Below the pieces are notes generated by a model that was not told where the DNA came from, did not search any database, and saw only the letters and a program-made list of their open reading frames with translations. A stretch of 64,000 nt of DNA from the NCBI GenBank assembly GCA_001513145.1, contig LFSP01000032.1, forward strand, positions 20,088-84,087, read 5' to 3'. Numbering within the stretch: the first letter of the stretch is position 1; every line of letters starts with the position of its first letter. Below are positions 1 through 64,000 of the stretch, in pieces. Position numbers and translations under genes: made by a program. This stretch comes from Clostridia bacterium DTU025 (lineage in GTDB: Bacteria > Bacillota > DTU025).

Positions 1-2931
1 GGCCATGGGCCTGCCAGTCCTGGCAGAGATCTGCTTCCTGGATGTCACCACGCCGGCCACGGTCACCACTTCGCCGTCCCTGTGTTGCGCAAGGTCCCTG
101 ATCTGAACGGTGGCCACCCGTCGAAGCACCTGAGCAAGGTTGGCCAGCGGATGGCCGGAGAGGTAAACACCGAGCAGCTCTTTCTCCATCTGCAGCACAT
201 GGTCCTCTCGGAACTCGGGCACGTCAGGCAAGCTGGTGACGGTTCCGCCGAACTCCGAAGGCGAGGAGAACAGGTCGAAGAACGAAGCCTGCCCCGACTG
301 GGCCGTGCGCTGCCGCGCGGCGCTGGCCTCGCACACCTGATCCATGATCGCCATGAGCTGCCGCCGGTTCCCGAAGGCGCTGAAGGCCCCCACCTGGATG
401 AGGCACTCGACGGCCTTGCGGTTCACCGCGTTCATGTCCACCCTGTAGCAGAAGTCGTCGAACGACACGAAGGGACCGCCCTTCTCGCGCTCGGCGATTA
501 TCGCGTCCACGGCGCCCACACCGACGTTCTTCACGCCCAGCAGACCGAAGCGTATTGCGTTGCCCACCACCGTGAACCCTTTCTGGCTCTGGTTGATGTC
601 AGGCGGCAGCACCTTTACGCCGTTTGCCCTACACACGTCTATGTACATCCCGACCCTGTCGGACGACCCCATCCACGACGTCAGTGTGGCGGCCATGAAC
701 TCAGGGAAGAAGTGCCGCCTCAGGTATGCCGTTCTGTATGAGATCAGGCCGTAGGCGGCGCTGTGCGACTTGTTGAACCCGTAACCGGCGAACCTCTCTA
801 TCAGGGCGAACACCTCTTGCGCGACGCGCGGATCCACGCCGCGCGCCCGCGCGCCGGCCATGAACCTGTCCTCCAGGCCCTTGATGACCTCCGGCTTCTT
901 CTTGCCCATGGCCCGCCTGAGCATGTCGGCCTCGCCCAGGCTGAACCCTGCCAGCTCGCTGGCTACCTGCATCACCTGTTCCTGATAGAGCATCACCCCG
1001 TAGGTGGGGCTCAGGATCTTCTCCAGCGCAGGATGAAGGTAGTGCACGGACTCCCTGTTGTTCTTGCCCTTCACGAAATCGCCTGTCATTATCATCGGGC
1101 CGGGACGCCCCAGGGCCACGATGGCTATGATGTCCTCGAACTTGGTGGGCTTCACCTCGCGCAGCATGTTCTGGAAGAGGCTGCTCTCCAGCTGGAACAC
1201 GCCTTCCGACTCGCCGCGGCACAGCATCGCGTATACCTCGGGATCGTCCAGAGGTATCTGGTCCATGTCAAGCTTGATGCCTCGGGTCTTCTCTATCATC
1301 TCCACGCAGTGCCCTATCACTGTGAGGGTCCTGAGCCCCAGAAAGTCCATCTTCAGGATCCCCAGTCGCTCCAGGTCATCCATGGCGTACTGGGTAGTCA
1401 CCACGCCGTCGCTGGACTTGTACAGCGGCACGTAGCTCGTGATGGTGTCCGCCGAGATTACCACGCCCGCGGCGTGCACCGAAGGGTGCCTTGGCATCCC
1501 CTCGATCGCCCTGGCCAGGTTGTAAACCTCCCTCACCTGCGCATCGGCGGCAACCTGCGACGACAGCTCTGGCGACATCTCCAGGGCCCTTTCCAGGGTC
1601 ATGTTGAGCTCGTTAGGCACCAGCTTTGCGACGCGGTCCACCTGGGCGTAGGGCATCTTGAGGACCCTGCCCACGTCCCTGATGGCCGCGCGGGCGCCCA
1701 GGGTGCCGAAGGTGATGATCTGCGCCACGCGGTCGGCCCCGTACTTCGAGGTAACGTAGTCGATGACCTCGCCCCTGCGCTCGTAGCAGAAGTCGATGTC
1801 GATGTCGGGCATGGTCACCCGCTCGGGATTGAGGAACCGCTCGAACAGCAGGCCGTACTTGAGCGGATCGATGTCAGTGATCCCTAGGCAGTACGACACC
1901 AGGCTACCTGGCGCTGATCCCCGTCCCGGGCCCACATGGATTCCGCGCCTCTTTGCGAAACTTACGAAATCCCAGACTATGAGGAAATATCCTGCATATC
2001 CCATGCGGGCAATGACGTCCAGCTCGTATTCGAGCCTCCGCTTGACCTCCTCGGCCAGCTCCGGATGGGCATCCATCTGCGGGTAACGGCGCGCCGCGCC
2101 CTCCCAGCAGAGCCTGGCCAGGTAGGACTCGCACGTCTCCCCAGGGGGAGGATCGTAATCCGGAACGTGCTTCTGGTCGAAGTCAAGCTTCACGTCGCAC
2201 ATCTCGGCGATCCTTACCGTGTTGGCGCAAGCCTCCGGGATCTCGCTGAAGGCAGAGTACATCTCCTCCGCCGACTTGAGGTAGAACTGGTCGGTGGGGA
2301 AACGCATCCTCCCCGGGTCGTCCATGCTGCACCCAGTCTGTATGCAGAGCAGCACATCGTGCGCCCGGGCATCCTCGCGCCTCAGGTAATGAACGTCGTT
2401 GGTGGCCACCAGCGGCACGCCGACGCTGCGAGCGAGATCCACCAGGAGCCGGTTCACCTCGTCCTGCACCCTCATGCCGTTGGACTGAACTTCAAGGTAG
2501 AACCGGTCGCGGCCGAAGATGTCGCGATATGTTCCGGCGGCCTCTCGGGCCCTTGCCACAGCCCTCTCCCGATCGGCCGCGCTCACCCCAAGGCACCTGG
2601 GCACCTCGCCCGAAAGGCAAGCAGACAGCGCTATGAGCCCCTCCGAGTGCTGGGCCAGGAACTCCTTGTCCACCCTGGGCTTGTAGTAGAAGCCCCTGGT
2701 GTACCCGGCGCTGGAGATCTTCATCAGGTTCTCGTAGCCTGTCTGGTCAGCCGCCAGGAGCACAAGGTGGTACGGGTCGTCGTCCAGCTTTCCCTCGCGC
2801 TGGTCCATGCTGCGCTGCGCCACGTAGATCTCGCAGCCGATTATGGGCTTCAGGCCCTCGCAAGCCAGGCTCCGGTAGAACTCCACGGCACCAAACAGGC
2901 AACCGTGGTCGGTGATGGCGCAGCTCGTCAT
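1..2931 (-). CDS. dnaE: DNA polymerase III alpha subunit (replicative DnaE). The C-terminus lies beyond the window edge. The reading frame continues upstream of the ATG at 2931 into an in-frame TAG (see findings).
   Basis: I translated the minus strand myself. From 2931 it reads MTSCAITDHGCLFGAVEFYRSLACEGLKPIIGCEIYVAQ, then the PHP, palm and fingers regions, including ...LGILKMDFLGLRTLT..., ...GYGFNKSHSAAY... and ...FERFLNPERVTMPDIDIDF.... AAGGAG lies 6 nt upstream of ATG 2931. The ORF has no stop inside the window, so the ORF track omits it. Confidence 0.9.
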   Translation of the reverse strand, partial: MTSCAITDHGCLFGAVEFYRSLACEGLKPIIGCEIYVAQRSMDQREGKLDDDPYHLVLLAADQTGYENLMKISSAGYTRGFYYKPRVDKEFLAQHSEGLIALSACLSGEVPRCLGVSAADRERAVARAREAAGTYRDIFGRDRFYLEVQSNGMRVQDEVNRLLVDLARSVGVPLVATNDVHYLRREDARAHDVLLCIQTGCSMDDPGRMRFPTDQFYLKSAEEMYSAFSEIPEACANTVRIAEMCDVKLDFDQKHVPDYDPPPGETCESYLARLCWEGAARRYPQMDAHPELAEEVKRRLEYELDVIARMGYAGYFLIVWDFVSFAKRRGIHVGPGRGSAPGSLVSYCLGITDIDPLKYGLLFERFLNPERVTMPDIDIDFCYERRGEVIDYVTSKYGADRVAQIITFGTLGARAAIRDVGRVLKMPYAQVDRVAKLVPNELNMTLERALEMSPELSSQVAADAQVREVYNLARAIEGMPRHPSVHAAGVVISADTITSYVPLYKSSDGVVTTQYAMDDLERLGILKMDFLGLRTLTVIGHCVEMIEKTRGIKLDMDQIPLDDPEVYAMLCRGESEGVFQLESSLFQNMLREVKPTKFEDIIAIVALGRPGPMIMTGDFVKGKNNRESVHYLHPALEKILSPTYGVMLYQEQVMQVASELAGFSLGEADMLRRAMGKKKPEVIKGLEDRFMAGARARGVDPRVAQEVFALIERFAGYGFNKSHSAAYGLISYRTAYLRRHFFPEFMAATLTSWMGSSDRVGMYIDVCRANGVKVLPPDINQSQKGFTVVGNAIRFGLLGVKNVGVGAVDAIIAEREKGGPFVSFDDFCYRVDMNAVNRKAVECLIQVGAFSAFGNRRQLMAIMDQVCEASAARQRTAQSGQASFFDLFSSPSEFGGTVTSLPDVPEFREDHVLQMEKELLGVYLSGHPLANLAQVLRRVATVQIRDLAQHRDGEVVTVAGVVTSRKQISARTGRPMA

Positions 2932-2985
2932 CGCTAACTCCTTGAGGCGGGAAGGCAACAACTCAGTTCTGCACGCCCCGTCCAC

Positions 2986-3036
2986 CTACAGGAGGGAGTA
3001 CTGCGTATGCAGATGCAGATGAACGAACTCCCTCAC
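2986..3036 (-). pseudogene. dnaE: N-terminal 16 codons of dnaE, (V)REFVHLHLHTQYSLL, ending in an in-frame TAG at 2986-2988. A GTG at 3036 is preceded by GGAGGTG.
   Basis: These codons are in the same frame as the main dnaE ORF, which I checked by codon counting. The FVHLHLHTQYSLL motif matches the conserved PHP motif FVHLHVH(S/T)EYSLLDG. The TAG sits exactly where the conserved Asp codon is expected. ORF track entry 2986..3213(-) ends ...EFVHLHLHTQYSLL. Confidence 0.6.
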
Positions 3037-3073
3037 CAGATCACCTCCCAAACGCGTACGCCGCAACCCGTCA

Positions 3074-3247
3074 TCAAGACTCTTCCTCGCGGCGCTTCGA
3101 AGGAGAATCCAGTTCGGTCGACCACCATCCCGGCAGCTCCAGCTCGGGATCGGGCAACCCTTCCTCTTCCCACTCGATTTCCTGGAGGATAGCGTCCATG
3201 ATGTCCCTGTCACTGTAATCCGAGGGTATCCTGCGGGGTCCGCTCAT
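3074..3247 (-). CDS. Hypothetical small acidic protein of about 57 aa.
   Basis: ORF with an internal ATG that is preceded by GGAGGTG at good spacing. The protein MSGPRRIPSDYSDRDIMDAILQEIEWEEEGLPDPELELPGWW... has no recognisable family. Confidence 0.3.
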   Translation of the reverse strand: MSGPRRIPSDYSDRDIMDAILQEIEWEEEGLPDPELELPGWWSTELDSPSKRREEES

Positions 3248-3305
3248 CGTGAACACCTCCAAGATCGTATGGTCGCACCCCTGAAGAAGCCAAGTCAGGA
3301 GGCTG

Positions 3306-4265
3306 TCACACCTCGTCAGTAAACTGCCCTGATTCCATTATCGTTACACCGTCCACCACTACGGTGGGAGCCAGCACTATGCCATCGAGATGGCTGGGAA
3401 CGCACACCACTCCGCCCATGTGGCTGTTGTCGCCCAACGCTATATGGATCGTGCCCATCACCTTCTCGTCCTCGAGGACGCTTCCGGTGAGCACGGCCTT
3501 GTCGTTGGTGCCTATGCCCAGCTCGGCTACGTTGCGAGCCGGCTTGCCCAGCGGGTCAATGACGGAGCGCAGCGCCTCTGCGGCGTCGCCACCTTCGATC
3601 TCCACGGCGTAACCGTCCTTCACCCGGATGGTTATCTTGCTGCCAACGTACTTGGGCCCAACCATCGATCCATCGCAGACGAACACGCCGTTTGCGGTGC
3701 CCTCCAGCGGAGCTATGTAGGCCTCTCCCGCCGGCAGGTTGCCGAAGTCGCCGTGGTTGTGCAGTATGCCGGTGTCGGCTCCAGCTTCTCGCCCCTGGAG
3801 ATTGAGGGTTATGTCGGTGCCCTCGGCGTTGGTAATGCGGACCGTGCTTGCCCTAGTGAGGATGTCAGCATACTTCTGAGACCGCGCGGCTATCCTCGCG
3901 TAGTCCGCCGCGAGGCAGCGGGCCATGCACTCTTCGGTGATGCCCGGCAGCGTGGCGCAGCGAACGCCCTGCCTGCAGGCTTCCTCCCGGGCCACTGTGT
4001 GGCTCAACGACTTGCTGGTCGGAGCCATCAGTATGTCGACGTGTTTCATGATCTCCGCTATGGCCTTTGGCGGCTCCTCGCCGTTGCGCGTTCTCGGCAG
4101 CATCTCCACTATCATGCTTTCCAGCCCCAGGCTGCGCCCGGCGTCGAAAAGCGCCTCTCCAACGGCGCGAGTTCCCTCGTCCACTATGACCAGGAGCGAC
4201 TCCCCTGGCTTCGCCCCCATGCAGTCTCGCACGGCGATGAGAGCGGCTTCCTGCAGGCTCGACAT
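3306..4265 (-). CDS. Aminopeptidase of the M29 (AmpS/PepS-like) metalloprotease family.
   Basis: Contains ...AELGIGTNDKA... and ...VKDGYAVEIEGG... motifs typical of thermophilic M29 aminopeptidases. I chose the start at the internal Met (MSSLQEAALIAV) because GGGGGA lies 8 nt upstream. The longer 4352 start looks non-native. Confidence 0.6.
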   Translation of the reverse strand: MSSLQEAALIAVRDCMGAKPGESLLVIVDEGTRAVGEALFDAGRSLGLESMIVEMLPRTRNGEEPPKAIAEIMKHVDILMAPTSKSLSHTVAREEACRQGVRCATLPGITEECMARCLAADYARIAARSQKYADILTRASTVRITNAEGTDITLNLQGREAGADTGILHNHGDFGNLPAGEAYIAPLEGTANGVFVCDGSMVGPKYVGSKITIRVKDGYAVEIEGGDAAEALRSVIDPLGKPARNVAELGIGTNDKAVLTGSVLEDEKVMGTIHIALGDNSHMGGVVCVPSHLDGIVLAPTVVVDGVTIMESGQFTDEV

Positions 4266-4491
4266 TGGCACATCCCCCAATCCAGCTGATGCCCGCGATT
4301 GTCTACAATTTAATATTACCACATAAGAGGCAAGCGAGAATTCACAAGCCAACGGTGGCAGACCATGCTCTCAGGTAGTATAATCAGGAGGGTTCCGAAG
4401 TTCCATGCGACGAAGGGGGGAACACTGGTGGACGGTGACCCAGGCAGTAGGCGCGTTGCGCCACTAGCCGCGAACCGCATAACAACTCACT

Positions 4492-5904
4492 ATGGGGCCA
4501 GATCCGCCAGTGGACCCGGCGGGATCTGATGCCCCTGATTGGGGGTGTCGTCAATTGAACGTCAAATTCACAGCCCTAGTAGATAGGATCCGTACCCTCA
4601 TCCTATCCAAGTCCGATCAAGAACTCATCGACGTCATCGATGGACTCCATCCTGCAGACGTCGTTGACGTACTCGAATCCCTCACCGACTCCGAGATCGA
4701 GGCCCTCTTCAGCGTGATACCGGATGACACAGCCGCCGCTATTCTGGGCGAGCTGGATCTCGATGATCAGGCCGATATCGTAGAAGCTCTGGGAGTCCGG
4801 CGGTCGTCCCAGATCCTCAAGGAGATGGACTCCGACGACGCCGCCGACCTCATCGGCGAGCTACCCAAAGAGGACCGCGACGAGCTCCTCAATGCCATGA
4901 ACTCCGAAGGCGAAGACGTCAGGGAGCTCCTCCAGTACGAGGAAGACTCCTCCGGCGGCATCATGACCACGGAGTTCGTGTCCATCAAGTCAGACTGGAC
5001 CGTGGGGCAGACCCTCGCCCACCTTCGGCACGTCGCGCCTGAGGCGGAGACCGTGTACTATCTTTACGTGGTCGACGCCGACGACCGCCTGGTGGGCGTG
5101 GTGAGCTTGAGAGAGCTCGTCGTCGCGGACCTTCACGCCGGGATAGAGCAGATCATGAACCGGAACGTACGTTCCGTGCACGTCGACGCCGACCAGGAAG
5201 AGGTCGTTCAGGTCTTCAAGAAGTATCGATACCTCGCCCTGCCCGTTGTGGACGATGACGGGGTACTCACCGGCTTGATCACCGCCGACGACATTCTGGA
5301 CGTGGCGGAAGAAGAGGCCACAGAGGACATACAGAAGCTGGCAGGTATTGTGCCCGTAGACAAGCCTTATTTCTCCACGCGCCTAAGCGAGCTGTTCAAG
5401 AGCCGTATAGTCTGGCTGATGGTGATGTTTCTTGCACAGTCCGTCACCGGTGCCATCCTGGAGAGGTTCAGCGAGACGATGAGGAGCGTTATCGAGTTGA
5501 CCTTCTTCATCCCCCTGCTGATAGACTCCGGTGGCAACGCCGGTTCCCAGGCTGCCACCACGGTCATCCGAGGGCTCGCCGTGCGCGACATACGCCTGAA
5601 GGACCTGAGCAAGGTTCTCTGGCGCGAGCTGGCATTGGGCCTGGCTCTGGGAGGCGCCATGGCAGGCGTTGCGTTCATCAGGGCGACCTTTGTGGGCGGG
5701 GGGTTCGCGATTCCCATCATCGTGAGCATCTCGGTGCTGGTGATCATCATCATGGCCACCGCAGTGGGGGCGCTACTGCCCGTCTGTGCCACAGTGCTGA
5801 AGATGGACCCGGCTACGATGTCGGCGCCGCTGATTACGACCATCATGGATGCACTGGGCCTGACTATGTACTTCTTCATCGCCAGGGCAGTGCTGCAGGT
5901 CTAG
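4492..5904 (+). CDS. mgtE: Magnesium transporter MgtE, with N-terminal MgtE_N/CBS domains and a C-terminal TM domain.
   Basis: ...ELIDVIDGLHPADVVDVLESL..., ...GIMTTEFVSIKSDWTVGQTLAHLR..., ...FIPLLIDSGGNAGSQAATTVIRGLA.... The real start may be the in-frame TTG at 4555, which would begin the protein at LNVKFTALVDRI.... Confidence 0.85.
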   Translation: MGPDPPVDPAGSDAPDWGCRQLNVKFTALVDRIRTLILSKSDQELIDVIDGLHPADVVDVLESLTDSEIEALFSVIPDDTAAAILGELDLDDQADIVEALGVRRSSQILKEMDSDDAADLIGELPKEDRDELLNAMNSEGEDVRELLQYEEDSSGGIMTTEFVSIKSDWTVGQTLAHLRHVAPEAETVYYLYVVDADDRLVGVVSLRELVVADLHAGIEQIMNRNVRSVHVDADQEEVVQVFKKYRYLALPVVDDDGVLTGLITADDILDVAEEEATEDIQKLAGIVPVDKPYFSTRLSELFKSRIVWLMVMFLAQSVTGAILERFSETMRSVIELTFFIPLLIDSGGNAGSQAATTVIRGLAVRDIRLKDLSKVLWRELALGLALGGAMAGVAFIRATFVGGGFAIPIIVSISVLVIIIMATAVGALLPVCATVLKMDPATMSAPLITTIMDALGLTMYFFIARAVLQV

Positions 5905-5914
5905 GCAAGTTCGG

Positions 5915-5947
5915 GGCCGGTGCCGCGGCCATACCGCGGCACCGGCC
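5915..5947. terminator. Perfect 14-bp GC-rich hairpin, ggccggtgccgcgg-ccata-ccgcggcaccggcc, between convergent mgtE and the lipoprotein gene. Likely a bidirectional terminator with no U-tract.
   Basis: Read directly from the sequence. It lies between the mgtE stop at 5904 and the minus-strand stop at 5986. Confidence 0.5.
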
Positions 5948-5985
5948 GCCCATCGCCTTCGCCCGTCACAGCCCTCTGGCGCCGT

Positions 5986-6972
5986 TTAGTAGGCGCACGC
6001 CACTTCCTCGCTACGGAGGCTCTCCTGCCCTGATGCATCCCTCGCAACAACCACGAACCTCACCGTTGAGCCCTTCTGAGCCGCGGAAAGGCCCACCACA
6101 ACCGAGGTCTCCGGCGCCTCCACGGTGTTGCACCGGCTTGACGAGTAGCGGTCGAACTCGGAGTAGCGCCAGTACACGCGATACGAAGCCACCCACTCCT
6201 CCCCCGGATCCCACGACACCGTGGCCTTGGTGCCCTCAATGGATACCGCGACGTTCTGGGGCGGCAATGGCATCGCCGCTATGTCCAGGTGCACCTCCAG
6301 AGAGCCGAAGGCTGGAGTCCACTCTACGGTGGTGAGTTTCCCGGGCCTTATGCCGAAGGACACGTACTCGCTCTCGTACAGCACTGTGCCGTCGGTGGCC
6401 GTCACAACGACCCTCATGTCGTATGACCGCGGCACGAGCCCGGTGTCGTCCACGGCCACGAAACCTGCCTCCACCGGCAGGTCCCTATACGACCTGTAAG
6501 GGGACGTGCTGCCGGCGTAGTACACCAGCACATCGACAAAGGCGGCGTCCTCCTCGCCCGGCACGCCCAGGATGCTGATCTCCAGCCTTAGGCTACCGTC
6601 GAGGGGCTTCAACGTGAGGGCTACGGGCGTTGAGGCGTCCCTCTTCACGTTGGCCTTGGCAGTGCCGGCATACACGGCATCGCCGGCAATGTCCAATGCC
6701 GTGGCCTCGATCTGCCAGGTTCCCACGGCCAGCCCGCTGAGGGTGGCGGTGGCGGACTTGCCCTCGATGGGCACCTCCTCCACCACAGAGTAACCGCCGT
6801 TGGTGAGCATCAGGAGAACTTTCTCGAGAGGCTCCGACGCAGACGGGACGGTGCGGATGCTCGCCGCCACCACCAGGGAGCCAACACCCTCGGCCGCGCC
6901 GCTTCCCGGTAGGCAACCTGCGACGACGCAGGCCGCGGCGGCTAGAAGCATAACCAGACCTATACGTCTCAT
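5986..6972 (-). CDS. Putative lipoprotein with signal peptide MRRIGLVMLLAAAACVVAGC and an LAGC lipobox.
   Basis: I chose the start at the internal Met just before the signal peptide. The mature part is Thr/Val/Ser-rich with Ig/Fn3-like composition. Confidence 0.55.
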   Translation of the reverse strand: MRRIGLVMLLAAAACVVAGCLPGSGAAEGVGSLVVAASIRTVPSASEPLEKVLLMLTNGGYSVVEEVPIEGKSATATLSGLAVGTWQIEATALDIAGDAVYAGTAKANVKRDASTPVALTLKPLDGSLRLEISILGVPGEEDAAFVDVLVYYAGSTSPYRSYRDLPVEAGFVAVDDTGLVPRSYDMRVVVTATDGTVLYESEYVSFGIRPGKLTTVEWTPAFGSLEVHLDIAAMPLPPQNVAVSIEGTKATVSWDPGEEWVASYRVYWRYSEFDRYSSSRCNTVEAPETSVVVGLSAAQKGSTVRFVVVARDASGQESLRSEEVACAY

Positions 6973-7211
6973 GTCGCATCCTGCTCCTTCCGAATGTGAT
7001 GCCGGTTCTGTCGCCCAATCACTTCCCGCCTGGCATGGCAATTCCTGTCTTAGGTTTCAATATCACCCTGGGTGATTCGGGGGGCTGGCACGGCAGGGAC
7101 TCAAGGCTCGGCGGGCTAGGCCTCCTCGAACGGCCTGATCGCGATGGAGCTACTACTCTCTCCTGAGGCCGCCCGAACCGACGCTCGGGCTCTCCGACCT
7201 TCAACGGGAAC

Positions 7212-7240
7212 GAAAAACGCCCTGCCGATATCGACAGGGC
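7212..7240 (-). terminator. Rho-independent terminator of the tRNA operon. On the minus strand it reads gccctgtcgatatcggcagggc followed by gtttttcg.
   Basis: Hairpin followed by T5 on the transcribed strand, immediately downstream of tRNA-Glu. Confidence 0.5.
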
Positions 7241-7252
7241 GCTAAGCTTCAT

Positions 7253-7328
7253 TGGTAGCCCCGACGGAATTCGAATCCGTGTCTTCGCCTTGAGAGGGCG
7301 ACGTCCTAGGCCACTAGACCACGGGGCC
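7253..7328 (-). tRNA. tRNA-Glu (anticodon CTC), with encoded CCA.
   Basis: Reverse complement is GGCCCCGTGGTCTAGTGGCCTAGGACGTCGCCCTCTCAAGGCGAAGACACGGATTCGAATTCCGTCGGGGCTACCA. Cloverleaf: acceptor GGCCCCG/CGGGGCT, D-arm GTCT..GGAC, anticodon stem TCGCC/GGCGA with loop CTCTCAA, T-arm ACGGA-TTCGAAT-TCCGT. It closely resembles E. coli tRNA-Glu. Confidence 0.8.
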
Positions 7329-7334
7329 ACGTAT

Positions 7335-7408
7335 TGGCTGGGGAGGAAGGATTCGAACCCTCACAATCAGATCCAGAGTCTGACGTCCTACCGTTAGACG
7401 ACTCCCCA
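7335..7408 (-). tRNA. tRNA-Gln (anticodon CTG), with encoded CCA.
   Basis: Reverse complement is TGGGGAGTCGTCTAACGGTAGGACGTCAGACTCTGGATCTGATTGTGAGGGTTCGAATCCTTCCTCCCCAGCCA. Anticodon stem TCAGA/TCTGA with loop CTCTGGA, T-loop TTCGAAT. It resembles E. coli tRNA-Gln. Confidence 0.75.
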
Positions 7409-7426
7409 GCGGGGTTCGCGAAGCCT

Positions 7427-7455
7427 ATTATAGCAGAGGGCAGCCATGTTGTAAA
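7427..7455 (-). promoter_or_regulatory. Sigma-A-type promoter for the tRNA-Gln/tRNA-Glu operon. On the minus strand it reads TTTACA, a 17-nt spacer, then TATAAT.
   Basis: Consensus-like hexamers sit about 16 nt upstream of the tRNA-Gln 5' end. Confidence 0.6.
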
Positions 7456-7565
7456 CACGTTTTCGCAGCCGATTTCGAAGATTCCGCGCTCAGGTTCAGG
7501 GGGCAGGCGCCACCTGTGGCTCTGCCCCCGTCGCGCCTCCCCGGCCCGGTCTCGGCATGAGGCAA

Positions 7566-7973
7566 CTAGAATCGGGGCACGTGACCGTTGTGTATCTCCA
7601 GGCTCCAGTTAAGGCCGTAGTTGTTGTCCCAGTTGCCTGCCCGATCCTTGAAGCAGAAGTTGAGCCTGGAATCCTCGCTGGGGTCGAGTGGAACGACGGC
7701 CTTCCACACTCCGGGCTTGGCGCTCTCCATGGGAATGTCCCGCACATCGCGCCAGTCGCCGTGGCCAAACCCGGCGTGTAGGTACACCTGGTCCGCTCCG
7801 GAGCTGGCCAGTAGCCCGTTGTACTCCACCGTGACCTTCTCGCCGGCCGTGAGGGGCATCGGAGACACCGACACCCCGCCCACCAGCGAGGTTTGTTTCG
7901 CCGTGGCCCTGCTGCTCTTCTTCTTGGCCGTGCCGCCAGCCGGATCAGTGCCCAGCTTCGATGCTATTTCCAT
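7566..7973 (-). CDS. Small protein of about 136 aa with a starch/glycan-binding CBM-like domain (CBM25/26-like).
   Basis: ...VEYNGLLASSGADQVYLHAGFGHGDWRDVRDIPM...GVWKAVVPLDPSEDSRLNFCFKDRAGNWDNNYGLNWS.... I chose the start at internal MEIASK. The upstream extension of the ORF is S/T/W/R-rich and looks non-coding. Confidence 0.45.
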   Translation of the reverse strand: MEIASKLGTDPAGGTAKKKSSRATAKQTSLVGGVSVSPMPLTAGEKVTVEYNGLLASSGADQVYLHAGFGHGDWRDVRDIPMESAKPGVWKAVVPLDPSEDSRLNFCFKDRAGNWDNNYGLNWSLEIHNGHVPRF

Positions 7974-8061
7974 GTCATCCGATCTCTGTCGCCTTTGCCA
8001 TAGCACCAGGCAAGCCCCCCTTTCAGCGATAGTGTAACGCCTGCGGCGAGGGCTTATTCTG

Positions 8062-9390
8062 CTACTGTGCAAGGCTCGCCGCCCGCCGGCGGATCTCGCG
8101 AGCCACCTTTTCCGCGTCGATGGTGACCAAACACCCGTCGTCCAGCAGGATTCGCCCGTCCACCAACACGGTGCTGACGTTGAGGCCGCACGCGGAGTAG
8201 ACCAGGTGCGAGACCAGGCGCTCGGGCAAAGCCGGCTCCATGTTGGGCATGTCGAGGTCGAGAAGCACGATGTCGGCCTTTTTTCCAGGTTCAAGTGAAC
8301 CTATGGCACTTTCCAGGCGCAGGCAGCGAGCGCTTCCCATTGTAGCCATCCTCAGACACTCACCGGCAGGCAGAGCCGTGGGGTCGCCGGCGTGTACTTT
8401 CTGGAGGAGGCCGGCAAAGCGCATCTCCTCGATCATGTCGAGGTTGTTGTTGCTGGCCGCGCCGTCGGTTCCTAGGCCCACCACCACGCCCCTGGACAGC
8501 ATGGTGGGGACAGGCGCGACGCCTGAGGCAAGCTTCATGTTGGACCCTGGGTTGTGCGCCACGCGCACGTCGTGCTTGGCCATGATCTCTATGTCCTGCG
8601 CGTCCACCACGACACAGTGGGCGGCCAGCACCGGCAGCTCGAACACTCCGAGGGACTCGAAGTGCTGGATGGGGCTTTTCCCCCATTCGGCCTGCGCCTG
8701 TTGCACCTCGCGCACGGTCTCGCTGAGGTGGGTGTGCAGACAAAGCTCGGCGCGGCGGGCTTCCGCGATCACGTCTCCAATGAACTCAGGGGAACACGTG
8801 TAAGGTGCGTGCGGCGCAAGCATCGTGGTTATGCGGCCGCCTGCGGCGCCGTTCCACCGCCGGCAGAAGTCCAGAGCATCGGAGAGCTTCTGGGCGGCGT
8901 CGCCGAAAGACGTCATGCCCACCGACAGGCTCGCCCGGATGCCGGATGCGTCGACGGCCTCGGCGGCGGCGTCCATGAAGAAGTACATGTCGGCGAAGCA
9001 CGTGGTGCCGGAGCGTATCATCTCGGCGCACGCAAGCAACGTGCCCCAGTAGACGTCCTCGGCGGTGAGCTTGGCCTCCGCAGGAAAGATCATGGTGGTG
9101 AGCCATTCCTGCAGCGCCAGGTCGTCGGCGTAGCCGCGCAGCAACGTCATGGCGGCGTGGGTGTGCGCGTTCACGAGGCCAGGGATTGCCACGCGGCCCT
9201 TTCCGTGGTAGACGGGCAGGCCGGCCAGGTCGGCTGGAAGCTCGCGCGCCGGGCCTACGTACGCTATCTCGCCGCCTTGCACCGCGATGGCCGCGTCAGG
9301 GCAGACAGACCCGCGGGCGTCCATGGTGATCGCGGTTACGTCGACGATCAGGAGGTCGCCGCCTGCAGTGGTGCCGCTTTCCTTCATCAT
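8062..9390 (-). CDS. mtaD: 5-methylthioadenosine / S-adenosylhomocysteine deaminase, an amidohydrolase of the MtaD type.
   Basis: ...AIPGLVNAHTHAAMTLLRGYADD..., ...HTHLSET..., ...VAHNPGSNMKLASGVAPV..., ...GLGTDGAASNNNLDM.... Confidence 0.8.
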   Translation of the reverse strand: MMKESGTTAGGDLLIVDVTAITMDARGSVCPDAAIAVQGGEIAYVGPARELPADLAGLPVYHGKGRVAIPGLVNAHTHAAMTLLRGYADDLALQEWLTTMIFPAEAKLTAEDVYWGTLLACAEMIRSGTTCFADMYFFMDAAAEAVDASGIRASLSVGMTSFGDAAQKLSDALDFCRRWNGAAGGRITTMLAPHAPYTCSPEFIGDVIAEARRAELCLHTHLSETVREVQQAQAEWGKSPIQHFESLGVFELPVLAAHCVVVDAQDIEIMAKHDVRVAHNPGSNMKLASGVAPVPTMLSRGVVVGLGTDGAASNNNLDMIEEMRFAGLLQKVHAGDPTALPAGECLRMATMGSARCLRLESAIGSLEPGKKADIVLLDLDMPNMEPALPERLVSHLVYSACGLNVSTVLVDGRILLDDGCLVTIDAEKVAREIRRRAASLAQ

Positions 9391-9403
9391 CGTGCGCACT
9401 TCC

Positions 9404-10213
9404 CTACACGTCAACCCGGCCGAGCCACGGCATATCGGGGGCGTTATGTCCGCATGCGCAGTGGCGCTCGTCGGGCAGGGCGTCGATGGTAAGCATCATC
9501 AGCTCACGCAGGCGCTCGCCGTTGGCCTGCATTATCTCCACCACTTCACTGTGCCCCAGAGGCTCCCCTGTGATGCCTGCCGCCCAGTTGGTAACCATAG
9601 CAATGGACGCATAGCACATGCCGGCCTCCCTGGCCAGCACCACCTCGGGCACGCCGGTCATTCCGACGATGTCCCCGCCCAGCATCTGGAACATGCGGAT
9701 CTCCGCCGGGGTCTCGAAACGGGGGCCGTCAGTGCAAACGTAGCAGCCGCCGTCAGAGGCGATGATTCCCATGCGCCTGGCGTTAGACACGAGGGCAGCG
9801 CGGATCTCGGGGCAGTACGGGTTGGTGTAGTCCACGTGAACCACGCCGCGGTCGCCCCCGTCGAAGAAAGTGCGAACCTCCGACTTGGCGAAGTCGATGA
9901 ACTGGTCCATGAAGACGAAGCTTCCTGGCGGCATCGCGGTGTTCATGGAGCCAACCGCGCAGGTGGCCATGACGCGCTTCACGCCCATCATCTTGAGCGC
10001 AGCGATGTTCGCCCTGTGGTTGATCATGTGCGGCGGTACCGTGTGCCTATACCCGTGCCTCGCCATGAAGGCGATCTCCTTGTCGCCGCGCTTTCCCACC
10101 AGGGCGCTGGCAGTGCCGTAGGGCGTGTCCACAGTGACCTGCCGCACATCCGACAGCACGCCAGGGTCGTATACGCCGGTTCCTCCGATGATTGCCAGCT
10201 CCAAAGCTCTCAA
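9404..10213 (-). CDS. mtnP: S-methyl-5'-thioadenosine phosphorylase of the MTAP/PNP family.
   Basis: MRALELAIIGGTGVYD..., ...TPYG..., ...ARHGYRHTVPPHMINHRANIAALK..., ...IVGMTGVPEVVLAREAGMCYASIAMVTNWAAG.... Confidence 0.85.
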   Translation of the reverse strand: MRALELAIIGGTGVYDPGVLSDVRQVTVDTPYGTASALVGKRGDKEIAFMARHGYRHTVPPHMINHRANIAALKMMGVKRVMATCAVGSMNTAMPPGSFVFMDQFIDFAKSEVRTFFDGGDRGVVHVDYTNPYCPEIRAALVSNARRMGIIASDGGCYVCTDGPRFETPAEIRMFQMLGGDIVGMTGVPEVVLAREAGMCYASIAMVTNWAAGITGEPLGHSEVVEIMQANGERLRELMMLTIDALPDERHCACGHNAPDMPWLGRVDV

Positions 10214-10243
10214 TTCCTCCCGTCCTCCGTGGTAACCGCGACA

Positions 10244-11437
10244 TCATTTCAGCATTGTTGCGAACAACCGCTCAATTCTGTCCATCCCATCCTCTATCCG
10301 ATCGATCGAGGTGGCGTACGAAAGCCGGATGAAGCCATCACAGCCGAAGGCGGCGCCGGCCACCACAGCCACGTGGGCGTGCTCCAGGATGACGTCTGCC
10401 AGGTGGTATGAGCTCTCGATGAGCCGTCCCTCGAACTCGATGCCGACGTACCGCCCGACGTTGGGGAAGCAGTAGAAGGCGCCTGTTGGCTTCGGGCAGC
10501 TCACGTAGGGAATGCGGTTCAGCCTCTCCCACATGCGCTCCCCGCGCTCCCTGAAGGCGTCCACCATGGCCTGGACAGGCTCGTCTGGCCCGCGCAGCGC
10601 AGCCAGGGCGGCCCGCTGTGATACCGAGCACGGATTCGACGTGCTGTGGCTCTGGATGCGGTTCATGGCATCCACCAGTTCGGCGTTTCCGGCGGCCCAG
10701 CCGATGCGCCATCCGGTCATGGCGTAGGTCTTCGACACTCCGTTCACGATGAGGGTCCGCTCGCGCACCTCCCCGCCCAGAGCGGCGATGGAGACGTAGT
10801 CTTCACCGGTGTACAGCAGGCGGTCGTAGATCTCGTCGGAGATCACCACGAGGTCGTGCCGGACCACCACATCGGCTATGGCCTCAAGCTCCGCGCGGGT
10901 ATAGGAGGCGCCAGTTGGGTTTGAGGGTGAGTTCAGGATGAGCACCCGGGTGTGCGGCGTGATCGCCGCCTCAAGCACCTCGGCGGTGAGCTTGAACCCT
11001 GTGGAGGACGTGTCGACGATCACCGGGGTGCCCCCTGCGATGCGAACCTGATCCGGGTAGCTCACCCAGTACGGCGCCGGCACGATCACCTCATCGCCTG
11101 GGTCCACCAGGGCCAGGAAAGCGTTGAACAGGCTGTGCTTGGCGCCGCACGACACGATGATGTTCGAGGGCTTGTAGGCCAGCCCGTGCCTGGCCAGGAT
11201 GGAGTCAGCTATGGCCTGGCGCAGCTCAGCCGTGCCCGCGGTGGGGGTGTAGCGGGTGTGCCCAGAATCGATGCTTGCCTTGGCCTCCTCGCGTATGTGC
11301 TCGGGGGTGTCGAAGTCCGGCTCGCCGGCGCCGAAGGGTATCACGTCGATCCCCTGGGCCCTCATGGCCGCGGCCTTGGCTTCCACCGCAAAGGTTGGAG
11401 ACTTGGTTATGCCTGTCGACATTCTTGACAAACGCAT
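10244..11437 (-). CDS. aspB: Aspartate / aromatic aminotransferase, class I PLP-dependent.
   Basis: ...IPFGAGEPDFDTPEHI..., ...LILNSPSNPTGASY..., ...NGVSKTYAMTGWRIGWAAG.... I chose the start at MRLSRMS. Confidence 0.85.
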   Translation of the reverse strand: MRLSRMSTGITKSPTFAVEAKAAAMRAQGIDVIPFGAGEPDFDTPEHIREEAKASIDSGHTRYTPTAGTAELRQAIADSILARHGLAYKPSNIIVSCGAKHSLFNAFLALVDPGDEVIVPAPYWVSYPDQVRIAGGTPVIVDTSSTGFKLTAEVLEAAITPHTRVLILNSPSNPTGASYTRAELEAIADVVVRHDLVVISDEIYDRLLYTGEDYVSIAALGGEVRERTLIVNGVSKTYAMTGWRIGWAAGNAELVDAMNRIQSHSTSNPCSVSQRAALAALRGPDEPVQAMVDAFRERGERMWERLNRIPYVSCPKPTGAFYCFPNVGRYVGIEFEGRLIESSYHLADVILEHAHVAVVAGAAFGCDGFIRLSYATSIDRIEDGMDRIERLFATMLK

Positions 11438-11450
11438 GTGTGTTTCCTCC

Positions 11451-12758
11451 TCATGCCTCAACCCGGCATACGCCGGCCAAAGCAGGCGTTTCGTATGCCG
11501 GATGCACCGCGGCGGCGGTATCGGAATCCCCTAGTATATCGAAGAAGTTGCCTGATATGACCACCTTTGCGGCCCCTACCAGCCTGCCCTCCTTGACCAG
11601 CAGGGCGTCTGAGGCTGCAAGCGAGAAGTTGCCGCTTACGGGGTCCTGGGTGTGCATGCCCAGCACGCCTGTGACCAGGAGCGCCTCGTCCGCCGAGCTG
11701 AGCATGGCACCGTACGCGAGGGGTTCACCCAGTCGCAGCCGGAAGCCTGCGTACCCCGGCGACAGGCCCGCGGCAGGAAGCGCCGTTGGCGCAAGGCCGC
11801 TCTTTCGGGCGTACTTCGTGTTCAGAAGGGGCGTGACCAGCCTCCCCCCGTCAACCAGCACCACCTTTGAGCCGGGGATCCCCTCGTCGGTACAGGGATA
11901 TGACCCGGGCGCCATGGGTATGGTGGTGTCAAGCTCCAAGCTGAAGTCGTTCCTGAAGGCCGCATGTCCCGCGGCGAACTGGTCCAGCGAGAACCTGGAT
12001 CTCTTCTCCACCACCATGTCGCCGCTGAGGTTGTGCACGAGGTAGTGCTGGACCAGCTGGTCCACAACGGCGGGCCAGAAGATGACCCTGACCCTTCCGC
12101 CGGCAAGCTCCACCCTGTTCCTGGAGGCGGCGAGCATCTCCCCGGTGGACGCGACCATCGGCTCCAGTCCCTTCCACGTCTCCAGGGCCCTTCCCAGCCT
12201 CCACATGGCGAAGGACTTGTTCAGCACCCAGCCGCAGCTCAGTGACGTATGGGCGTAGCTGACCCACAGGCCGGTCGACGTGGCGGTCACGGTGTTCCCG
12301 GCGGCACAGGCCACGGATGCGTCGACGTTATCGGCGCCTGCCTTCCTGGCGGTGGATGCGATGGCCGTCAGGGTGTCGAAGGCCAAACGCGGAGACTGTT
12401 GCACCACCTTGGCCACCCTCGGGTCGCTGAGCCCAACCGGCGCCGGCTCGGCCAGGGGCGCTATGTGGGCTGCGTCGTCGTCCCGGTAGGCCGCAGACCG
12501 CCACATGGACATCTTGGTCTTCAGCTGCTCAATGGTGCTGCCGCTCACCAGCCCTTTGCTGACGGTGCCGTCTTCCCATACTATGAAGACTGACCCGCTC
12601 ACCTCCTGCACCTTCCGGGGCGGAGAGTACGCGCCGCCGAGCTCCCCGTCGTCCATGCCCATGCTGAGCCTCGCAGACGAGGTTACGGTGAGCCGCCAGC
12701 CGGCGGCAGTGGCCAACGCCTTGGCCAGGGCTTCAGCTGTGTCGTTGGCAGCGAACAT
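11451..12758 (-). CDS. pmbA: TldE/PmbA-family metallopeptidase subunit (pair 1).
   Basis: TldD/E-family fold signature. It has no HExxxH motif and lies immediately downstream of an HEAFGH-containing TldD gene. Confidence 0.75.
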   Translation of the reverse strand: MFAANDTAEALAKALATAAGWRLTVTSSARLSMGMDDGELGGAYSPPRKVQEVSGSVFIVWEDGTVSKGLVSGSTIEQLKTKMSMWRSAAYRDDDAAHIAPLAEPAPVGLSDPRVAKVVQQSPRLAFDTLTAIASTARKAGADNVDASVACAAGNTVTATSTGLWVSYAHTSLSCGWVLNKSFAMWRLGRALETWKGLEPMVASTGEMLAASRNRVELAGGRVRVIFWPAVVDQLVQHYLVHNLSGDMVVEKRSRFSLDQFAAGHAAFRNDFSLELDTTIPMAPGSYPCTDEGIPGSKVVLVDGGRLVTPLLNTKYARKSGLAPTALPAAGLSPGYAGFRLRLGEPLAYGAMLSSADEALLVTGVLGMHTQDPVSGNFSLAASDALLVKEGRLVGAAKVVISGNFFDILGDSDTAAAVHPAYETPALAGVCRVEA

Positions 12759-12759
12759 G

Positions 12760-14256
12760 CTACACCCCTCCGATCCTTATGTCAGGTGCGGCGTCGATCA
12801 CCAGGAACATGTTGGCGCCGCCGCTGGACGGCACCCCCTGCCCCTTCTTGCCGCAGGTGCCCTGGGCGTCGATGACCGGATCGCCTATGCCGGCCAGGAT
12901 CGCGGCCAAGGCCGACAGCACCTTCCCGCTGAAGATCGCCGGCAGGCGCAGCCGGATGGCGGAGGTGGTCAGCTCGTATATGGCCGAGCAGTTGAATACG
13001 AAGTCGCCCTTTGCCGGGTTCACCTGCCCGCCCTTATAGCCGGAAAGGTACAGCACCACCTGGCCCTCTTGAAGGAGTCCCGCGCCCACCAGCGCGTCCC
13101 TGACGTGCTCCGGCGTAACATCCTCGAAGTCCCGGGGCATCGGTATGGGGTCGGCTACCGTGAGGCGTATGTTGCTCATGCGCGGCAACGGGACGTCCCT
13201 ATAGCTTTCCGCCCGCCCTGCTCCGGTGGGCTCGACGCCGGCCTCAGCCGCGGAGAACGCGTCTGCCAAAGCGGAGGTGAGCACGCCGTCTCGCACGATG
13301 TGCACCGTGCCCCTGAGCACGCCGTTGCTGGACACCGGCTGGTAGGCGTAGTCGCCCTCCACGGGGCCGTCGACGATGCTGACGTTGGGCGGCGCCACCC
13401 TGGTCCCAGCCATGAACTTGCCGTCGCGCCAAAGGATGGAGGTGCGCATCCCGTCGCTTTCGGCGCTGTGACCGAAGGCCTCGTGGGCAAGGCCTTTGGC
13501 CAGTGCATAGTCGATGACCAGCCTGTAGGAACCTGCCTTTACCCCCCTGGCCTCAAGGAGCGCCAGGGCGGTGCGGGCCTGGGTTCTGCTGCGCTTCATG
13601 AACCTCTCCCAGCCCTCGGGTGTGGCGATGATGGAGGCGTCGCGCCCGCTGACGGCGGCGCCGACGCTGGCAGCTCGGCCAGACGAGGCGTCCCGCGCCG
13701 TGATGCTGCTGCGGCACACGGCCCTGGGCATGTTGAACATCACGTCCGTGCCATCGCTCCTGACAACCCTCCATTCCTCATGGACGATGCCGTAGGCGGT
13801 GTGGCACGCCAGCGCCGGGTCGATGGCGGCCGTTTCAGCGCTTGCCTTCGCCACTAGGCGCTGCTCCTCCTCGTGGGAGAAGTTTTCGATACCCATGGGC
13901 GCCTCGCAGTGGACGGACGTGATCAGTCGAGGCATGCGCTGGTGTCCATCGACCTTTCTGGCTCCATATCCCTGGCTCATAGACGCGAGCCTTGCGGCGT
14001 CCTCCACCAGGCGTTCCGCCGCCTCAGGCGTTATTCGATCGGTGCAGGCGTGGCCTGTGGCTCCATCCGGCGTGATCACCTGCACGCCCATGCCTGACCG
14101 TTCGTCACAGTGTGCGCTCTGAATCGCGCCGTTGGCCGCACTGACGGAGCGCTCGGCCCTGTGCTGTATGCGGAGGATGGCGTAAACGCCCAGATCGCGG
14201 CCGCGCTCCATGGCGCGATAGCATGCTTCAGTGTAGTCTGCGACACGACGTTTCAC
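12760..14256 (-). CDS. tldD: TldD-family zinc metallopeptidase (pair 1).
   Basis: ...LAHEAFGHSAESD... HExxxH motif and TldD-like length. I chose a GTG start with GGGGGTGAG upstream, where the protein begins VKRRVADYTEACY.... Confidence 0.8.
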   Translation of the reverse strand: MKRRVADYTEACYRAMERGRDLGVYAILRIQHRAERSVSAANGAIQSAHCDERSGMGVQVITPDGATGHACTDRITPEAAERLVEDAARLASMSQGYGARKVDGHQRMPRLITSVHCEAPMGIENFSHEEEQRLVAKASAETAAIDPALACHTAYGIVHEEWRVVRSDGTDVMFNMPRAVCRSSITARDASSGRAASVGAAVSGRDASIIATPEGWERFMKRSRTQARTALALLEARGVKAGSYRLVIDYALAKGLAHEAFGHSAESDGMRTSILWRDGKFMAGTRVAPPNVSIVDGPVEGDYAYQPVSSNGVLRGTVHIVRDGVLTSALADAFSAAEAGVEPTGAGRAESYRDVPLPRMSNIRLTVADPIPMPRDFEDVTPEHVRDALVGAGLLQEGQVVLYLSGYKGGQVNPAKGDFVFNCSAIYELTTSAIRLRLPAIFSGKVLSALAAILAGIGDPVIDAQGTCGKKGQGVPSSGGANMFLVIDAAPDIRIGGV

Positions 14257-14260
14257 CTTC

Positions 14261-16380
<2,120 letters not shown>

Positions 16381-16393
<13 letters not shown>

Positions 16394-17202
16394 GTGGGCT
16401 CCCCCTTCTTCTTGGTCTCCTTGGCCTTGGTTTCAGTGTGGTTCGCGAAGGCGGAGTGGTTATGTATCGACTCGAAGCTCTCGCACTCCACGCTGAACCA
16501 GCGCACCCGCGGCTCCGCCCTGAGAGCCAGCACCACGTCTCGAAGGATGTCCTCCACGAACTTGGGGTTCTCGTACGCCTTCTCGGTGACGTACTTCTCG
16601 TCTTCACGTTTGAGCAGCGGATATATCTCGCAGCTGCCAGTGGCCTCGAGCAGCTGGATTAGGTCTTCAATCCAAAGGAAGCCGGCGGAGCTGAAGCGGA
16701 CGCGGGCACGAACCATAGTGCGCTGGTTGTGGGCGCCGTAGTCGCTGATCTCCTTGCTGCACGGGCAGCAGGAGGTTACGGGCACCTCCACCCCGAGGGT
16801 GAAGATGTGCTTGCCGCCGTCAAGCTCGCCGATGAACTCGCAGTTGTAATCCAGCACGCTGCGCTTGCGGCTGACGGGGGCCTGCTTGTTCACGAAGTAC
16901 TTGAACCTGATGACTATCTGCGCGCGGGACGCCGCCAACGCGGCGCAGGTGTCCTTCAGCACCTCGGCGATGAGCGTGTTCGAGAGCGGCTCGCCGCTCC
17001 AGCCGTACAGCACCTCTATGAACCGGGACATGTGCGTGCCCTTGAACTGCATGGGGAGGTCCACCGATAGCGACACGTTCCCCAACACCGACTGGTATCC
17101 TCCGCCCTTCTGCGCGATCTTCAGAGGCAGGTGGACGTTCTTCACGCCCACGTGCTGGATGTCGATGCCGCGGCTGTCAGGGCGGCTCTGCACGTCTTGC
17201 AT
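16381..17202 (-). CDS. folE2: GTP cyclohydrolase FolE2/MptA (type 2 GTP cyclohydrolase I).
   Basis: MQDVQSRPDSRGIDIQHVGVKNVHLPL... N-terminus typical of FolE2. ...VTSCCPCSKEISDYGAHNQR.... I chose the start at MQDV, with AGGGGGA upstream. Confidence 0.8.
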
Positions 17203-17334
17203 TGCTATCCCCCTTCGGCGCATTGGCCCATTCATTGAATGTTCTACGGGGCGCCGAAGTATCCCTGCACCCAGCGTCGGAAGGTGTTGGGAACAGGCGA
17301 GGTGTGGGCGAGGCGCTGGCGAGACGAGATCGAG

Positions 17335-17395
17335 GTTAGCGTCAAGAAGCGGCCCCGGCGACCCGCCGGCGTGTCGGTTTTCGGGTAAGCGTCGA
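17335..17395 (+). repeat. Intergenic structured repeat, copy B.
   Basis: gttagcgtcaagaagcggccccggcgacccgccggcgtgtcggttttc.... Confidence 0.7.
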
Positions 17396-17403
17396 GTCAA
17401 CAC

Positions 17404-17439
17404 GAGAGAGCCCCCCGCCAAGCAAAGGGGGGCTCTCTC
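17404..17439 (+). other. Perfect 13-bp hairpin, gagagagcccccc-N10-ggggggctctctc, followed by gcgttggtttgg.
   Basis: Read directly. Lies in the divergent folE2 / manC-pmm intergenic region. Confidence 0.6.
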
Positions 17440-17543
17440 GCGTTGGTTTGGCCCTCACCGGCCTAGAGGAACTGCACGCTGATTGTGGAAATCTCAGAAA
17501 CAGGCACGAGCCTTGCAGGGCCAAGCGAAACAGGGGTGAGAAC

Positions 17544-20048
17544 ATGAGGGCCATGCTGCTGGGAGCGGGTGAGGGCACCCGCCTGAGGCCGATCACTGCC
17601 ACGCGTCCCAAGCCTATGATACCCATAGCGAACCGTCCGATAATGGAGCACATCCTGCTGCTGCTCAAGGAGCACGGAATCACGGAGGTCTATTCCAACC
17701 TCTATTACCTTGCAGACCAGATCGAATCCTACTTCGGAGACGGGTCTGCCTGGGGCATGTCGGTGAAGTTCAAAGTCGAGGAGAAGCTTCCGGGCACCGC
17801 CGGCGGGCTGAAGAACGCGGAGGCATTTTTCCGCGACACCTTCCTCGTGATCTCCGGAGACCTCCTCACCGACTTCAACCTCACGGAAGCCATCGAGTTT
17901 CACAAGCGTCAGGGGTCCATGGCCACGCTTCTCCTCACGAAGGTGGAGAACCCTCTGGAATACGGCGTGGTCATCACGGACCAGGACGGACGGGTGCTCA
18001 GGTTCCTCGAGAAGCCAGGCTGGTCCGAGGCATTCTCCGACACGGTGAACTCGGGCATCTTCATCCTCGAGCCTGACGTGCTGGACTACATCCCCGACGG
18101 CGTGGAGTTCGACTTCTCGAAAGACCTCTTCCCCCTGCTTCTGAGGGATGGGAAGCCGCTGTTCGGCTTCGTGGCCAACGGCTACTGGTGCGACGTGGGC
18201 AACATCGACAGCTACATCAAGGCCCAGGTGGACGCGCTGTCAGGCAAGGTGAAGCTGAACGTGCCCGGAGAGCAGGTGATGCCCGGGGTGTGGGTGGGCC
18301 GGTCCGCCAAGATAAGCAGCAGGGCCGATCTGAAGGGTCCGATGGTTCTGGGCGAGAACTGCGAGATCGCGCCGGGCGCCAGGATACGAGAGTACAGCGT
18401 CATAGGCGACAACGTTATACTCGCCCCCAACTCTTTCGTGGTGCGCTCGACGGTGTTCAGCAACTCCTATATCGGCGAGGGCTCCGTGGTTTCAGGCAGC
18501 ATCATCTGCAAGAACGTGGTGCTGAAGGAGAGCGTTCGCGTGGGCGAAGGCGCGGTGGTGAGCGACGACTCGATCCTGAACTCGTCGGTGGCGGTGAAGC
18601 CCGGCGTCAGGGTGTGGCCCGGCAAGAGCATCGACGAGGGAGTGGTGCTGTCGTCCAGCGTCGTGTGGGAGCAGCGCTTCCGTCGGGAGGTTTTCTCAGA
18701 GGGCACCATATCGGGCCTTGTCAATTTCGAGTTCACCCCCGAGTTCGCGGTGAGGCTGGGCAGCGCCATCGGCGCGACGATGAAGAAGGGCGCCAGCGTG
18801 GTGGTGAGCCGCGATCCAAGCTCCACGGCGCGCATGATGAAACGGGCGCTGGTGGCGGGGCTATCCAGCGCCGGCGTGCACGTGTGCGACCTGCAGGGCC
18901 AGCCCATGCCCATACTCTGGCACATGCTCAAGCGCGACAGCTACATCAGTGGCATCCATACGTCCATGTCGGAGTCCAGCACCGAGCGCATCGACATCCA
19001 GGTGTTGGATGGAAACGGCCTGCCGCTTTCCCGCGACGACGAGCGCAAGGTGGAAACGCTGCTGTCGCGTGAGGACCCCAGGAGGGCCAGCGCCAGCGAG
19101 GTCGGCGGCATCAGCTACTTCCCCAGGGCCGTGGATTACTACGTCGAAGACTGCATGGACCGGATCAACGTTGAGGCCGCCAAGTCCCACAGGGTCAAGG
19201 CCGTCGTAGACTGCGGCTACGGCTTCGTCGGAGGGGTGCTTCCGTCCATTCTGGTGAAGATGGGCGTGGAAGTCACCAGCCTCAACGCCATTGAGCAGCC
19301 TAGCAAGATGCCGAAGAACGATGCGGAGTTGGAGCGAGCCAAGGGCGAGCTGGGCTCCATCGTCAGAACGGTCGGCGCCGACCTGGGGATCCTCATCGAA
19401 CCACAGGGCACCCATATGCACGTGGCGGACGAGACCGGCCGAGTGCTCTCCGACCTGGAGCTGGCGTACCTTTACGCGCTGCTCCTGGTGCGGGCGAAGG
19501 GCAGGGGTTCGCGAGGAGTCACTGTGCCCAGCTTCATGCCTAAGATGCTGATAGCCGCCCTCACGGCCAACGGCGCCACGGTGTACCGAAGCAAGGTGCA
19601 GGCCCGCTCCCTGGTGGACCTGGCCAGGACCAGCAAGTCGTTGGTGTGCTGCGACCTTCACGGCGGGTTCCTCTTCCCCGAACTCCACAACGGCCTTGAT
19701 GCCATGTTCGGCGCGGCGAAGTTCACGGAGCTGGTGGCGGTGGAATCGGCTCCGCTGTCGCAGCTTGCTCAGCTGGTGCCCGAGCACAACCTCGTGGCCG
19801 ACGTGATGCCGTGTCCATGGGAGATGAAGGCCCAGGTCATGCGGGAGCTCCTCGGGAAGCTGGACGACCCCGCGGTGGACACCTTCGACGGCTATCGGCG
19901 CAACATCGACGATAGTCACTGGTACATGGTGCTTCCCGACGCGGCGCGGCCGGTGTTCAGGCTCTACGCTGAGGGCGGCAGCAGGGCACAGGCAGAGGCC
20001 ATGCTGGCGAGGGCCAGAGACGAGGTGGCGGAGGCCATCGAGGGTTAG
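17544..20048 (+). CDS. Bifunctional fusion: mannose-1-phosphate guanylyltransferase (NTP-transferase plus left-handed beta-helix) joined to phosphomannomutase/phosphoglucomutase.
   Basis: MRAMLLGAGEGTRLRPIT...GTAGGL..., hexapeptide repeats, then the PGM/PMM alpha/beta/alpha domains ...VVDCGYGFVGGVLPSIL.... I chose the start at MRAM, with GGGGTGAG upstream. Confidence 0.85.
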   Translation: MRAMLLGAGEGTRLRPITATRPKPMIPIANRPIMEHILLLLKEHGITEVYSNLYYLADQIESYFGDGSAWGMSVKFKVEEKLPGTAGGLKNAEAFFRDTFLVISGDLLTDFNLTEAIEFHKRQGSMATLLLTKVENPLEYGVVITDQDGRVLRFLEKPGWSEAFSDTVNSGIFILEPDVLDYIPDGVEFDFSKDLFPLLLRDGKPLFGFVANGYWCDVGNIDSYIKAQVDALSGKVKLNVPGEQVMPGVWVGRSAKISSRADLKGPMVLGENCEIAPGARIREYSVIGDNVILAPNSFVVRSTVFSNSYIGEGSVVSGSIICKNVVLKESVRVGEGAVVSDDSILNSSVAVKPGVRVWPGKSIDEGVVLSSSVVWEQRFRREVFSEGTISGLVNFEFTPEFAVRLGSAIGATMKKGASVVVSRDPSSTARMMKRALVAGLSSAGVHVCDLQGQPMPILWHMLKRDSYISGIHTSMSESSTERIDIQVLDGNGLPLSRDDERKVETLLSREDPRRASASEVGGISYFPRAVDYYVEDCMDRINVEAAKSHRVKAVVDCGYGFVGGVLPSILVKMGVEVTSLNAIEQPSKMPKNDAELERAKGELGSIVRTVGADLGILIEPQGTHMHVADETGRVLSDLELAYLYALLLVRAKGRGSRGVTVPSFMPKMLIAALTANGATVYRSKVQARSLVDLARTSKSLVCCDLHGGFLFPELHNGLDAMFGAAKFTELVAVESAPLSQLAQLVPEHNLVADVMPCPWEMKAQVMRELLGKLDDPAVDTFDGYRRNIDDSHWYMVLPDAARPVFRLYAEGGSRAQAEAMLARARDEVAEAIEG

Positions 20049-20119
20049 GGGCGACGCCAGCATCTCTCCCCACCACCACCTCCCACCCGCCGGCGGACAG
20101 CCTGCAACGCAACAGGCGT

Positions 20120-20153
20120 CCCCCTCCTTCATACATATGAGTGAAGGAGGGGG
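20120..20153 (+). promoter_or_regulatory. Perfect 12-bp hairpin, ccccctccttca-tacatatgag-tgaaggaggggg. Its 3' arm is the dpaA Shine-Dalgarno sequence.
   Basis: Read directly. GGAGGGGG at 20146-20153 lies 6 nt before ATG 20160. Confidence 0.5.
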
Positions 20154-20159
20154 AGCCAT

Positions 20160-21053
20160 ATGTCACATGTTCCGCGCCTTACAGGGCTCAGCCTGTGTTT
20201 CCTCGGCGGCGACCGCCGCGAGACAAAGGCCATCGAGGCGATGGTGGACCAAGGGGCCAGCGTAAGGTGCTTCGGAGTCCCTTCGGAGGGGCTCAAGTGC
20301 GAGGTCACGCTGGCAGGCTCGGCCGAGGAAGCGCTGCGCGGGGCGCACGGCCTGATCCTGCCGCTTTCGGGCACCGACGACCAAGGGAAGGTCAGGGTGT
20401 CCACGTGTCCGATACTCATCGATCACGACCTGCTGGCGACGATGGCCCGCGGGGGCGCGGTATTCTCCGGCCGGCTGAGCGATGGTGTAAGGCGGTCCTG
20501 CGATGCGCTGGGCTTGCGCGTCGTCAACACTGCCGACGACGACGAGCTGGCCATCCTCAACTCCATACCGTCAGCCGAGGGCGCCGTGCTCATGGCCATG
20601 CAGGCCACGCCCATCACCGTTCACCACAGCAACTGCCTTGTCACAGGCATGGGCAGGACCGGCATGACCCTGGTGCGCCTGCTCCTGGCCATGGGCGCCA
20701 GGGTGTGGGCCGTGGCGCGCAAGGGCCGCGACCGCGCCAGAGCCTTCGAGATGGGCGCCATCCCAGTGGACTACCCCGACCTGCCCGACTGCATCTCCCA
20801 GATGGACATGGTCTTCAACACCGTGCCGGAGCTGGTGATCACCCGCCCACTGATACTCGCGATGAAGCCTGCCGCCATCATCGTGGACCTGGCCAGTGCG
20901 CCAGGGGGCGTGGACTTCGCCGCCGCCGCCGAACGACGCATCTGGGCCCAGCTGGCCCCCGGCCTTCCCGGCAAAGTGGCTCCCGCCACCGCCGGCGCGG
21001 TACTGGCAAAGGTGTTGCCTGAGATCGTGGCGCGAGCCTTCGCCAAGGGGTGA
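20160..21053 (+). CDS. dpaA: Dipicolinate synthase subunit A (SpoVFA/DpaA).
   Basis: Collinear with B. subtilis SpoVFA as I recall it: LTGLSLCFLGGD..., ...AILNSIPSAEGAVLMAMQATPITVHHSNCLVTGMGRTGMTLVR..., ...VDLASAPGGVDF...LAPGLPGKVAPATAGAVLAKVL.... Confidence 0.85.
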   Translation: MSHVPRLTGLSLCFLGGDRRETKAIEAMVDQGASVRCFGVPSEGLKCEVTLAGSAEEALRGAHGLILPLSGTDDQGKVRVSTCPILIDHDLLATMARGGAVFSGRLSDGVRRSCDALGLRVVNTADDDELAILNSIPSAEGAVLMAMQATPITVHHSNCLVTGMGRTGMTLVRLLLAMGARVWAVARKGRDRARAFEMGAIPVDYPDLPDCISQMDMVFNTVPELVITRPLILAMKPAAIIVDLASAPGGVDFAAAAERRIWAQLAPGLPGKVAPATAGAVLAKVLPEIVARAFAKG

Positions 21054-21057
21054 TATC

Positions 21058-22329
21058 GTGATTCCCGTTGTGGCTGTGGTAGGTGGCGGTTGGGCCGGCT
21101 GCGCCGCCGCGGCAGCGGTCCAGCAGGCGGGGGCCCAGGCGGTGCTCATCGAGCGCACCGACCTGCTGCTGGGAACGGGCCTGGCCGGTGGCATCATGTT
21201 CAACAATGGCCGCCTCACCGCCGCCCGGGAGCTGCAGCTCATGGGTGGAGGCGCCCTATTCGACGCCATCGACCGCGTGACGCTTCATCGACGCGTCGAC
21301 TTTCCGGGCCATCGTCACGCCAGCCTCTACGACGTGGACCGCATCGAGCGCGCCGTCAGGTCCGCCCTGGAGTCAATGGGCGTCAGGGTGCTCACGCAGT
21401 CGCGGGCGGTGGACGTGGTGCGTAGCGGCACCCGCCTCGCGGGCGTGGTGCTGTCAGACGGCAGCAGCGTAGCTGCGGACGCCTTCGTAGACGCCACCGG
21501 CACGGCCGGGCCCCAGGCCAACTGCGGAAGGGTGAACGGCTGCTGCGTCATGTGCGTGCTGCGCTGCCCCACCTTCGGTCCGAGAGTGAGCATCTCTGCC
21601 AAGGCAGGCGTGGCGGAGATCACCGGACCGCTCTTTTCGGCGATGAGCGGGTCATGTAAGCTGATGAAGCGCTCCCTCGCCCCCTGGCTCGTGCGCCGCC
21701 TGGAGGAGCAGGCCGCCATGGTGATCCCGGTGCCCAGGTACATGGCGCGCGCCGACCGCGCGGCCCACAAGGCCTGCCAGCAGTACGCGCTGCCGGAGTT
21801 CTACGACAACATCGTGCTCCTCGACACCGGCCAGGCCAAGCTCATGGCCCCCTTCTTCCCCCTGAGCCGACTGCAGGCCATCGCCGGCTTCGAGAGCGCT
21901 GCTTTCGAGGATCCCAGGTCAGGCGGCATAGGCAACTCCATCAGGTATAACCTCATCACGCCGCACGACACCGCCCTCAAGGTGGACGGCGTCGACAACC
22001 TCTTCTGCGCCGGCGAGAAGGCAGGCCTCCTGGTGGGCCACACGGAGGCCATCTGCACTGGCACCCTGGCCGGCCACAACGCGGTGAGACACGCCCTGGG
22101 TCTGCCGCCCTTCAGACCCCCAGTCTCCACAGTGCTTGGGGATCTCCTCCATTACCTCGACGCGACCCTTCGGCCGCCCGTCGGCATGCCGCAGAAGACC
22201 ACCTTCGCCGGCGGCCCCTACTTCAGCCGCATGTACGACACCGGCCTGTATACCACGGACGAGAAGCGCATCGCCGCCCGGGTACAACAGGCCGGTTGTG
22301 AACACGTATTCAGCAGGAGGCTGGCGTAG
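21058..22329 (+). CDS. GidA/MnmG/TrmFO-family FAD-dependent protein of about 424 aa with a Cys-rich insert. It is translationally coupled to dpaA.
   Basis: GTG start 5 nt after the dpaA TGA, with AAGGGGTGA upstream. N-terminal Rossmann VVAVVGGGWAGCAAA. C-terminal ...NLFCAGEKAGLLVGHTEAICTGTLAGHNA... Gid-family FAD motif. Cysteine cluster CGRVNGCCVMCVLRC. Confidence 0.65.
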   Translation: MIPVVAVVGGGWAGCAAAAAVQQAGAQAVLIERTDLLLGTGLAGGIMFNNGRLTAARELQLMGGGALFDAIDRVTLHRRVDFPGHRHASLYDVDRIERAVRSALESMGVRVLTQSRAVDVVRSGTRLAGVVLSDGSSVAADAFVDATGTAGPQANCGRVNGCCVMCVLRCPTFGPRVSISAKAGVAEITGPLFSAMSGSCKLMKRSLAPWLVRRLEEQAAMVIPVPRYMARADRAAHKACQQYALPEFYDNIVLLDTGQAKLMAPFFPLSRLQAIAGFESAAFEDPRSGGIGNSIRYNLITPHDTALKVDGVDNLFCAGEKAGLLVGHTEAICTGTLAGHNAVRHALGLPPFRPPVSTVLGDLLHYLDATLRPPVGMPQKTTFAGGPYFSRMYDTGLYTTDEKRIAARVQQAGCEHVFSRRLA

Positions 22330-22365
22330 CTCGAAGCGGCCTCACCCCATCGCGCGGCAGCCACC

Positions 22366-23223
22366 TTACCACTTTCCGCTGGCGCCTCCGCCGCCCGAGC
22401 GGCCGCCGCCGAAGCCACCGAAGCCTCCGCCCCCGCCGCCACCGGACCATCCGCCTCTGCCCCTGCCTCCCACCCTGATGGTGGGGATGTGCGTCGGGAC
22501 GTACGGCCCGCGGTAGCCTCCGCCTGACTTCGGTCCGGAACCGGGGCCGCGCGGCTTCTTCCTGGACGCGGCTATGATCACCACGGCAATTATCAGGAAG
22601 GCAATGAAGGCCGCAACCTCCGCCACGCGCTCCCTCCACTCCTCATCATCGCCGGGCCCCTGGCCTTCCCATCCCTCGAGACGGGACTGGACCATGCTGA
22701 TGGCCGCGTCTATCGCGCCTGCCACGTCAGACGCCCTCATGGACGGCACTATGGCCTCGTCTATGACGCGGCCCAGGAAGGAATCGGGAAGGTCGCCCTC
22801 GAGGCCGTATCCGGTCTCGAACCGCACCTCGCGCTGCTCCTCGGCGAAGAGAAGGAGTAGCCCGTTGTCCTTGCCGGCCTCTCCGATGCCCCAGAGCTCA
22901 AACAGCTCCACCGCGAACTCCTCGATGGTCCAGCCCTCGATGGTGTCAACCGTCACCACGGCCATCTGGACGCCAGTTCGCTGCCACAGATCCACCAGCT
23001 TGTTCTCGATGCTTTGCGCGCTGGCGCCTGACAGCATCCCTGCAAGGTCGTTCATGAGCTTCGGAGGGGCAGGCCGTGCCGGAAGCTGCACCGTGGCCGC
23101 CAGCGCCTCGGAACCCGGAAGCCAGACCAAGGCCAAGGCCAGGGCTAGAGCTAATGCCACCACCAGCGCAACCGCAGTCAGCCCCGGCCGCGGAGCCCTC
23201 ATCGTGATCAGCTTCATATCCAA
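22366..23223 (-). CDS. TPM-domain (YgcG-like) protein with a signal peptide, a C-terminal TM segment and a Gly-rich tail.
   Basis: Signal peptide, then ...GMLSGASAQSIENKLVDLWQRTGVQMAVVTVDTIEGWTIEEFAVELFELWGIG... (TPM fold), a TM helix, then a GGGGGGFGGFGGG tail. Confidence 0.75.
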   Translation of the reverse strand: MDMKLITMRAPRPGLTAVALVVALALALALALVWLPGSEALAATVQLPARPAPPKLMNDLAGMLSGASAQSIENKLVDLWQRTGVQMAVVTVDTIEGWTIEEFAVELFELWGIGEAGKDNGLLLLFAEEQREVRFETGYGLEGDLPDSFLGRVIDEAIVPSMRASDVAGAIDAAISMVQSRLEGWEGQGPGDDEEWRERVAEVAAFIAFLIIAVVIIAASRKKPRGPGSGPKSGGGYRGPYVPTHIPTIRVGGRGRGGWSGGGGGGGFGGFGGGRSGGGGASGKW

Positions 23224-23230
23224 CGCCTAC

Positions 23231-23797
23231 CTAGAACTGCACTCTGGGGGCCTCGAGGGCCGCCGGGGCAGCTTCGAACATCTGCTTGGGCTGCAGGCCT
23301 CTCATGCTCGCCACGATGGACGCAGGGAACATGCGGATCTTCACGTTGTACGCCTGGACAGCCTCATTGTACCGCCCGCGCGCCACAGCTATGCGGTTCT
23401 CGGTGCCGGAAAGCTCATACATGAGGTCGTTGAAGCTCTTGTCAGCCTTCAGCTGCGGGTAGTTCTCCACCACCACGAGGAGCCTGGAGAGGGCGCTCTC
23501 AAACTGGTTGACCGCTGCCTGGGTCTCCGCAGGGCCCTGCGCCCCTGCCAGACGAGCCCTGGCGTTGGCGATTGCCGTGAACACCTCTTCCTCGTGTGCA
23601 GCGTATCCCTTCACAGTCTCCACAAGATTGGGAACAAGGTCGTACCTGCGCTGCAGCTGGTTCTGGACCTCGGCCCAGTTCCTGTTGACGTTCTCCTCAG
23701 CCGCGATGAAGGAGTTGGACGTCCTGATGAACCAGCCTGCGCCCAGCACAATCAGCGCAAGTATCGCGATCAAGATCACCAAGCCAGTTCTCTTCAT
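23231..23797 (-). CDS. lemA: LemA-family membrane protein.
   Basis: ...NRNWAEVQNQLQRRYDLVPNLVETVKGYAAHEEEVFTAIANARA...VENYPQLKADKSFNDLMYELSGTENRIAVARGRYNEAVQAYN.... Paired with the TPM gene in the usual arrangement. Confidence 0.8.
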   Translation of the reverse strand: MKRTGLVILIAILALIVLGAGWFIRTSNSFIAAEENVNRNWAEVQNQLQRRYDLVPNLVETVKGYAAHEEEVFTAIANARARLAGAQGPAETQAAVNQFESALSRLLVVVENYPQLKADKSFNDLMYELSGTENRIAVARGRYNEAVQAYNVKIRMFPASIVASMRGLQPKQMFEAAPAALEAPRVQF

Positions 23798-24239
23798 TGG
23801 AATGCCTCCCCTCGACACTGAGCTACTATGCTGTTGAAGATTAGCACTTTACAGCCGGAATGTCCACTGATTGCTAACTGGTTTCGCTGCTCCATATGGT
23901 GCCGCGCAGACTGAAGGGTCTTCCGTTGAGGCAACACGCGGTTCGTGGTTTTCGTTACGGTTAGCCGTCTAATCAGTGACGGATTCGCCATGAGGGTGCC
24001 GCCTTTTGTGACGAAATCGATATATTGCCTTTCCACTGGAGACTGGACCTCCCGCAGCTACATTTCCCAGTCAATGGCAGGCGCTCTAGCTGGGCTTCCA
24101 GACAGGCTTCCTGCCCCTCCCCTGACGACGTCGCCGCGCAGCGGCCTTCGGCGGGCCTTTATAACGACTATGCAACATTGTATACCGCTTAGCCCTTGAA
24201 ATCGCTGCGGATGGCCCCCCTTTTAGTAACGGATCTTGA

Positions 24240-25109
24240 TCAATGCTCGTTCCGACTGCGGAGCGAATACACGCGCAGCGCCACCAGGGTGGCGATGTAG
24301 GGCACCATCTGCGTCAGCTGCGCGGGGATGGCAGTGCCCTGCAGGCTCATGCCTATCCCGTCGAAAAGTCCGAACAGAAGCGACATGACAAGGATGCCCA
24401 GCGGGCGCCCGCGCGTGAGGATTATCACCGCCAGGGAGATCCATCCTCTGCCGTTGGACATGTTCTCCGCAAACAGCGTCACATAGCCCAGCGAAAGATA
24501 CGCCCCTGCCAGGCCGCACAGCGCCCCCGATATCATGATCGACCAGGCCCTCACCGCCTGCGAGCTGACGCCGGCTGCGTCCAGCACCCGCGGGTCCTCG
24601 CCGGCGGCCCTGAGACGCAGCCCGAAGCGGGTGCGCCGGATGTGCCAGTCTGCCACCAGAGCAAGGGCCAGGGCCACATACACCACGAAGGGATGCCCGC
24701 CCAACACCGGCCCGAGCGGCAGGTTCCACCGCGGAATGGCCTGTATCTGGCCTGACATGAACGCGCCCCTGACGCCGAACATCTGTCTCAGGGCGTACGT
24801 AGTTCCGCCCAGAGCCAGCATGTTGATGGCGGTGCCGGTCACGAACTCGTCGGTGCGCAGCGCCACCGCGAACAGCGTGAACAGCGCCGCCGCGACGAGG
24901 CCCCCGCCTATCCCCGCGGCCAGACCCACGACCCACGACCGCGCCGCGTAGCTGCCGGCCACGGCGGTGAACGCGCCGATGAGCATCATGCCCTCCATGG
25001 CTATGTTGAAGACGTTGGCGAAATAGGTGTACGCTCCGCCGATGCCCGCAAGCAGCACCGGAGTCGCCGCAAGCAGACTCGACCGCACCAGCTCAAGCGC
25101 GAGGCTCAT
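24240..25109 (-). CDS. ABC transporter permease of a BMP/nucleoside-type importer (YufQ-like).
   Basis: Multi-TM hydrophobic protein in an operon with a BMP-family SBP and a double-NBD ATPase. Confidence 0.75.
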   Translation of the reverse strand: MSLALELVRSSLLAATPVLLAGIGGAYTYFANVFNIAMEGMMLIGAFTAVAGSYAARSWVVGLAAGIGGGLVAAALFTLFAVALRTDEFVTGTAINMLALGGTTYALRQMFGVRGAFMSGQIQAIPRWNLPLGPVLGGHPFVVYVALALALVADWHIRRTRFGLRLRAAGEDPRVLDAAGVSSQAVRAWSIMISGALCGLAGAYLSLGYVTLFAENMSNGRGWISLAVIILTRGRPLGILVMSLLFGLFDGIGMSLQGTAIPAQLTQMVPYIATLVALRVYSLRSRNEH

Positions 25110-26235
25110 CCTGCCCACCTCCTGTCGGGGCGGCATGGTCCGCCTCTGCCCGCTGAGCTAACTGAGCGGCCTGCGCCGCGCGGGCGTCCCCCAACGCGAT
25201 GGCGCGCCGCGCCCGGATGCGGGCCGCAAGGCCCGCCAGGAACAGCCGGGTGCTCTCACGGCTGGCCACCACCGCAAGCACCACGATGGCCTGCAACACC
25301 AGGGCGAACTCGCTGGGCACTGCCGTCTCAAGCTCCATGCCCATGGCGCCTGTCTGCAACACCGCGAAGAAGAGCGCGTAAAGTCCCGTGGCCGCGATGG
25401 AGTTGCCTGCCACGATGGCGATCATCACCCCGTCCCACGCGTAGTTGGCGCCGATACCCTTGACGAACCTGTGCTGCATGCCGCCGATCACCATCAGCCC
25501 CCCTGCCAGGCCCGCCAAGGCGCCGCTGAGCAGCATGGCAAGGACGAAGTTCCGCGGCACGGCACACCCTCCAGCAGCGGCGAAGCTGGGGTTCTGCCCC
25601 ATGACCCTGCACTCGTAGCCGAACTTCGAGCGGTTCCAGACCAGCCACGTCACAGCGAACGAGCAGGCTGCCACCGCCACGGAACCGCTGAGCCCGTTGT
25701 ACATCCCCAGCCACGCCTGGGGGTTCGTCATCCTTGTCATGGGCGAGTAGGCCCGGGGATCCAGCATGGGGCCGGATATGAGCCACTGCGTGAAGTAATC
25801 GGCTACGAAGTTCAGCATCAGCGTGGTGATGAACTCGTTCATCCTCCACTTCAGCTTCATCAGCGCCGCCAGCAGCGACCAGCCCGCTCCCGCCACGATG
25901 CTGGCCAGGATCACAAGGGGCAGCGTGAGCCATTTCGGCAGGCCCACCGCGATGCCAAAGGCGGCAGCCGCCATGGCTCCCATCAGGAACTGCCCCACCT
26001 GCCCCAGGTTGATGCAGTTCGAGCCGAACCCAACCGCCGCGGAGGTGCCGGTGAGCACCAACGTCGATGCCTTGTTCAACGTTGAAAAGAGAGCGAACTG
26101 CGAGAACAGCGAGTATGAGAACAGCGCGGAGTAGCTCTGGGCTGCAGGGTAGCCCTGGAGCCAGAGGATCATCAGACCCGCCAGGAGCGACACCACAACT
26201 CCCACGGCTGCCGCCACTGCCTGTTGTCGCCTCAT
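25093..26235 (-). CDS. ABC transporter permease of a BMP/nucleoside-type importer (YufP-like), with an Ala/Arg-rich C-terminal tail.
   Basis: Multi-TM protein. Its stop overlaps the downstream permease start. Confidence 0.75.
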   Translation of the reverse strand: MRRQQAVAAAVGVVVSLLAGLMILWLQGYPAAQSYSALFSYSLFSQFALFSTLNKASTLVLTGTSAAVGFGSNCINLGQVGQFLMGAMAAAAFGIAVGLPKWLTLPLVILASIVAGAGWSLLAALMKLKWRMNEFITTLMLNFVADYFTQWLISGPMLDPRAYSPMTRMTNPQAWLGMYNGLSGSVAVAACSFAVTWLVWNRSKFGYECRVMGQNPSFAAAGGCAVPRNFVLAMLLSGALAGLAGGLMVIGGMQHRFVKGIGANYAWDGVMIAIVAGNSIAATGLYALFFAVLQTGAMGMELETAVPSEFALVLQAIVVLAVVASRESTRLFLAGLAARIRARRAIALGDARAAQAAQLAQRAEADHAAPTGGGQDEPRA

Positions 26236-27965
26236 TCCGAGCCCACCTCCGTGCGTGGCTCAGCCCCGGCCTCGGGTTCGGGTTCCGATCCCGGCCCCGG
26301 GCCAGGCTCAGGGCTGAGCTCCAGCCCGAGCATGGCGCGGCCAACGGCCTCGCGATCCGCCGTCTCGCCGTCCAGAAGCGCGGCTACCCTGCCCTCGTAC
26401 ATCACCAAGATCCTGTCACACAGCGCCAGCAGCTCGTCCAGGTCGGCGGAGACCAGCAGGCACCCCGCCCCGCCGCTGCGCTTGTTCAGGATCTGCCTGT
26501 GTATGAACTCGATGGAGCCCACATCCAGACCACGGGTGGGATTGTCAAGGAGCACGAACCCGGTATCATGAGAGAACTCCCTGCCCACGATGACCTTCTG
26601 CTGGTTCCCACCTGAAAGCTGCGCCAGCGCCGCATCTGGGCCGGGCGCCACCACAGAGTACCTGCGCATCAGGTCCACGCAGAAACCCCTGCATGCCCTG
26701 GGATCCAGCAGCGCCCTCCAACGCGCCGAAAGGCTCGGCCTGAGTCGGTGGTGGGCCATTATGGCGTTGTCGGTGATGCTCATGGTCTGGGCGCTCCCGG
26801 TGTGCTTGCGGTCCTGCGGCACGCTGCACATGAGCCTGCGGCGCTCCATGACCGACGCGCCGGTGACGTCGCGGCCGTCCATGCGGATGCTGCCGGCGTC
26901 GGGCTTCAGCGCGCCGGTGATGCACTGCACCAGCTCGAACTGGCCGTTGCCCTCAACCCCGGCCACCCCCAGGATCTCTCCCCTCGACACATCGAAGCTG
27001 ACATCCGAGAGCGCAGGTTTGACGGCCCCCGGCCGGGTGAAGGAAAGCCCACGCACCTCCAGAGCCGGCCGGGCAGCATGGGGCCGCTCATCTCCCCGTG
27101 CCGCCGGCGAACCTGCGTCGCGCGGCTTCATCCCAACATCAACAGTGCCGCCCCTGCCGCTGGGTTCACTACGCTGCCTGCCGACGGCGAACACCACGTC
27201 ACGCCCGACCATGGCGCGGGCCAGGTCGGTGCGGCTGAGCCCCTCATTGGCCGCAGTCATCACCCGCTTGCCCTTGCGCATAACGGTGATCTCATCCGAG
27301 ATATCAAGCACCTCCTGGAGCTTGTGGCTGATGAAGATGATGGTGCCGCCCGCTTGGTTCAGTTGCCGTAGCCTAGCGAAGAGCTCCGAGGTCTCCTGCG
27401 GGGTGAGCACTGCGGTGGGCTCGTCCATAATGAGCACGCTGGCGTCGCGGTACAGAAGCTTCAGGATCTCCACCTTCTGCTGCGCGCTGACTGACAGGTC
27501 TCCCACCACGGCATCGGGATCAAGGTTGAGGCCCCATCTCGTCACCAGCTCCTCCACGCGCGCCCGTGCCTCCGCCTGCTTCAGGGTGCCCAGCGGCGCC
27601 GCAGGCTCGGAGCCCACCACCACGTTCTCCCACACCGTGTAGGAGCGAATCAGCATCAGCTCCTGGTGGACCATGCCGATACCCTCCCGCACCGCCTGCC
27701 TGGGGCTTGCGAACCTGACTTGCCTGCCGTCGAGGAAGATCCTCCCGGCGCTGGCGGGCGTGATGCCGTAGAGCACCTTCATCAGGGTGGACTTGCCCGC
27801 GCCGTTCTCGCCTATGATCGAGTGGATGGTTCCCCAGCGTATCATGATGTCCACGTTGTCAAGCGCCAGCACATCAGGGGGATACACCTTGACGATGCCG
27901 GACATCCGTATGCCCTGGATGCCGGGCGCCCCGTTCTCCGAATCCCTGCTCAAACTCGACGTCAC
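26232..27965 (-). CDS. ABC transporter ATP-binding protein with tandem NBDs (sugar/nucleoside importer type) and a Pro/Glu-rich C-terminal tail.
   Basis: GENGAGKST and LSGGNQQKV motifs. The start could be 27965 or the internal MSGIVKVY at 27905. Confidence 0.8.
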   Translation of the reverse strand: MTSSLSRDSENGAPGIQGIRMSGIVKVYPPDVLALDNVDIMIRWGTIHSIIGENGAGKSTLMKVLYGITPASAGRIFLDGRQVRFASPRQAVREGIGMVHQELMLIRSYTVWENVVVGSEPAAPLGTLKQAEARARVEELVTRWGLNLDPDAVVGDLSVSAQQKVEILKLLYRDASVLIMDEPTAVLTPQETSELFARLRQLNQAGGTIIFISHKLQEVLDISDEITVMRKGKRVMTAANEGLSRTDLARAMVGRDVVFAVGRQRSEPSGRGGTVDVGMKPRDAGSPAARGDERPHAARPALEVRGLSFTRPGAVKPALSDVSFDVSRGEILGVAGVEGNGQFELVQCITGALKPDAGSIRMDGRDVTGASVMERRRLMCSVPQDRKHTGSAQTMSITDNAIMAHHRLRPSLSARWRALLDPRACRGFCVDLMRRYSVVAPGPDAALAQLSGGNQQKVIVGREFSHDTGFVLLDNPTRGLDVGSIEFIHRQILNKRSGGAGCLLVSADLDELLALCDRILVMYEGRVAALLDGETADREAVGRAMLGLELSPEPGPGPGSEPEPEAGAEPRTEVGSE

Positions 27966-27975
27966 TCCCTGTCTG

Positions 27976-28015
27976 AATCAAAACGGAGCGGGGCGAGCCC
28001 ACGTGTTCGCCCCGC
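27976..28015 (-). terminator. Intra-operon terminator or attenuator after the SBP gene. Hairpin gcggggcga-N10-tcgccccgc, followed by TTTT on the transcribed strand.
   Basis: Read directly. Partial terminators of this kind are common after SBP genes. Confidence 0.45.
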
Positions 28016-28122
28016 CCGTCTTCAGCCAAACTGGGCTTGGACTGCATCATCTAGACTGCATCTCCGGTTCTGCCTTGCCTGGTTCCCGGCCTGCAGCCTG
28101 GAACCAGGCCCTTACCAGGCCA

Positions 28123-29133
28123 TTACAGGTACCGCTTCACCGTGATCTTGCCCTCAGCCAGTCCATCCTGGATTTCGATTAGCCTCTCCAGAGACCTGGC
28201 CGGAAGGATGTCCCGGGTGTACTCGTCGATGGCCAGGCCCATGCCGCCCTCGGCCACGCCGTACTCCAGCACCACGCCTGGCTCATACGTGTCGTCCGCG
28301 ATGGTGCGATACACAGCGTAAATGGCGTCGCCCACGTTCTTGAGGCACGACGTCACCACGTGGCCGGGCTCGAGCATGTTCTGGTTCGAGTCGACGCCTA
28401 TGGCGTACTTGCCCTCCTCACGAGCCGCCTCCAGCACGCCGGAGCCCGTGAGCGACGCTATCTGGAACACCACGTCAGCCCCCTGCGCGTACAGCTGCTT
28501 TGCGGCTTGCTTGCCGCGCACAGGGTCGTCCCACGTGCCCGCGAACACCGCTTTGACCTCGATCTCGGGATCCACGTGCTTCGCGCCCTGCTCGTATCCG
28601 TACAGGAACGCTCTGATAACAGGGTCGTCATCGCCGCCCACCGCTCCGATGATCTTATCGGGATTGACGCCCTTGAGGCTGGTATCGGTGGTCACCAGTG
28701 CGGCTGCCACCCCTGCCAGGAAGGCGCCCTCTTCCTCGATGAAGTCCACGCTCGTGATGGTGCGGCGGCTGTTCTCCACAACCGTGTCCACGTTGATCCA
28801 GTACTTGTTCGGGTACTGGTCAGCGTACTGCTGCAAGAGATCCTCGAACCCGTATGAGATCACGAACATGACGTCGGCGTTCCACTGGATCGCGGCCTGT
28901 AGAGCCTGGGCGTACCTGGCAGGGTCGAAACCGCATTCGATGGTGCGGGTCTGCACGCCGAACTCATCGCGGATCCGGTCAATCCCGGCCTGCCCCGAAT
29001 CGTAGAACGACAGGTCCCCCAGGCCGCCATTGATGATGTACGCCACCCTCTGGGGCGACGCCGCGGACGCACCGATCGCAACGAACAAGAGCATCCCAAC
29101 TGCAACGAAGGCTACGAATACTCGGCTCCTCAC
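28123..29133 (-). CDS. BMP-family (basic membrane protein) substrate-binding protein of an ABC importer.
   Basis: GTG start with GGAGGGG upstream gives the signal peptide MRSRVFVAFVAVGMLLFVAIGASAAS. No Cys follows the signal, so it is probably not a lipoprotein. The PBP fold is typical of Bmp/Med/PnrA-type nucleoside binders. Confidence 0.7.
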   Translation of the reverse strand: MRSRVFVAFVAVGMLLFVAIGASAASPQRVAYIINGGLGDLSFYDSGQAGIDRIRDEFGVQTRTIECGFDPARYAQALQAAIQWNADVMFVISYGFEDLLQQYADQYPNKYWINVDTVVENSRRTITSVDFIEEEGAFLAGVAAALVTTDTSLKGVNPDKIIGAVGGDDDPVIRAFLYGYEQGAKHVDPEIEVKAVFAGTWDDPVRGKQAAKQLYAQGADVVFQIASLTGSGVLEAAREEGKYAIGVDSNQNMLEPGHVVTSCLKNVGDAIYAVYRTIADDTYEPGVVLEYGVAEGGMGLAIDEYTRDILPARSLERLIEIQDGLAEGKITVKRYL

Positions 29134-29275
29134 AACAACCCCTCCTCGTGTAGATCGCATATTCGACATCGGAGACAAACTTCCTGTCACGCTGGCACTC
29201 TGCTCCGCCTGGCCGCTCCACCTCGCCAGACCGCGCATGCCAGCATCCGCCCCCGTCAGCGCCTGCCCACCGGCT

Positions 29276-30679
29276 TCACTTTCCAGTAATGGAGCATCCG
29301 TCAAGCAGGATATGGGGAAGCCTGTACGCGCCCAGCACCCACAGCTCGTCCGAAAGCCCCACCACCTGCGTGAGAAGCTCGTAGATGTTGCCGGCTATCA
29401 TCATCTCCTTCACCGGGTACGCCACGACGCCTCCCTCAACGTAATGGCCGCCCTTGACCACGCCGGAGAAGTCGCCGCTGGCAGGATCGACGCCGCCTGA
29501 AAACCTGTTGACGATCAGCCCGCGGTCGCACTGGGCGATGAGCTGCTCCAGGCTGTGCTTCCCTGGAGACAGCACCATGTTAGTGGTGGACACCCCCGGC
29601 AGGCCGGCATCATTCCCAGACGCCCTGCCGTTAGACTCCCTCCCGTCGCGCCGAGCCGTGTAGCAGTTGTAGAGGTAGTCCTGGAGCACCCCGCCGGTCA
29701 CCAGCTCCAGCCGCCTTGCCGGCACACCCTCGCGGTCGAACGCCGTCGACCCCGACGCCTGCGGTATGCCCGGATCGTCCACGACGCTGACCATGGGCGA
29801 CGCCACCTGCTTGCCAAGCATCCCCTTCCACTTGGACCGCCCGGTCTGCACGATCTCGGCGTTGCACGAGTAGGCTATGGGCTCCAGCACCAACTCCAGA
29901 GCGGCGTACGGCGTGAGCAGCACCTTGCCGCGGAAGCTCGGAGCGCTGCGGGCGTCCAGAGCAGCCACGACGCGCCGCGCCAGGTCCCGCCCGACTCCGA
30001 ACGCATCCACCTGGCCCAACGCGCACGACTCCGCTACCCCCAGGTCAAACGACGACACCCTGTCGCCGTCCACTGCGAACGCTATGCCCTGCGTCGAGGC
30101 CACCGTCTTGTGCTGGCTCAGCCTCACCCCGTTGGAGTTGGCCACCGTCTTCTCGCTGACCTCCGCCCTGAACATGGCGGAATCCACCGTCACCCGGCCA
30201 TCGTAGCCCAGCGCCCCCTCAAGGAACGCACCGGCCTGCTTCATCGCCCCGGCAAGGTCCATCCCGGCGATGCCCTCGTCGTACAGGCCTTCAACCGGCT
30301 CTACACCCGCCGCGCCCCTATCCGGCTGCGCCAGGCACCGCGCCGGGTCAGCCGGTGACGCCTCCGCGATGGCCATGGCGGCCGCCAGCGCGGAATCTAT
30401 CGACTCGGCCGTCAACAGGTTCGTCGAAGCGAACCCCTGCTTGAACCCGTCGTCCGATGCCATCAGAACCCTCAACCCGATGCCGCTGTACCTGTCGCCC
30501 TTTGGAACGTGGATGTCGTTCTTCTCCACCATCACCTCCACGCTCCGCGACTCCAAGTAGAAAGCTTCTACCGCCGCCGCGCCGCGCGCCAGGCCACGCT
30601 CTATGGCCAGATCGCACCAGTCGAATCCGCGGGTAACGCTCATGCTCCTTCCTCCTCCGACCTCACTGTTCTCGCTCAT
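29276..30679 (-). CDS. TldE/PmbA-family metallopeptidase subunit (pair 2).
   Basis: TldD/E-family signature without HExxxH. It overlaps the stop of the upstream TldD-like gene. Confidence 0.75.
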   Translation of the reverse strand: MSENSEVGGGRSMSVTRGFDWCDLAIERGLARGAAAVEAFYLESRSVEVMVEKNDIHVPKGDRYSGIGLRVLMASDDGFKQGFASTNLLTAESIDSALAAAMAIAEASPADPARCLAQPDRGAAGVEPVEGLYDEGIAGMDLAGAMKQAGAFLEGALGYDGRVTVDSAMFRAEVSEKTVANSNGVRLSQHKTVASTQGIAFAVDGDRVSSFDLGVAESCALGQVDAFGVGRDLARRVVAALDARSAPSFRGKVLLTPYAALELVLEPIAYSCNAEIVQTGRSKWKGMLGKQVASPMVSVVDDPGIPQASGSTAFDREGVPARRLELVTGGVLQDYLYNCYTARRDGRESNGRASGNDAGLPGVSTTNMVLSPGKHSLEQLIAQCDRGLIVNRFSGGVDPASGDFSGVVKGGHYVEGGVVAYPVKEMMIAGNIYELLTQVVGLSDELWVLGAYRLPHILLDGCSITGK

Positions 30680-32078
30680 CCTGGCGTCCTCCGATGGTCA
30701 CGCGGCAGCGCAGGTAAGGCCCGCCGGCGTCCACCTTGGCCGGCTGCCACTTGCCGCAGTGTCCGGCGCCCATGTCCAGCTTAAAGCCGCTCGAGACCGC
30801 GTCAACGCTGCTCAGCACTTCGAACGCCTGACCCGATATGGTCACGCCCTTCACCGGCTCGCACAGACGCCCGTCTCTTATCCGCCAGGCCTGCCCCACG
30901 CTGAACATGAACTCAGCGTCGGAGTCGGCTTGGCCGCCCTGGCCGAGTCCAGAGAGGAAGAAACCGTCCTCAACCTCGGATATCATGGCTTTGAGGTCAT
31001 CCTTTCCCGGGAGGATGAAGGTGTTGGTCATGCGGATCAGGGGCTCGTCCCGATACGTGAACGCCCTGGCGTTGCCCCTCGGCGCCGCGCCAAGCATGGC
31101 CGCGGACTCCCGGTTGTGCAAGTAGGCACGGAGCACGCCGTTCTCTATCAACACGGTGCGCTCGCCCTGCACGCCCTCGTCGTCCACCAGCACCATTCCA
31201 GCCGCGCCCGGCACGTTCCCGTCGTCCACCATCGTCACCAGCTCCGACGCCACGCGCTGACCGATTTTACCCTTGGCTATCGACCCTGCCAGCACGAAAT
31301 CCGCCTCAACCGTGTGCCCGATGGCCTCATGCGATAGCACCCCCACCAGACCGGGATCCAGTATCACCGTGTACTGCCCGCCCGGCGCGTACCCGGCATC
31401 CAGCTTCTCGATGGCGCCCTGGGCCGCCCTGTCCACCATCTGGTCAAGGTCGCCCTTCTCCATCAGCGCCTGCCATGACCCGGTGACTCCCCACGCCTTG
31501 ACATCCGTCTCCAGCTTGCCATCTCGCCCCGCCGTGGCGAACACGTGGATGCTCTGCTTGCTGTCGACGATGTGCGCCGCAGCGCCGTCGGTGTTCACGA
31601 TGTACTTCTCGTCGTCGTAGTGGGTGTACCTCACCACGGAGCCCACGATCAGCTCTGACCGCGACCGCAGCCGCTCTTCCGCCTCCAGCACGCGGGCTAT
31701 CTTCTCAGCGATGGAAGGCTCCGAACCCCGCTCATAGTAGACAAACTCGCCCTCGCCCATTCTGGCAGGGGCAAGCTTAGCGCGCTCCTTCTTTATCCTA
31801 GCCGCAGCAGCCGCACCATCGATGGCGTCCGCCAGCGCACTGCACAGCCCGCTCTCGGTCACATCGCTGGTGGACACGAACCCCCAGCAGCCGTCGATGA
31901 GGCATCTGACCGCGGCTCCCGCCAGAGTCCTCTGCTCGGCCTTGGCCAGGGTCCCGTTCCTCGCCTCGATGATGGTGGTCACCCTCTTGTGATACCTGAT
32001 CTCAGCGTAGCCATCTACGCCACGCAGCACCGACTTGAAGACCTCTATCATCACATCACTCCCTCTGCGCTCATACAA
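30663..32078 (-). CDS. TldD-family zinc metallopeptidase (pair 2).
   Basis: ...LSHEAIGHTVEAD... HExxxH motif and TldD-like length. Confidence 0.8.
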   Translation of the reverse strand: MYERRGSDVMIEVFKSVLRGVDGYAEIRYHKRVTTIIEARNGTLAKAEQRTLAGAAVRCLIDGCWGFVSTSDVTESGLCSALADAIDGAAAAARIKKERAKLAPARMGEGEFVYYERGSEPSIAEKIARVLEAEERLRSRSELIVGSVVRYTHYDDEKYIVNTDGAAAHIVDSKQSIHVFATAGRDGKLETDVKAWGVTGSWQALMEKGDLDQMVDRAAQGAIEKLDAGYAPGGQYTVILDPGLVGVLSHEAIGHTVEADFVLAGSIAKGKIGQRVASELVTMVDDGNVPGAAGMVLVDDEGVQGERTVLIENGVLRAYLHNRESAAMLGAAPRGNARAFTYRDEPLIRMTNTFILPGKDDLKAMISEVEDGFFLSGLGQGGQADSDAEFMFSVGQAWRIRDGRLCEPVKGVTISGQAFEVLSSVDAVSSGFKLDMGAGHCGKWQPAKVDAGGPYLRCRVTIGGRQDEREQ

Positions 32079-32268
32079 TCACTTACACTATACAAGCAAC
32101 TGTTGCGATGTCCTGCCGCTCTCAGGTCTGAGTTTGCCGAAACTTGGAGACTGCCTCCGGCACACTGCCGCGAGCTGGGCATCTTTCCTGTAGATTCCTG
32201 TAGACTTGTTACCACCACCCGCAGACTACCGGCGATCTCCCCGGAAGCCGCGGTTCGCGCGATCAGAC

Positions 32269-32347
32269 GTGAGCGTCAGAAAGCGGTCGCGGCGACCCAC
32301 CGGCGGGTCGAAGCCCTGCGAAAGCGACCCACCCATGGGTCGGCCCC
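32269..32347 (+). repeat. Intergenic structured repeat, copy A.
   Basis: gtgagcgtcagaaagcggtcgcggcgacccaccggcgggtcgaagccc...gcgacccacccatgggtcggcccc. Aligns with copy B and with the reverse complement of copy C. Confidence 0.7.
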
Positions 32348-32477
32348 AGCAGCAGCGGCGGTGGGAGGCGGCTCTTTCGCGCCGGCTTGACGTTCACGAT
32401 CAAACCTGCAAACTGCCAGCTCTTCATCTGCTGATAAGCAGCTGGCTGAACCTTTGCGCTCTCGAAGCCATCGCATC

Positions 32478-32507
32478 TTGACCCAACTGCCGCGGGCGGG
32501 ATATAAT
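32478..32507 (+). promoter_or_regulatory. Promoter of the imuB operon: TTGACC, 18-nt spacer, TATAAT.
   Basis: Consensus hexamers lie immediately upstream of the LexA box. Confidence 0.55.
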
Positions 32508-32510
32508 TCC

Positions 32511-32534
32511 CTTACCGAACATATGTTCGGTAAG
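32511..32534 (+). promoter_or_regulatory. LexA operator (Gram-positive Cheo/SOS box). A perfect 24-bp palindrome, cttaCCGAACATATGTTCGGtaag.
   Basis: Core CGAACATATGTTCG matches the Cheo-box consensus CGAAC-N4-GTTCG exactly. It lies 4 nt after the -10 hexamer and 30 nt before the imuB start. Confidence 0.85.
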
Positions 32535-32563
32535 GCATGGTGGTCTCGGAGGTGAAGACGCCA

Positions 32564-33766
32564 ATGCGGTACATAGCATATCTGAACCTACCCTACCTGC
32601 AATACTGCTCCAGCGTCAAGCCGGAGCAGCGCGGCCTGCCTTTGGCGGTGCTGGAGAACAACACCGTGGTCAGCATGTCGCCGGAGCTCGCGGCTCTGGG
32701 GGTGGCTCTCCGTGCCTCCCGCAGACAGGTGAAGCACGTCTGCCCCGAAGCCATGTTCGTGCAGCACGACAAGGACGCTTCCCTGCACCTGGCCAAAGGG
32801 GCATGGGACATATGCGCCGACTACACTCCCTTAGTGGAGCCCTCCGAGGTGAACTCCGCCTTCCTCGACATCACCGGATGCGGCGACGCCCGGTCCATAG
32901 TGGCGGAGCTATCCCGAAGGTGCGCCGAAACCCTGGGTTTTACGCCACACATCTGCGTCGCCCCCACCAAACTGGTGGCCAAAGCCGGCGTTCCGCCCAT
33001 AAGCTCCGAGGAGCGCGCTGCCTGGATAAGCCCTGACGAAGTCCTCGACTTTCTGGCACCGCTTCCGGTCCAGGCCCTATGGCCGCTGAGCAAGGCAACG
33101 CTGGAACACCTCTGGCGCCTTGGCGTGAACTCCGTGGCCCAGCTCAGGGCGGTGCCAGTGGAGGAGCTCATCGACCAGCTGGGCGAGGAGGGCCTGCTTG
33201 CACATCGGCTGAGCCTTGGGATCGACCACTCTAGGGTGCAGGCGGCATACCCGGAGCCGTCCGTGAGCTGCTCGTTCCGTTTCGACCAGCCGCTGGATTC
33301 CTGGGACGACATGCTCAAATGCCTGAAAATATGCGCCGCCCAGATCAGTTCCGAGCTTGACCAGGCCCAGGCGTCGACTTCCTCCGTGGAGCTGACAGTG
33401 CAGTCCGCCGGCTACGCCGACCTGGTCAAACGCCGCGCGGCCCTGCGCTCGCCCGCCAGCTCGGCCCAGGCGCTGGAAAGCGCCTTAATCAGGGCGGCCC
33501 GAGCGGCAACCCGGGCCAGCGCAAACGCGCCGGTGATCTCGCTGCACGCGCGCGCGACGAACCTGTCTATGCCAGCCGGCCTGCAGCTACGCATGTTTTG
33601 CCCCGAACTTCAGGGGCTGGCCCCGTCCGACGATGCATGCCACGCCGACGAGCTGGCCAGGGCCATCGAAAGCATCCGCCAGCGTTTCGGCGCCAAGAGC
33701 GTGCTCACCGCCGACGCCATCGTCCGCACCAGGCGCGACAGGATGATCGCCGCGTCTCTGCTGTGA
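32564..33766 (+). CDS. imuB: ImuB-like Y-family DNA polymerase paralog (SOS mutasome subunit).
   Basis: MRYIAYLNLPYL... N-terminus of DinB/ImuB type. GGAGGTG lies 9 nt upstream. It sits directly upstream of dnaE2. The ORF-track start at 32537 lacks an RBS. Confidence 0.75.
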   Translation: MRYIAYLNLPYLQYCSSVKPEQRGLPLAVLENNTVVSMSPELAALGVALRASRRQVKHVCPEAMFVQHDKDASLHLAKGAWDICADYTPLVEPSEVNSAFLDITGCGDARSIVAELSRRCAETLGFTPHICVAPTKLVAKAGVPPISSEERAAWISPDEVLDFLAPLPVQALWPLSKATLEHLWRLGVNSVAQLRAVPVEELIDQLGEEGLLAHRLSLGIDHSRVQAAYPEPSVSCSFRFDQPLDSWDDMLKCLKICAAQISSELDQAQASTSSVELTVQSAGYADLVKRRAALRSPASSAQALESALIRAARAATRASANAPVISLHARATNLSMPAGLQLRMFCPELQGLAPSDDACHADELARAIESIRQRFGAKSVLTADAIVRTRRDRMIAASLL

Positions 33767-33841
33767 GCCGCCTAGCCGCCTGGCCACAAGCTCCTTAACC
33801 TGAAGAACCCGCAAGCGCAAGTCGGAGGTCGAAGGTACATC

Positions 33842-34093
33842 GTGAGCCGAAAGGTGGAACGTCCCATAAGGGTGGAAGAGTCCACACAGGGCCCGCAGGG
33901 CCATCCTGTCAGCTTCTACTGGTCGGGGCGCTGGAACCGCGTCGACGCCGTGATCGACTCCTGGCGCGAATGCGGCGAGTGGTGGGACGGCGCGGAGGAA
34001 CACGATTACTTTCTCGTATCGTCCGGCTCCGGATGCTATGAGCTGAGCCGTACCTGCCATGGCCAGTGGGAGCTTTCAAGGATAATCGACTAG
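33842..34093 (+). CDS. Hypothetical 83-aa protein encoded between imuB and dnaE2.
   Basis: GTG start with GGAGGTCGAAGG upstream. Sequence MSRKVERPIRVEESTQGPQGHPVSFYWSGRWNRVDAVIDSWRECGEWWDGAEEHDYFLVSSGSGCYELSRTCHGQWELSRIID. It fits neatly in the gaps, 75 nt after imuB and 18 nt before dnaE2. Confidence 0.5.
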   Translation: MSRKVERPIRVEESTQGPQGHPVSFYWSGRWNRVDAVIDSWRECGEWWDGAEEHDYFLVSSGSGCYELSRTCHGQWELSRIID

Positions 34094-34111
34094 GAGCTAG
34101 GAGCCATCGCA

Positions 34112-37100
34112 ATGAGTCCAATGAGCCTGCCCGACCTTTTCGGCGGCTTCGTGCACCTGCACGTTCATTCCCAGTATTCGTTCCTCGACGGCGCCAGTCG
34201 CTGTTCCGAGCTGGTAGCCAGGTGCGCCGAGCTGGGCATGGGCGCCATGGCCATAACGGACCACGACAACGTCAGCTGCGCCGTGGAGTTCGCGCGCGCC
34301 GCGGCCGAACACGGCATCAAGCCCATCCAAGGCGTGGAGCTCACCATGGAGGGCGGCGCGCATCTCACGCTCCTTGCGGAGAACCCTGAGGGCTACGCCA
34401 ACATCTGCAACATCCTCACCGATGCGTACATGAACTCGTCTGACCGACGTCGCCCCGAAGCCCGTGTTCATACACTTGAGCGCCACAGCAAGGGCCTGAT
34501 AGCCCTGTCAGGATGCCGCCGCGGCGCCATCCCCGCCGCCATCCTTGCCCGCCAGCACGACCGGGCCATGCAGGCAGCCGAGGCGCTGGTGAAGATCTTC
34601 GGGAAGCGCAACTTCTACATAGAGCTGCAGCACCCCATGACCCCGGGAGCCGCAGCTCTCAACTCCGCCTTGATTCACCTGGCCTCCAGCCTGGGAGTGG
34701 GGGTGGTGGCCACCAACAACGTACACTATACGCACAAGTCCGGATTCGAGCTGCACGACGTGCTCACATGCATCAGAACGCTGACGACCCTCGACGACAT
34801 CCATCCCGAACGGCACATAAACGCGGAGAACTATCTGAAATCCGCAGCCCAGATGCGGGAGCTTTTCGCGCTCGTTCCCGAGGCCGTCGTCAACACCCTG
34901 GCCATCGCCGAACGGTGCAGCCCAGGCCTGAACCTCGGCCGCAAGCTGTTCCCCAAGTACGAGCCGCCCGCAGGCGAATCCCCCGCATCGCTCTTGCGCC
35001 GCCTGACCATGCAGGGCGCCGAGGCCAGGTACGGGCGAATCACCCAGGCCGTGCGCGACAGGCTCGAGCACGAGCTCAACGTCATCATCACTCTGGGCTT
35101 TGAAGGCTACTTCCTTGCAGTTCATGACATAGCGGCATGGGCCCGCGGGCGCGGGATACGATGCGCCGGACGGGGCTCCGCAGCCGACTCGGCGGTGGTG
35201 TACTGCCTGGGCCTCACCAACGTTGACCCGATCGCCCGTGGACTGCTGTTCGAGCGATTTCTGAGCCTGGAGAGGGCTCAGAGGCCCGACATCGACATCG
35301 ACTTCCAGTCCGACCGCCGCGACGAAGTGGCCGATTACGTTTACGAGCGCTACGGCCAGGGCCATGTGGCGTCCGTATGCACCTTCAACACCTTCCTCGC
35401 CCGGTCGGCTGTGCGTGACGTGGGAAAGGCCCTGGGCATCCCCGAGCCCGAGATCGACAGGCTCGCCAAGCGTCTGCCGCACATCCCCGCCGACGGCGTG
35501 CGCGCCGCCTTCTCGCGCTATCCGGAGCTCAGGGATTCAGGCATACAGCCCCATCGTTTCGAACTTCTGCTCGACCTGGTGCACCAGATGGCCGGGCTGC
35601 CACGGCACATCGGCACGCACCTGGGAGGCCTCGTGATATCCGGCGAGCCCCTCACGTGCGTCACCCCGCTTCAGATGTCCGCCAAGGGCGTGCCCATCAC
35701 GCAGTTCGACAAGGACTCCATCGAGGAGCTGGGCCTCATCAAGCTCGACCTGCTGTCGTTGCGCACCCTCTGCGCCGTGGAACGCGCCCAGGAGCTCATA
35801 AAGGCCCCGGAGTTCAGCTACGACCGCATCCCCCACGACGACGCCGCCACCTATTCCATGCTGCAGTCCGGCGAGACCATAGGCGTCTTCCAGCTGGAAA
35901 GCCCCGCCCAGCGGGCCCTGCAGCCGCGGCTCAAGGCGGATTCCTTCGAGGACATCGTGGCCAGCGTGGCGCTGATAAGGCCGGGCCCCATCAAAGGCAA
36001 CATGGTGGAGCCCTTCGTGGCCAGGCGTCGCGGCAAGGAGGAGGTCAGCTACGTCGACCCGCGCCTCGAGCCCATCCTCAAGAAGACCTACGGCGTCGTG
36101 TTATACCAGGAGCAGGTGATCCAGATAGCCACCGCTATCGCTGGATTCAGCCCTGGAGAATCCGACAGGCTCCGCAAGGTGATGACCCACTGCCGCTCAA
36201 TGGTGGAAATGGAGGCCATAGGCCGCGACTTCGTGGCCAAGGCCATGGCAAACGGCACCGACAAGGAGACAGCCGAAACCATATTCTCCTACATCGTGGG
36301 CTACGCGGGCTACGGGTTCTGCGAGGCCCACGCGGCCGCCTTCGCCGACACGGCATACCGCACCGCCTACCTGTGCAGGCATTTCCCGGCGGAGTTCTTC
36401 GCGGCCCTCTTAAGCGCCCAGCCCATGGGCTTCTACCCGCCGCGCACCCTGATCGTGGAGGCGCGCCGACGCGGGGTAAGAGTGCTGCCGCTTGACGTCA
36501 ACGCCAGCAAGCACAGGTATACGGTGGAGAACGGGGCCATAAGGGTTGGACTAATGCAGGTGAAAGGGATATCCGCCTCCGACATACAGAGCATAGAGGA
36601 CGCCCAGGCCAGCGGCCCATTCACCTCAGCCGCCGACTTCGCCGCCCGCACCGATGTGCCCGTGGACGTCTTCGAGAACCTGGCGCTGGCAGGGGCCTTC
36701 GATTCCATCGAGCCCAACCGACGAGCCGTGGTGTGGGCTGTAAGGCGCCTTGCCAGCTCCTCCGCCGCAGCCAGGAAGCTCAGCTCAGAGGCGGAGGCCG
36801 CAGGGCAGATGCGCCTTTCCGGCCTTGAAGACGGTGCCTCCCTCAAGGCCCACGTCGCGGAGGCCTCCAGGAGCATCCGAGACTTCACCCCCATCCAGAG
36901 TTTCGCCGCCGAGACGGAGATCCTGGGATTCTGCGTGCATAAGCACGCCATGGAGTTCTACCGCTCCTCCCTGGCCAGATGGGGGGCGCTCACGGCATCG
37001 GAGATCGCCCAGGCCAAGCCGGGGCAACTGGTGAGGGCGGCCGGCCTCGTCGTGCGCCCGCACCGGCCGCCCACCAAGAGCGGCCGCACCGTGGTCTTCC

Positions 37101-37333
37101 TGTCGCTGGAAGACGAGACCGGCCTCACAGACGTGACGGTGTTCGAAAGCGAGTACCAAAAATACGGCGCCGCCATATTCGGCAGCGCGGCCTTGCTGGT
37201 GGAGGGCACGGTATGCGACAGGGGCGGAGCGGTGTCAATCACGGCAAAGAGGATCCGCCCTTTTCGGGGTCGACGAGGGCACGCGTCTCCTCGCCAACCA
37301 TCGGCCAGTACCGACCGAGAAGCATGTCGGTGA
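34112..37333 (+). CDS. dnaE2: Error-prone DNA polymerase DnaE2 (ImuC).
   Basis: Intact PHP start FVHLHVHSQYSFLDGASRCSELVARCAELGMGAMAITDHDN..., ...DIDIDF..., a C-terminal OB fold, and an operon position behind LexA-box/imuB. Confidence 0.85.
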   Translation: MSPMSLPDLFGGFVHLHVHSQYSFLDGASRCSELVARCAELGMGAMAITDHDNVSCAVEFARAAAEHGIKPIQGVELTMEGGAHLTLLAENPEGYANICNILTDAYMNSSDRRRPEARVHTLERHSKGLIALSGCRRGAIPAAILARQHDRAMQAAEALVKIFGKRNFYIELQHPMTPGAAALNSALIHLASSLGVGVVATNNVHYTHKSGFELHDVLTCIRTLTTLDDIHPERHINAENYLKSAAQMRELFALVPEAVVNTLAIAERCSPGLNLGRKLFPKYEPPAGESPASLLRRLTMQGAEARYGRITQAVRDRLEHELNVIITLGFEGYFLAVHDIAAWARGRGIRCAGRGSAADSAVVYCLGLTNVDPIARGLLFERFLSLERAQRPDIDIDFQSDRRDEVADYVYERYGQGHVASVCTFNTFLARSAVRDVGKALGIPEPEIDRLAKRLPHIPADGVRAAFSRYPELRDSGIQPHRFELLLDLVHQMAGLPRHIGTHLGGLVISGEPLTCVTPLQMSAKGVPITQFDKDSIEELGLIKLDLLSLRTLCAVERAQELIKAPEFSYDRIPHDDAATYSMLQSGETIGVFQLESPAQRALQPRLKADSFEDIVASVALIRPGPIKGNMVEPFVARRRGKEEVSYVDPRLEPILKKTYGVVLYQEQVIQIATAIAGFSPGESDRLRKVMTHCRSMVEMEAIGRDFVAKAMANGTDKETAETIFSYIVGYAGYGFCEAHAAAFADTAYRTAYLCRHFPAEFFAALLSAQPMGFYPPRTLIVEARRRGVRVLPLDVNASKHRYTVENGAIRVGLMQVKGISASDIQSIEDAQASGPFTSAADFAARTDVPVDVFENLALAGAFDSIEPNRRAVVWAVRRLASSSAAARKLSSEAEAAGQMRLSGLEDGASLKAHVAEASRSIRDFTPIQSFAAETEILGFCVHKHAMEFYRSSLARWGALTASEIAQAKPGQLVRAAGLVVRPHRPPTKSGRTVVFLSLEDETGLTDVTVFESEYQKYGAAIFGSAALLVEGTVCDRGGAVSITAKRIRPFRGRRGHASPRQPSASTDREACR

Positions 37334-37904
37334 GGTCTGCGTGGAACCGCTCAAGCTCCGGCGCGGGCACCAACACCCGGATGGTCGCAGTCTCCAAGTA
37401 ATCGACGCCCAGAACAGAGTATCCCCTGGAGGCCAGGTAGCTCTGGACCTTGCCCACCGCCGGGTAGTCCACGACGAAGCTGACCTCGTGCGCAGGCACC
37501 ACCCGGGCGATTCCGGCTGCATGTAGCGCCTCCCTGGCGGCGGCGCCATATGCCCTCACCAGCCCGCCGGCGCCCAGAAGCGTTCCGCCGAAATACCTGG
37601 TCACCACCACGGCGCAGTGCTTTATGCCCTCCTTCAAGATCACCTCAAGCACCGGCCGGCCGGCGGTGCCCGAAGGCTCGCCGTCGTCGCTGGAGCGGAC
37701 GATCTCATCGTTGTCTCCCACCGTGAAGGCGTACACGTTGTGCGTGGCGTCCCAGAACTCCCGTCTGATCTCATCGACGAACTGCTGGGCCTCGGCCTCA
37801 TCCTTCACTGGGCTCGCGGTGGCTATGAATCGGCTGCGCTTCACCACCGTTTCCGTTCTGGCTCTCTGCCGGATGACCAGGTAATCCCGCGCCACTTGCA
37901 CCAT
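37239..37904 (-). CDS. yigZ: YigZ/IMPACT-family protein (UPF0029).
   Basis: ...RSRFIATASPV...HNVYAF..., ...DDGEPSGTAGRPVLEVI..., ...AVVVTRYFGGTLLGAGGLVRAY.... Confidence 0.75.
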   Translation of the reverse strand: MVQVARDYLVIRQRARTETVVKRSRFIATASPVKDEAEAQQFVDEIRREFWDATHNVYAFTVGDNDEIVRSSDDGEPSGTAGRPVLEVILKEGIKHCAVVVTRYFGGTLLGAGGLVRAYGAAAREALHAAGIARVVPAHEVSFVVDYPAVGKVQSYLASRGYSVLGVDYLETATIRVLVPAPELERFHADLTDMLLGRYWPMVGEETRALVDPEKGGSSLP

Positions 37905-38006
37905 CCTCTCGAAACTAAAGGGGAATGCCTTTCGTAAATAGAAGTGGTAAAATCAATGGGCCGCAATCGCTGCGCCCCTACGAACATGAGGAGGCGAGTT
38001 AAGCTC

Positions 38007-39248
38007 GTGCCCACAAAGAGGTTGTATCACTCTGACCCTCTCCTGATGGAGTTCACCTGCGAAGTGCTGCAGTGCCAGCCTGCGACCGGCAATTCCTCGC
38101 CAACGCCGCTCTACGAGGTCATCACCGACGTCACCGCTTTCTACCCCAACTCCGGCGGACAGCCGGCCGACAGGGGCACCCTTGATGGCGCCGACGTCGT
38201 TGACGTCATCGAGCGCGGCGACACCATCGTTCACATAACCCCCGCCGAGGTTCCGCTCGGCCCCACCGTCGGCAGGATCGACATCGAGCGCCGTTTCGAC
38301 CACATGCAGCAGCATTCCGGCCAGCACATACTGTCGAGCGCCTTCGAAACCCTATTTGGCCTGGAGACTGTAGGCTTCCACTTGGGCGAGGAGTACGTCA
38401 CCATCGACCTGAACTCACCCGAGGTCAGCCCAGACCAGCTCGCAGCCGCCGAGCGCCTGGCGTGCGAGGTGGTCTTCCAGAACAGGCCGGTGGAGGCGAA
38501 GTTCTGGGACCCGCAGTCCATCGACTGGTCCCGGCTCCGCAAGCCCACCAGCAGGACTGAGAACATCCGCCTGGTGGAGATCGCCGACTTCGATCTAAGC
38601 CCGTGCGGAGGCACCCACGTGAGGGCCACGGGCGAGGTGGGGCTCATAAAGATCACCCGCACCGAGAAGGTGCGCAACGTCACCAGGGTGGAGTTCGTGT
38701 GCGGCAGGCGCGCCCTGTCAGACTATAGGCTCAAGAACTCCGCCGCGTTGTGCGCGGCGGCCGCGCTCTCAGTGGGCGTGAGCGAGCTCCCCGACGCCGT
38801 CCAGAGGCTCCTGGCGCAGGTCCGCGAGGTGCGCCGCGCCCACGAGCACGCCCGCGCCGAGCTGGACCAGTACCGGGCCGAAAGGATGTACAACGAGGCC
38901 CGGGCGATGGGCGAGTCAGGGATCAGGCTGGTCACCCAGGTGTCAGACTCCGCCACCATGGACCAGCTGAAATCGCTGGCGCAGAGAGTATGCCAGATGC
39001 CTTCAGCCGTGGCGCTCATGGCCTCCACGGCCACAGGCAACCCTCAGCTGGTGTTCGCGCGGTCCCAGGACGTGGACCTCGACGTCGCCAGGCTACTTAG
39101 GGACGTGCTTCCCGAGCTCGAGGGAAAGGGCGGTGGCACCCCGTTCCTCGCCCAGGGAGGCGGAAAGCGCCTTGACCGGCTGGGGCACGTCATGAATCTG
39201 GCTTCGGAGCTTGCAGCCGGCCTGGCGCGCCGGCCGGAGTCGGAGTGA
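38007..39248 (+). CDS. alaX: AlaX-L type alanyl-tRNA editing protein (misacylated tRNA-Ala deacylase).
   Basis: ...HSGQHILSSAF..., ...CGGTHV.... I chose a GTG start with GAGGAGG upstream. The alternatives are 37944 and 37986. Confidence 0.7.
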   Translation: MPTKRLYHSDPLLMEFTCEVLQCQPATGNSSPTPLYEVITDVTAFYPNSGGQPADRGTLDGADVVDVIERGDTIVHITPAEVPLGPTVGRIDIERRFDHMQQHSGQHILSSAFETLFGLETVGFHLGEEYVTIDLNSPEVSPDQLAAAERLACEVVFQNRPVEAKFWDPQSIDWSRLRKPTSRTENIRLVEIADFDLSPCGGTHVRATGEVGLIKITRTEKVRNVTRVEFVCGRRALSDYRLKNSAALCAAAALSVGVSELPDAVQRLLAQVREVRRAHEHARAELDQYRAERMYNEARAMGESGIRLVTQVSDSATMDQLKSLAQRVCQMPSAVALMASTATGNPQLVFARSQDVDLDVARLLRDVLPELEGKGGGTPFLAQGGGKRLDRLGHVMNLASELAAGLARRPESE

Positions 39249-39281
39249 TCAAGGCCAGGGACCTTGCTTGCAGCGAGCGGC

Positions 39282-40094
39282 TCACATTCGCACAACCACC
39301 AGGCTACCGGACTCGTATCGCTTGAGGCCGCGTCGGAACGCCCAGCCTGCGGCGGCGATGCTTGCCGCCGCGAAGCTCAGTATCGCCGCCAGCACAAAGG
39401 GGTCGAACGCGCTGACCAGTCTCACCGGCAAGTATACCATGAACCCCGCCGGGAGCAGCGTGTACAGGAGCACCCTCACCGCACCCTTGAACACCGGTTC
39501 CGGATACGTGCTGAAGGTGATAAGAGCGTTGCCCACCTGGTCGCTGATGGTCTGGGCGTGCCCGACGAAGAACGCCAGCGTGCCTGCGATCACGTTGAAG
39601 CTGGTGAAGATCGCAGCGCCCGCCAGCGCGGTGATGCACAGCACCGGCAGCGACGACAGGCGCTCACGTCCCAGAAGAGCCATGGCAACGATCCCGAAGG
39701 CTACATCCCCCAGGCCGGAGATGTCGCTCCTGCTCACCAACACATGCAAGAGCGGGTCTCTGGGCAGAAGCAGGTAGTAGTCCAGCTGTCCCTCTGCGAT
39801 GATCCGCGGCAGGCCTTGCGAGTTCCCGAACACGGCGACGCTGATGCCGAACGACGTGGCCAGCGTGGCATGCATCGCGATGACGTGCTGGAACGTCCAG
39901 CCCCCGATGCTCGACACCCTTCTGAACACTATCCACCAGAAGAACAGAAGGAACATGTCGTTCAGCAGCATGAAGACCACCTGGCTCACGAAGCCCGCCT
40001 TATACTCCATCGCCGCTGCCAGGTTGAACTTGAAGTGCTCCCACACGAACCGGACCTGCGACGTTACAGCCCCCGTCCTACCCGCCGTTGACAT
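39282..40094 (-). CDS. ABC-2 family exporter permease (DUF990-type).
   Basis: Six-TM hydrophobic protein in an operon with a second ABC-2 permease and a COG4586-like ATPase. Resembles the B. subtilis YfiLMN/LnrLMN architecture. Confidence 0.7.
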   Translation of the reverse strand: MSTAGRTGAVTSQVRFVWEHFKFNLAAAMEYKAGFVSQVVFMLLNDMFLLFFWWIVFRRVSSIGGWTFQHVIAMHATLATSFGISVAVFGNSQGLPRIIAEGQLDYYLLLPRDPLLHVLVSRSDISGLGDVAFGIVAMALLGRERLSSLPVLCITALAGAAIFTSFNVIAGTLAFFVGHAQTISDQVGNALITFSTYPEPVFKGAVRVLLYTLLPAGFMVYLPVRLVSAFDPFVLAAILSFAAASIAAAGWAFRRGLKRYESGSLVVVRM

Positions 40095-40878
40095 TCAGCC
40101 GTCTCACCCCCAGCGAGTAGAGCCCCACTGCGAGGGCCCCCAGCACCGCAATCCACCCAAGCTGCGCCGCGATGGTATTGCCCCACGCGGCGGCGTCGAA
40201 ACGCACCAGCATTCTCGCGGGGACGTACAGCACGTAGTTGAAGGGGCTTGCCCGTGCCGCCCGCGCCAGCGCCTCAGGGTACAGCTCCACCGGCGCGAAG
40301 AGGCCACCCAACACGAAAAGGAGCTTGCCGTATATCCAGAAGAACGGCACCGTGTCCTCCACCCAAAAGGCCAGGAGGCTTATGCAGGCCACGATGAGGA
40401 AGTTGAGGATCAGCGCCAGCGTCACACTCACGGCAAGCGCCCCAAGCTGCACCGCGGTGACCTGAATGGGCCCCACGGCCAAGAGGGCGATGGCGATGCC
40501 CACCGCGATGTGCACCAGCATCCTTACGGCGGTCTCTCCCCAGTAGCAGGCGAATTTGAACCCGAGGTAGTGGTACGGCCGGCCGAGGGAGTAGGCGATG
40601 GCCCCTGTCTTCACCTCGTCGCTTATGTCATCCTGAATCCTGGCCCTTCCCAGCATTATAGCCTCGCTGGCAGTGAGGTACCACACCATCTCCCTGTAGC
40701 CGAAACCCTCCACCACCAGCCCTGACGGACCGCCGAGCACCCTCCATAGCTGCACGAAGACGAAGAGTATCAGGGTGTAGAACGTCGTCCCCAGGAGGAG
40801 GTCGCCCATGTAGGCCGTCTTCGCCAGGAAGTTGATACGGCCGATGTGGATGTACTTGCTGGCGCCCATCGGCGTCAC
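40078..40878 (-). CDS. ABC-2 family exporter permease (second subunit).
   Basis: Multi-TM protein that overlaps the flanking genes. Confidence 0.7.
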   Translation of the reverse strand: MTPMGASKYIHIGRINFLAKTAYMGDLLLGTTFYTLILFVFVQLWRVLGGPSGLVVEGFGYREMVWYLTASEAIMLGRARIQDDISDEVKTGAIAYSLGRPYHYLGFKFACYWGETAVRMLVHIAVGIAIALLAVGPIQVTAVQLGALAVSVTLALILNFLIVACISLLAFWVEDTVPFFWIYGKLLFVLGGLFAPVELYPEALARAARASPFNYVLYVPARMLVRFDAAAWGNTIAAQLGWIAVLGALAVGLYSLGVRRLNVNGG

Positions 40879-41867
40879 CTCCCGCTGGCGTAGATCTCAG
40901 CGATGATCTGCTCGGTGGAAGGATCTGCGATGGTGATGTCCTCAATCGTGCCCAGCTGCATCAGGTGTGCCAGCACGTCGTCCATGGACGTCGTCGCGGT
41001 GTTCACCAGGAGCTTCAGGTTGCCGCGCTTCCGCTTGAGCACCTCCACGCCGGGGATATTCAGGATTCCCTCCACCGGCGAATCCAGCCTCACCCGCACC
41101 GTCTTTGACTTCATGAAGTCGCGCCTCAGGGCCGCAACCGTCGTGTCCAGCACCAGATGCCCGTGATTGATCACCATCACCCGACGGCAGACTTGCTCGA
41201 TATCGCCGACGTCGTGGGAGGTGAGAAGCACCGTGACGCCCTCCTCCCTGTTCATCTCCAGGACCAGGTCTCTGATGGCCCTCTTGGCCATCACGTCAAG
41301 GCCCACGGTGGGCTCGTCCAGGAACAGCACCCTCGGCGCGTGAAGCAGGGATGCGGCGATCTCGCATCTCATCCTCTGACCCAGCGACAGCTTGCGCACT
41401 GGCGTGTCCATGAACGCCCGCAGCTCGAACCTGTCGGCAAGCGTCGTCAGCCGGGGCTTCCACTGCGAGACGGGCAGCTCGTACACGTGCGCCAGAAGCT
41501 CGAAGGTGTCGCGAGGAGGAAGGTGGTACCACAGTTGCGACCTCTGGCCGAACACGCATCCTATGCTGCGCGAGAGCCTCTGCCGCTGCTTCCACGGGGT
41601 CATCCCGGTTACCGTCGCCTCTCCGGAAGTGGGGTACAGTATCCCGGTGAGCATCTTGATGGTGGTGGACTTGCCTGCCCCGTTCGGGCCGATGAAGGCC
41701 ACCGTCTCCCCTTCCTCCACACTGAACGTTACCCCGTCAACGGCGCGCACGTCCACATGCTCAGTACGAACGATGGCCCTGAGGCTCCCGGCCAGGCCCG
41801 GCCGTTTGTGTGCCACTTTGAACACCTTCACGAGGTCGCGCACTTTGATGGCTGTCACATCGTCCAC
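40875..41867 (-). CDS. ABC transporter ATP-binding protein (exporter ATPase).
   Basis: GPNGAGKSTT, LSLGQRMRCEIA, FLDEPTVGLD. Confidence 0.85.
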   Translation of the reverse strand: MDDVTAIKVRDLVKVFKVAHKRPGLAGSLRAIVRTEHVDVRAVDGVTFSVEEGETVAFIGPNGAGKSTTIKMLTGILYPTSGEATVTGMTPWKQRQRLSRSIGCVFGQRSQLWYHLPPRDTFELLAHVYELPVSQWKPRLTTLADRFELRAFMDTPVRKLSLGQRMRCEIAASLLHAPRVLFLDEPTVGLDVMAKRAIRDLVLEMNREEGVTVLLTSHDVGDIEQVCRRVMVINHGHLVLDTTVAALRRDFMKSKTVRVRLDSPVEGILNIPGVEVLKRKRGNLKLLVNTATTSMDDVLAHLMQLGTIEDITIADPSTEQIIAEIYASGR

Positions 41868-41914
41868 GCCCCTTGGGACAATACTACGTTAAGACTCTCT
41901 AGGAGGTGCGATGA

Positions 41915-42124
41915 ATGGCCAGACCCAGGAAACAGCCAGGTGAGAAGCTCACCCCGACTGCTTCAGCCACGTCCTCCACGTTGAAGTGCAACAACTGTGG
42001 AATGATGTTCCCGGCCCCTGACGCCTCGGCAGGCGACATGTGCTGCTCCACCTGTCCCAGCTGCGGGCAGTCGAACTGCGTGGACACCACGGACCTGGTG
42101 AACAGCTCCAACGAGGACTACTGA
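41915..42124 (+). CDS. Small Cys-rich zinc-ribbon protein (FmdB-like CxxCG...CPxCG) with a 23-aa N-terminal extension.
   Basis: AGGAGGTG lies 7 nt upstream of the ATG. Contains KCNNCGMMF...CCSTCPSCGQ. Divergent from the ABC exporter operon. Confidence 0.6.
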   Translation: MARPRKQPGEKLTPTASATSSTLKCNNCGMMFPAPDASAGDMCCSTCPSCGQSNCVDTTDLVNSSNEDY

Positions 42125-42267
42125 GGCCCCCGCAGTGGCGGCGGTGAGCGCATCACGTGAGCCCTACAACATAGCGCATGAGCCGGCCGCAGACCAGCGC
42201 CGGCTCTCTCAAGCTGATGACGGAGCAGCTCAGGGCCGCGAAAGGCGCTCGATAGCGCGCCCTGAAG

Positions 42268-42930
42268 CTATAGGGTCCCTCCGGAGACGAAGATCGTTTC
42301 GGCCTTCCACCCTGTAACGTTCGTGAGCAGCGGGACTCCCATGGGCCGGTACTCCAGCACCAGGGGGTTGTTGATGTTGTTCCAGACGGTGAACTGCCCA
42401 CCGCCGCACACGAAGGCAGGCAGGTACATCCTGTTGCCGTTGATCTCCACAGGGTAGAGTATCTCCTCTTCCACCTTAAGGTCGCCTGCGAACAGGCCTG
42501 ACAGGTTCCACCCTCCTGTGCGGAAGTTGTATGCCACCTTGCCTGTGCGCAGTTCCCTGATGACCTCCCGTGACACCCACGGGGCCGTCCAGTCCGTCTC
42601 GTCGGGATCGCCGAGGCCAAACACCGGGCCGAAGGTCCGGCTCTTTTCGAGCCCGGTCAGGAGCCTCACCGTGGAGGCAGGGAGCGACCCGTCTGTGCGC
42701 GGCCGCACCCACGAGATCCTGACCGTTCGCGGGTAATCGGCGCTGAGCACCGTCACCCTCCATTCCAGTTCAGTGACGGTCCTGGCCACGATCCTCTTGA
42801 AGACCACGTGCATGCCGGCGCTTATCGCCGGCTCGGCCCTGAGGATCTCGTATTCAGCCTGGGCTGCAGCGTTGAACGATGGTCCGGTGCCCGCCGCCAC
42901 GGCGATGAGCAGGATCGCCAACAAAGACAT
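42268..42930 (-). CDS. Hypothetical secreted protein with a signal peptide.
   Basis: MSLLAILLIAVAAGTGPSFNAAAQA signal peptide. No recognisable family. Confidence 0.45.
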   Translation of the reverse strand: MSLLAILLIAVAAGTGPSFNAAAQAEYEILRAEPAISAGMHVVFKRIVARTVTELEWRVTVLSADYPRTVRISWVRPRTDGSLPASTVRLLTGLEKSRTFGPVFGLGDPDETDWTAPWVSREVIRELRTGKVAYNFRTGGWNLSGLFAGDLKVEEEILYPVEINGNRMYLPAFVCGGGQFTVWNNINNPLVLEYRPMGVPLLTNVTGWKAETIFVSGGTL

Positions 42931-42974
42931 AACCCTTATTGCCTGAGCAAGAGTAGCTCGCTTCAACTGGAACG

Positions 42975-44597
42975 TCACCTCTCGTATACGAACTCCCCGT
43001 TGACCATGGTAGCGTCGATCTCGGTACTCAGGAGATCGGGCATGGGCAGTGCGAAGATGTCGGTGGACAGTATCGTCAGGTCAGCGAAAGCGCCGGGCAC
43101 CAGCGTGGACCGGCGGGAGCCGGAGGGCAGGCCCGCGGCGGCCACTGCGCCCACGGTGTAGCCGCGCAGGGTCTCCTCCAGGGTGAGGCGCTCCTCCGGA
43201 TACCAAGCTCGCTCCGAGTCGGAGTCTGGTTGCCGGCGCATCACGGCTGCGTACATCCCTCTCAGCGGGTGCGGGGTCTCCACCGGGGCGTCGGAGCCGA
43301 AGGCCAGCACCGTTCCTGATCTCAGCAGGCTCTTGAAGGCATATGCCCACCGGCTACGGCCTCCCCAGTGCTTATCCGCCGCGGGGATATCCCCCAGCAC
43401 GTGCACTGGCTGCATCGATGCCACCACGCCCAGGTCTGCGAACCTGCGGAGGTCGTTGGGGTGCAGCACCTGTGCGTGCTCGATCCGGTGAGTGAGGCCC
43501 CTGGCGATGCTGTCTTCCCTGACAGACTCGAAGATGTCGAGCACATCTCGGTTGGCCCTGTCTCCAATGGCATGGATCGCGCAGGCGATGTTGTTCAGCA
43601 CCGCCCTGCCCACCAGCCTGCCCAGCTCCTCCCTGGGGGTCACCTCGATGCCGGTGTAATCCTCGGTTCCCTCATACGGCTTGAGCATGTGGGCCGTTCG
43701 GGAGCCAAGCGAGCCGTCGGCAAAGGCCTTCATATGGCCTATGACCAGCCATTCGTCGCCGAACCCGCTTGAGAGGCCCAGGTCGATGGCGGCGTCAAGG
43801 TCGGCGGCGGGTATCGCCTGCACCACCCTGAGCCTGAGCTTGCCGTCGCGCCTCATCTGCTGGATCGCGGCGAAGGCTCGGCCGCCGTCCATGTTGTGGA
43901 TGCACCCGATGCCCATGCTGTGCAGCGCCGCCTGGGCTCGCACCAGCGCCTCCACGAGCTGCGCCTGTGTGGGCTCGGGGATCACCTTCATCACCAGCTG
44001 GGCAGCGGTCTCGTTCAGTAGCCCGGTGGCCTGGCGCGTTTCAGGGTCCCTTACGATGCGCCCGCCTTCAGGGTCGGGTGTGTCAATACCTATCCTGGCC
44101 AGGCGCAGCGCCGCCGTGTTCACCCACAGCGCGTGCAGGTCCTTGCACCAGACGGCAACAGGGGTGTGCGGGGCCACGGCGTCCAGGTAAGACCTGTCGG
44201 GCACCTTGCCCTCGGGCCACGCGTGGGCGTTCCATCCCACGCCGGTTATCCAGGCACCGGGAGGCGTGTTGGTGACTGCCTTAGCCACCAGTTCGGCGAC
44301 GTCCTCGGGTCCGGAGGTGCCGGTGAGGTCCAGGCCCATCATGCTCAGCGCGTAGTGCATGAGATGGATGTGAGAATCAGTGAACGCCGGCAGCAGCGTC
44401 CTGCCGGAAATATCAATGCGGACGAAGGTGTCGTCTACGATGGACTCCAGGTCCTCCTCGGTGCCGGCGGCCAGAACGCGCCGGCCGGCCACAGCCAAGG
44501 CGGAGCAGAACGGCCGCGCCGACGAGGCAGTGTACACCCGTCCCCCATGGAAATAGTATTTGGCCAATACAGTCGCCTCCCAGAGCCAAGGCTTCAC
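42975..44597 (-). CDS. Amidohydrolase-family protein (Amidohydro_3/YtcJ-like metal-dependent hydrolase).
   Basis: ...FTDSHIHLMHYA..., about 540 aa, ...GSDAPVE... near the C-terminus. Confidence 0.7.
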   Translation of the reverse strand: MKPWLWEATVLAKYYFHGGRVYTASSARPFCSALAVAGRRVLAAGTEEDLESIVDDTFVRIDISGRTLLPAFTDSHIHLMHYALSMMGLDLTGTSGPEDVAELVAKAVTNTPPGAWITGVGWNAHAWPEGKVPDRSYLDAVAPHTPVAVWCKDLHALWVNTAALRLARIGIDTPDPEGGRIVRDPETRQATGLLNETAAQLVMKVIPEPTQAQLVEALVRAQAALHSMGIGCIHNMDGGRAFAAIQQMRRDGKLRLRVVQAIPAADLDAAIDLGLSSGFGDEWLVIGHMKAFADGSLGSRTAHMLKPYEGTEDYTGIEVTPREELGRLVGRAVLNNIACAIHAIGDRANRDVLDIFESVREDSIARGLTHRIEHAQVLHPNDLRRFADLGVVASMQPVHVLGDIPAADKHWGGRSRWAYAFKSLLRSGTVLAFGSDAPVETPHPLRGMYAAVMRRQPDSDSERAWYPEERLTLEETLRGYTVGAVAAAGLPSGSRRSTLVPGAFADLTILSTDIFALPMPDLLSTEIDATMVNGEFVYER

Positions 44598-44791
44598 GAT
44601 TACTTCATCAAACCCGCATCCATTTCCTGCTTCGTCTGCACAGAAGGAGTCGGTACACTGCTACTAGAAGTACAGGAGGTGATTCGGCATTAACCGGCAT
44701 CTCGGATCGGCGCAAACCGTCGCCCGTGGCTGAAGGAGGGAGCCGCAGTCTGCCTGGAGAGGCGAAAGCCAGTCTTCAAGTGGCATAAGAG

Positions 44792-47779
44792 ATGAACAGG
44801 CATTTCAGAACCGTCGCATTTCTTGCGTTCATACTATGCGTCGTCATGTTGAGGCCTCTCGCGCCGCAAGCGGTGGCGGCCACGGAGCGGGCGCTGCCCG
44901 ATGGAAACGGCGCGGGCGCTGCGGCCTCGGAGGCCTGGCCGCGGGCTAGCATCGTCCTGCCCATCGCCCCCGGGGTCACGGTGGAGCGCCGCAGCTGGCT
45001 GGGGAGCCTCGGCTGGATGCAGCTTACGGTGGTCAGGGTGGACCTTTCGTCATCGGCCGTGGTGACGAGGCCGGTTCTGTCGGAGTCGTCGCTTTCGGTG
45101 CCGGAGAAACCCACAGTCATCGCTGAGAGTAACGGCCTCCTGGCGGCTGTGAACGGCGACTTCTTCGATATGGGCGCTACAGGCGCGCCCCTTTCGATGG
45201 TGGCCGCAGAGGGTAGAGTGATCCGGTCGCCAAGGGTAGATCCGGATTTCGCGTCCATCGCCATAACCCGCGACGGCCAGGCTGTGCTGGGGCACTGGGA
45301 GTGGGTGGGCGAGCTGGCATCGATGGATGGCTCCTTCACGCTGCCGCTGGCGGGGCTGAACGAGGTCTCGGTGCCTCCGGATTCCGCTGTGCTCTACACG
45401 GAGGAATGGACCTGGTCGAAGGTGCCTGACCACGCTGACGCCGGCCACATCGCCATAGGCGACGGCATCGTCATGTGCGTGGTGCCGGGTTACCCCTTCA
45501 CAGCGCCGTCTACGTACGTGGTTGCGCGGGGAGAAGCCTGGCGCCAGCTGCGGCAGATAGAGCCGGGGCAGGAAGTGGTCATACGCTCGGAGCTGAGGCC
45601 GGGGTTCACACGGCTGGAAGCTGCGTTTTCCGGCAAGCCTGTGCTCGTGCTGGATGGCGAGCCTGCGCCCGACCTGGCGAGGCACGCCACCATCGGCGCT
45701 GCGTATCCGGCGCCCAGAAGCGCCGCCGGAATCACTGCCGACGGGCGCACTCTGATCTTGGCCGTGGTGGACGGAAGGGCTCAGGGGGCAAGAGGCGCGA
45801 CCCTCGAGGAGATGGCCCACATCATGATCGAGTTGGGAGCGGTCAGCGCGCTCAATCTGGACGGCGGGGCTTCGTCGGCGGTGGTGGTGAGAGACCCCAT
45901 CTCAGGCGCCCTGCAGCTGGCCAATCGTCCGTCGGCTGGGGCTGAGCGCCCGGTGCCCTATGTAGTCGGCGTGCTACCAGCGATGGCTGAAGATGGGCGG
46001 GCCGGCGGCGGGGAGACCGCTGGTGGCGAAGCCGCCGGCGAGTATGAAGCCGGTGGGCAGGCTGTGCACGGTCAGCCGCCGGGCGAGAGCTCGGCGCTGG
46101 ACATGCACACGGACATGGACTCGGGCTTGGGCTCGGGCTGGAGCTCTGCCCCGAGCTTTATCGCAGTGCAGGTGGACGCAGGCGATTCGGTGCACGTCGT
46201 TCCCTCGCTGGCCAGGGCGGTGGCTGACAGCGTCGATTTCTTCACTGGTGACGAGATCGTGTGTGCATCTGGAATTCCGTTGCAGCTTAAGGTCGTGGCG
46301 TTCGACTCCAGCATGAAGCGCATCCCGCTGCAGCGGGCTGCAAAGACGGTGGACGCTGAATACGTTGAACAGGAAGGTGGCAATAGCGCACAAGGGGAGT
46401 CCGGCGCGAGGGATGTACCCGCGGACCATGATGCAATGGGCTCGGATGTTGCGGCCGCTGCCGAGGCCGCGTTCGAGCACTCGGAAGAGACCCAGCGCAC
46501 CGGAGGAGCCGAATACTTGGGCATCCCTGGTGGCCCCGTGTGGACGGTGCTGCATCCTAAGAACCTCCGGCACGACGGCGCCGCGCACGTGGACGCCGTG
46601 TGGCACCCCTCTGCCGACGGCACAGAGGTCATATTCTCGCCGCTTCCGGGGTCCAGGACTGAGATAACGGTCGTCTGGGAGATGCCTGACGGCACCCGAA
46701 CCAATACAGTCACTTTCGCCGTGCGATGCCTGCCCGGGTCGCCGGCTGCGCCTCTAGGCGTTCTCGGAGAGCCAGCATGGACGATCCTGGACGACTTCGA
46801 ATCAGGCCGGCCGTGGTCGGCCGCGTCGTCCTCGCCTGAGGTGTTGGCAGCAGTGTCCTTCGTGAACGCGGCGCCGCACGCGGCGGCTGCCGACAGGGTT
46901 ATTGAGGCGCTGCCCCAGTACCCGAGCGGAACGGCGCTCTCCCTCAAGTTCGACTTTAGCTCACATGAGGTCACCCGGGCGGCCTACGCCCGCCCGATCC
47001 GCCCCATTCCCTTGCCGCCGGGCACTGAGGCCATCGGACTCTGGGCGTGGTCAGACGGAAACGGGCACTGGCTCCGCGCGACGGTCACCGACTCCGAGGG
47101 CGTGAAGCACCCTCTGGATCTTGCGCGCATGGACTGGCTAGGATGGAAGTTCGTCACGGCCGCGTTGCCCGACTCCTTGCCTGAGAGTTGGCTCATGGGA
47201 GAAGTGTACCTGACGCAGGTGTACCTCGTGGAGTTCAAGCCCGAGCTCTCCTCAGCCGGCGCCATCAGCTTCGACGGCCTGAGCGCCCTCGCACCTGCGG
47301 CGCAGCTGGTGGAGGAGTCCGCGCAGTCGGATGAGGACGGCCTGCTGCTAGGCCTTGCCGACCCGGGAGCCACCGGCACCGTCATAACCCTCGACGCGAG
47401 TGAGCCCATACCCTGGCCCCTCCTCCGGGCTGAGTTGGAATCGTTCAAGCTCAGCGATGAACTGGAGCTTACCGTGGTGCTGAGAGACGGCAGCGCCGTC
47501 GCTCGGCCCGGGCTGCCGGTGCCGGTCGGCCAGCTCAGCCTGGCGATCGGCGGATCCTTTGACGACGCGGTTGCGGCCGAGTTGCTCCTCGAGATGCTGG
47601 CTGACTGCGTCGACGGTTCCACCAGGGTCACCCTGGTTCAGGAGGACGCCGCTTCGTCGAAAGCAGGAGAGGCCAGGGCGTTGTACAAAGGGGTGTTGCT
47701 CATCTGGCGGCCGGGGCCGGAGGCGGTGGAAGAAAGCGCGCGCGGCCACGGCGGTCAATCCGGCCGGTCGGACCAGTAA
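44792..47779 (+). CDS. Large secreted protein with an N-terminal phosphodiester glycosidase domain (DUF2233/NAGPA-like) and about 550 aa of unassigned C-terminal region.
   Basis: Signal peptide MNRHFRTVAFLAFILCVVML.... Contains ...NGDFFDM... and ...ALNLDGGASSAVVV... motifs. Confidence 0.6.
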   Translation: MNRHFRTVAFLAFILCVVMLRPLAPQAVAATERALPDGNGAGAAASEAWPRASIVLPIAPGVTVERRSWLGSLGWMQLTVVRVDLSSSAVVTRPVLSESSLSVPEKPTVIAESNGLLAAVNGDFFDMGATGAPLSMVAAEGRVIRSPRVDPDFASIAITRDGQAVLGHWEWVGELASMDGSFTLPLAGLNEVSVPPDSAVLYTEEWTWSKVPDHADAGHIAIGDGIVMCVVPGYPFTAPSTYVVARGEAWRQLRQIEPGQEVVIRSELRPGFTRLEAAFSGKPVLVLDGEPAPDLARHATIGAAYPAPRSAAGITADGRTLILAVVDGRAQGARGATLEEMAHIMIELGAVSALNLDGGASSAVVVRDPISGALQLANRPSAGAERPVPYVVGVLPAMAEDGRAGGGETAGGEAAGEYEAGGQAVHGQPPGESSALDMHTDMDSGLGSGWSSAPSFIAVQVDAGDSVHVVPSLARAVADSVDFFTGDEIVCASGIPLQLKVVAFDSSMKRIPLQRAAKTVDAEYVEQEGGNSAQGESGARDVPADHDAMGSDVAAAAEAAFEHSEETQRTGGAEYLGIPGGPVWTVLHPKNLRHDGAAHVDAVWHPSADGTEVIFSPLPGSRTEITVVWEMPDGTRTNTVTFAVRCLPGSPAAPLGVLGEPAWTILDDFESGRPWSAASSSPEVLAAVSFVNAAPHAAAADRVIEALPQYPSGTALSLKFDFSSHEVTRAAYARPIRPIPLPPGTEAIGLWAWSDGNGHWLRATVTDSEGVKHPLDLARMDWLGWKFVTAALPDSLPESWLMGEVYLTQVYLVEFKPELSSAGAISFDGLSALAPAAQLVEESAQSDEDGLLLGLADPGATGTVITLDASEPIPWPLLRAELESFKLSDELELTVVLRDGSAVARPGLPVPVGQLSLAIGGSFDDAVAAELLLEMLADCVDGSTRVTLVQEDAASSKAGEARALYKGVLLIWRPGPEAVEESARGHGGQSGRSDQ

Positions 47780-47815
47780 GACCAGTGGGACCGGTAGGAC
47801 CAGTGGGATCAGACA
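47771..47815 (+). repeat. 9-bp tandem repeat GACCAGTRG, about 4.5 copies, spanning the stop codon of the preceding gene.
   Basis: gaccagtaa gaccagtgg gaccggtag gaccagtgg gatcag, read directly. Confidence 0.7.
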
Positions 47816-47878
47816 GGCCGGCAGGGCCAGTCAAGCTGCTGCGGCCCGTCGGGCCAGAGCCTGCCTGCGCCGTGGCTG

Positions 47879-47955
47879 GCGCGGCCGACCCATGGGTAGG
47901 TCGTTCTGGCTGAAAACCGACCAGCCGGTGGGTCGGCGCGACCGCAAAGCCACCC
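47879..47955 (-). repeat. Intergenic structured repeat, copy C, in reverse orientation. Probably the terminator of the rplM-rpsI operon.
   Basis: Its reverse complement, gcggtcgcgccgacccaccggctggtcggttttc...cgacctacccatgggtcggcc, aligns with copies A and B. Confidence 0.7.
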
Positions 47956-48071
47956 GCTCCCCATCCGCGCCCCCCAAACCCCCACCAGTGCAGCCAGCGA
48001 TGGAAAGAGCGAGCCCGATCCGATCCTGCGATCCGCGATCGAAGCTCGCTCCAAACCCTTGAGGCTGTATG

Positions 48072-48464
48072 TTACCTCTTTGAGAACTGAGGTGCCTTGC
48101 GGGCCTTCTTCAGTCCGTACTTCCGGCGCTCCTTCATCCTGGGGTCACGCGTGAGGAAGCCAGCGCGCTTCAGGACCGACCTGAGGTCGGGATCCGCTTC
48201 AGCCAGGGCCCTGGCGATGCCGTGTCTCACCGCTCCTGCCTGGCCTGATACTCCCCCGCCCTGCACGTCGACGTCCACGTCGTACTTGCCGACGGTGTTC
48301 GTGACCGCGAATGGCGCGTTCACCACGAGCTCGAGAGTGCGCCTGCCGAAGTACTCCAGCACGTCCTTGTCGTTGACCTTAATGATTCCGGTGCCCGGGC
48401 TCAACCTAACGCGGGCGACGGAACACTTGCGCCTACCTGTTGCCATGTACTTCAGTTGTGCCAC
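48072..48464 (-). CDS. rpsI: 30S ribosomal protein S9.
   Basis: ...[12 protein letters not shown]..., C-terminal ...[18 protein letters not shown]. Confidence 0.95.
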
Positions 48465-48490
48465 AGAGTTCTCCTCCTTCTCCGCCCGTG

Positions 48491-48928
48491 CTAGCCTTTG
48501 ATCTCGAGCACTTCAGGTTGCTGTGCTGCATGCGGGTGCTCAGGCCCGGCATATACCTTCAGCTTCTTGAACATCTGCCTTCCCAGCCTACCGTGGGGCA
48601 GCATGCCCTTGACGGCCTTTTCGATGACCTTCTCGGGCTTCGTCTCGATGAACCTGCGGTAGGTCATCTGGCGAATGCCGCCTGGATACCCGGTGTGCCA
48701 GTAGTGGATCTTCTTGTCAAGCTTGTTGCCCGTAAGCACCACTTTGGATGCGTTGATCACGATCACGTGATCTCCACAGTCGATGTACGGGGTATAGATG
48801 GGCTTGTGCTTGCCCTTGAGGATCGTAGCCACCTCAGTAGCGAGCCTGCCCAGGGGCTTCCCGGCAGCATCCACAACATACCACTTGCGGGTAATGTCGT
48901 CAGGAGTCGGTGTGAATGTGGCCGACAT
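48491..48928 (-). CDS. rplM: 50S ribosomal protein L13.
   Basis: ...[31 protein letters not shown].... Confidence 0.95.
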
Positions 48929-49079
48929 CGAGTTCCCTCCCAGATTCAACTGCTCTTCTGAGTGTCGTCAGTGGGTCCGGGGCAGGGCGCCACTGGTACA
49001 AAACTCACGGAGCAATTCTAATATAGCGACAATCCAGTGTCAAGGACGCACGAGCCTGAACTGGAAGAATCCCCACAGC

Positions 49080-49946
49080 TCAGGGACGTGCCAAAGCTGT
49101 GTAAGGTTCGGGGTAATCCACCCGCACCAGATACAGACCGTCTGGCGGAGCCGTGGCAGGCCCCTTAGTCCTGTCGCGCCCGACCAAGAGCTCCGCAGGC
49201 CAACTCGCCTCGCGTCTACCGGCGCCCACCTCCAGCAGGGCCGCTACTATTGTGCGCACCATCTTGTACAGGAATCCGTCCGCCTGCACCTCGAAGACCA
49301 TGATCTCCTGCCCCAGTGCGGGCCAGGTTTCCCGTTTGACCTCGAGACGGCTCACCGTGCGCACCGTCGTACGCGCCGACGATCCTGCCGTCGCGAACGC
49401 CGCGAAGTCATGGGTACCTACCAGCGCCGCAGCAGCCGTTCGCATCGCCTCCAACGCCCCATCGGGCAGGGGCTCGTCCAGTACCAGCGCCCTCCCAGCA
49501 AGGATCGCCGCGCCGGGCTTGGCACCGGCAACCCTCGCCACGTCACCACCGCGGCCGCCGCGGCCATCGCGGCCGTCGTCGCCCCCTCCGCACGCCACCA
49601 GGTACCTGTAAACCTTGCTCACCGCGTCGAAGCGGGCATTGAAGCCGCTTCGCACCTCAAACGAGCGGATCGCCCTAATGTCAGGCGGTAGCTTGGTGTT
49701 GAGCGCAGGAGCGAACCTGTCCGGCGGGATCGTCGACGCCGTGGCGAAGCTCACCACCTGCCCCAGAGCGTGCACCCCCGCATCGGTGCGCCCGGCCCCG
49801 ACGATCCTGATCCTCTCGCCCGTCAGGCTGAACAGGGCGCGCTCCACCTCGCCCTGGATGGTGAGGCCGCCTGCCTGCTTCTCCTGAACCTGGTAGCCCC
49901 GGTAGGCGGTGCCGACGTACTCTAGCACCACAGCGACGCTAGGCAT
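49080..49946 (-). CDS. truA: tRNA pseudouridine(38-40) synthase TruA, with a Gly/Arg/Asp-rich insertion.
   Basis: ...GAGRTDAGVHALGQVVSF.... Confidence 0.85.
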   Translation of the reverse strand: MPSVAVVLEYVGTAYRGYQVQEKQAGGLTIQGEVERALFSLTGERIRIVGAGRTDAGVHALGQVVSFATASTIPPDRFAPALNTKLPPDIRAIRSFEVRSGFNARFDAVSKVYRYLVACGGGDDGRDGRGGRGGDVARVAGAKPGAAILAGRALVLDEPLPDGALEAMRTAAAALVGTHDFAAFATAGSSARTTVRTVSRLEVKRETWPALGQEIMVFEVQADGFLYKMVRTIVAALLEVGAGRREASWPAELLVGRDRTKGPATAPPDGLYLVRVDYPEPYTALARP

Positions 49947-50741
49947 TTACCGCACCACCACCGCGGCCGCCAGGTACACGATGGTGGCCGCCGCCACCAC
50001 CGCGTCCGCCGGACCGAACCTCAGCTGGCGCAGCCTGGTCCTTCCCTGTCCACCCCTGTAGCACCTGGCCTCCATGGCCACAGCCAGCTCGTCGGCGCGC
50101 CTGAACGCGCTCACGAACAGCGGCACCAGGATGGGGATCATGCTCTTTGCCCTGTTGACCAGGCCGCCGCTTTCGAAGTCGGCTCCCCTGGCCATCTGGG
50201 CCTTCATGATCTTGTCCGTCTCCTCCAGGAGCGTCGGGATGAACCTCAAGGCGATGGTCATCATCATCGCGAGCTCATGGGCAGGCACGCCCACGATCCT
50301 CAGCGGGTTCAACAGCCTTTCCAGCCCATCGGTGAAGACTATGGGCGACGTGGTCAGCGTCACCAGCGACGTGGCCATGATCAGCAGCGTCAGCCTGACC
50401 ACGGTCAACAGACCGATCCTCAGACCCTCGTGCGTTGCCCTGAGTCTCCAGATGGTGAACAGCTCCTCGCCAGGGTCCATGAAAAGGTGCAGGACGAACG
50501 TGAGGATCAATATGAAAGCTATGGGCCGCAGGCCCCTGAGCACCATCTTCACGGGCACCCGCGATGACAGCACAGCCGCGGCCACCAGCACCGCCAGCAT
50601 CAGGTACGACCACGGGCTCTCCACGGTGAACAGGGCCACCACCATCGCCAGGGCCAGCAGTATCTTGGTGCGCGGATCGAGGCGGTGAAGAAGGCTGTCG
50701 CCGGGTATGTACTGCCCGATCACAACAGAAGGAACCTTCAT
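49947..50741 (-). CDS. ecfT: ECF transporter transmembrane component EcfT.
   Basis: Hydrophobic protein at the position after ecfA1/ecfA2. Confidence 0.85.
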   Translation of the reverse strand: MKVPSVVIGQYIPGDSLLHRLDPRTKILLALAMVVALFTVESPWSYLMLAVLVAAAVLSSRVPVKMVLRGLRPIAFILILTFVLHLFMDPGEELFTIWRLRATHEGLRIGLLTVVRLTLLIMATSLVTLTTSPIVFTDGLERLLNPLRIVGVPAHELAMMMTIALRFIPTLLEETDKIMKAQMARGADFESGGLVNRAKSMIPILVPLFVSAFRRADELAVAMEARCYRGGQGRTRLRQLRFGPADAVVAAATIVYLAAAVVVR

Positions 50742-51724
50742 ACCCTCTCACCGTCCCAGCTGCCCTGAGCCTGCCCCTGCCCCTGCGATTGCCCCTCTCC
50801 ATGCCCACACCCATGCCCATGCCTCTGCCCCTTGCCCTGGCCGTGCCCATTCGGCCAGCCTGCAAGCAGCGGCACCAGCACCTCCATCGCCTGCTCCAGG
50901 GTAACCACGTCTTCCGGCAGGGGGTGACCCATGCCGCGCAGCTCGTGCACGAGGTCGGTGACCTGGGGCACGCCAAGCCCAATGCCGATCAGCGTGTCGC
51001 GATGACGGAACACCTCGTGCGGCGGGCCCTCCATCACCACGGTGCCGCGGTCCATCACGATTAGCCTCTGCGCGTACCTGGCCACGTCCTCCATGCTGTG
51101 CGACACCAGCACCACAGTGTAGCCGTGCTTTTCGTGCAGATCGGCTACCTCCTGGAGCACCTCTTCGCGCCCCCGGGGGTCCATCCCGGCGGTGGGCTCG
51201 TCGAGCACCAGCACCTCCGGCCCCATGGCCAGCACGCCGGCTATGGCCACTCGCCTCTTCTGCCCGCCCGACAGGTCAAACGGCGACCTCGACCTCAGGG
51301 AGTCGTAATCAAGGTTGACGATGCGCATAGCCTCGCGCACCGCCTCCTCCACCTGCACCTGGGTCATCCCCATTGACCTTGGCGCGAACGATATGTCCGC
51401 CTCCACCGTCTCCTCGAACAGCTGATGCTCCGGGTACTGGAACACCAGCCCCACGCGGCGCCTCACGTCCCTGAGCGACACGCCCTTGGACCAGATGTCC
51501 TGGCCCATCACCTTGATCTGACCCTCATCCGGACGGAGTAAGCCGTTGAAGTGCTGGATCAGCGTGGACTTGCCGGACCCGGTGCGGCCAATGATGGCCA
51601 CCAGCTCACCGCGGCGTATGGCCACGTTAACCCCGTGCAGGGCCTGACGGGCCATGGGGGTGCCTTTCATGTAGGTGTAGCCCAGGTCGACCGTCTCTAT
51701 GACTACCTCGCTCAGCCTGCGCAC
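50738..51724 (-). CDS. ecfA2: ECF transporter ATPase EcfA2, with a His/Gly/Gln-rich C-terminal tail.
   Basis: GRTGSGKSTL, LSGGQKRRVAIAG. Confidence 0.9.
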   Translation of the reverse strand: MRRLSEVVIETVDLGYTYMKGTPMARQALHGVNVAIRRGELVAIIGRTGSGKSTLIQHFNGLLRPDEGQIKVMGQDIWSKGVSLRDVRRRVGLVFQYPEHQLFEETVEADISFAPRSMGMTQVQVEEAVREAMRIVNLDYDSLRSRSPFDLSGGQKRRVAIAGVLAMGPEVLVLDEPTAGMDPRGREEVLQEVADLHEKHGYTVVLVSHSMEDVARYAQRLIVMDRGTVVMEGPPHEVFRHRDTLIGIGLGVPQVTDLVHELRGMGHPLPEDVVTLEQAMEVLVPLLAGWPNGHGQGKGQRHGHGCGHGEGQSQGQGQAQGSWDGERV

Positions 51725-52566
51725 CCCCCTAGAAGGGCATGGATATCCGCCGCCAGCTCCTGCACGGTGAGCGGCGTTCGCGGCATCCTCACGCCTTTCC
51801 TGGCAAGCTCCAGCGCCAGCTCTGTGACCTGCGGCACATCCAGCTGCAGCTGCCTCAGCACGTCAGGCTGGCTGAACACCTCGCGGGGCGCACCTTCCAA
51901 GGCTATCCGCCCATCATCCATGACAATGACCCTGTCAGCCAGCACCGCCTCGCTCATGAAGTGGGTGATGTGCACCACGGCTATGCCCTCTTCGCTGGCC
52001 AGCCTTCTCACGGTACGCAGCACTTCCTGCCTGCCCACAGGGTCCAACATGGCAGTGGCCTCGTCGAGGACGATACACCTCGGCCGCATCGCGATGACGC
52101 CGGCTATGGCCACCCGCTGCTTCTGCCCTCCTGAGAGCTGGTGCGGGGCGGCCTGCTCGTAACCGGTCATGTCCACCAGCGCCAGGGCCTCGTCAACCCG
52201 CCGGCGTATCTCGTCCGGCGGCACGCCGAGGTTTTCCGGGCCGAAAGCGACATCTTCCTCGACGGTGGTCGCCACGATCTGATTGTCGGGGTTCTGGAAC
52301 ACCATGCCCACCGCCTGGCGGATGCTCCACAGCTTGGAACGATCCCGAGTGTTCATTCCGAGCACGTAGACATCGCCGCGTGTGGGCAGGAGAATGGCGT
52401 TCATATGTTTGGCCAAAGTGGACTTGCCCGAGCCGTTATGGCCTATTATGGCCACGAACTCCCCGGCGTCCACGCGAACGTTCACATCGAGAAGGGCATC
52501 TACCCTATCCTGCTCGCCGCCTTCATAGGCATAGCTGACGTTCTCGATGCTGATGATCGGCTCCAT
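51712..52566 (-). CDS. ecfA1: ECF transporter ATPase EcfA1.
   Basis: GHNGSGKSTL, LSGGQKQRVAIAG. Confidence 0.9.
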   Translation of the reverse strand: MEPIISIENVSYAYEGGEQDRVDALLDVNVRVDAGEFVAIIGHNGSGKSTLAKHMNAILLPTRGDVYVLGMNTRDRSKLWSIRQAVGMVFQNPDNQIVATTVEEDVAFGPENLGVPPDEIRRRVDEALALVDMTGYEQAAPHQLSGGQKQRVAIAGVIAMRPRCIVLDEATAMLDPVGRQEVLRTVRRLASEEGIAVVHITHFMSEAVLADRVIVMDDGRIALEGAPREVFSQPDVLRQLQLDVPQVTELALELARKGVRMPRTPLTVQELAADIHALLGGCAG

Positions 52567-52577
52567 AGGCCTTCACG

Positions 52578-52973
52578 CTACTTCTTAGCCGGAGCTTTCT
52601 TATCGGCCTTAGACTCAGCCGTCGCCGCAGGCGCGTCAACGAGCTCGATCATGGCCATGGGAGCTGCGTCGCCTCTCCTCTGCCCAAGCTTGATGATGCG
52701 AGTGTATCCCCCCGGCCTGTCGCCGACCATCGGCCCGATCTCATTGAACAGGCGCTTAAGAGCCCTGGGCTCCAGCACGAACTGGGCGGCAAGGCGCCTG
52801 TGATGGAGCTCGCCTTTCCTGGCCCAGGTTATCAAACGCTCGGCTATGGGGCGAATCGCCTTCGCCTTCGCCTCGGTGGTGATTATCCTGTCATGCAGGA
52901 ACAGGCTCGTGACCGAGCTGCGGAAAAGGGCACGCCGGGCCGCCGTCCTGCGACCGAGTTTTCCCTGCCTCAC
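52578..52973 (-). CDS. rplQ: 50S ribosomal protein L17.
   Basis: [19 protein letters not shown].... Confidence 0.95.
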
Positions 52974-53025
52974 TTGGCTCTCCTCCTTAGTGCTACTGCG
53001 TCAAGCCCCACTCTGGGCCTGAAGG

Positions 53026-54009
53026 CTACTCGTCAGGCTGCCTCAGCGACAGGCCCAGCGATGCGAGCTTCTGCTTGACTTCCTCCAGGGACTTGCGTCC
53101 GAGGTTCCTGACTTTCATCATGTCTTCCTCGGTCTTGCGAATCAACTCTTCCACGGTGTTGATGCCCGCCCTCTTCAGGCAGTTGAAGGAACGGACAGAC
53201 AGGTCCAACTCCTCGATGCTCATCTCAAGCACTCTGTCGCGGGCGCTGTCGACTTCCTGTTCCTCCGGGATGTCCTCGCCACCAGCTTCGGTAAGGTTCG
53301 TGAACAGCTCAAGATGCTGCGTTAGCATCTTGGCAGCCGTCGACACCGCTTCCTTGGGGCTCATGGTACCGTAAGTCCAGACCTCGAGGACGAGCCTGTC
53401 ATAGTCGGTGACTCCACCCACGCGAGTGTTCTCCACGGTGTAGTTAACCCGCTCCACCGGGCTGAAATACGCATCCACAGGTATGACTCCGATGGCGTGG
53501 TCGGGCTTCTTGTTGCGCTCCGCAGGCGAGAAGCCCCGTCCTGGCTCCACCACAGCCTCCAGGCTGAGTTCAGCCTCGCGCCCCCTGTCGGGGGAACCGT
53601 CCTCCGCAGCCATTCCCATGAGCCGCGCGATGCGGAGCTCAGGGTTGAGGATCTCGACGTCTGCGTCGGCCTCGAAGTCGGAGGCCAGCACGTCAATGCC
53701 GCCGGCTCCCCGCTTGTGAAGCCTGATCACCCTGGGAGTGTCGCCGTGCAGTCTCACCAGAAGATCCTTGAGGTTGAGAATGATGTCGGTGACATCCTCG
53801 TACACGCCTGGGATCGTCGAGAACTCGTGCAACACGCCCTCGATCTTCACCGACGTCACAGCCGCTCCCGGCAGCGACGACAGGAGAACCCTGCGCAGGG
53901 AGTTGCCCAGAGTAATGCCGTATCCCCTCTCCAACGGCTCCACGACGAACCTCCCGTAGCGCTCGCCGTCCTCTTGACACTCAATTCGCGGCCTCGGAGA
54001 TTCGATCAT
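53026..54009 (-). CDS. rpoA: DNA-directed RNA polymerase alpha subunit.
   Basis: ...[22 protein letters not shown].... Confidence 0.95.
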
Positions 54010-54045
54010 AGCGTGCTCAACACCTTCCTTCCGTTTCGACCGGCG

Positions 54046-54669
54046 TTACTTGGAGTACAGCTCAACAATGAGTTGCTCCTGGATATCGAGGTCGATCTGG
54101 TCCCTGGTTGGCACTGACAGAACCTTGCCGCTCAACCGGTCATCGCCAAGGGACAGCCACGCCGGAACCGTAGGCGGAGCTGATTCCGCGATAGCCTTGA
54201 ACTGCTCCATGCTCCTGGAAGACGGCCTGACGGCTATCTCGTCTCCCGGGCGAACCTGGTAAGAGGGAATGGAAACCTTCTTGCCGTTCACGGTGAAATG
54301 CCCGTGCCGCACCAGCTGCCTGGCCTGCGGCCGTGACTGAGCCAGTCCCAGACGGTAGACCGCGTTGTCAAGCCTGGTCTCCAGCAGCGCCAGAAGGTTC
54401 TCGCCGGTGATGCCGCGCTTCCTCTCGGCGATATGGAAGTACCTGGCGAACTGGGCCTCATGCACGCCGTAAATCCTACGGAGCTTCTGCTTCTCCCTGA
54501 GCTGCGTTCCGTACTCCGACGTCTTCCTGCGTCCCTGGCCGTGCTGCCCCGGGGCGTACGCTCTCCTGGCTACGGCGCACTTGTTCGTATAGCATCTGTC
54601 TCCCTTGAGAAACAGCTTGGTCCCTTCGCGACGGCACAGCCGGCACACTGGACCCGTATATCTCGACAT
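54046..54669 (-). CDS. rpsD: 30S ribosomal protein S4.
   Basis: [16 protein letters not shown].... Confidence 0.95.
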
Positions 54670-54693
54670 TTCGGCACCTCCTGTATGCCCTCG

Positions 54694-55083
54694 CTACACG
54701 CGCCTTCTTTTCGGCGGCCTGCAGCCGTTATGAGGTATAGGCGTGGTATCCTTGATCATGCTGACTTCAAGCCCTGCTGCCTGCAGCGACCTCACCGCTG
54801 CCTCGCGCCCTCCGCCGGGGCCCTTCACCAGGACCTCGATGGTGCGCATTCCGTGCTCCATAGCCGTCCGCGCCGCCGCCTCTGCAGCCTGCTGCGCCGC
54901 GAAGGGAGTGCCCTTGCGTGAGCCCTTGAAACCCTGCGTGCCCGCCGACGCCCACGAGATCACGTTTCCGGCCTGATCGGTAATGGTGATTATCGTATTG
55001 TTGAAGCTGGACTTGATATGCGCCACGCCGGCCTCAACGTTCTTGCGTTCACGCCTCTTGGTCCTAACCTGTCTCTTGCCCAT
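54694..55083 (-). CDS. rpsK: 30S ribosomal protein S11.
   Basis: ...[18 protein letters not shown].... Confidence 0.95.
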
Positions 55084-55094
55084 TTGCCCTCCCC

Positions 55095-55463
55095 CTACTT
55101 CTTCCTGCCGCCCACGGTCCTCTTAGGACCCTTTCTGGTGCGTGCGTTGGTCTTGGTGCGCTGGCCCCTCACGGGAAGGCCACGGCGGTGCCTCAGCCCT
55201 CTGTAGCTGCCGATCTCGATGAGACGCTTGATGTTCTGCGCCTCCTCGCGGTGCCTGTCGCCTTCCACCTTGCAGGTGCGATCGATGGTCTCGCGGAGCT
55301 TCGAGATCTCGTCCTCGGTGAGGTCCCTCACCCGCGTGTCGGGGTCGATTCCGGTTTCCGCCAGGACCCGCTTGGACGTGGTCAGCCCGATCCCATATAT
55401 ATAAGTGAGGGCGATCTCAATGCGCTTATCCCTGGGAAGGTCAATGCCTGCGATTCGCGCCAT
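55095..55463 (-). CDS. rpsM: 30S ribosomal protein S13.
   Basis: [14 protein letters not shown].... Confidence 0.95.
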
Positions 55464-55479
55464 ATGCTACACCTCCTAG

Positions 55480-55593
55480 CTAGCCCTGTCGTTGCTTGTG
55501 CGTAGGGTTCTCGCAGATAACTCTAACGCGGCCTTTCCGCTTCACGATCTTGCACTTATCGCACATCTTCTTGACCGATGGTCGTACCTTCAT
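55480..55593 (-). CDS. rpmJ: 50S ribosomal protein L36. It is 37 aa and is missing from the ORF track.
   Basis: Translated by hand: [37 protein letters not shown], with a TAG stop. Confidence 0.9.
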
Positions 55594-55604
55594 GTCAAGC
55601 CCTC

Positions 55605-55823
55605 CTACTTGTATCTCCACACGATCCTGCCGCGGGTGAGATCGTACGGCGACAGCTGGATGGTGACCTTGTCGCCAGGCAGGATCCTGATGAACTTCAT
55701 CCGCATCTTGCCTGACACGTGCGCCAGAACCTCGTGCCCGTTCTCCAGCTGCACCCTGAACATGGCGTTCGGCAGGGGCTCAGTGACGGTGCCTTCCACT
55801 TCAACACAATCCTCTTTAGCCAT
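55605..55823 (-). CDS. infA: Translation initiation factor IF-1.
   Basis: [41 protein letters not shown].... Confidence 0.95.
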
Positions 55824-56121
55824 CTATGAGCATGCCCTCCTTTCTTCTCTGTGGTCTGTAAACTCTCAGCGCCGTAACAAGCTGCTGATCGGTGACTGCA
55901 AGCCCCTTCGTCAGCCTCGATGCAATGTCCTGGTCTATCTGGTCCAACAAGATCAGGTGTTTCTTGTTCTTAAGCTTGGGGTCTGACATCTTATGGGTGG
56001 AACCGTCTGCAATGTACACGTAATTGCCACCCACGAGGCGCACGACGATGAACAGCTTGCCCTTGTCCCTTCCCATCTTAGACACGACCAACTGACCCAA
56101 GGCTGGACCATCGGAAGACAC
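55816..56121 (-). CDS. KOW-domain protein (ribosomal L14E/L24-like) found between map and infA in Firmicutes.
   Basis: ...[16 protein letters not shown].... The start is uncertain. I chose a GTG with GGAAGGG upstream. Confidence 0.65.
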
Positions 56122-56145
56122 ACTGACGCACCCTTCCTGCACGTG

Positions 56146-56901
56146 TTACGGGAGAGTCAGAACCACGGGGCCATTCTCAGTGATAGCTACGGTGTGTTCG
56201 AAGTGGGCAGACAGCGAGCCGTCCCGCGTCACAGCGGTCCAGTTGTCGCTGAGCACCTCCACCCCGTGACTGCCTGCGTTGACCATAGGTTCGATTGCCA
56301 GCACCATGCCTGGCCGCAGCCTTCTGCCCTGGCCCGGACGGCCGTAGTTGGGAACCGCGGGGTCCTCGTGCATGTGCCTGCCTATGCCGTGGCCCACGAA
56401 GTCCCTCACCACGGAGAAGCCATTCGACTCCGCATGACTCTGCACCGCATAACCGATATCCCCCAGTGTCATCCCTACGCGCGCCACTTCAATGGCGGCC
56501 ATCAGGCACTCCTCGGTGACTCTCATGAGCTTTCTGGCCAGAGAGCTCACCGCCCCTACGGCAAAGGTTCTGGCGGAATCACCGTGGTAGCCATCGAGCA
56601 CCGCCCCTACGTCAACGCTCACGATGTCGCCCTCGGCGAGCTTCCTGTCTCCAGGGATACCGTGGATCACCTGCTCGTTGACGGACACGCAGATGCTGGC
56701 CGGATAGCCATGGTAGCCCTTGAATGAGGGCTCAGCCCCTGCCGCGCGTATGGTCTCCTCCGCTATGGCGTCAAGCTCGAGCGTGGTGATCCCAGGCCTG
56801 ATCGCCTGGCCAACCCTCTCCAGGGCCTGCCACACCACGAAACCTGCGCGCCGCATGAGCTCTATCTCGGCCGGTGACTTGAAAACGATCATTCGCTGCA
56901 C
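56146..56901 (-). CDS. map: Methionine aminopeptidase type I.
   Basis: ...FKGYHGYPASICVSVNEQVIHGIP..., ...VGHGIGR.... Confidence 0.9.
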   Translation of the reverse strand: MQRMIVFKSPAEIELMRRAGFVVWQALERVGQAIRPGITTLELDAIAEETIRAAGAEPSFKGYHGYPASICVSVNEQVIHGIPGDRKLAEGDIVSVDVGAVLDGYHGDSARTFAVGAVSSLARKLMRVTEECLMAAIEVARVGMTLGDIGYAVQSHAESNGFSVVRDFVGHGIGRHMHEDPAVPNYGRPGQGRRLRPGMVLAIEPMVNAGSHGVEVLSDNWTAVTRDGSLSAHFEHTVAITENGPVVLTLP

Positions 56902-57533
56902 CTTTCCAACGCGCCGGCGATGAGCGCCTCCACCTCTTGCGGTGACCCTGAGCCGTCCACCACCCTGAGTATACCAGCTTTAGCATAGTAATCCTTGAGG
57001 GCCTCGGTGCGCTCACGGTACACTGCCAGCCTCGCCCTGACGGTCTCGGCGGTGTCGTCAGGCCTCAACGTCAGCTCTCCCCCGCATGAACACGTGCCAG
57101 GCTCCGGCGGGGGGTTGAACTCCAGGTGCCACACGCGGTTGCATCTCGGGCACACCCTGCGCCCAACGGCCCGCCTCACCAGCTCGGCCTCGGGCACCTC
57201 TATCAGCACCACGGCGTCAAGCTTCAGGCCTGACCCCGCCAGCAGCTCGTCGAGGCCCAGGGCTTGAGGGACGGTCCGGGGGAAGCCGTCCAGCACGAAC
57301 CCGTTCGTGGCATCCGGCTGCGAAAGCCTCTCGCGGACGATCCCGATGGTCACGTCGTCCGGCACCAGCTCGCCGCGGTCCACGTAGGCCTTTGCCTTCG
57401 CTCCCACCTGCGAGCCTGACGCCATGGCGGCCCGAAACATGTCGCCGGTTGATATGTGGGCCACGCCGTAGCGCCGGCATATGGCCGCCGCCTGCGTTCC
57501 CTTGCCGGCTCCCGGCGGGCCCATGAGGACCAT
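56889..57533 (-). CDS. adk: Adenylate kinase with a zinc-binding lid (CPRC...CSCGG).
   Basis: MVLMGPPGAGKGTQA.... Confidence 0.9.
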   Translation of the reverse strand: MVLMGPPGAGKGTQAAAICRRYGVAHISTGDMFRAAMASGSQVGAKAKAYVDRGELVPDDVTIGIVRERLSQPDATNGFVLDGFPRTVPQALGLDELLAGSGLKLDAVVLIEVPEAELVRRAVGRRVCPRCNRVWHLEFNPPPEPGTCSCGGELTLRPDDTAETVRARLAVYRERTEALKDYYAKAGILRVVDGSGSPQEVEALIAGALERCSE

Positions 57534-57611
57534 TCTCAACGCTCGGCACCTCGATTCCAAGGTTCTATGCCACAGTTCTATCTCAGAGGCTGCCTGAAGG
57601 CTACCTGAAAG

Positions 57612-58874
57612 CTACCTGAGGAAGCCCTCGTACTGCCTCATGATAAGCTGCGCCTCGATCTGCTTCAGGGTGTCGATGGCCACGCCCACCACGATGATCA
57701 GGCCGGTTCCGCCGAACGAGACGCCCTGCGCCGTGATGGCTGAAGTTACGTTGGGCAGAAGCGCCACGATGGCAAGGAATATGGCTCCGACGAACGTCAG
57801 GCGCGTGAGCACCCTGTCGAGGTACTCAGCAGTGGGCCTGCCGGGCCTGAACCCTGGTATGAAGCCTCCGTACTTCTTCATATTGTCCGCCACGTCTACG
57901 GGGTTGAAGGTTATGCCCGTGTAGAAATAGGCGAACACTATGATCAGCGCCGTATACAGGATGTTGTACACCCACACGTTGTACATGAACCTGTTCACCG
58001 ATGAAGTGATGGCCGGAATGAACTGCGCCAGCGTGGCCGGGAAGGCCAGCACCGACGAGGCGAAGATCACAGGGATCACGCCGGCCTGGTTCAGCTTCAT
58101 TGGCATGTGGGTGCTCTGCCCGCCGTACACCCTGCGGCCAACCACCCGCTTGGGGTACTGCACCGGCAGTTTGCGCTGGGCCTCGGAGACCGCCACCAGC
58201 GCGGTGATCAGCGCTCCGCCGCCCACTATCCAGAACAGGATGTATAGCCAGTTTATGCCGCCTTGCTTCAGCATCTCGAATCCATGACGGAGCGAGTTGG
58301 GAAAGGCCGACACTATGCCCGTGAAGATCAGCAGGGATATGCCGTTGCCGATGCCCTTCTCCGTGATCTTGTCGCCCAGCCAGATGGCGGCCGAGGCGCC
58401 GGCAGTCAGCGTCAGTATCGTGGTGAGCCTCCAGATGAAGCCTGGCCTGACTGCGCCGATGAGCATCGCCGAGTAGCTCCAGCCCTGAATCAGAGCCAGC
58501 ACCACTGCAGCGTACCTGGTGTACTGGGATATCTTCTTACGCCCCTCGGGCCCCTCTTTCTTGAGCTCCGCGAGGGCCGGTATCACCGCCGTCAGAAGCT
58601 CGAACACGATGGACGCGGTGATGTAAGGGCCGACGTTCAGGCCGAACAGCGTGAACCTCGACAACGCGCCGCCTGAGAACATGTCAAGCAAGCTCAGTAG
58701 GCCCGCTCCGGTCTCCCCTGCGACCCTGCTGAACTCCTCGACAACCTTGACCGTGTCTACGCCTGGTACGGGTATGAAGGAGCCGATCCTGTACACCACC
58801 AGCAGCGCCGCGGTGAACAGGATCTTCTTGCGAAGATCCGGCACCTTCCAAGCATTGACCAGGGCTGCCAGCAC
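57612..58874 (-). CDS. secY: Preprotein translocase subunit SecY.
   Basis: Ten-TM protein at the canonical position after rplO. Confidence 0.95.
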   Translation of the reverse strand: MLAALVNAWKVPDLRKKILFTAALLVVYRIGSFIPVPGVDTVKVVEEFSRVAGETGAGLLSLLDMFSGGALSRFTLFGLNVGPYITASIVFELLTAVIPALAELKKEGPEGRKKISQYTRYAAVVLALIQGWSYSAMLIGAVRPGFIWRLTTILTLTAGASAAIWLGDKITEKGIGNGISLLIFTGIVSAFPNSLRHGFEMLKQGGINWLYILFWIVGGGALITALVAVSEAQRKLPVQYPKRVVGRRVYGGQSTHMPMKLNQAGVIPVIFASSVLAFPATLAQFIPAITSSVNRFMYNVWVYNILYTALIIVFAYFYTGITFNPVDVADNMKKYGGFIPGFRPGRPTAEYLDRVLTRLTFVGAIFLAIVALLPNVTSAITAQGVSFGGTGLIIVVGVAIDTLKQIEAQLIMRQYEGFLR

Positions 58875-59318
58875 CTATACCACCTCCGCGGAGCCTCCAG
58901 CTGCCTTAATCTTCTCCACAGCCGACTCGCTGAACTTGTTGGCCTGCACCGTGAGGGACTTGGTTAGCTCTCCGTCGCCGAGCACCTTCACCTTGACATC
59001 GTAGCCGCGCACCAGGCCGAGCTCCTTCAGGGCCTCCACGGTGACGACGTCGCCGGCGCTAAAGCGCTCTTCCAAGTCTGCGATGTTCACTACTGCGTAC
59101 TCCACCTTGAACTTGTTATTGAAGCCCCGCTTCGGCAGGCGCCTGTAGATAGGAGTCTGGCCGCCCTCAAAGCCAAAGCGCTTGCCTCCTCCTGATCTAG
59201 AAAGCTGACCCTTCTGACCGCGGCCGCTGGTCTTTCCCCAACCTGATCCGTGGCCACGGCCAACCCGTTTCCGCTCGCGTTTGGCGCCGAACGGGGGACG
59301 CAGATCTTCCAGTCTCAT
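58875..59318 (-). CDS. rplO: 50S ribosomal protein L15.
   Basis: [38 protein letters not shown].... Confidence 0.9.
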
Positions 59319-59331
59319 CCCTGCACCCCTC

Positions 59332-59517
59332 TCACTCGTTCTCCACGACTTCAACCAGGTGACGCACTTTGTGCAGCATCCCCCGGATGGTCGGAGTGTC
59401 GTCGTGCTCAACCGTCTGGCCGAGCCTGCGCAGGCCCAATGCGCGCACAGTGGCCCGCTGGTCTTCCGGTGCGCCGATGGCGCTCTTCTTCCAGGTGACC
59501 ACAAGCTTCTTAGCCAT
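59332..59517 (-). CDS. rpmD: 50S ribosomal protein L30.
   Basis: [29 protein letters not shown].... Confidence 0.9.
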
Positions 59518-59528
59518 CAGAACCCCTC

Positions 59529-60029
59529 CTACCTCGCTACTTCCTCGACCGACTTGCCGCGCATCTGGGCGACCTCGGCTGCCGTTCGCATGGACAATAG
59601 CCCCTGAAGGGTGGCGTAGGCCATGTTCAGCGGGTTGTTCGACCCAAGCGACTTGCTGAGGATGTCGCGGTACCCTGCCAGTTCCAGCACTGCCCTGACG
59701 GCCCCGCCGGCGATCAAGCCAGTTCCAGGGCCCGCGGGCTTAAGCATAACACATCCGGCCCCGAATGTCGCGGTCACCTCGTGCGGCACCGTAGTGCCGA
59801 CCATGGGCACTCGCACAAGATTCTTCTTTGCGTCATCGGCACCTTTCCTGATGGCCTCCGAAACCTCGTAGGCCTTGCCGATGCCTATCCCCACGTGGCC
59901 CTGCTCGTCGCCGACGACCACCAGCGCCCTGAAGCTCCGCGTGCGGCCACCCTTGGTCGTCTTCGCCACGGGGTTGATGCTAACTACCTTTTCCTTGAGG
60001 TCCAAACCCTCAGGATTCACTCTTCCCAT
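59529..60029 (-). CDS. rpsE: 30S ribosomal protein S5.
   Basis: [29 protein letters not shown].... Confidence 0.9.
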
Positions 60030-60045
60030 GATCTGCCCTCCCCCG

Positions 60046-60414
60046 TTAGAACTCCAGGCCCGCCTCGCGGGCTCCTTCAGCCAGAGCGGCCACTCTGCCG
60101 TGGAACAGGTTTCCGCCTCGGTCAAACACGACTCTGGTTATCCCCTTGGCCAGCGCCCTCTCTGCTATCACCTGGCCCACGTACTTGGCGGCAGCGATGT
60201 TGCCTCCGTAGCCCACCTTCGCCTTGATCTCAGGCTCTACCGTGGACGCCGCGACCAGAGTGTGGCCCTGCACATCATCGATGATCTGTGCGTAGATGTT
60301 GGCTAGGCTCCTGAACACCGCCAGCCTGGGCCTTTCAGGGGTGCCCTTCACGTGCTTGCGAATGCGCCTGTGGCGGCGGATGCGGGCCTCTTTCCTGTCA
60401 ACTCTGCTGTACAC
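60046..60414 (-). CDS. rplR: 50S ribosomal protein L18.
   Basis: ...[26 protein letters not shown].... Confidence 0.95.
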
Positions 60415-60449
60415 TTCGAGTCGCTCCTTTCACTCTGCCAAAGGCGCGG

Positions 60450-61007
60450 TTACTTGCCGCCGCCCTTACCCATCTTGCCGGCCTTGCCCGCCTTGAGCGC
60501 CACGCGCTCGCCGGTGTACCGGATGCCCTTGCCGTGATAGGGCTCAGGCTTACGCACGGCACGGATGTTGGCGGCTGTCTGGCCCACCAGTTCCTTATCG
60601 AAGCCCTTCACGATGATCTTGTTGGGCGCCGGCACGTCGATGGTTATGCCCTCAGCCGGCACTATCTCCACAGGATGCGAGTATCCCACGTGAAGCACCA
60701 GGTTGGAGCCTTGCTTTATGGCCCTGTAACCAGTGCCCACTATGTCAAGGCTCTTCGAGAACCCCTTCGTCACGCCTTCCACCATGTTGGCGATGAGGGT
60801 CCTGGTGAGCCCATGCATTGCCCTGTGGATCCTGCCGTCCGACGGGCGAGTGACCAGGATCTCCGTGTCGCGGATCTCCACGCCGATGTCCGCTGGGAGT
60901 TCGCGGCTCATCGTTCCCTGTGGGCCCTTCACCGTGATCTGCCTGCCGTCGAGCTTGACGTCAACGCCGGCGGGCACAGCTATTGGCATTCTACCGATTC
61001 TCGACAT
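60450..61007 (-). CDS. rplF: 50S ribosomal protein L6.
   Basis: [31 protein letters not shown].... Confidence 0.9.
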
Positions 61008-61018
61008 GTCTACAACAC

Positions 61019-61417
61019 CTACCACATGTAGCAGATGACCTCGCCGCCGAGGCCGGCTTCCCGTGCCTGACGGTCAGTCATGAGCCCGCGAGACGTTGAG
61101 ATAACGGCCACTCCCAAGCCGTTGAGAACCTTGGGGATCTCATCCTTCTTCACGTACACACGCAGCCCTGGCTTGCTGATGCGCTTCAGGCCACGGATGA
61201 CCCTCTGCTTGTTGGCGCCATACCTCATGGTCACCCTAAGCACGTTTTGCGTCTCGCCAGGCACAACGTCAAAGTCCTTGATGAAGCCCTCCTCTTTCAT
61301 GATTCGGGCTAGCTCCAGCTTTATGTTGGACGCGGGTATCTCGACGACCTCGTGGTACACGGTATTGGCGTTGCGTATCCTGGTAAGCATATCCGCAATC
61401 GGGTCTGTCAACACCAT
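61019..61417 (-). CDS. rpsH: 30S ribosomal protein S8.
   Basis: [18 protein letters not shown].... Confidence 0.95.
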
Positions 61418-61451
61418 CGTCCTTTACCTCCTCTCGTGGCGTGCCCTGCTG

Positions 61452-61637
61452 TTACCAACTCGCCTTGGTCACGCCGGGGATCTCTCCCCTTGAGGCGAGG
61501 GTCCGGAAGCAGATCCTGCACATGTTGAACTTGCGCATATATGCCCGAGGCCTTCCGCAGAGCGGGCAGCGGTTGTATTTCCTCACTGCATACTTGGGCC
61601 CTTTGAGCCACTTCTGAACGAGACCTTTCCGTGCCAA
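61452..61637 (-). CDS. rpsN: 30S ribosomal protein S14 type Z (zinc-binding).
   Basis: ...[22 protein letters not shown].... Confidence 0.95.
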
Positions 61638-61653
61638 GTATCTCCCCCCTCAC

Positions 61654-62202
61654 TTAATGGCTTACAGGGAGACCCATGAGCCGCAGCAGCTCGAGGCCTT
61701 CCTCATCGGTCTTGGCTGATGTGACGATGGTGATGTCCATCCCACGAACCTTGTCTACCTTGTCGTAATCGATCTCCGGGAACACCAGCTGCTCCTTGAG
61801 GCCGAGCGTGTAGTTGCCCCTGCCGTCCAGGGCGTTGGGGGACACGCCCCTGAAGTCTCTGATCCTGGGCAATGCCGCGTTGAACAGCTTATCCAGGAAG
61901 TAATACATCCTCGGGCCACGGAGAGTTACCTTGCAGCCGATGGGCATGCCGGCACGGACCTTGAAGGCCGCAATTGACCTCTTGGCCCTGGTGATCGCGG
62001 GCTTCTGCCCAGTTATCAGCATCATGTCGTTGGCCGCCGCCTCGAGAGCCTTCGGGTCCTGGATGGCATCGGAAACGCCCATGTTCACGTGGACCTTCAC
62101 GATGCGAGGCACCTGCATGACGTTCTTGTAGCCGAACTTCTCCTCGAGGGCGGGAACGACTTCGTTGTAGTACTTCTCCTTAAGCCTCGGAGTCCTGTCC
62201 AT
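61654..62202 (-). CDS. rplE: 50S ribosomal protein L5.
   Basis: [19 protein letters not shown].... Confidence 0.95.
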
Positions 62203-62232
62203 GTAAATGACCTCCTCCCGGCCTTACCTCTT

Positions 62233-62562
62233 CTACTTATCCAGCCCGGCCCCGCACTTCTTGCAGGTCCTCACGAACTTCCCGGGCTCCTTCTCCGCCA
62301 TACCGACCCTAGTGGGCTTGTTGCACTTGGAGCAGACCACCATGACCTTGCCTATCGGCATCGGCGCAGGGCGCTCGATGATGCCCCCCTGCGGGTTCTC
62401 GTTGGTGGGCCTGGTATGGCGCTTCACCAAGTTCAAGTTCTCCACAACTATCTTCTGTTCGCGCGGCAACACTCGAAGGACCTTGCCGCGCCTGCCCTTA
62501 TCCTTACCGGCGAGCACCAACACGGTGTCGCCCTTCTTGAACTTCTTCACTGAAACGGTCAC
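62233..62562 (-). CDS. rplX: 50S ribosomal protein L24.
   Basis: ...VKKFKKGDTVLVLAGKDKGRRGKV.... I chose a GTG start 9 nt after AAGGAGGT. Confidence 0.9.
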   Translation of the reverse strand: MTVSVKKFKKGDTVLVLAGKDKGRRGKVLRVLPREQKIVVENLNLVKRHTRPTNENPQGGIIERPAPMPIGKVMVVCSKCNKPTRVGMAEKEPGKFVRTCKKCGAGLDK

Positions 62563-62605
62563 CCTCGTCACACCTCCTTGCTGGACTGGTGGGCACACCC
62601 GTAAG

Positions 62606-62974
62606 CTATAGGACCTCCGGGGCGAGCGAGACGATCTTCATGTAGTTGCGATCCCTCAGCTCCCTCGCCACCGGCCCGAAGATGCGGGTGCCCCGAGGGT
62701 TGTTGTTGGTGTCGATGATCACTGCAGCGTTCTCGTCGAACCTGATGAAGGACCCGTCAGGCCGCCTGATCTCCTTCTTAGTGCGAACCACCACGGCCTT
62801 AACGACGTCGCCCTTCTTGACAACGCCTCCGGGCGTTGCCTCCTTAACAGTAGCAACGATAACGTCGCCGACGCTAGCGTAGCGCCTCATTCCCCCGCCG
62901 AGCACGCGGAAGCACATGACCTTCTTGGCGCCAGTATTGTCAGCCACGTTCAGCATGGTCTGAGCCTGAATCAC
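62606..62974 (-). CDS. rplN: 50S ribosomal protein L14.
   Basis: [21 protein letters not shown].... Confidence 0.95.
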
Positions 62975-63004
62975 AGCGCGTCACTCCTTTAGACGGGGCC
63001 GTCG

Positions 63005-63265
63005 TTACTTGGCCTTCTCAACTATCTCCACAAGCCGCCAGTGCTTCTCCTTGGAGAGGGGCCTGGTCTCGGCTATGCGGACAACGTCGCCAACCCTGCT
63101 CTCGTTGTGCTCGTCGTGCACCTTCACCCTCTCGGTGCGCCTTACAGTCTTCCCGTAAAGGGGATGCCTGAAGGTGCGCTGAAGGGCTACCACGCGAGTC
63201 TTGTTCATGGCATCGCTAACCACGACGCCCTGCCGTTCCTTGCGTTGGCTTCTTGCATTCTCCAT
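63005..63265 (-). CDS. rpsQ: 30S ribosomal protein S17.
   Basis: ...[18 protein letters not shown].... Confidence 0.95.
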
Positions 63266-63280
63266 CGCCTGGCCTCCTCT

Positions 63281-63484
63281 CTAGCGCCCTGCTATATTGA
63301 GCTCGCGTTCCCGCAGAACTGTCTTCACCACTGCAATGCTGCGCTTGACTTCAGTTATGCGGTGTGGATTCTCCAACTGGTTCGTGGCAAGCTGAAACCG
63401 TAGGTTGAAAAGCTCTTCCTTGAGGCCTGCCAGCTTCTTGTCGAGCTCCTCGTTGGATAGGCTTCTGAGCTCTTTAGCCTTCAT
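63281..63484 (-). CDS. rpmC: 50S ribosomal protein L29.
   Basis: [31 protein letters not shown].... Confidence 0.9.
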
Positions 63485-63902
63485 CGGCGTCACCACCCGC
63501 TTCTTCCTTAGTGACGATCTTGGTCTTCAGCGGGAGCTTGTGCGACGCCAGGCGCAGCGCCTCGCGCGCGACATCCTCCGGAATGCCTCCCACTTCAAAC
63601 ATCACGCGTCCCGGCTTAACCACCGCGACCCAGTACTCCGGCGCGCCCTTGCCCGATCCCATACGGGTCTCCGCAGGCTTCCGGGTCACCGGCTTGTCGG
63701 GGAAGACCTTGATCCACATCTTGCCGCCGCGCCTGGTGTACCTGGTGATGGCGATACGCGCAGCCTCGATCTGGCGGCTGGTGACCCACGCCGGCTCCAG
63801 GGCCTGCAGCCCGAACTCGCCGTCAGTCACGGCGTTGCCCCGCGTGGCCTTGCCTCTCATCGTGCCCCGCTGCTGCTTGCGGAACTTAACCTTCTTCGGC
63901 AT
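63474..63902 (-). CDS. rplP: 50S ribosomal protein L16.
   Basis: [13 protein letters not shown].... Confidence 0.95.
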
Positions 63903-63908
63903 CAACAT

Positions 63909-64000
63909 TTACTGAGCTCCTCCTCCCTGCCGCCTGTCACGGCCCTTCGTAGGGAGAACCTCACCCTTGTACACCCACACTTTGACGCCAATCTTGCCGT
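63909..64000 (-). CDS. rpsC: 30S ribosomal protein S3, C-terminal end only. The gene continues past the window edge.
   Basis: The minus-strand translation ends ...GKIGVKVWVYKGEVLPTKGRDRRQGGGAQ* immediately before the rplP start. Confidence 0.8.
   Translation of the reverse strand, partial: GKIGVKVWVYKGEVLPTKGRDRRQGGGAQ

Follow-up and report, generated by a model that had tools for sequence, protein, structure and literature searches.

Three co-oriented genes that lie behind a LexA-box-like palindrome and include no imuA raise the question of which mutasome cassette they represent. The set comprises a catalytically dead Y-family polymerase homolog, a small stand-alone ImuB-C and DnaE2. An earlier note read the locus as imuB-orf83-dnaE2, a departure from the canonical imuA-imuB-dnaE2 cassette. 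We consider it very likely that the locus instead encodes a split-ImuB mutasome of the ImuY(iPolY)-ImuB-C-DnaE2 (DnaE2X) type as an operon under LexA-box control, and that it belongs to the core chromosome of its host, a member of an uncultured Bacillota lineage with high GC. The locus itself is real at its reported position, and the operator, ImuB-like gene, DnaE2 and absence of imuA all stood; corrections were needed for the palindrome length, the PHP motif, the 83-aa ORF (whose ImuB-C nature had been missed) and the assignment of gene 1 to the canonical ImuB class.

Promoter and putative LexA operator

The promoter, a -35 hexamer TTGACC (32478..32483, plus strand) and a -10 hexamer TATAAT (32502..32507, plus strand) with an 18-nt spacer, is the best sigma-70-like match within 32000-38000 (11/12 positions). 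A putative LexA operator, the perfect 26-bp palindrome CCTTACCGAACAT|ATGTTCGGTAAGG (32510..32535), begins 2 nt past the -10 hexamer, overlaps the predicted transcription start and stops 28 nt short of ATG 32564. The hexamers, their spacing, the perfect palindrome and its exact Cheo-box core had been recognized correctly in the earlier note, which gave the length as 24 bp. The core, CGAACATATGTTCG at 32516-32529, is identical at 14/14 positions to the experimentally derived Bacillus subtilis LexA consensus (PMC8270828) and also to the Firmicutes LexA footprint TACGAACATATGTTCGTA (PMC2248561). A scan for further CGAAC-N4-GTTCG sites revealed no second exact match in the window (the whole 64-kb stretch of DNA that was analyzed); the chance expectation from shuffles was 0.04, with any match in 4/100 shuffled sequences.

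Conservation of these elements is directly visible in related loci. Upstream regions of close relatives have diverged elsewhere, yet the -35 hexamer (TTGAC), the -10 hexamer (TATAAT, unchanged in 6 aligned upstream regions) and CCGAACATATGTTC are invariant in them. Loci L007, L009 and L010 also carry these elements; in Syntrophothermus lipocalidus they have one mismatch, and the -10 hexamer there reads TATAAA. The operator core (GAAC-N4-GTTC box) is kept in all related loci. These observations support the proposal of a Cheo-box/LexA operator overlapping a strong promoter.

It is nevertheless conceivable that the palindrome serves a different dimeric regulator or forms a 5' UTR hairpin, since the window shows no lexA and the 26-bp palindrome exceeds the 14-bp Cheo box. 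We regard this as very unlikely given the match to the B. subtilis consensus. Moreover, relatives keep only the CCGAACATATGTTC core and their outer arms differ (GTTCTATA there versus GTTCGGTAAGG here), which favors a protein site of 14-16 bp over an RNA stem. Transcription is predicted to start within the left arm, so a transcript would lack part of the hairpin. In addition, classic SOS mutagenesis genes lie downstream, and such genes are under LexA/RecA control in Deinococcus (PMC8072749).

The three genes of the cassette

Gene 1 (32564..33766, plus strand) encodes an iPolY/ImuY-like, catalytically inactive Y-family homolog of 400 aa with Pfam IMS and IMS_C domains. Its start is backed by a GGAGG ribosome-binding site (32549..32553, plus strand, 10 nt upstream of ATG 32564) and by the aligned Met of homologs; both favor 32564 over the ATG at 32537 in the ORF list, which is probably unused. 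Loss of the catalytic Asp, Asp and Glu residues is plain from the alignment, in which HVDMDAFY becomes AYLNLP--Y and SLDEAFLD becomes SEVNSAFLD, with a 2-residue deletion in motif I. The protein scores far under the cut-offs of all NCBIfam Pol IV and UmuC models. Because the best Pol IV model gives 128 bits against a cut-off of 367, the protein does not qualify as a canonical DinB/Pol IV, the assignment that the earlier note had named as contrary to its reading. DinB homologs score higher against gene 1 than ImuB does (∼115 versus ∼50 bits), and the fused C-terminal DUF6504 is absent; judged by sequence, gene 1 is a dead Y-family protein but not a canonical ImuB, and is nearer to DinB. Its clade profile matches Pol IV structures (7yll, E 6e-44). 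Similarity to published iPolY proteins is weak (Sphaerobacter, E 4e-10), and with 21-25% identity to published iPolY the orthology of this component is not firm.

Several features of the C-terminal region suggest binding functions. A candidate β-clamp-binding motif, QLRMF (residues 341-345; 33584..33598, plus strand), has Q, L, M and F invariant across the clade, and its Gln aligns with the clamp-motif Gln of DinB and ImuB homologs. A possible RecA-NT-like helix (residues 357-382, ...DELARAIESIRQRFGAKSVLT; 33632..33709, plus strand) corresponds to the single, weak hhalign match of the iPolY profile to Escherichia coli RecA (residues 4-29, 31% identity, E 0.02, probability 2.4%) and lines up with the RecA-NT motif that has been listed for the iPolY of S. 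lipocalidus (PMC6511836, Table S4). Pfam DUF4113 gave no match in this protein. The clade alignment also reveals a conserved C-terminal tail, RRDRMIAASLL (33731..33763, plus strand), with R390-A397 invariant in five clade members whose overall identity is 52-59%. The tail of UmuC binds UmuD' (PMC6511836), and by that analogy RRDRMIAASLL is probably a docking site for ImuB-C.

The 83-aa ORF (33842..34093, plus strand), a real gene that the earlier note had left anonymous, was identified by Pfam as a stand-alone ImuB-C (DUF6504; PF20114, 31.2 bits versus a cut-off of 24.2), so that "ImuB" is split across two genes. Its GTG start codon lies at a conserved MSRK N-terminus. The protein aligns with the C-terminus of a 522-aa ImuB-type protein (hhalign, E 3.3e-5) and with the published ImuB-C of Deinococcus deserti and Kyrpidia tusciae (BLASTP, E 5e-12). 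Matches to PF20114 comprised 222 library representatives, and among the best 150 of the 222 nearly all were ∼80 aa long. An AlphaFold2 model is all-beta (pLDDT 89); a fold search with this model returned no match in the PDB.

Gene 3 (34112..37333, plus strand; 1073 aa) encodes DnaE2, an error-prone C-family DNA polymerase, as the earlier note had it. The protein passes the NCBIfam "error-prone DNA polymerase" model NF004225 (950 versus a cut-off of 939) and falls under the cut-off of the DnaE equivalog NF004226 (971.5 versus 1002). Its domain order is PHP, pol3 alpha, finger, HhH and OB, and it stops after the OB fold; the domain scan found no C-terminal tau-binding domain, which is missing from every DnaE2 (PMC3919608). 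The polymerase aspartates are intact (the PDIDID motif and the LDLL aspartate). The PHP signature, which had been called intact, reads HHDHEHCNH (8/9); Asn203 stands where Taq has D212, so the signature is not strictly intact. Over the N-terminal 410 aa, identity is 51% to Kyrpidia DnaE2X, 49% to Alicyclobacillus DnaE2X and 32-39% to DnaE2A, and gene 3 shares 55% identity with DnaE2 of S. lipocalidus; by sequence it groups with DnaE2X rather than with the ImuA/ImuB-associated DnaE2A.

The split architecture is directly observed beyond this genome. The promoter, LexA box and three-gene order are kept in ten related loci (∼8 distinct cassettes after near-identical contigs were merged, S. lipocalidus included), with a ∼80-aa DUF6504 gene in the matching position in all relatives and the split retained down to 46% (iPolY) and 30% (ImuB-C) identity. 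Genes 1 and 2 are 75 nt apart here, while in relatives the arrangement varies between an overlap of 4 nt and a gap of 816 nt (L009), which leaves strict co-transcription an assumption. No plus-strand terminator was found between the cassette genes. Third-position GC is 0.76-0.83 in all three genes, as in neighboring genes. The synteny is conserved and chromosomal: downstream lie yigZ, an alaX-like gene and an ABC-2 transporter, and the divergent tldD described earlier was found upstream, by Pfam/NCBIfam scans, as a tldD/pmbA pair (29276-32078, minus strand).

Absence of imuA and alternative readings

No lexA, recA or imuA was found within the window. Queries with E. coli RecA and LexA gave tblastn E values > 0.9, and neither Pfam nor NCBIfam detected a RecA-like or LexA-like gene among 43 scanned ORFs, a set that contains the cassette genes; the regulator and the proposed partner are thus not seen in the window. 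The absence of imuA from the cassette was borne out, and the flanks of every related locus lacked an imuA homolog, leaving without support the possibility, raised earlier, of an adjacent imuA in a longer contig. Surveys likewise found no imuA anywhere in genomes having this cassette type, for which RecA has been proposed in the place of ImuA (PMC6511836, PMC12926913). The missing gene is a defining trait of a known ImuA-less variant rather than a departure from the canonical cassette. This variant appears in the literature as ImuY(iPolY)-ImuB-C-DnaE2, "DnaE2X" or "split ImuB" (PMC6511836, PMC12926913, PMC8072749), with computational descriptions in 2013, 2019 and 2026, and the locus is a well-supported but ordinary example of it.

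Three other readings concern the genes themselves. Under one, a canonical imuA-imuB-dnaE2 cassette has had its imuA lost or relocated, gene 1 is an ordinary ImuB, orf83 is unrelated and an ImuA encoded elsewhere completes the mutasome. In its favor, certain bacteria do carry imuA apart from imuB-dnaE2 (PMC3919608), the window covers just 64 kb of the genome, and the FLDITGC signature of ImuB proteins is also present in gene 1. We nevertheless judge this reading quite unlikely: orf83 is itself the ImuB C-terminal domain that gene 1 lacks, gene 1 scores higher to DinB than to ImuB, the DnaE2 of the cassette falls with DnaE2X, and the surveyed genomes contain no imuA. It is highly improbable that gene 1 is an active DinB/Pol IV adjoining, by chance, a replicative DnaE1 or DnaE3 subunit. 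Pol IV does supply the top NCBIfam and PDB matches of gene 1, many gene 3 homologs are named "DNA polymerase III subunit alpha" at NCBI, and the DnaE equivalog score is substantial at 971.5 bits; however, the catalytic residues of gene 1 are replaced, its Pol IV scores reach only about one-third of the cut-offs, and gene 3 passes just the error-prone cut-off, lacks the tau-binding domain and sits behind a LexA box alongside ImuB-C.

Genes 1 and 2 share one frame and are parted only by TGA 33764, TAG 33773 and 75 nt, as expected if a full-length imuB had recently been broken by nonsense mutations and the cassette were a pseudogene remnant. The chance of such decay is close to negligible, and the idea is effectively refuted, by the retention of the split in diverged relatives that are not assembly copies of one sequence (52-59% identity), the variable gap lengths and hence differing frames, the separate ImuB-C start codon, the neighbor-like third-position GC and the prevalence of ∼80-aa homologs noted above.

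Working model and known systems

Drawing on the literature and on analogy for LexA binding, co-transcription, all protein-protein contacts and mutagenic output, we propose the following scheme for the split-ImuB mutasome. In an undamaged cell, a LexA dimer would occupy the operator core, 9 nt after the -10 hexamer, and would block RNA polymerase because the site covers the predicted transcription start. DNA damage would lead to RecA filaments, LexA self-cleavage and joint transcription of the three genes. The dead Y-family protein would act as a scaffold, with QLRMF binding the β clamp and the RecA-N-terminus-like helix recruiting host RecA to replace the missing ImuA. The 83-aa ImuB-C β-barrel would link this scaffold, probably via the invariant RRDRMIAAS tail, to the PHP domain of DnaE2, a contact that is present in AlphaFold models (PMC12926913, PMC6511836). 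DnaE2, in which the polymerase site is intact, the tau-binding domain is missing and the PHP site has an Asp→Asn replacement, would then carry out error-prone lesion bypass.

The closest counterparts are the iPolY-ImuB-C-DnaE2 ("DnaE2X-iPolY-ImuBC-RecA") systems of K. tusciae, Alicyclobacillus acidocaldarius, Thermaerobacter marianensis and S. lipocalidus (Timinskas and Venclovas, NAR 2019, PMC6511836; NAR 2026, PMC12926913), the last listed as iPolY→ImuB-C→DnaE2 (PMC6511836, Table S4). Shared with the Kyrpidia/Syntrophothermus type are the order of inactive Y-family gene, ∼80-aa ImuB-C and DnaE2 with no imuA, ImuB-C proteins 31-32% identical (E down to 5e-12) and, for S. lipocalidus, the RecA-NT-like helix in the matching iPolY position. 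The iPolY here is, however, highly diverged (19-25% identity to published members) and ends in the lineage-specific RRDRMIAAS(M/L)L, whereas the Kyrpidia and Syntrophothermus proteins have W-rich (WDPW) tails, and the host is an uncultured relative of "Firmicutes bacterium UBA1393" and ADurb.Bin506. An explicit conserved promoter and Cheo box are apparently unreported for Firmicute members in PMC6511836 and PMC12926913.

UV mutagenesis in D. deserti and Deinococcus ficus depends on imuY and dnaE2, and RecA/LexA controls the operon (PMC8072749). That cassette matches the present one in its three structural genes and their order, lacks ImuA and encodes a 33% identical ImuB-C (E 5e-12), but it is plasmid-borne and headed by lexA, whereas the cassette here is chromosomal with no lexA nearby and has a Bacillota Cheo box as operator; the D. 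deserti DnaE2 is just 30% identical to gene 3 and its PHP domain is degenerate. The canonical ImuA-ImuB-DnaE2 mutasome of Mycobacterium tuberculosis, Caulobacter, Pseudomonas and Myxococcus likewise combines a dead Y-family scaffold bearing a clamp motif, an ImuB-C module, a catalytic DnaE2 and LexA control, and the present cassette probably works in a similar way overall; it differs in the absence of ImuA (with host RecA proposed instead), in its DnaE2X-type polymerase and in a Y-family part nearer to DinB than to ImuB. The same modules are reused in other SOS-linked operons without ImuA (PMC6511836): Geobacter-type lexA-imuB-C-polY has an active PolY and no DnaE2, and Streptomyces DinB2-DnaE2 pairs an inactive PolY with DnaE2 but no ImuB-C, whereas the locus here has all three modules.

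The Y-family gene and the stand-alone ImuB-C

The first gene of the cassette (32564–33766, plus strand) encodes a 400-aa protein, designated iPolY, with the Pfam domains IMS and IMS_C. Its translation likely starts at ATG 32564 rather than at ATG 32537, given the GGAGG sequence 10 nt upstream of the former and the agreement with the N-termini of homologs. The protein fell far short of all curated Pol IV and UmuC models; its best score was 128 bits, where the cut-off is 367. An alignment that included DinB and ImuB proteins revealed that motif I, HVDMDAFY in DinB, has become AYLNLP--Y and that motif III, SLDEAFLD, has become SEVNSAFLD (i.e., DE replaced by NS), so that the three catalytic carboxylates (D, D, and E) are gone. 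Both the low score and the lost residues place gene 1 outside DinB/Pol IV, which settles an HMM check proposed in an earlier note on this DNA; that note's description of an inactive ImuB-like Y-family protein is borne out as far as the inactive scaffold is concerned. The disrupted motifs I and III were kept as inactive variants throughout the iPolY clade, and the motif III Asp is still present in some members. Judged from its sequence, gene 1 is an inactive Y-family scaffold.

The gene does not, however, encode a canonical ImuB. Canonical ImuB proteins carry a fused ImuB-C domain and comprise about 470–550 aa; iPolY has no long ImuB C-terminal region, its last elements being a RecA-NT-like helix and a short tail. 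Among 5.8 billion proteins searched, only five close relatives were found (46–100% identity, all metagenomic), followed by DinB-like proteins at ∼115 bits and by ImuB proteins at only ∼50 bits, and the Pol IV score of gene 1 is double its ImuB score. The best structure matches of a profile built from the clade were Pol IV enzymes (7yll, E = 6e-44). The length of the protein, the preference for DinB over ImuB in its scores, and the Pol IV structures as best profile matches all argue against classing gene 1 as a canonical ImuB.

iPolY possesses QLRMF (residues 341–345) where the beta-clamp-binding motif is expected. The helix DELARAIESIRQRFGAKSVLT was aligned by hhalign to RecA residues 4–29 and to no other part of RecA, with weak statistics for the pairing of iPolY residues 357–382 (31% identity, E = 0.02, probability 2.4%), and Pfam DUF4113 (RecA-NT) gave no match to the iPolY tail even at E = 10. 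The same residues align with the RecA-NT motif tabulated for the iPolY of Syntrophothermus lipocalidus (PMC6511836, Table S4). A tail of sequence RRDRMIAAS(M/L)L, located after this helix, is invariant in the clade.

The retention of the motif III Asp in some members, along with the higher scores against Pol IV than against ImuB, leads to another possible origin of iPolY that we regard as doubtful. The Y-family scaffold may derive from a DinB that lost its activity in a separate, relatively recent event before joining ImuB-C and DnaE2, rather than descending from ImuB. In that event, the RRDRMIAAS tail may serve, in this lineage only, as a peptide on which the free ImuB-C barrel docks, and the cassette would represent a natural intermediate or a convergent re-invention toward ImuB (a PolY and ImuB-C fusion).

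The second gene (orf83; 33842–34093, plus strand), which had been left anonymous in the earlier note, encodes 83 aa and was identified as a stand-alone ImuB-C (DUF6504, PF20114), scoring above the Pfam gathering threshold (31.2 bits versus 24.2). Canonical ImuB proteins align with it over their C-terminal region, as illustrated by the match of orf83 to the C-terminus of a 522-aa IMS+DUF6504 ImuB-type protein (hhalign E = 3.3e-5, probability 72%), and Deinococcus deserti and Kyrpidia tusciae encode stand-alone ImuB-C proteins that it matches at E = 5e-12. An exhaustive HMMER search with ImuB-C returned 222 representatives, of which 150 were listed, nearly all of these being ∼80 aa in length; NCBI names such proteins "DUF6504 family protein". 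With 69 sequences as input, AlphaFold2 modeled orf83 as an all-beta protein of eight strands (pLDDT 89). A Foldseek comparison of this model with the PDB identified no significant neighbor (best E = 0.66), in agreement with the report that ImuB-C is a beta-barrel of novel fold (PMC12926913), and no solved relative was found when PDB sequences were searched with the ImuB-C profile. The second-best match of the exhaustive search was a 2534-aa metagenomic protein (P0083) with 31 matched stretches; it was discarded as unrelated because it is the translation of low-complexity tandem repeats (units such as HTQYMMIWSPTTQPLHG and THNTWWSGVQQHN), a case in which repeat scores may inflate E-values when summed.

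The reading frame of orf83 is that of gene 1, from which it is separated by two stop codons and 75 nt. In all relatives, the Y-family gene and dnaE2 flank an ∼80-aa ImuB-C gene; the first two genes overlap by 4 nt at one extreme and lie 816 nt apart at the other, with varying frames. We rejected the notion that a single stop severs orf83 from gene 1 as its C-terminus (through read-through, selenocysteine, or a sequencing error) because there are two stops and because the gaps and frames vary in relatives. On the evidence of these sequences, the split of ImuB into two genes is ancestral, with no recent nonsense mutation.

DnaE2 and the comparison with known cassettes

The third gene (dnaE2; 34112–37333, plus strand) encodes a 1073-aa protein that surpassed, by a small margin, the cut-off of the NCBIfam "error-prone DNA polymerase" model NF004225 (950 versus 939) and failed the DnaE equivalog (971.5 versus 1002), so the HMM check of this ORF against DnaE2 that had been suggested earlier came out positive. 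Its last domain is an OB fold ending at residue 1050, and it has no tau-binding C-terminal domain, a region absent from every DnaE2 (PMC3919608). The polymerase aspartates are kept, both in PDIDID (residue 392) and in LDLL. When the nine-residue PHP signature was mapped on an alignment with Taq Pol III alpha, it read HHDHEHCNH, with Asn203 (encoded at 34718–34720) at the position of the metal-site residue D212; the motif is thus conserved at eight of nine positions, contrary to the earlier claim that it is intact. This signature is common to most Bacillota relatives, with Asn at the D212 position in 17 of the 19 Bacillota-type homologs checked. The same Asn is present in the published DnaE2X proteins (the DnaE2 group of iPolY-ImuB-C-DnaE2 cassettes) of Sphaerobacter and Dehalogenimonas, and that of Kyrpidia has kept the Asp and lost other PHP residues. 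The exchange looks like a conserved single-residue inactivation in these sequences, not random decay, and by the criteria of a 2026 survey such a PHP site is inactivated, which is the norm for DnaE2 (PMC12926913).

The protein probably belongs to the DnaE2X subgroup, as suggested by pairwise comparison with DnaE2X and with DnaE2A (the ImuA/ImuB-associated group) only. BLASTP with its N-terminal 410 aa gave 353–390 bits against the DnaE2X proteins of Kyrpidia (51% identity) and Alicyclobacillus (49%), 186–237 bits against four DnaE2A proteins (32–39%), and 113–261 bits against three other DnaE2X proteins. Membership is supported by 55% identity to the S. lipocalidus protein that is listed in the 2019 Table S4 (PMC6511836). 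Homologs of 55–66% identity are abundant in Bacillota metagenome-assembled genomes (MAGs), and in every case inspected, including the complete S. lipocalidus genome, dnaE2 is preceded by genes for an IMS protein of ∼400 aa and a DUF6504 protein of ∼81 aa. DnaE2 was formerly considered rare in PolC-containing Firmicutes.

The architecture of this cassette is already described in the literature. ImuB-C was recognized in 2013 by Aravind and colleagues, in the account cited in PMC6511836, as a domain that also occurs alone. An iPolY→ImuB-C→DnaE2 order is tabulated for S. lipocalidus, Thermaerobacter, Alicyclobacillus, and D. deserti (PMC6511836, Table S4), and the 2026 survey treats this group as DnaE2X, views iPolY plus ImuB-C as "a split ImuB", and suggests that the split form is possibly ancestral to ImuA-ImuB-DnaE2 (PMC12926913). 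The UV-induced mutagenesis of D. deserti and D. ficus needs imuY and dnaE2, and the operon is under RecA/LexA control (PMC8072749). The cassette in the window shares with the published type a disrupted Y-family site and a separate ∼80-aa ImuB-C encoded in between, and both its ImuB-C and its iPolY are nearer to their published iPolY-cassette counterparts than to Pseudomonas aeruginosa ImuB. The outline in the earlier note was correct overall. What is new here is modest, comprising an iPolY clade that is very divergent and has a conserved tail of its own, a cleanly conserved footprint of predicted promoter and Cheo box for the Bacillota members, and a DnaE2 type that is common in Bacillota MAGs.

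Because the system type is already known, the finding chiefly confirms and extends known biology; it adds a chromosomal, vertically inherited, ImuA-less "split ImuB" mutasome from an uncultured high-GC Bacillota lineage, the closest relatives of which are named from anaerobic digesters. With scaffold, adaptor, and polymerase as separate proteins, the cassette offers handy material for mapping the contacts of ImuB-C, and the same question stands for the clinically relevant mycobacterial mutasome. In AlphaFold models of the canonical Mycobacterium tuberculosis ImuA-ImuB-DnaE2 complex, the ImuB-C domain lies on the PHP domain of DnaE2 (PMC12926913).

Promoter, putative LexA box, and competing explanations

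A sigma-70-like promoter was read from the plus strand ahead of the cassette, with TTGACC at 32478–32483 and TATAAT at 32502–32507 separated by an 18-nt spacer, and was the top match within 32000–38000 (11 of 12 positions). Located 2 nt past the −10 hexamer is a perfect palindrome, CCTTACCGAACAT-ATGTTCGGTAAGG (32510–32535), which measures 26 bp rather than the 24 bp claimed earlier. The palindrome contains the core CGAACATATGTTCG, and this putative LexA operator overlaps the promoter and matches the Bacillota LexA (Cheo/DinR) consensus (CGAACATATGTTCG or GAAC-N4-GTTC) at 14 of 14 positions. The core is the LexA consensus of Bacillus subtilis (PMC8270828) and fits the Firmicutes LexA footprint TACGAACATATGTTCGTA (PMC2248561). 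A scan for further CGAAC-N4-GTTCG sites, as proposed in the earlier note, identified no other exact copy across the 64 kb, for which shuffled sequences give an expectation of 0.04. Four one-mismatch boxes were present in the window, with no enrichment (5 sites found versus 1.96 expected; 5 of 100 shuffles reached 5). The core was kept in 10 of 10 related loci with the same cassette. Apart from S. lipocalidus, in which the box reads CGAACATATGTTTG, TTGAC, TATAAT, and CCGAACATATGTTC are invariant with identical spacing amid otherwise diverged upstream regions. Such sharp conservation of promoter and Cheo box leads to a prediction that can be tested cleanly, namely that these organisms have the split mutasome in their LexA regulon.

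What is shown here comprises which genes are present, that the Y-family site is inactive, that ImuB is split, and that promoter and operator are conserved; the rest of the mechanism draws on the cited literature. LexA bound to the box overlapping the transcription start would repress the operon, and LexA cleavage elicited by damage-activated RecA would allow the three proteins to be made. The QLRMF motif of iPolY would then contact the beta clamp and the RecA-NT-like helix would contact RecA, with DnaE2 carrying out low-fidelity copying across lesions. RecA has been proposed to substitute for ImuA via the RecA-NT motif (PMC6511836). We hold the identity of the cassette to be the best explanation with good confidence, and the mechanistic details with less.

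The competing explanations differ in which part of the locus they reinterpret. A canonical cassette with its imuA elsewhere is an unlikely one. It would fit the lack of imuA at this locus, where divergent tldD/pmbA genes lie upstream and a convergent Impact_N/YigZ gene lies downstream. Pfam/NCBIfam scans of 43 window ORFs, including the cassette genes (about 20 small ORFs at 1–14 kb and 55–64 kb lie outside these scans), detected no ImuA/RecA-fold or S24 peptidase gene, tblastn of Escherichia coli LexA and RecA against the window gave nothing better than E = 0.9, and the flanks of the related loci contain no ImuA/RecA-like gene. In the published iPolY-ImuB-C-DnaE2 type, imuA is found in neither the operon nor the genome (PMC6511836). 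The absence of imuA noted earlier was confirmed for the cassette, and the tblastn search and the scans of 43 ORFs detected none elsewhere in the window, whereas its presentation as an oddity was not upheld, being a hallmark of the published variant.

That the palindrome is a non-LexA operator or a hairpin is quite improbable. A perfect 26-bp repeat could form such a hairpin, but its outer arms are not conserved in relatives and the core alone is, a pattern that favors a protein operator over an RNA hairpin; the aligned sequences point to the former. An active DinB paired with a replicative DnaE is very unlikely: the Pol IV structures found with the clade profile recall the former, but the catalytic carboxylates have been lost and the Pol IV cut-offs missed, and the polymerase passes the error-prone cut-off and fails the DnaE equivalog. 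A pseudogenized imuB, which the shared frame of gene 1 and orf83 might bring to mind, is hardly credible against an ancestral split with varying spacing and frames in relatives. A split cassette under probable LexA control remains our preferred reading.

Chromosomal setting and neighboring sequences

All close iPolY relatives share a gene order of divergent tldD/pmbA, then iPolY, DUF6504, and DnaE2, followed by a convergent Impact_N/YigZ gene and by AlaX-like and ABC-2 transporter genes. The same neighborhood occurs in the GTDB genome "Firmicutes bacterium UBA1393", the one genome returned by a GTDB scan with the iPolY profile, and the taxonomic placement is therefore based on this genome and on MAG protein names. 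No plus-strand terminator-like site lies between the cassette genes. The GC content of the cassette equals that of its flanks, and an rplM-truA-ecf-rplQ-rpoA-rpsD-rpsK cluster is located ∼11 kb away; from these features, the cassette is part of the core chromosome and not of an island.

The tldD/pmbA metallopeptidase tandem (29276–32078, minus strand) lies directly upstream of the imu promoter. This adjacency is kept in related loci L001, L004, L005, and L007 and not in L008–L010, and is probably mere synteny. At the other end, dnaE2 and the Impact_N/YigZ gene (37239–37904, minus strand) have 3' ends that share 95 nt, and a terminator-like hairpin of the latter (37188–37167) is inside the dnaE2 coding sequence; an overlap of 70–112 nt is kept in most relatives, L008 and L010 being exceptions.

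Two copies of an 87-nt imperfect-palindromic element, 77% identical and in opposite orientations, are located at 32283–32369 and 47859–47945. Both copies are intergenic, one ∼110 nt upstream of the imu promoter and the other between an NAGPA-domain ORF and rplM. The element forms a long hairpin when folded (CGACCCACCGGCGGGTCG ... CGACCCACCCATGGGTCG; z-scores between −0.8 and −2.7), has no Rfam match, is absent from the upstream regions of relatives, and could be a REP-like repeat.

Gene-free stretches were observed in two of the relatives. An 807-nt spacer between iPolY and ImuB-C in L009 (4995–5801) has a GC content of 0.54 versus 0.60, and a 1.8-kb stretch in L001 (2503–4333, equivalent to 1–1582 of L002), which separates tldD from the imu promoter, has internal repeats of ∼50 nt; neither contains ORFs with homologs or Rfam matches. 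In the window, Rfam identified two tRNAs only, tRNA-Glu(CTC) and tRNA-Gln(CTG), at 7253–7408 on the minus strand. Within positions 1–8300, several long ORFs, at 82–741, 763–1887, 1936–2937, 3306–4352, 5986–7041, and 7566–8294 have no NCBIfam match.

The ORF at 42268–42978 (minus strand, 236 aa) has high third-position GC and no Pfam/NCBIfam family, and the lack of a family match led us to dismiss it as a hidden ImuA. In L009 and L010, an unannotated gene of similar size is likewise located between the amidohydrolase gene and the ABC-2 transporter operon, and the product is a conserved hypothetical protein.
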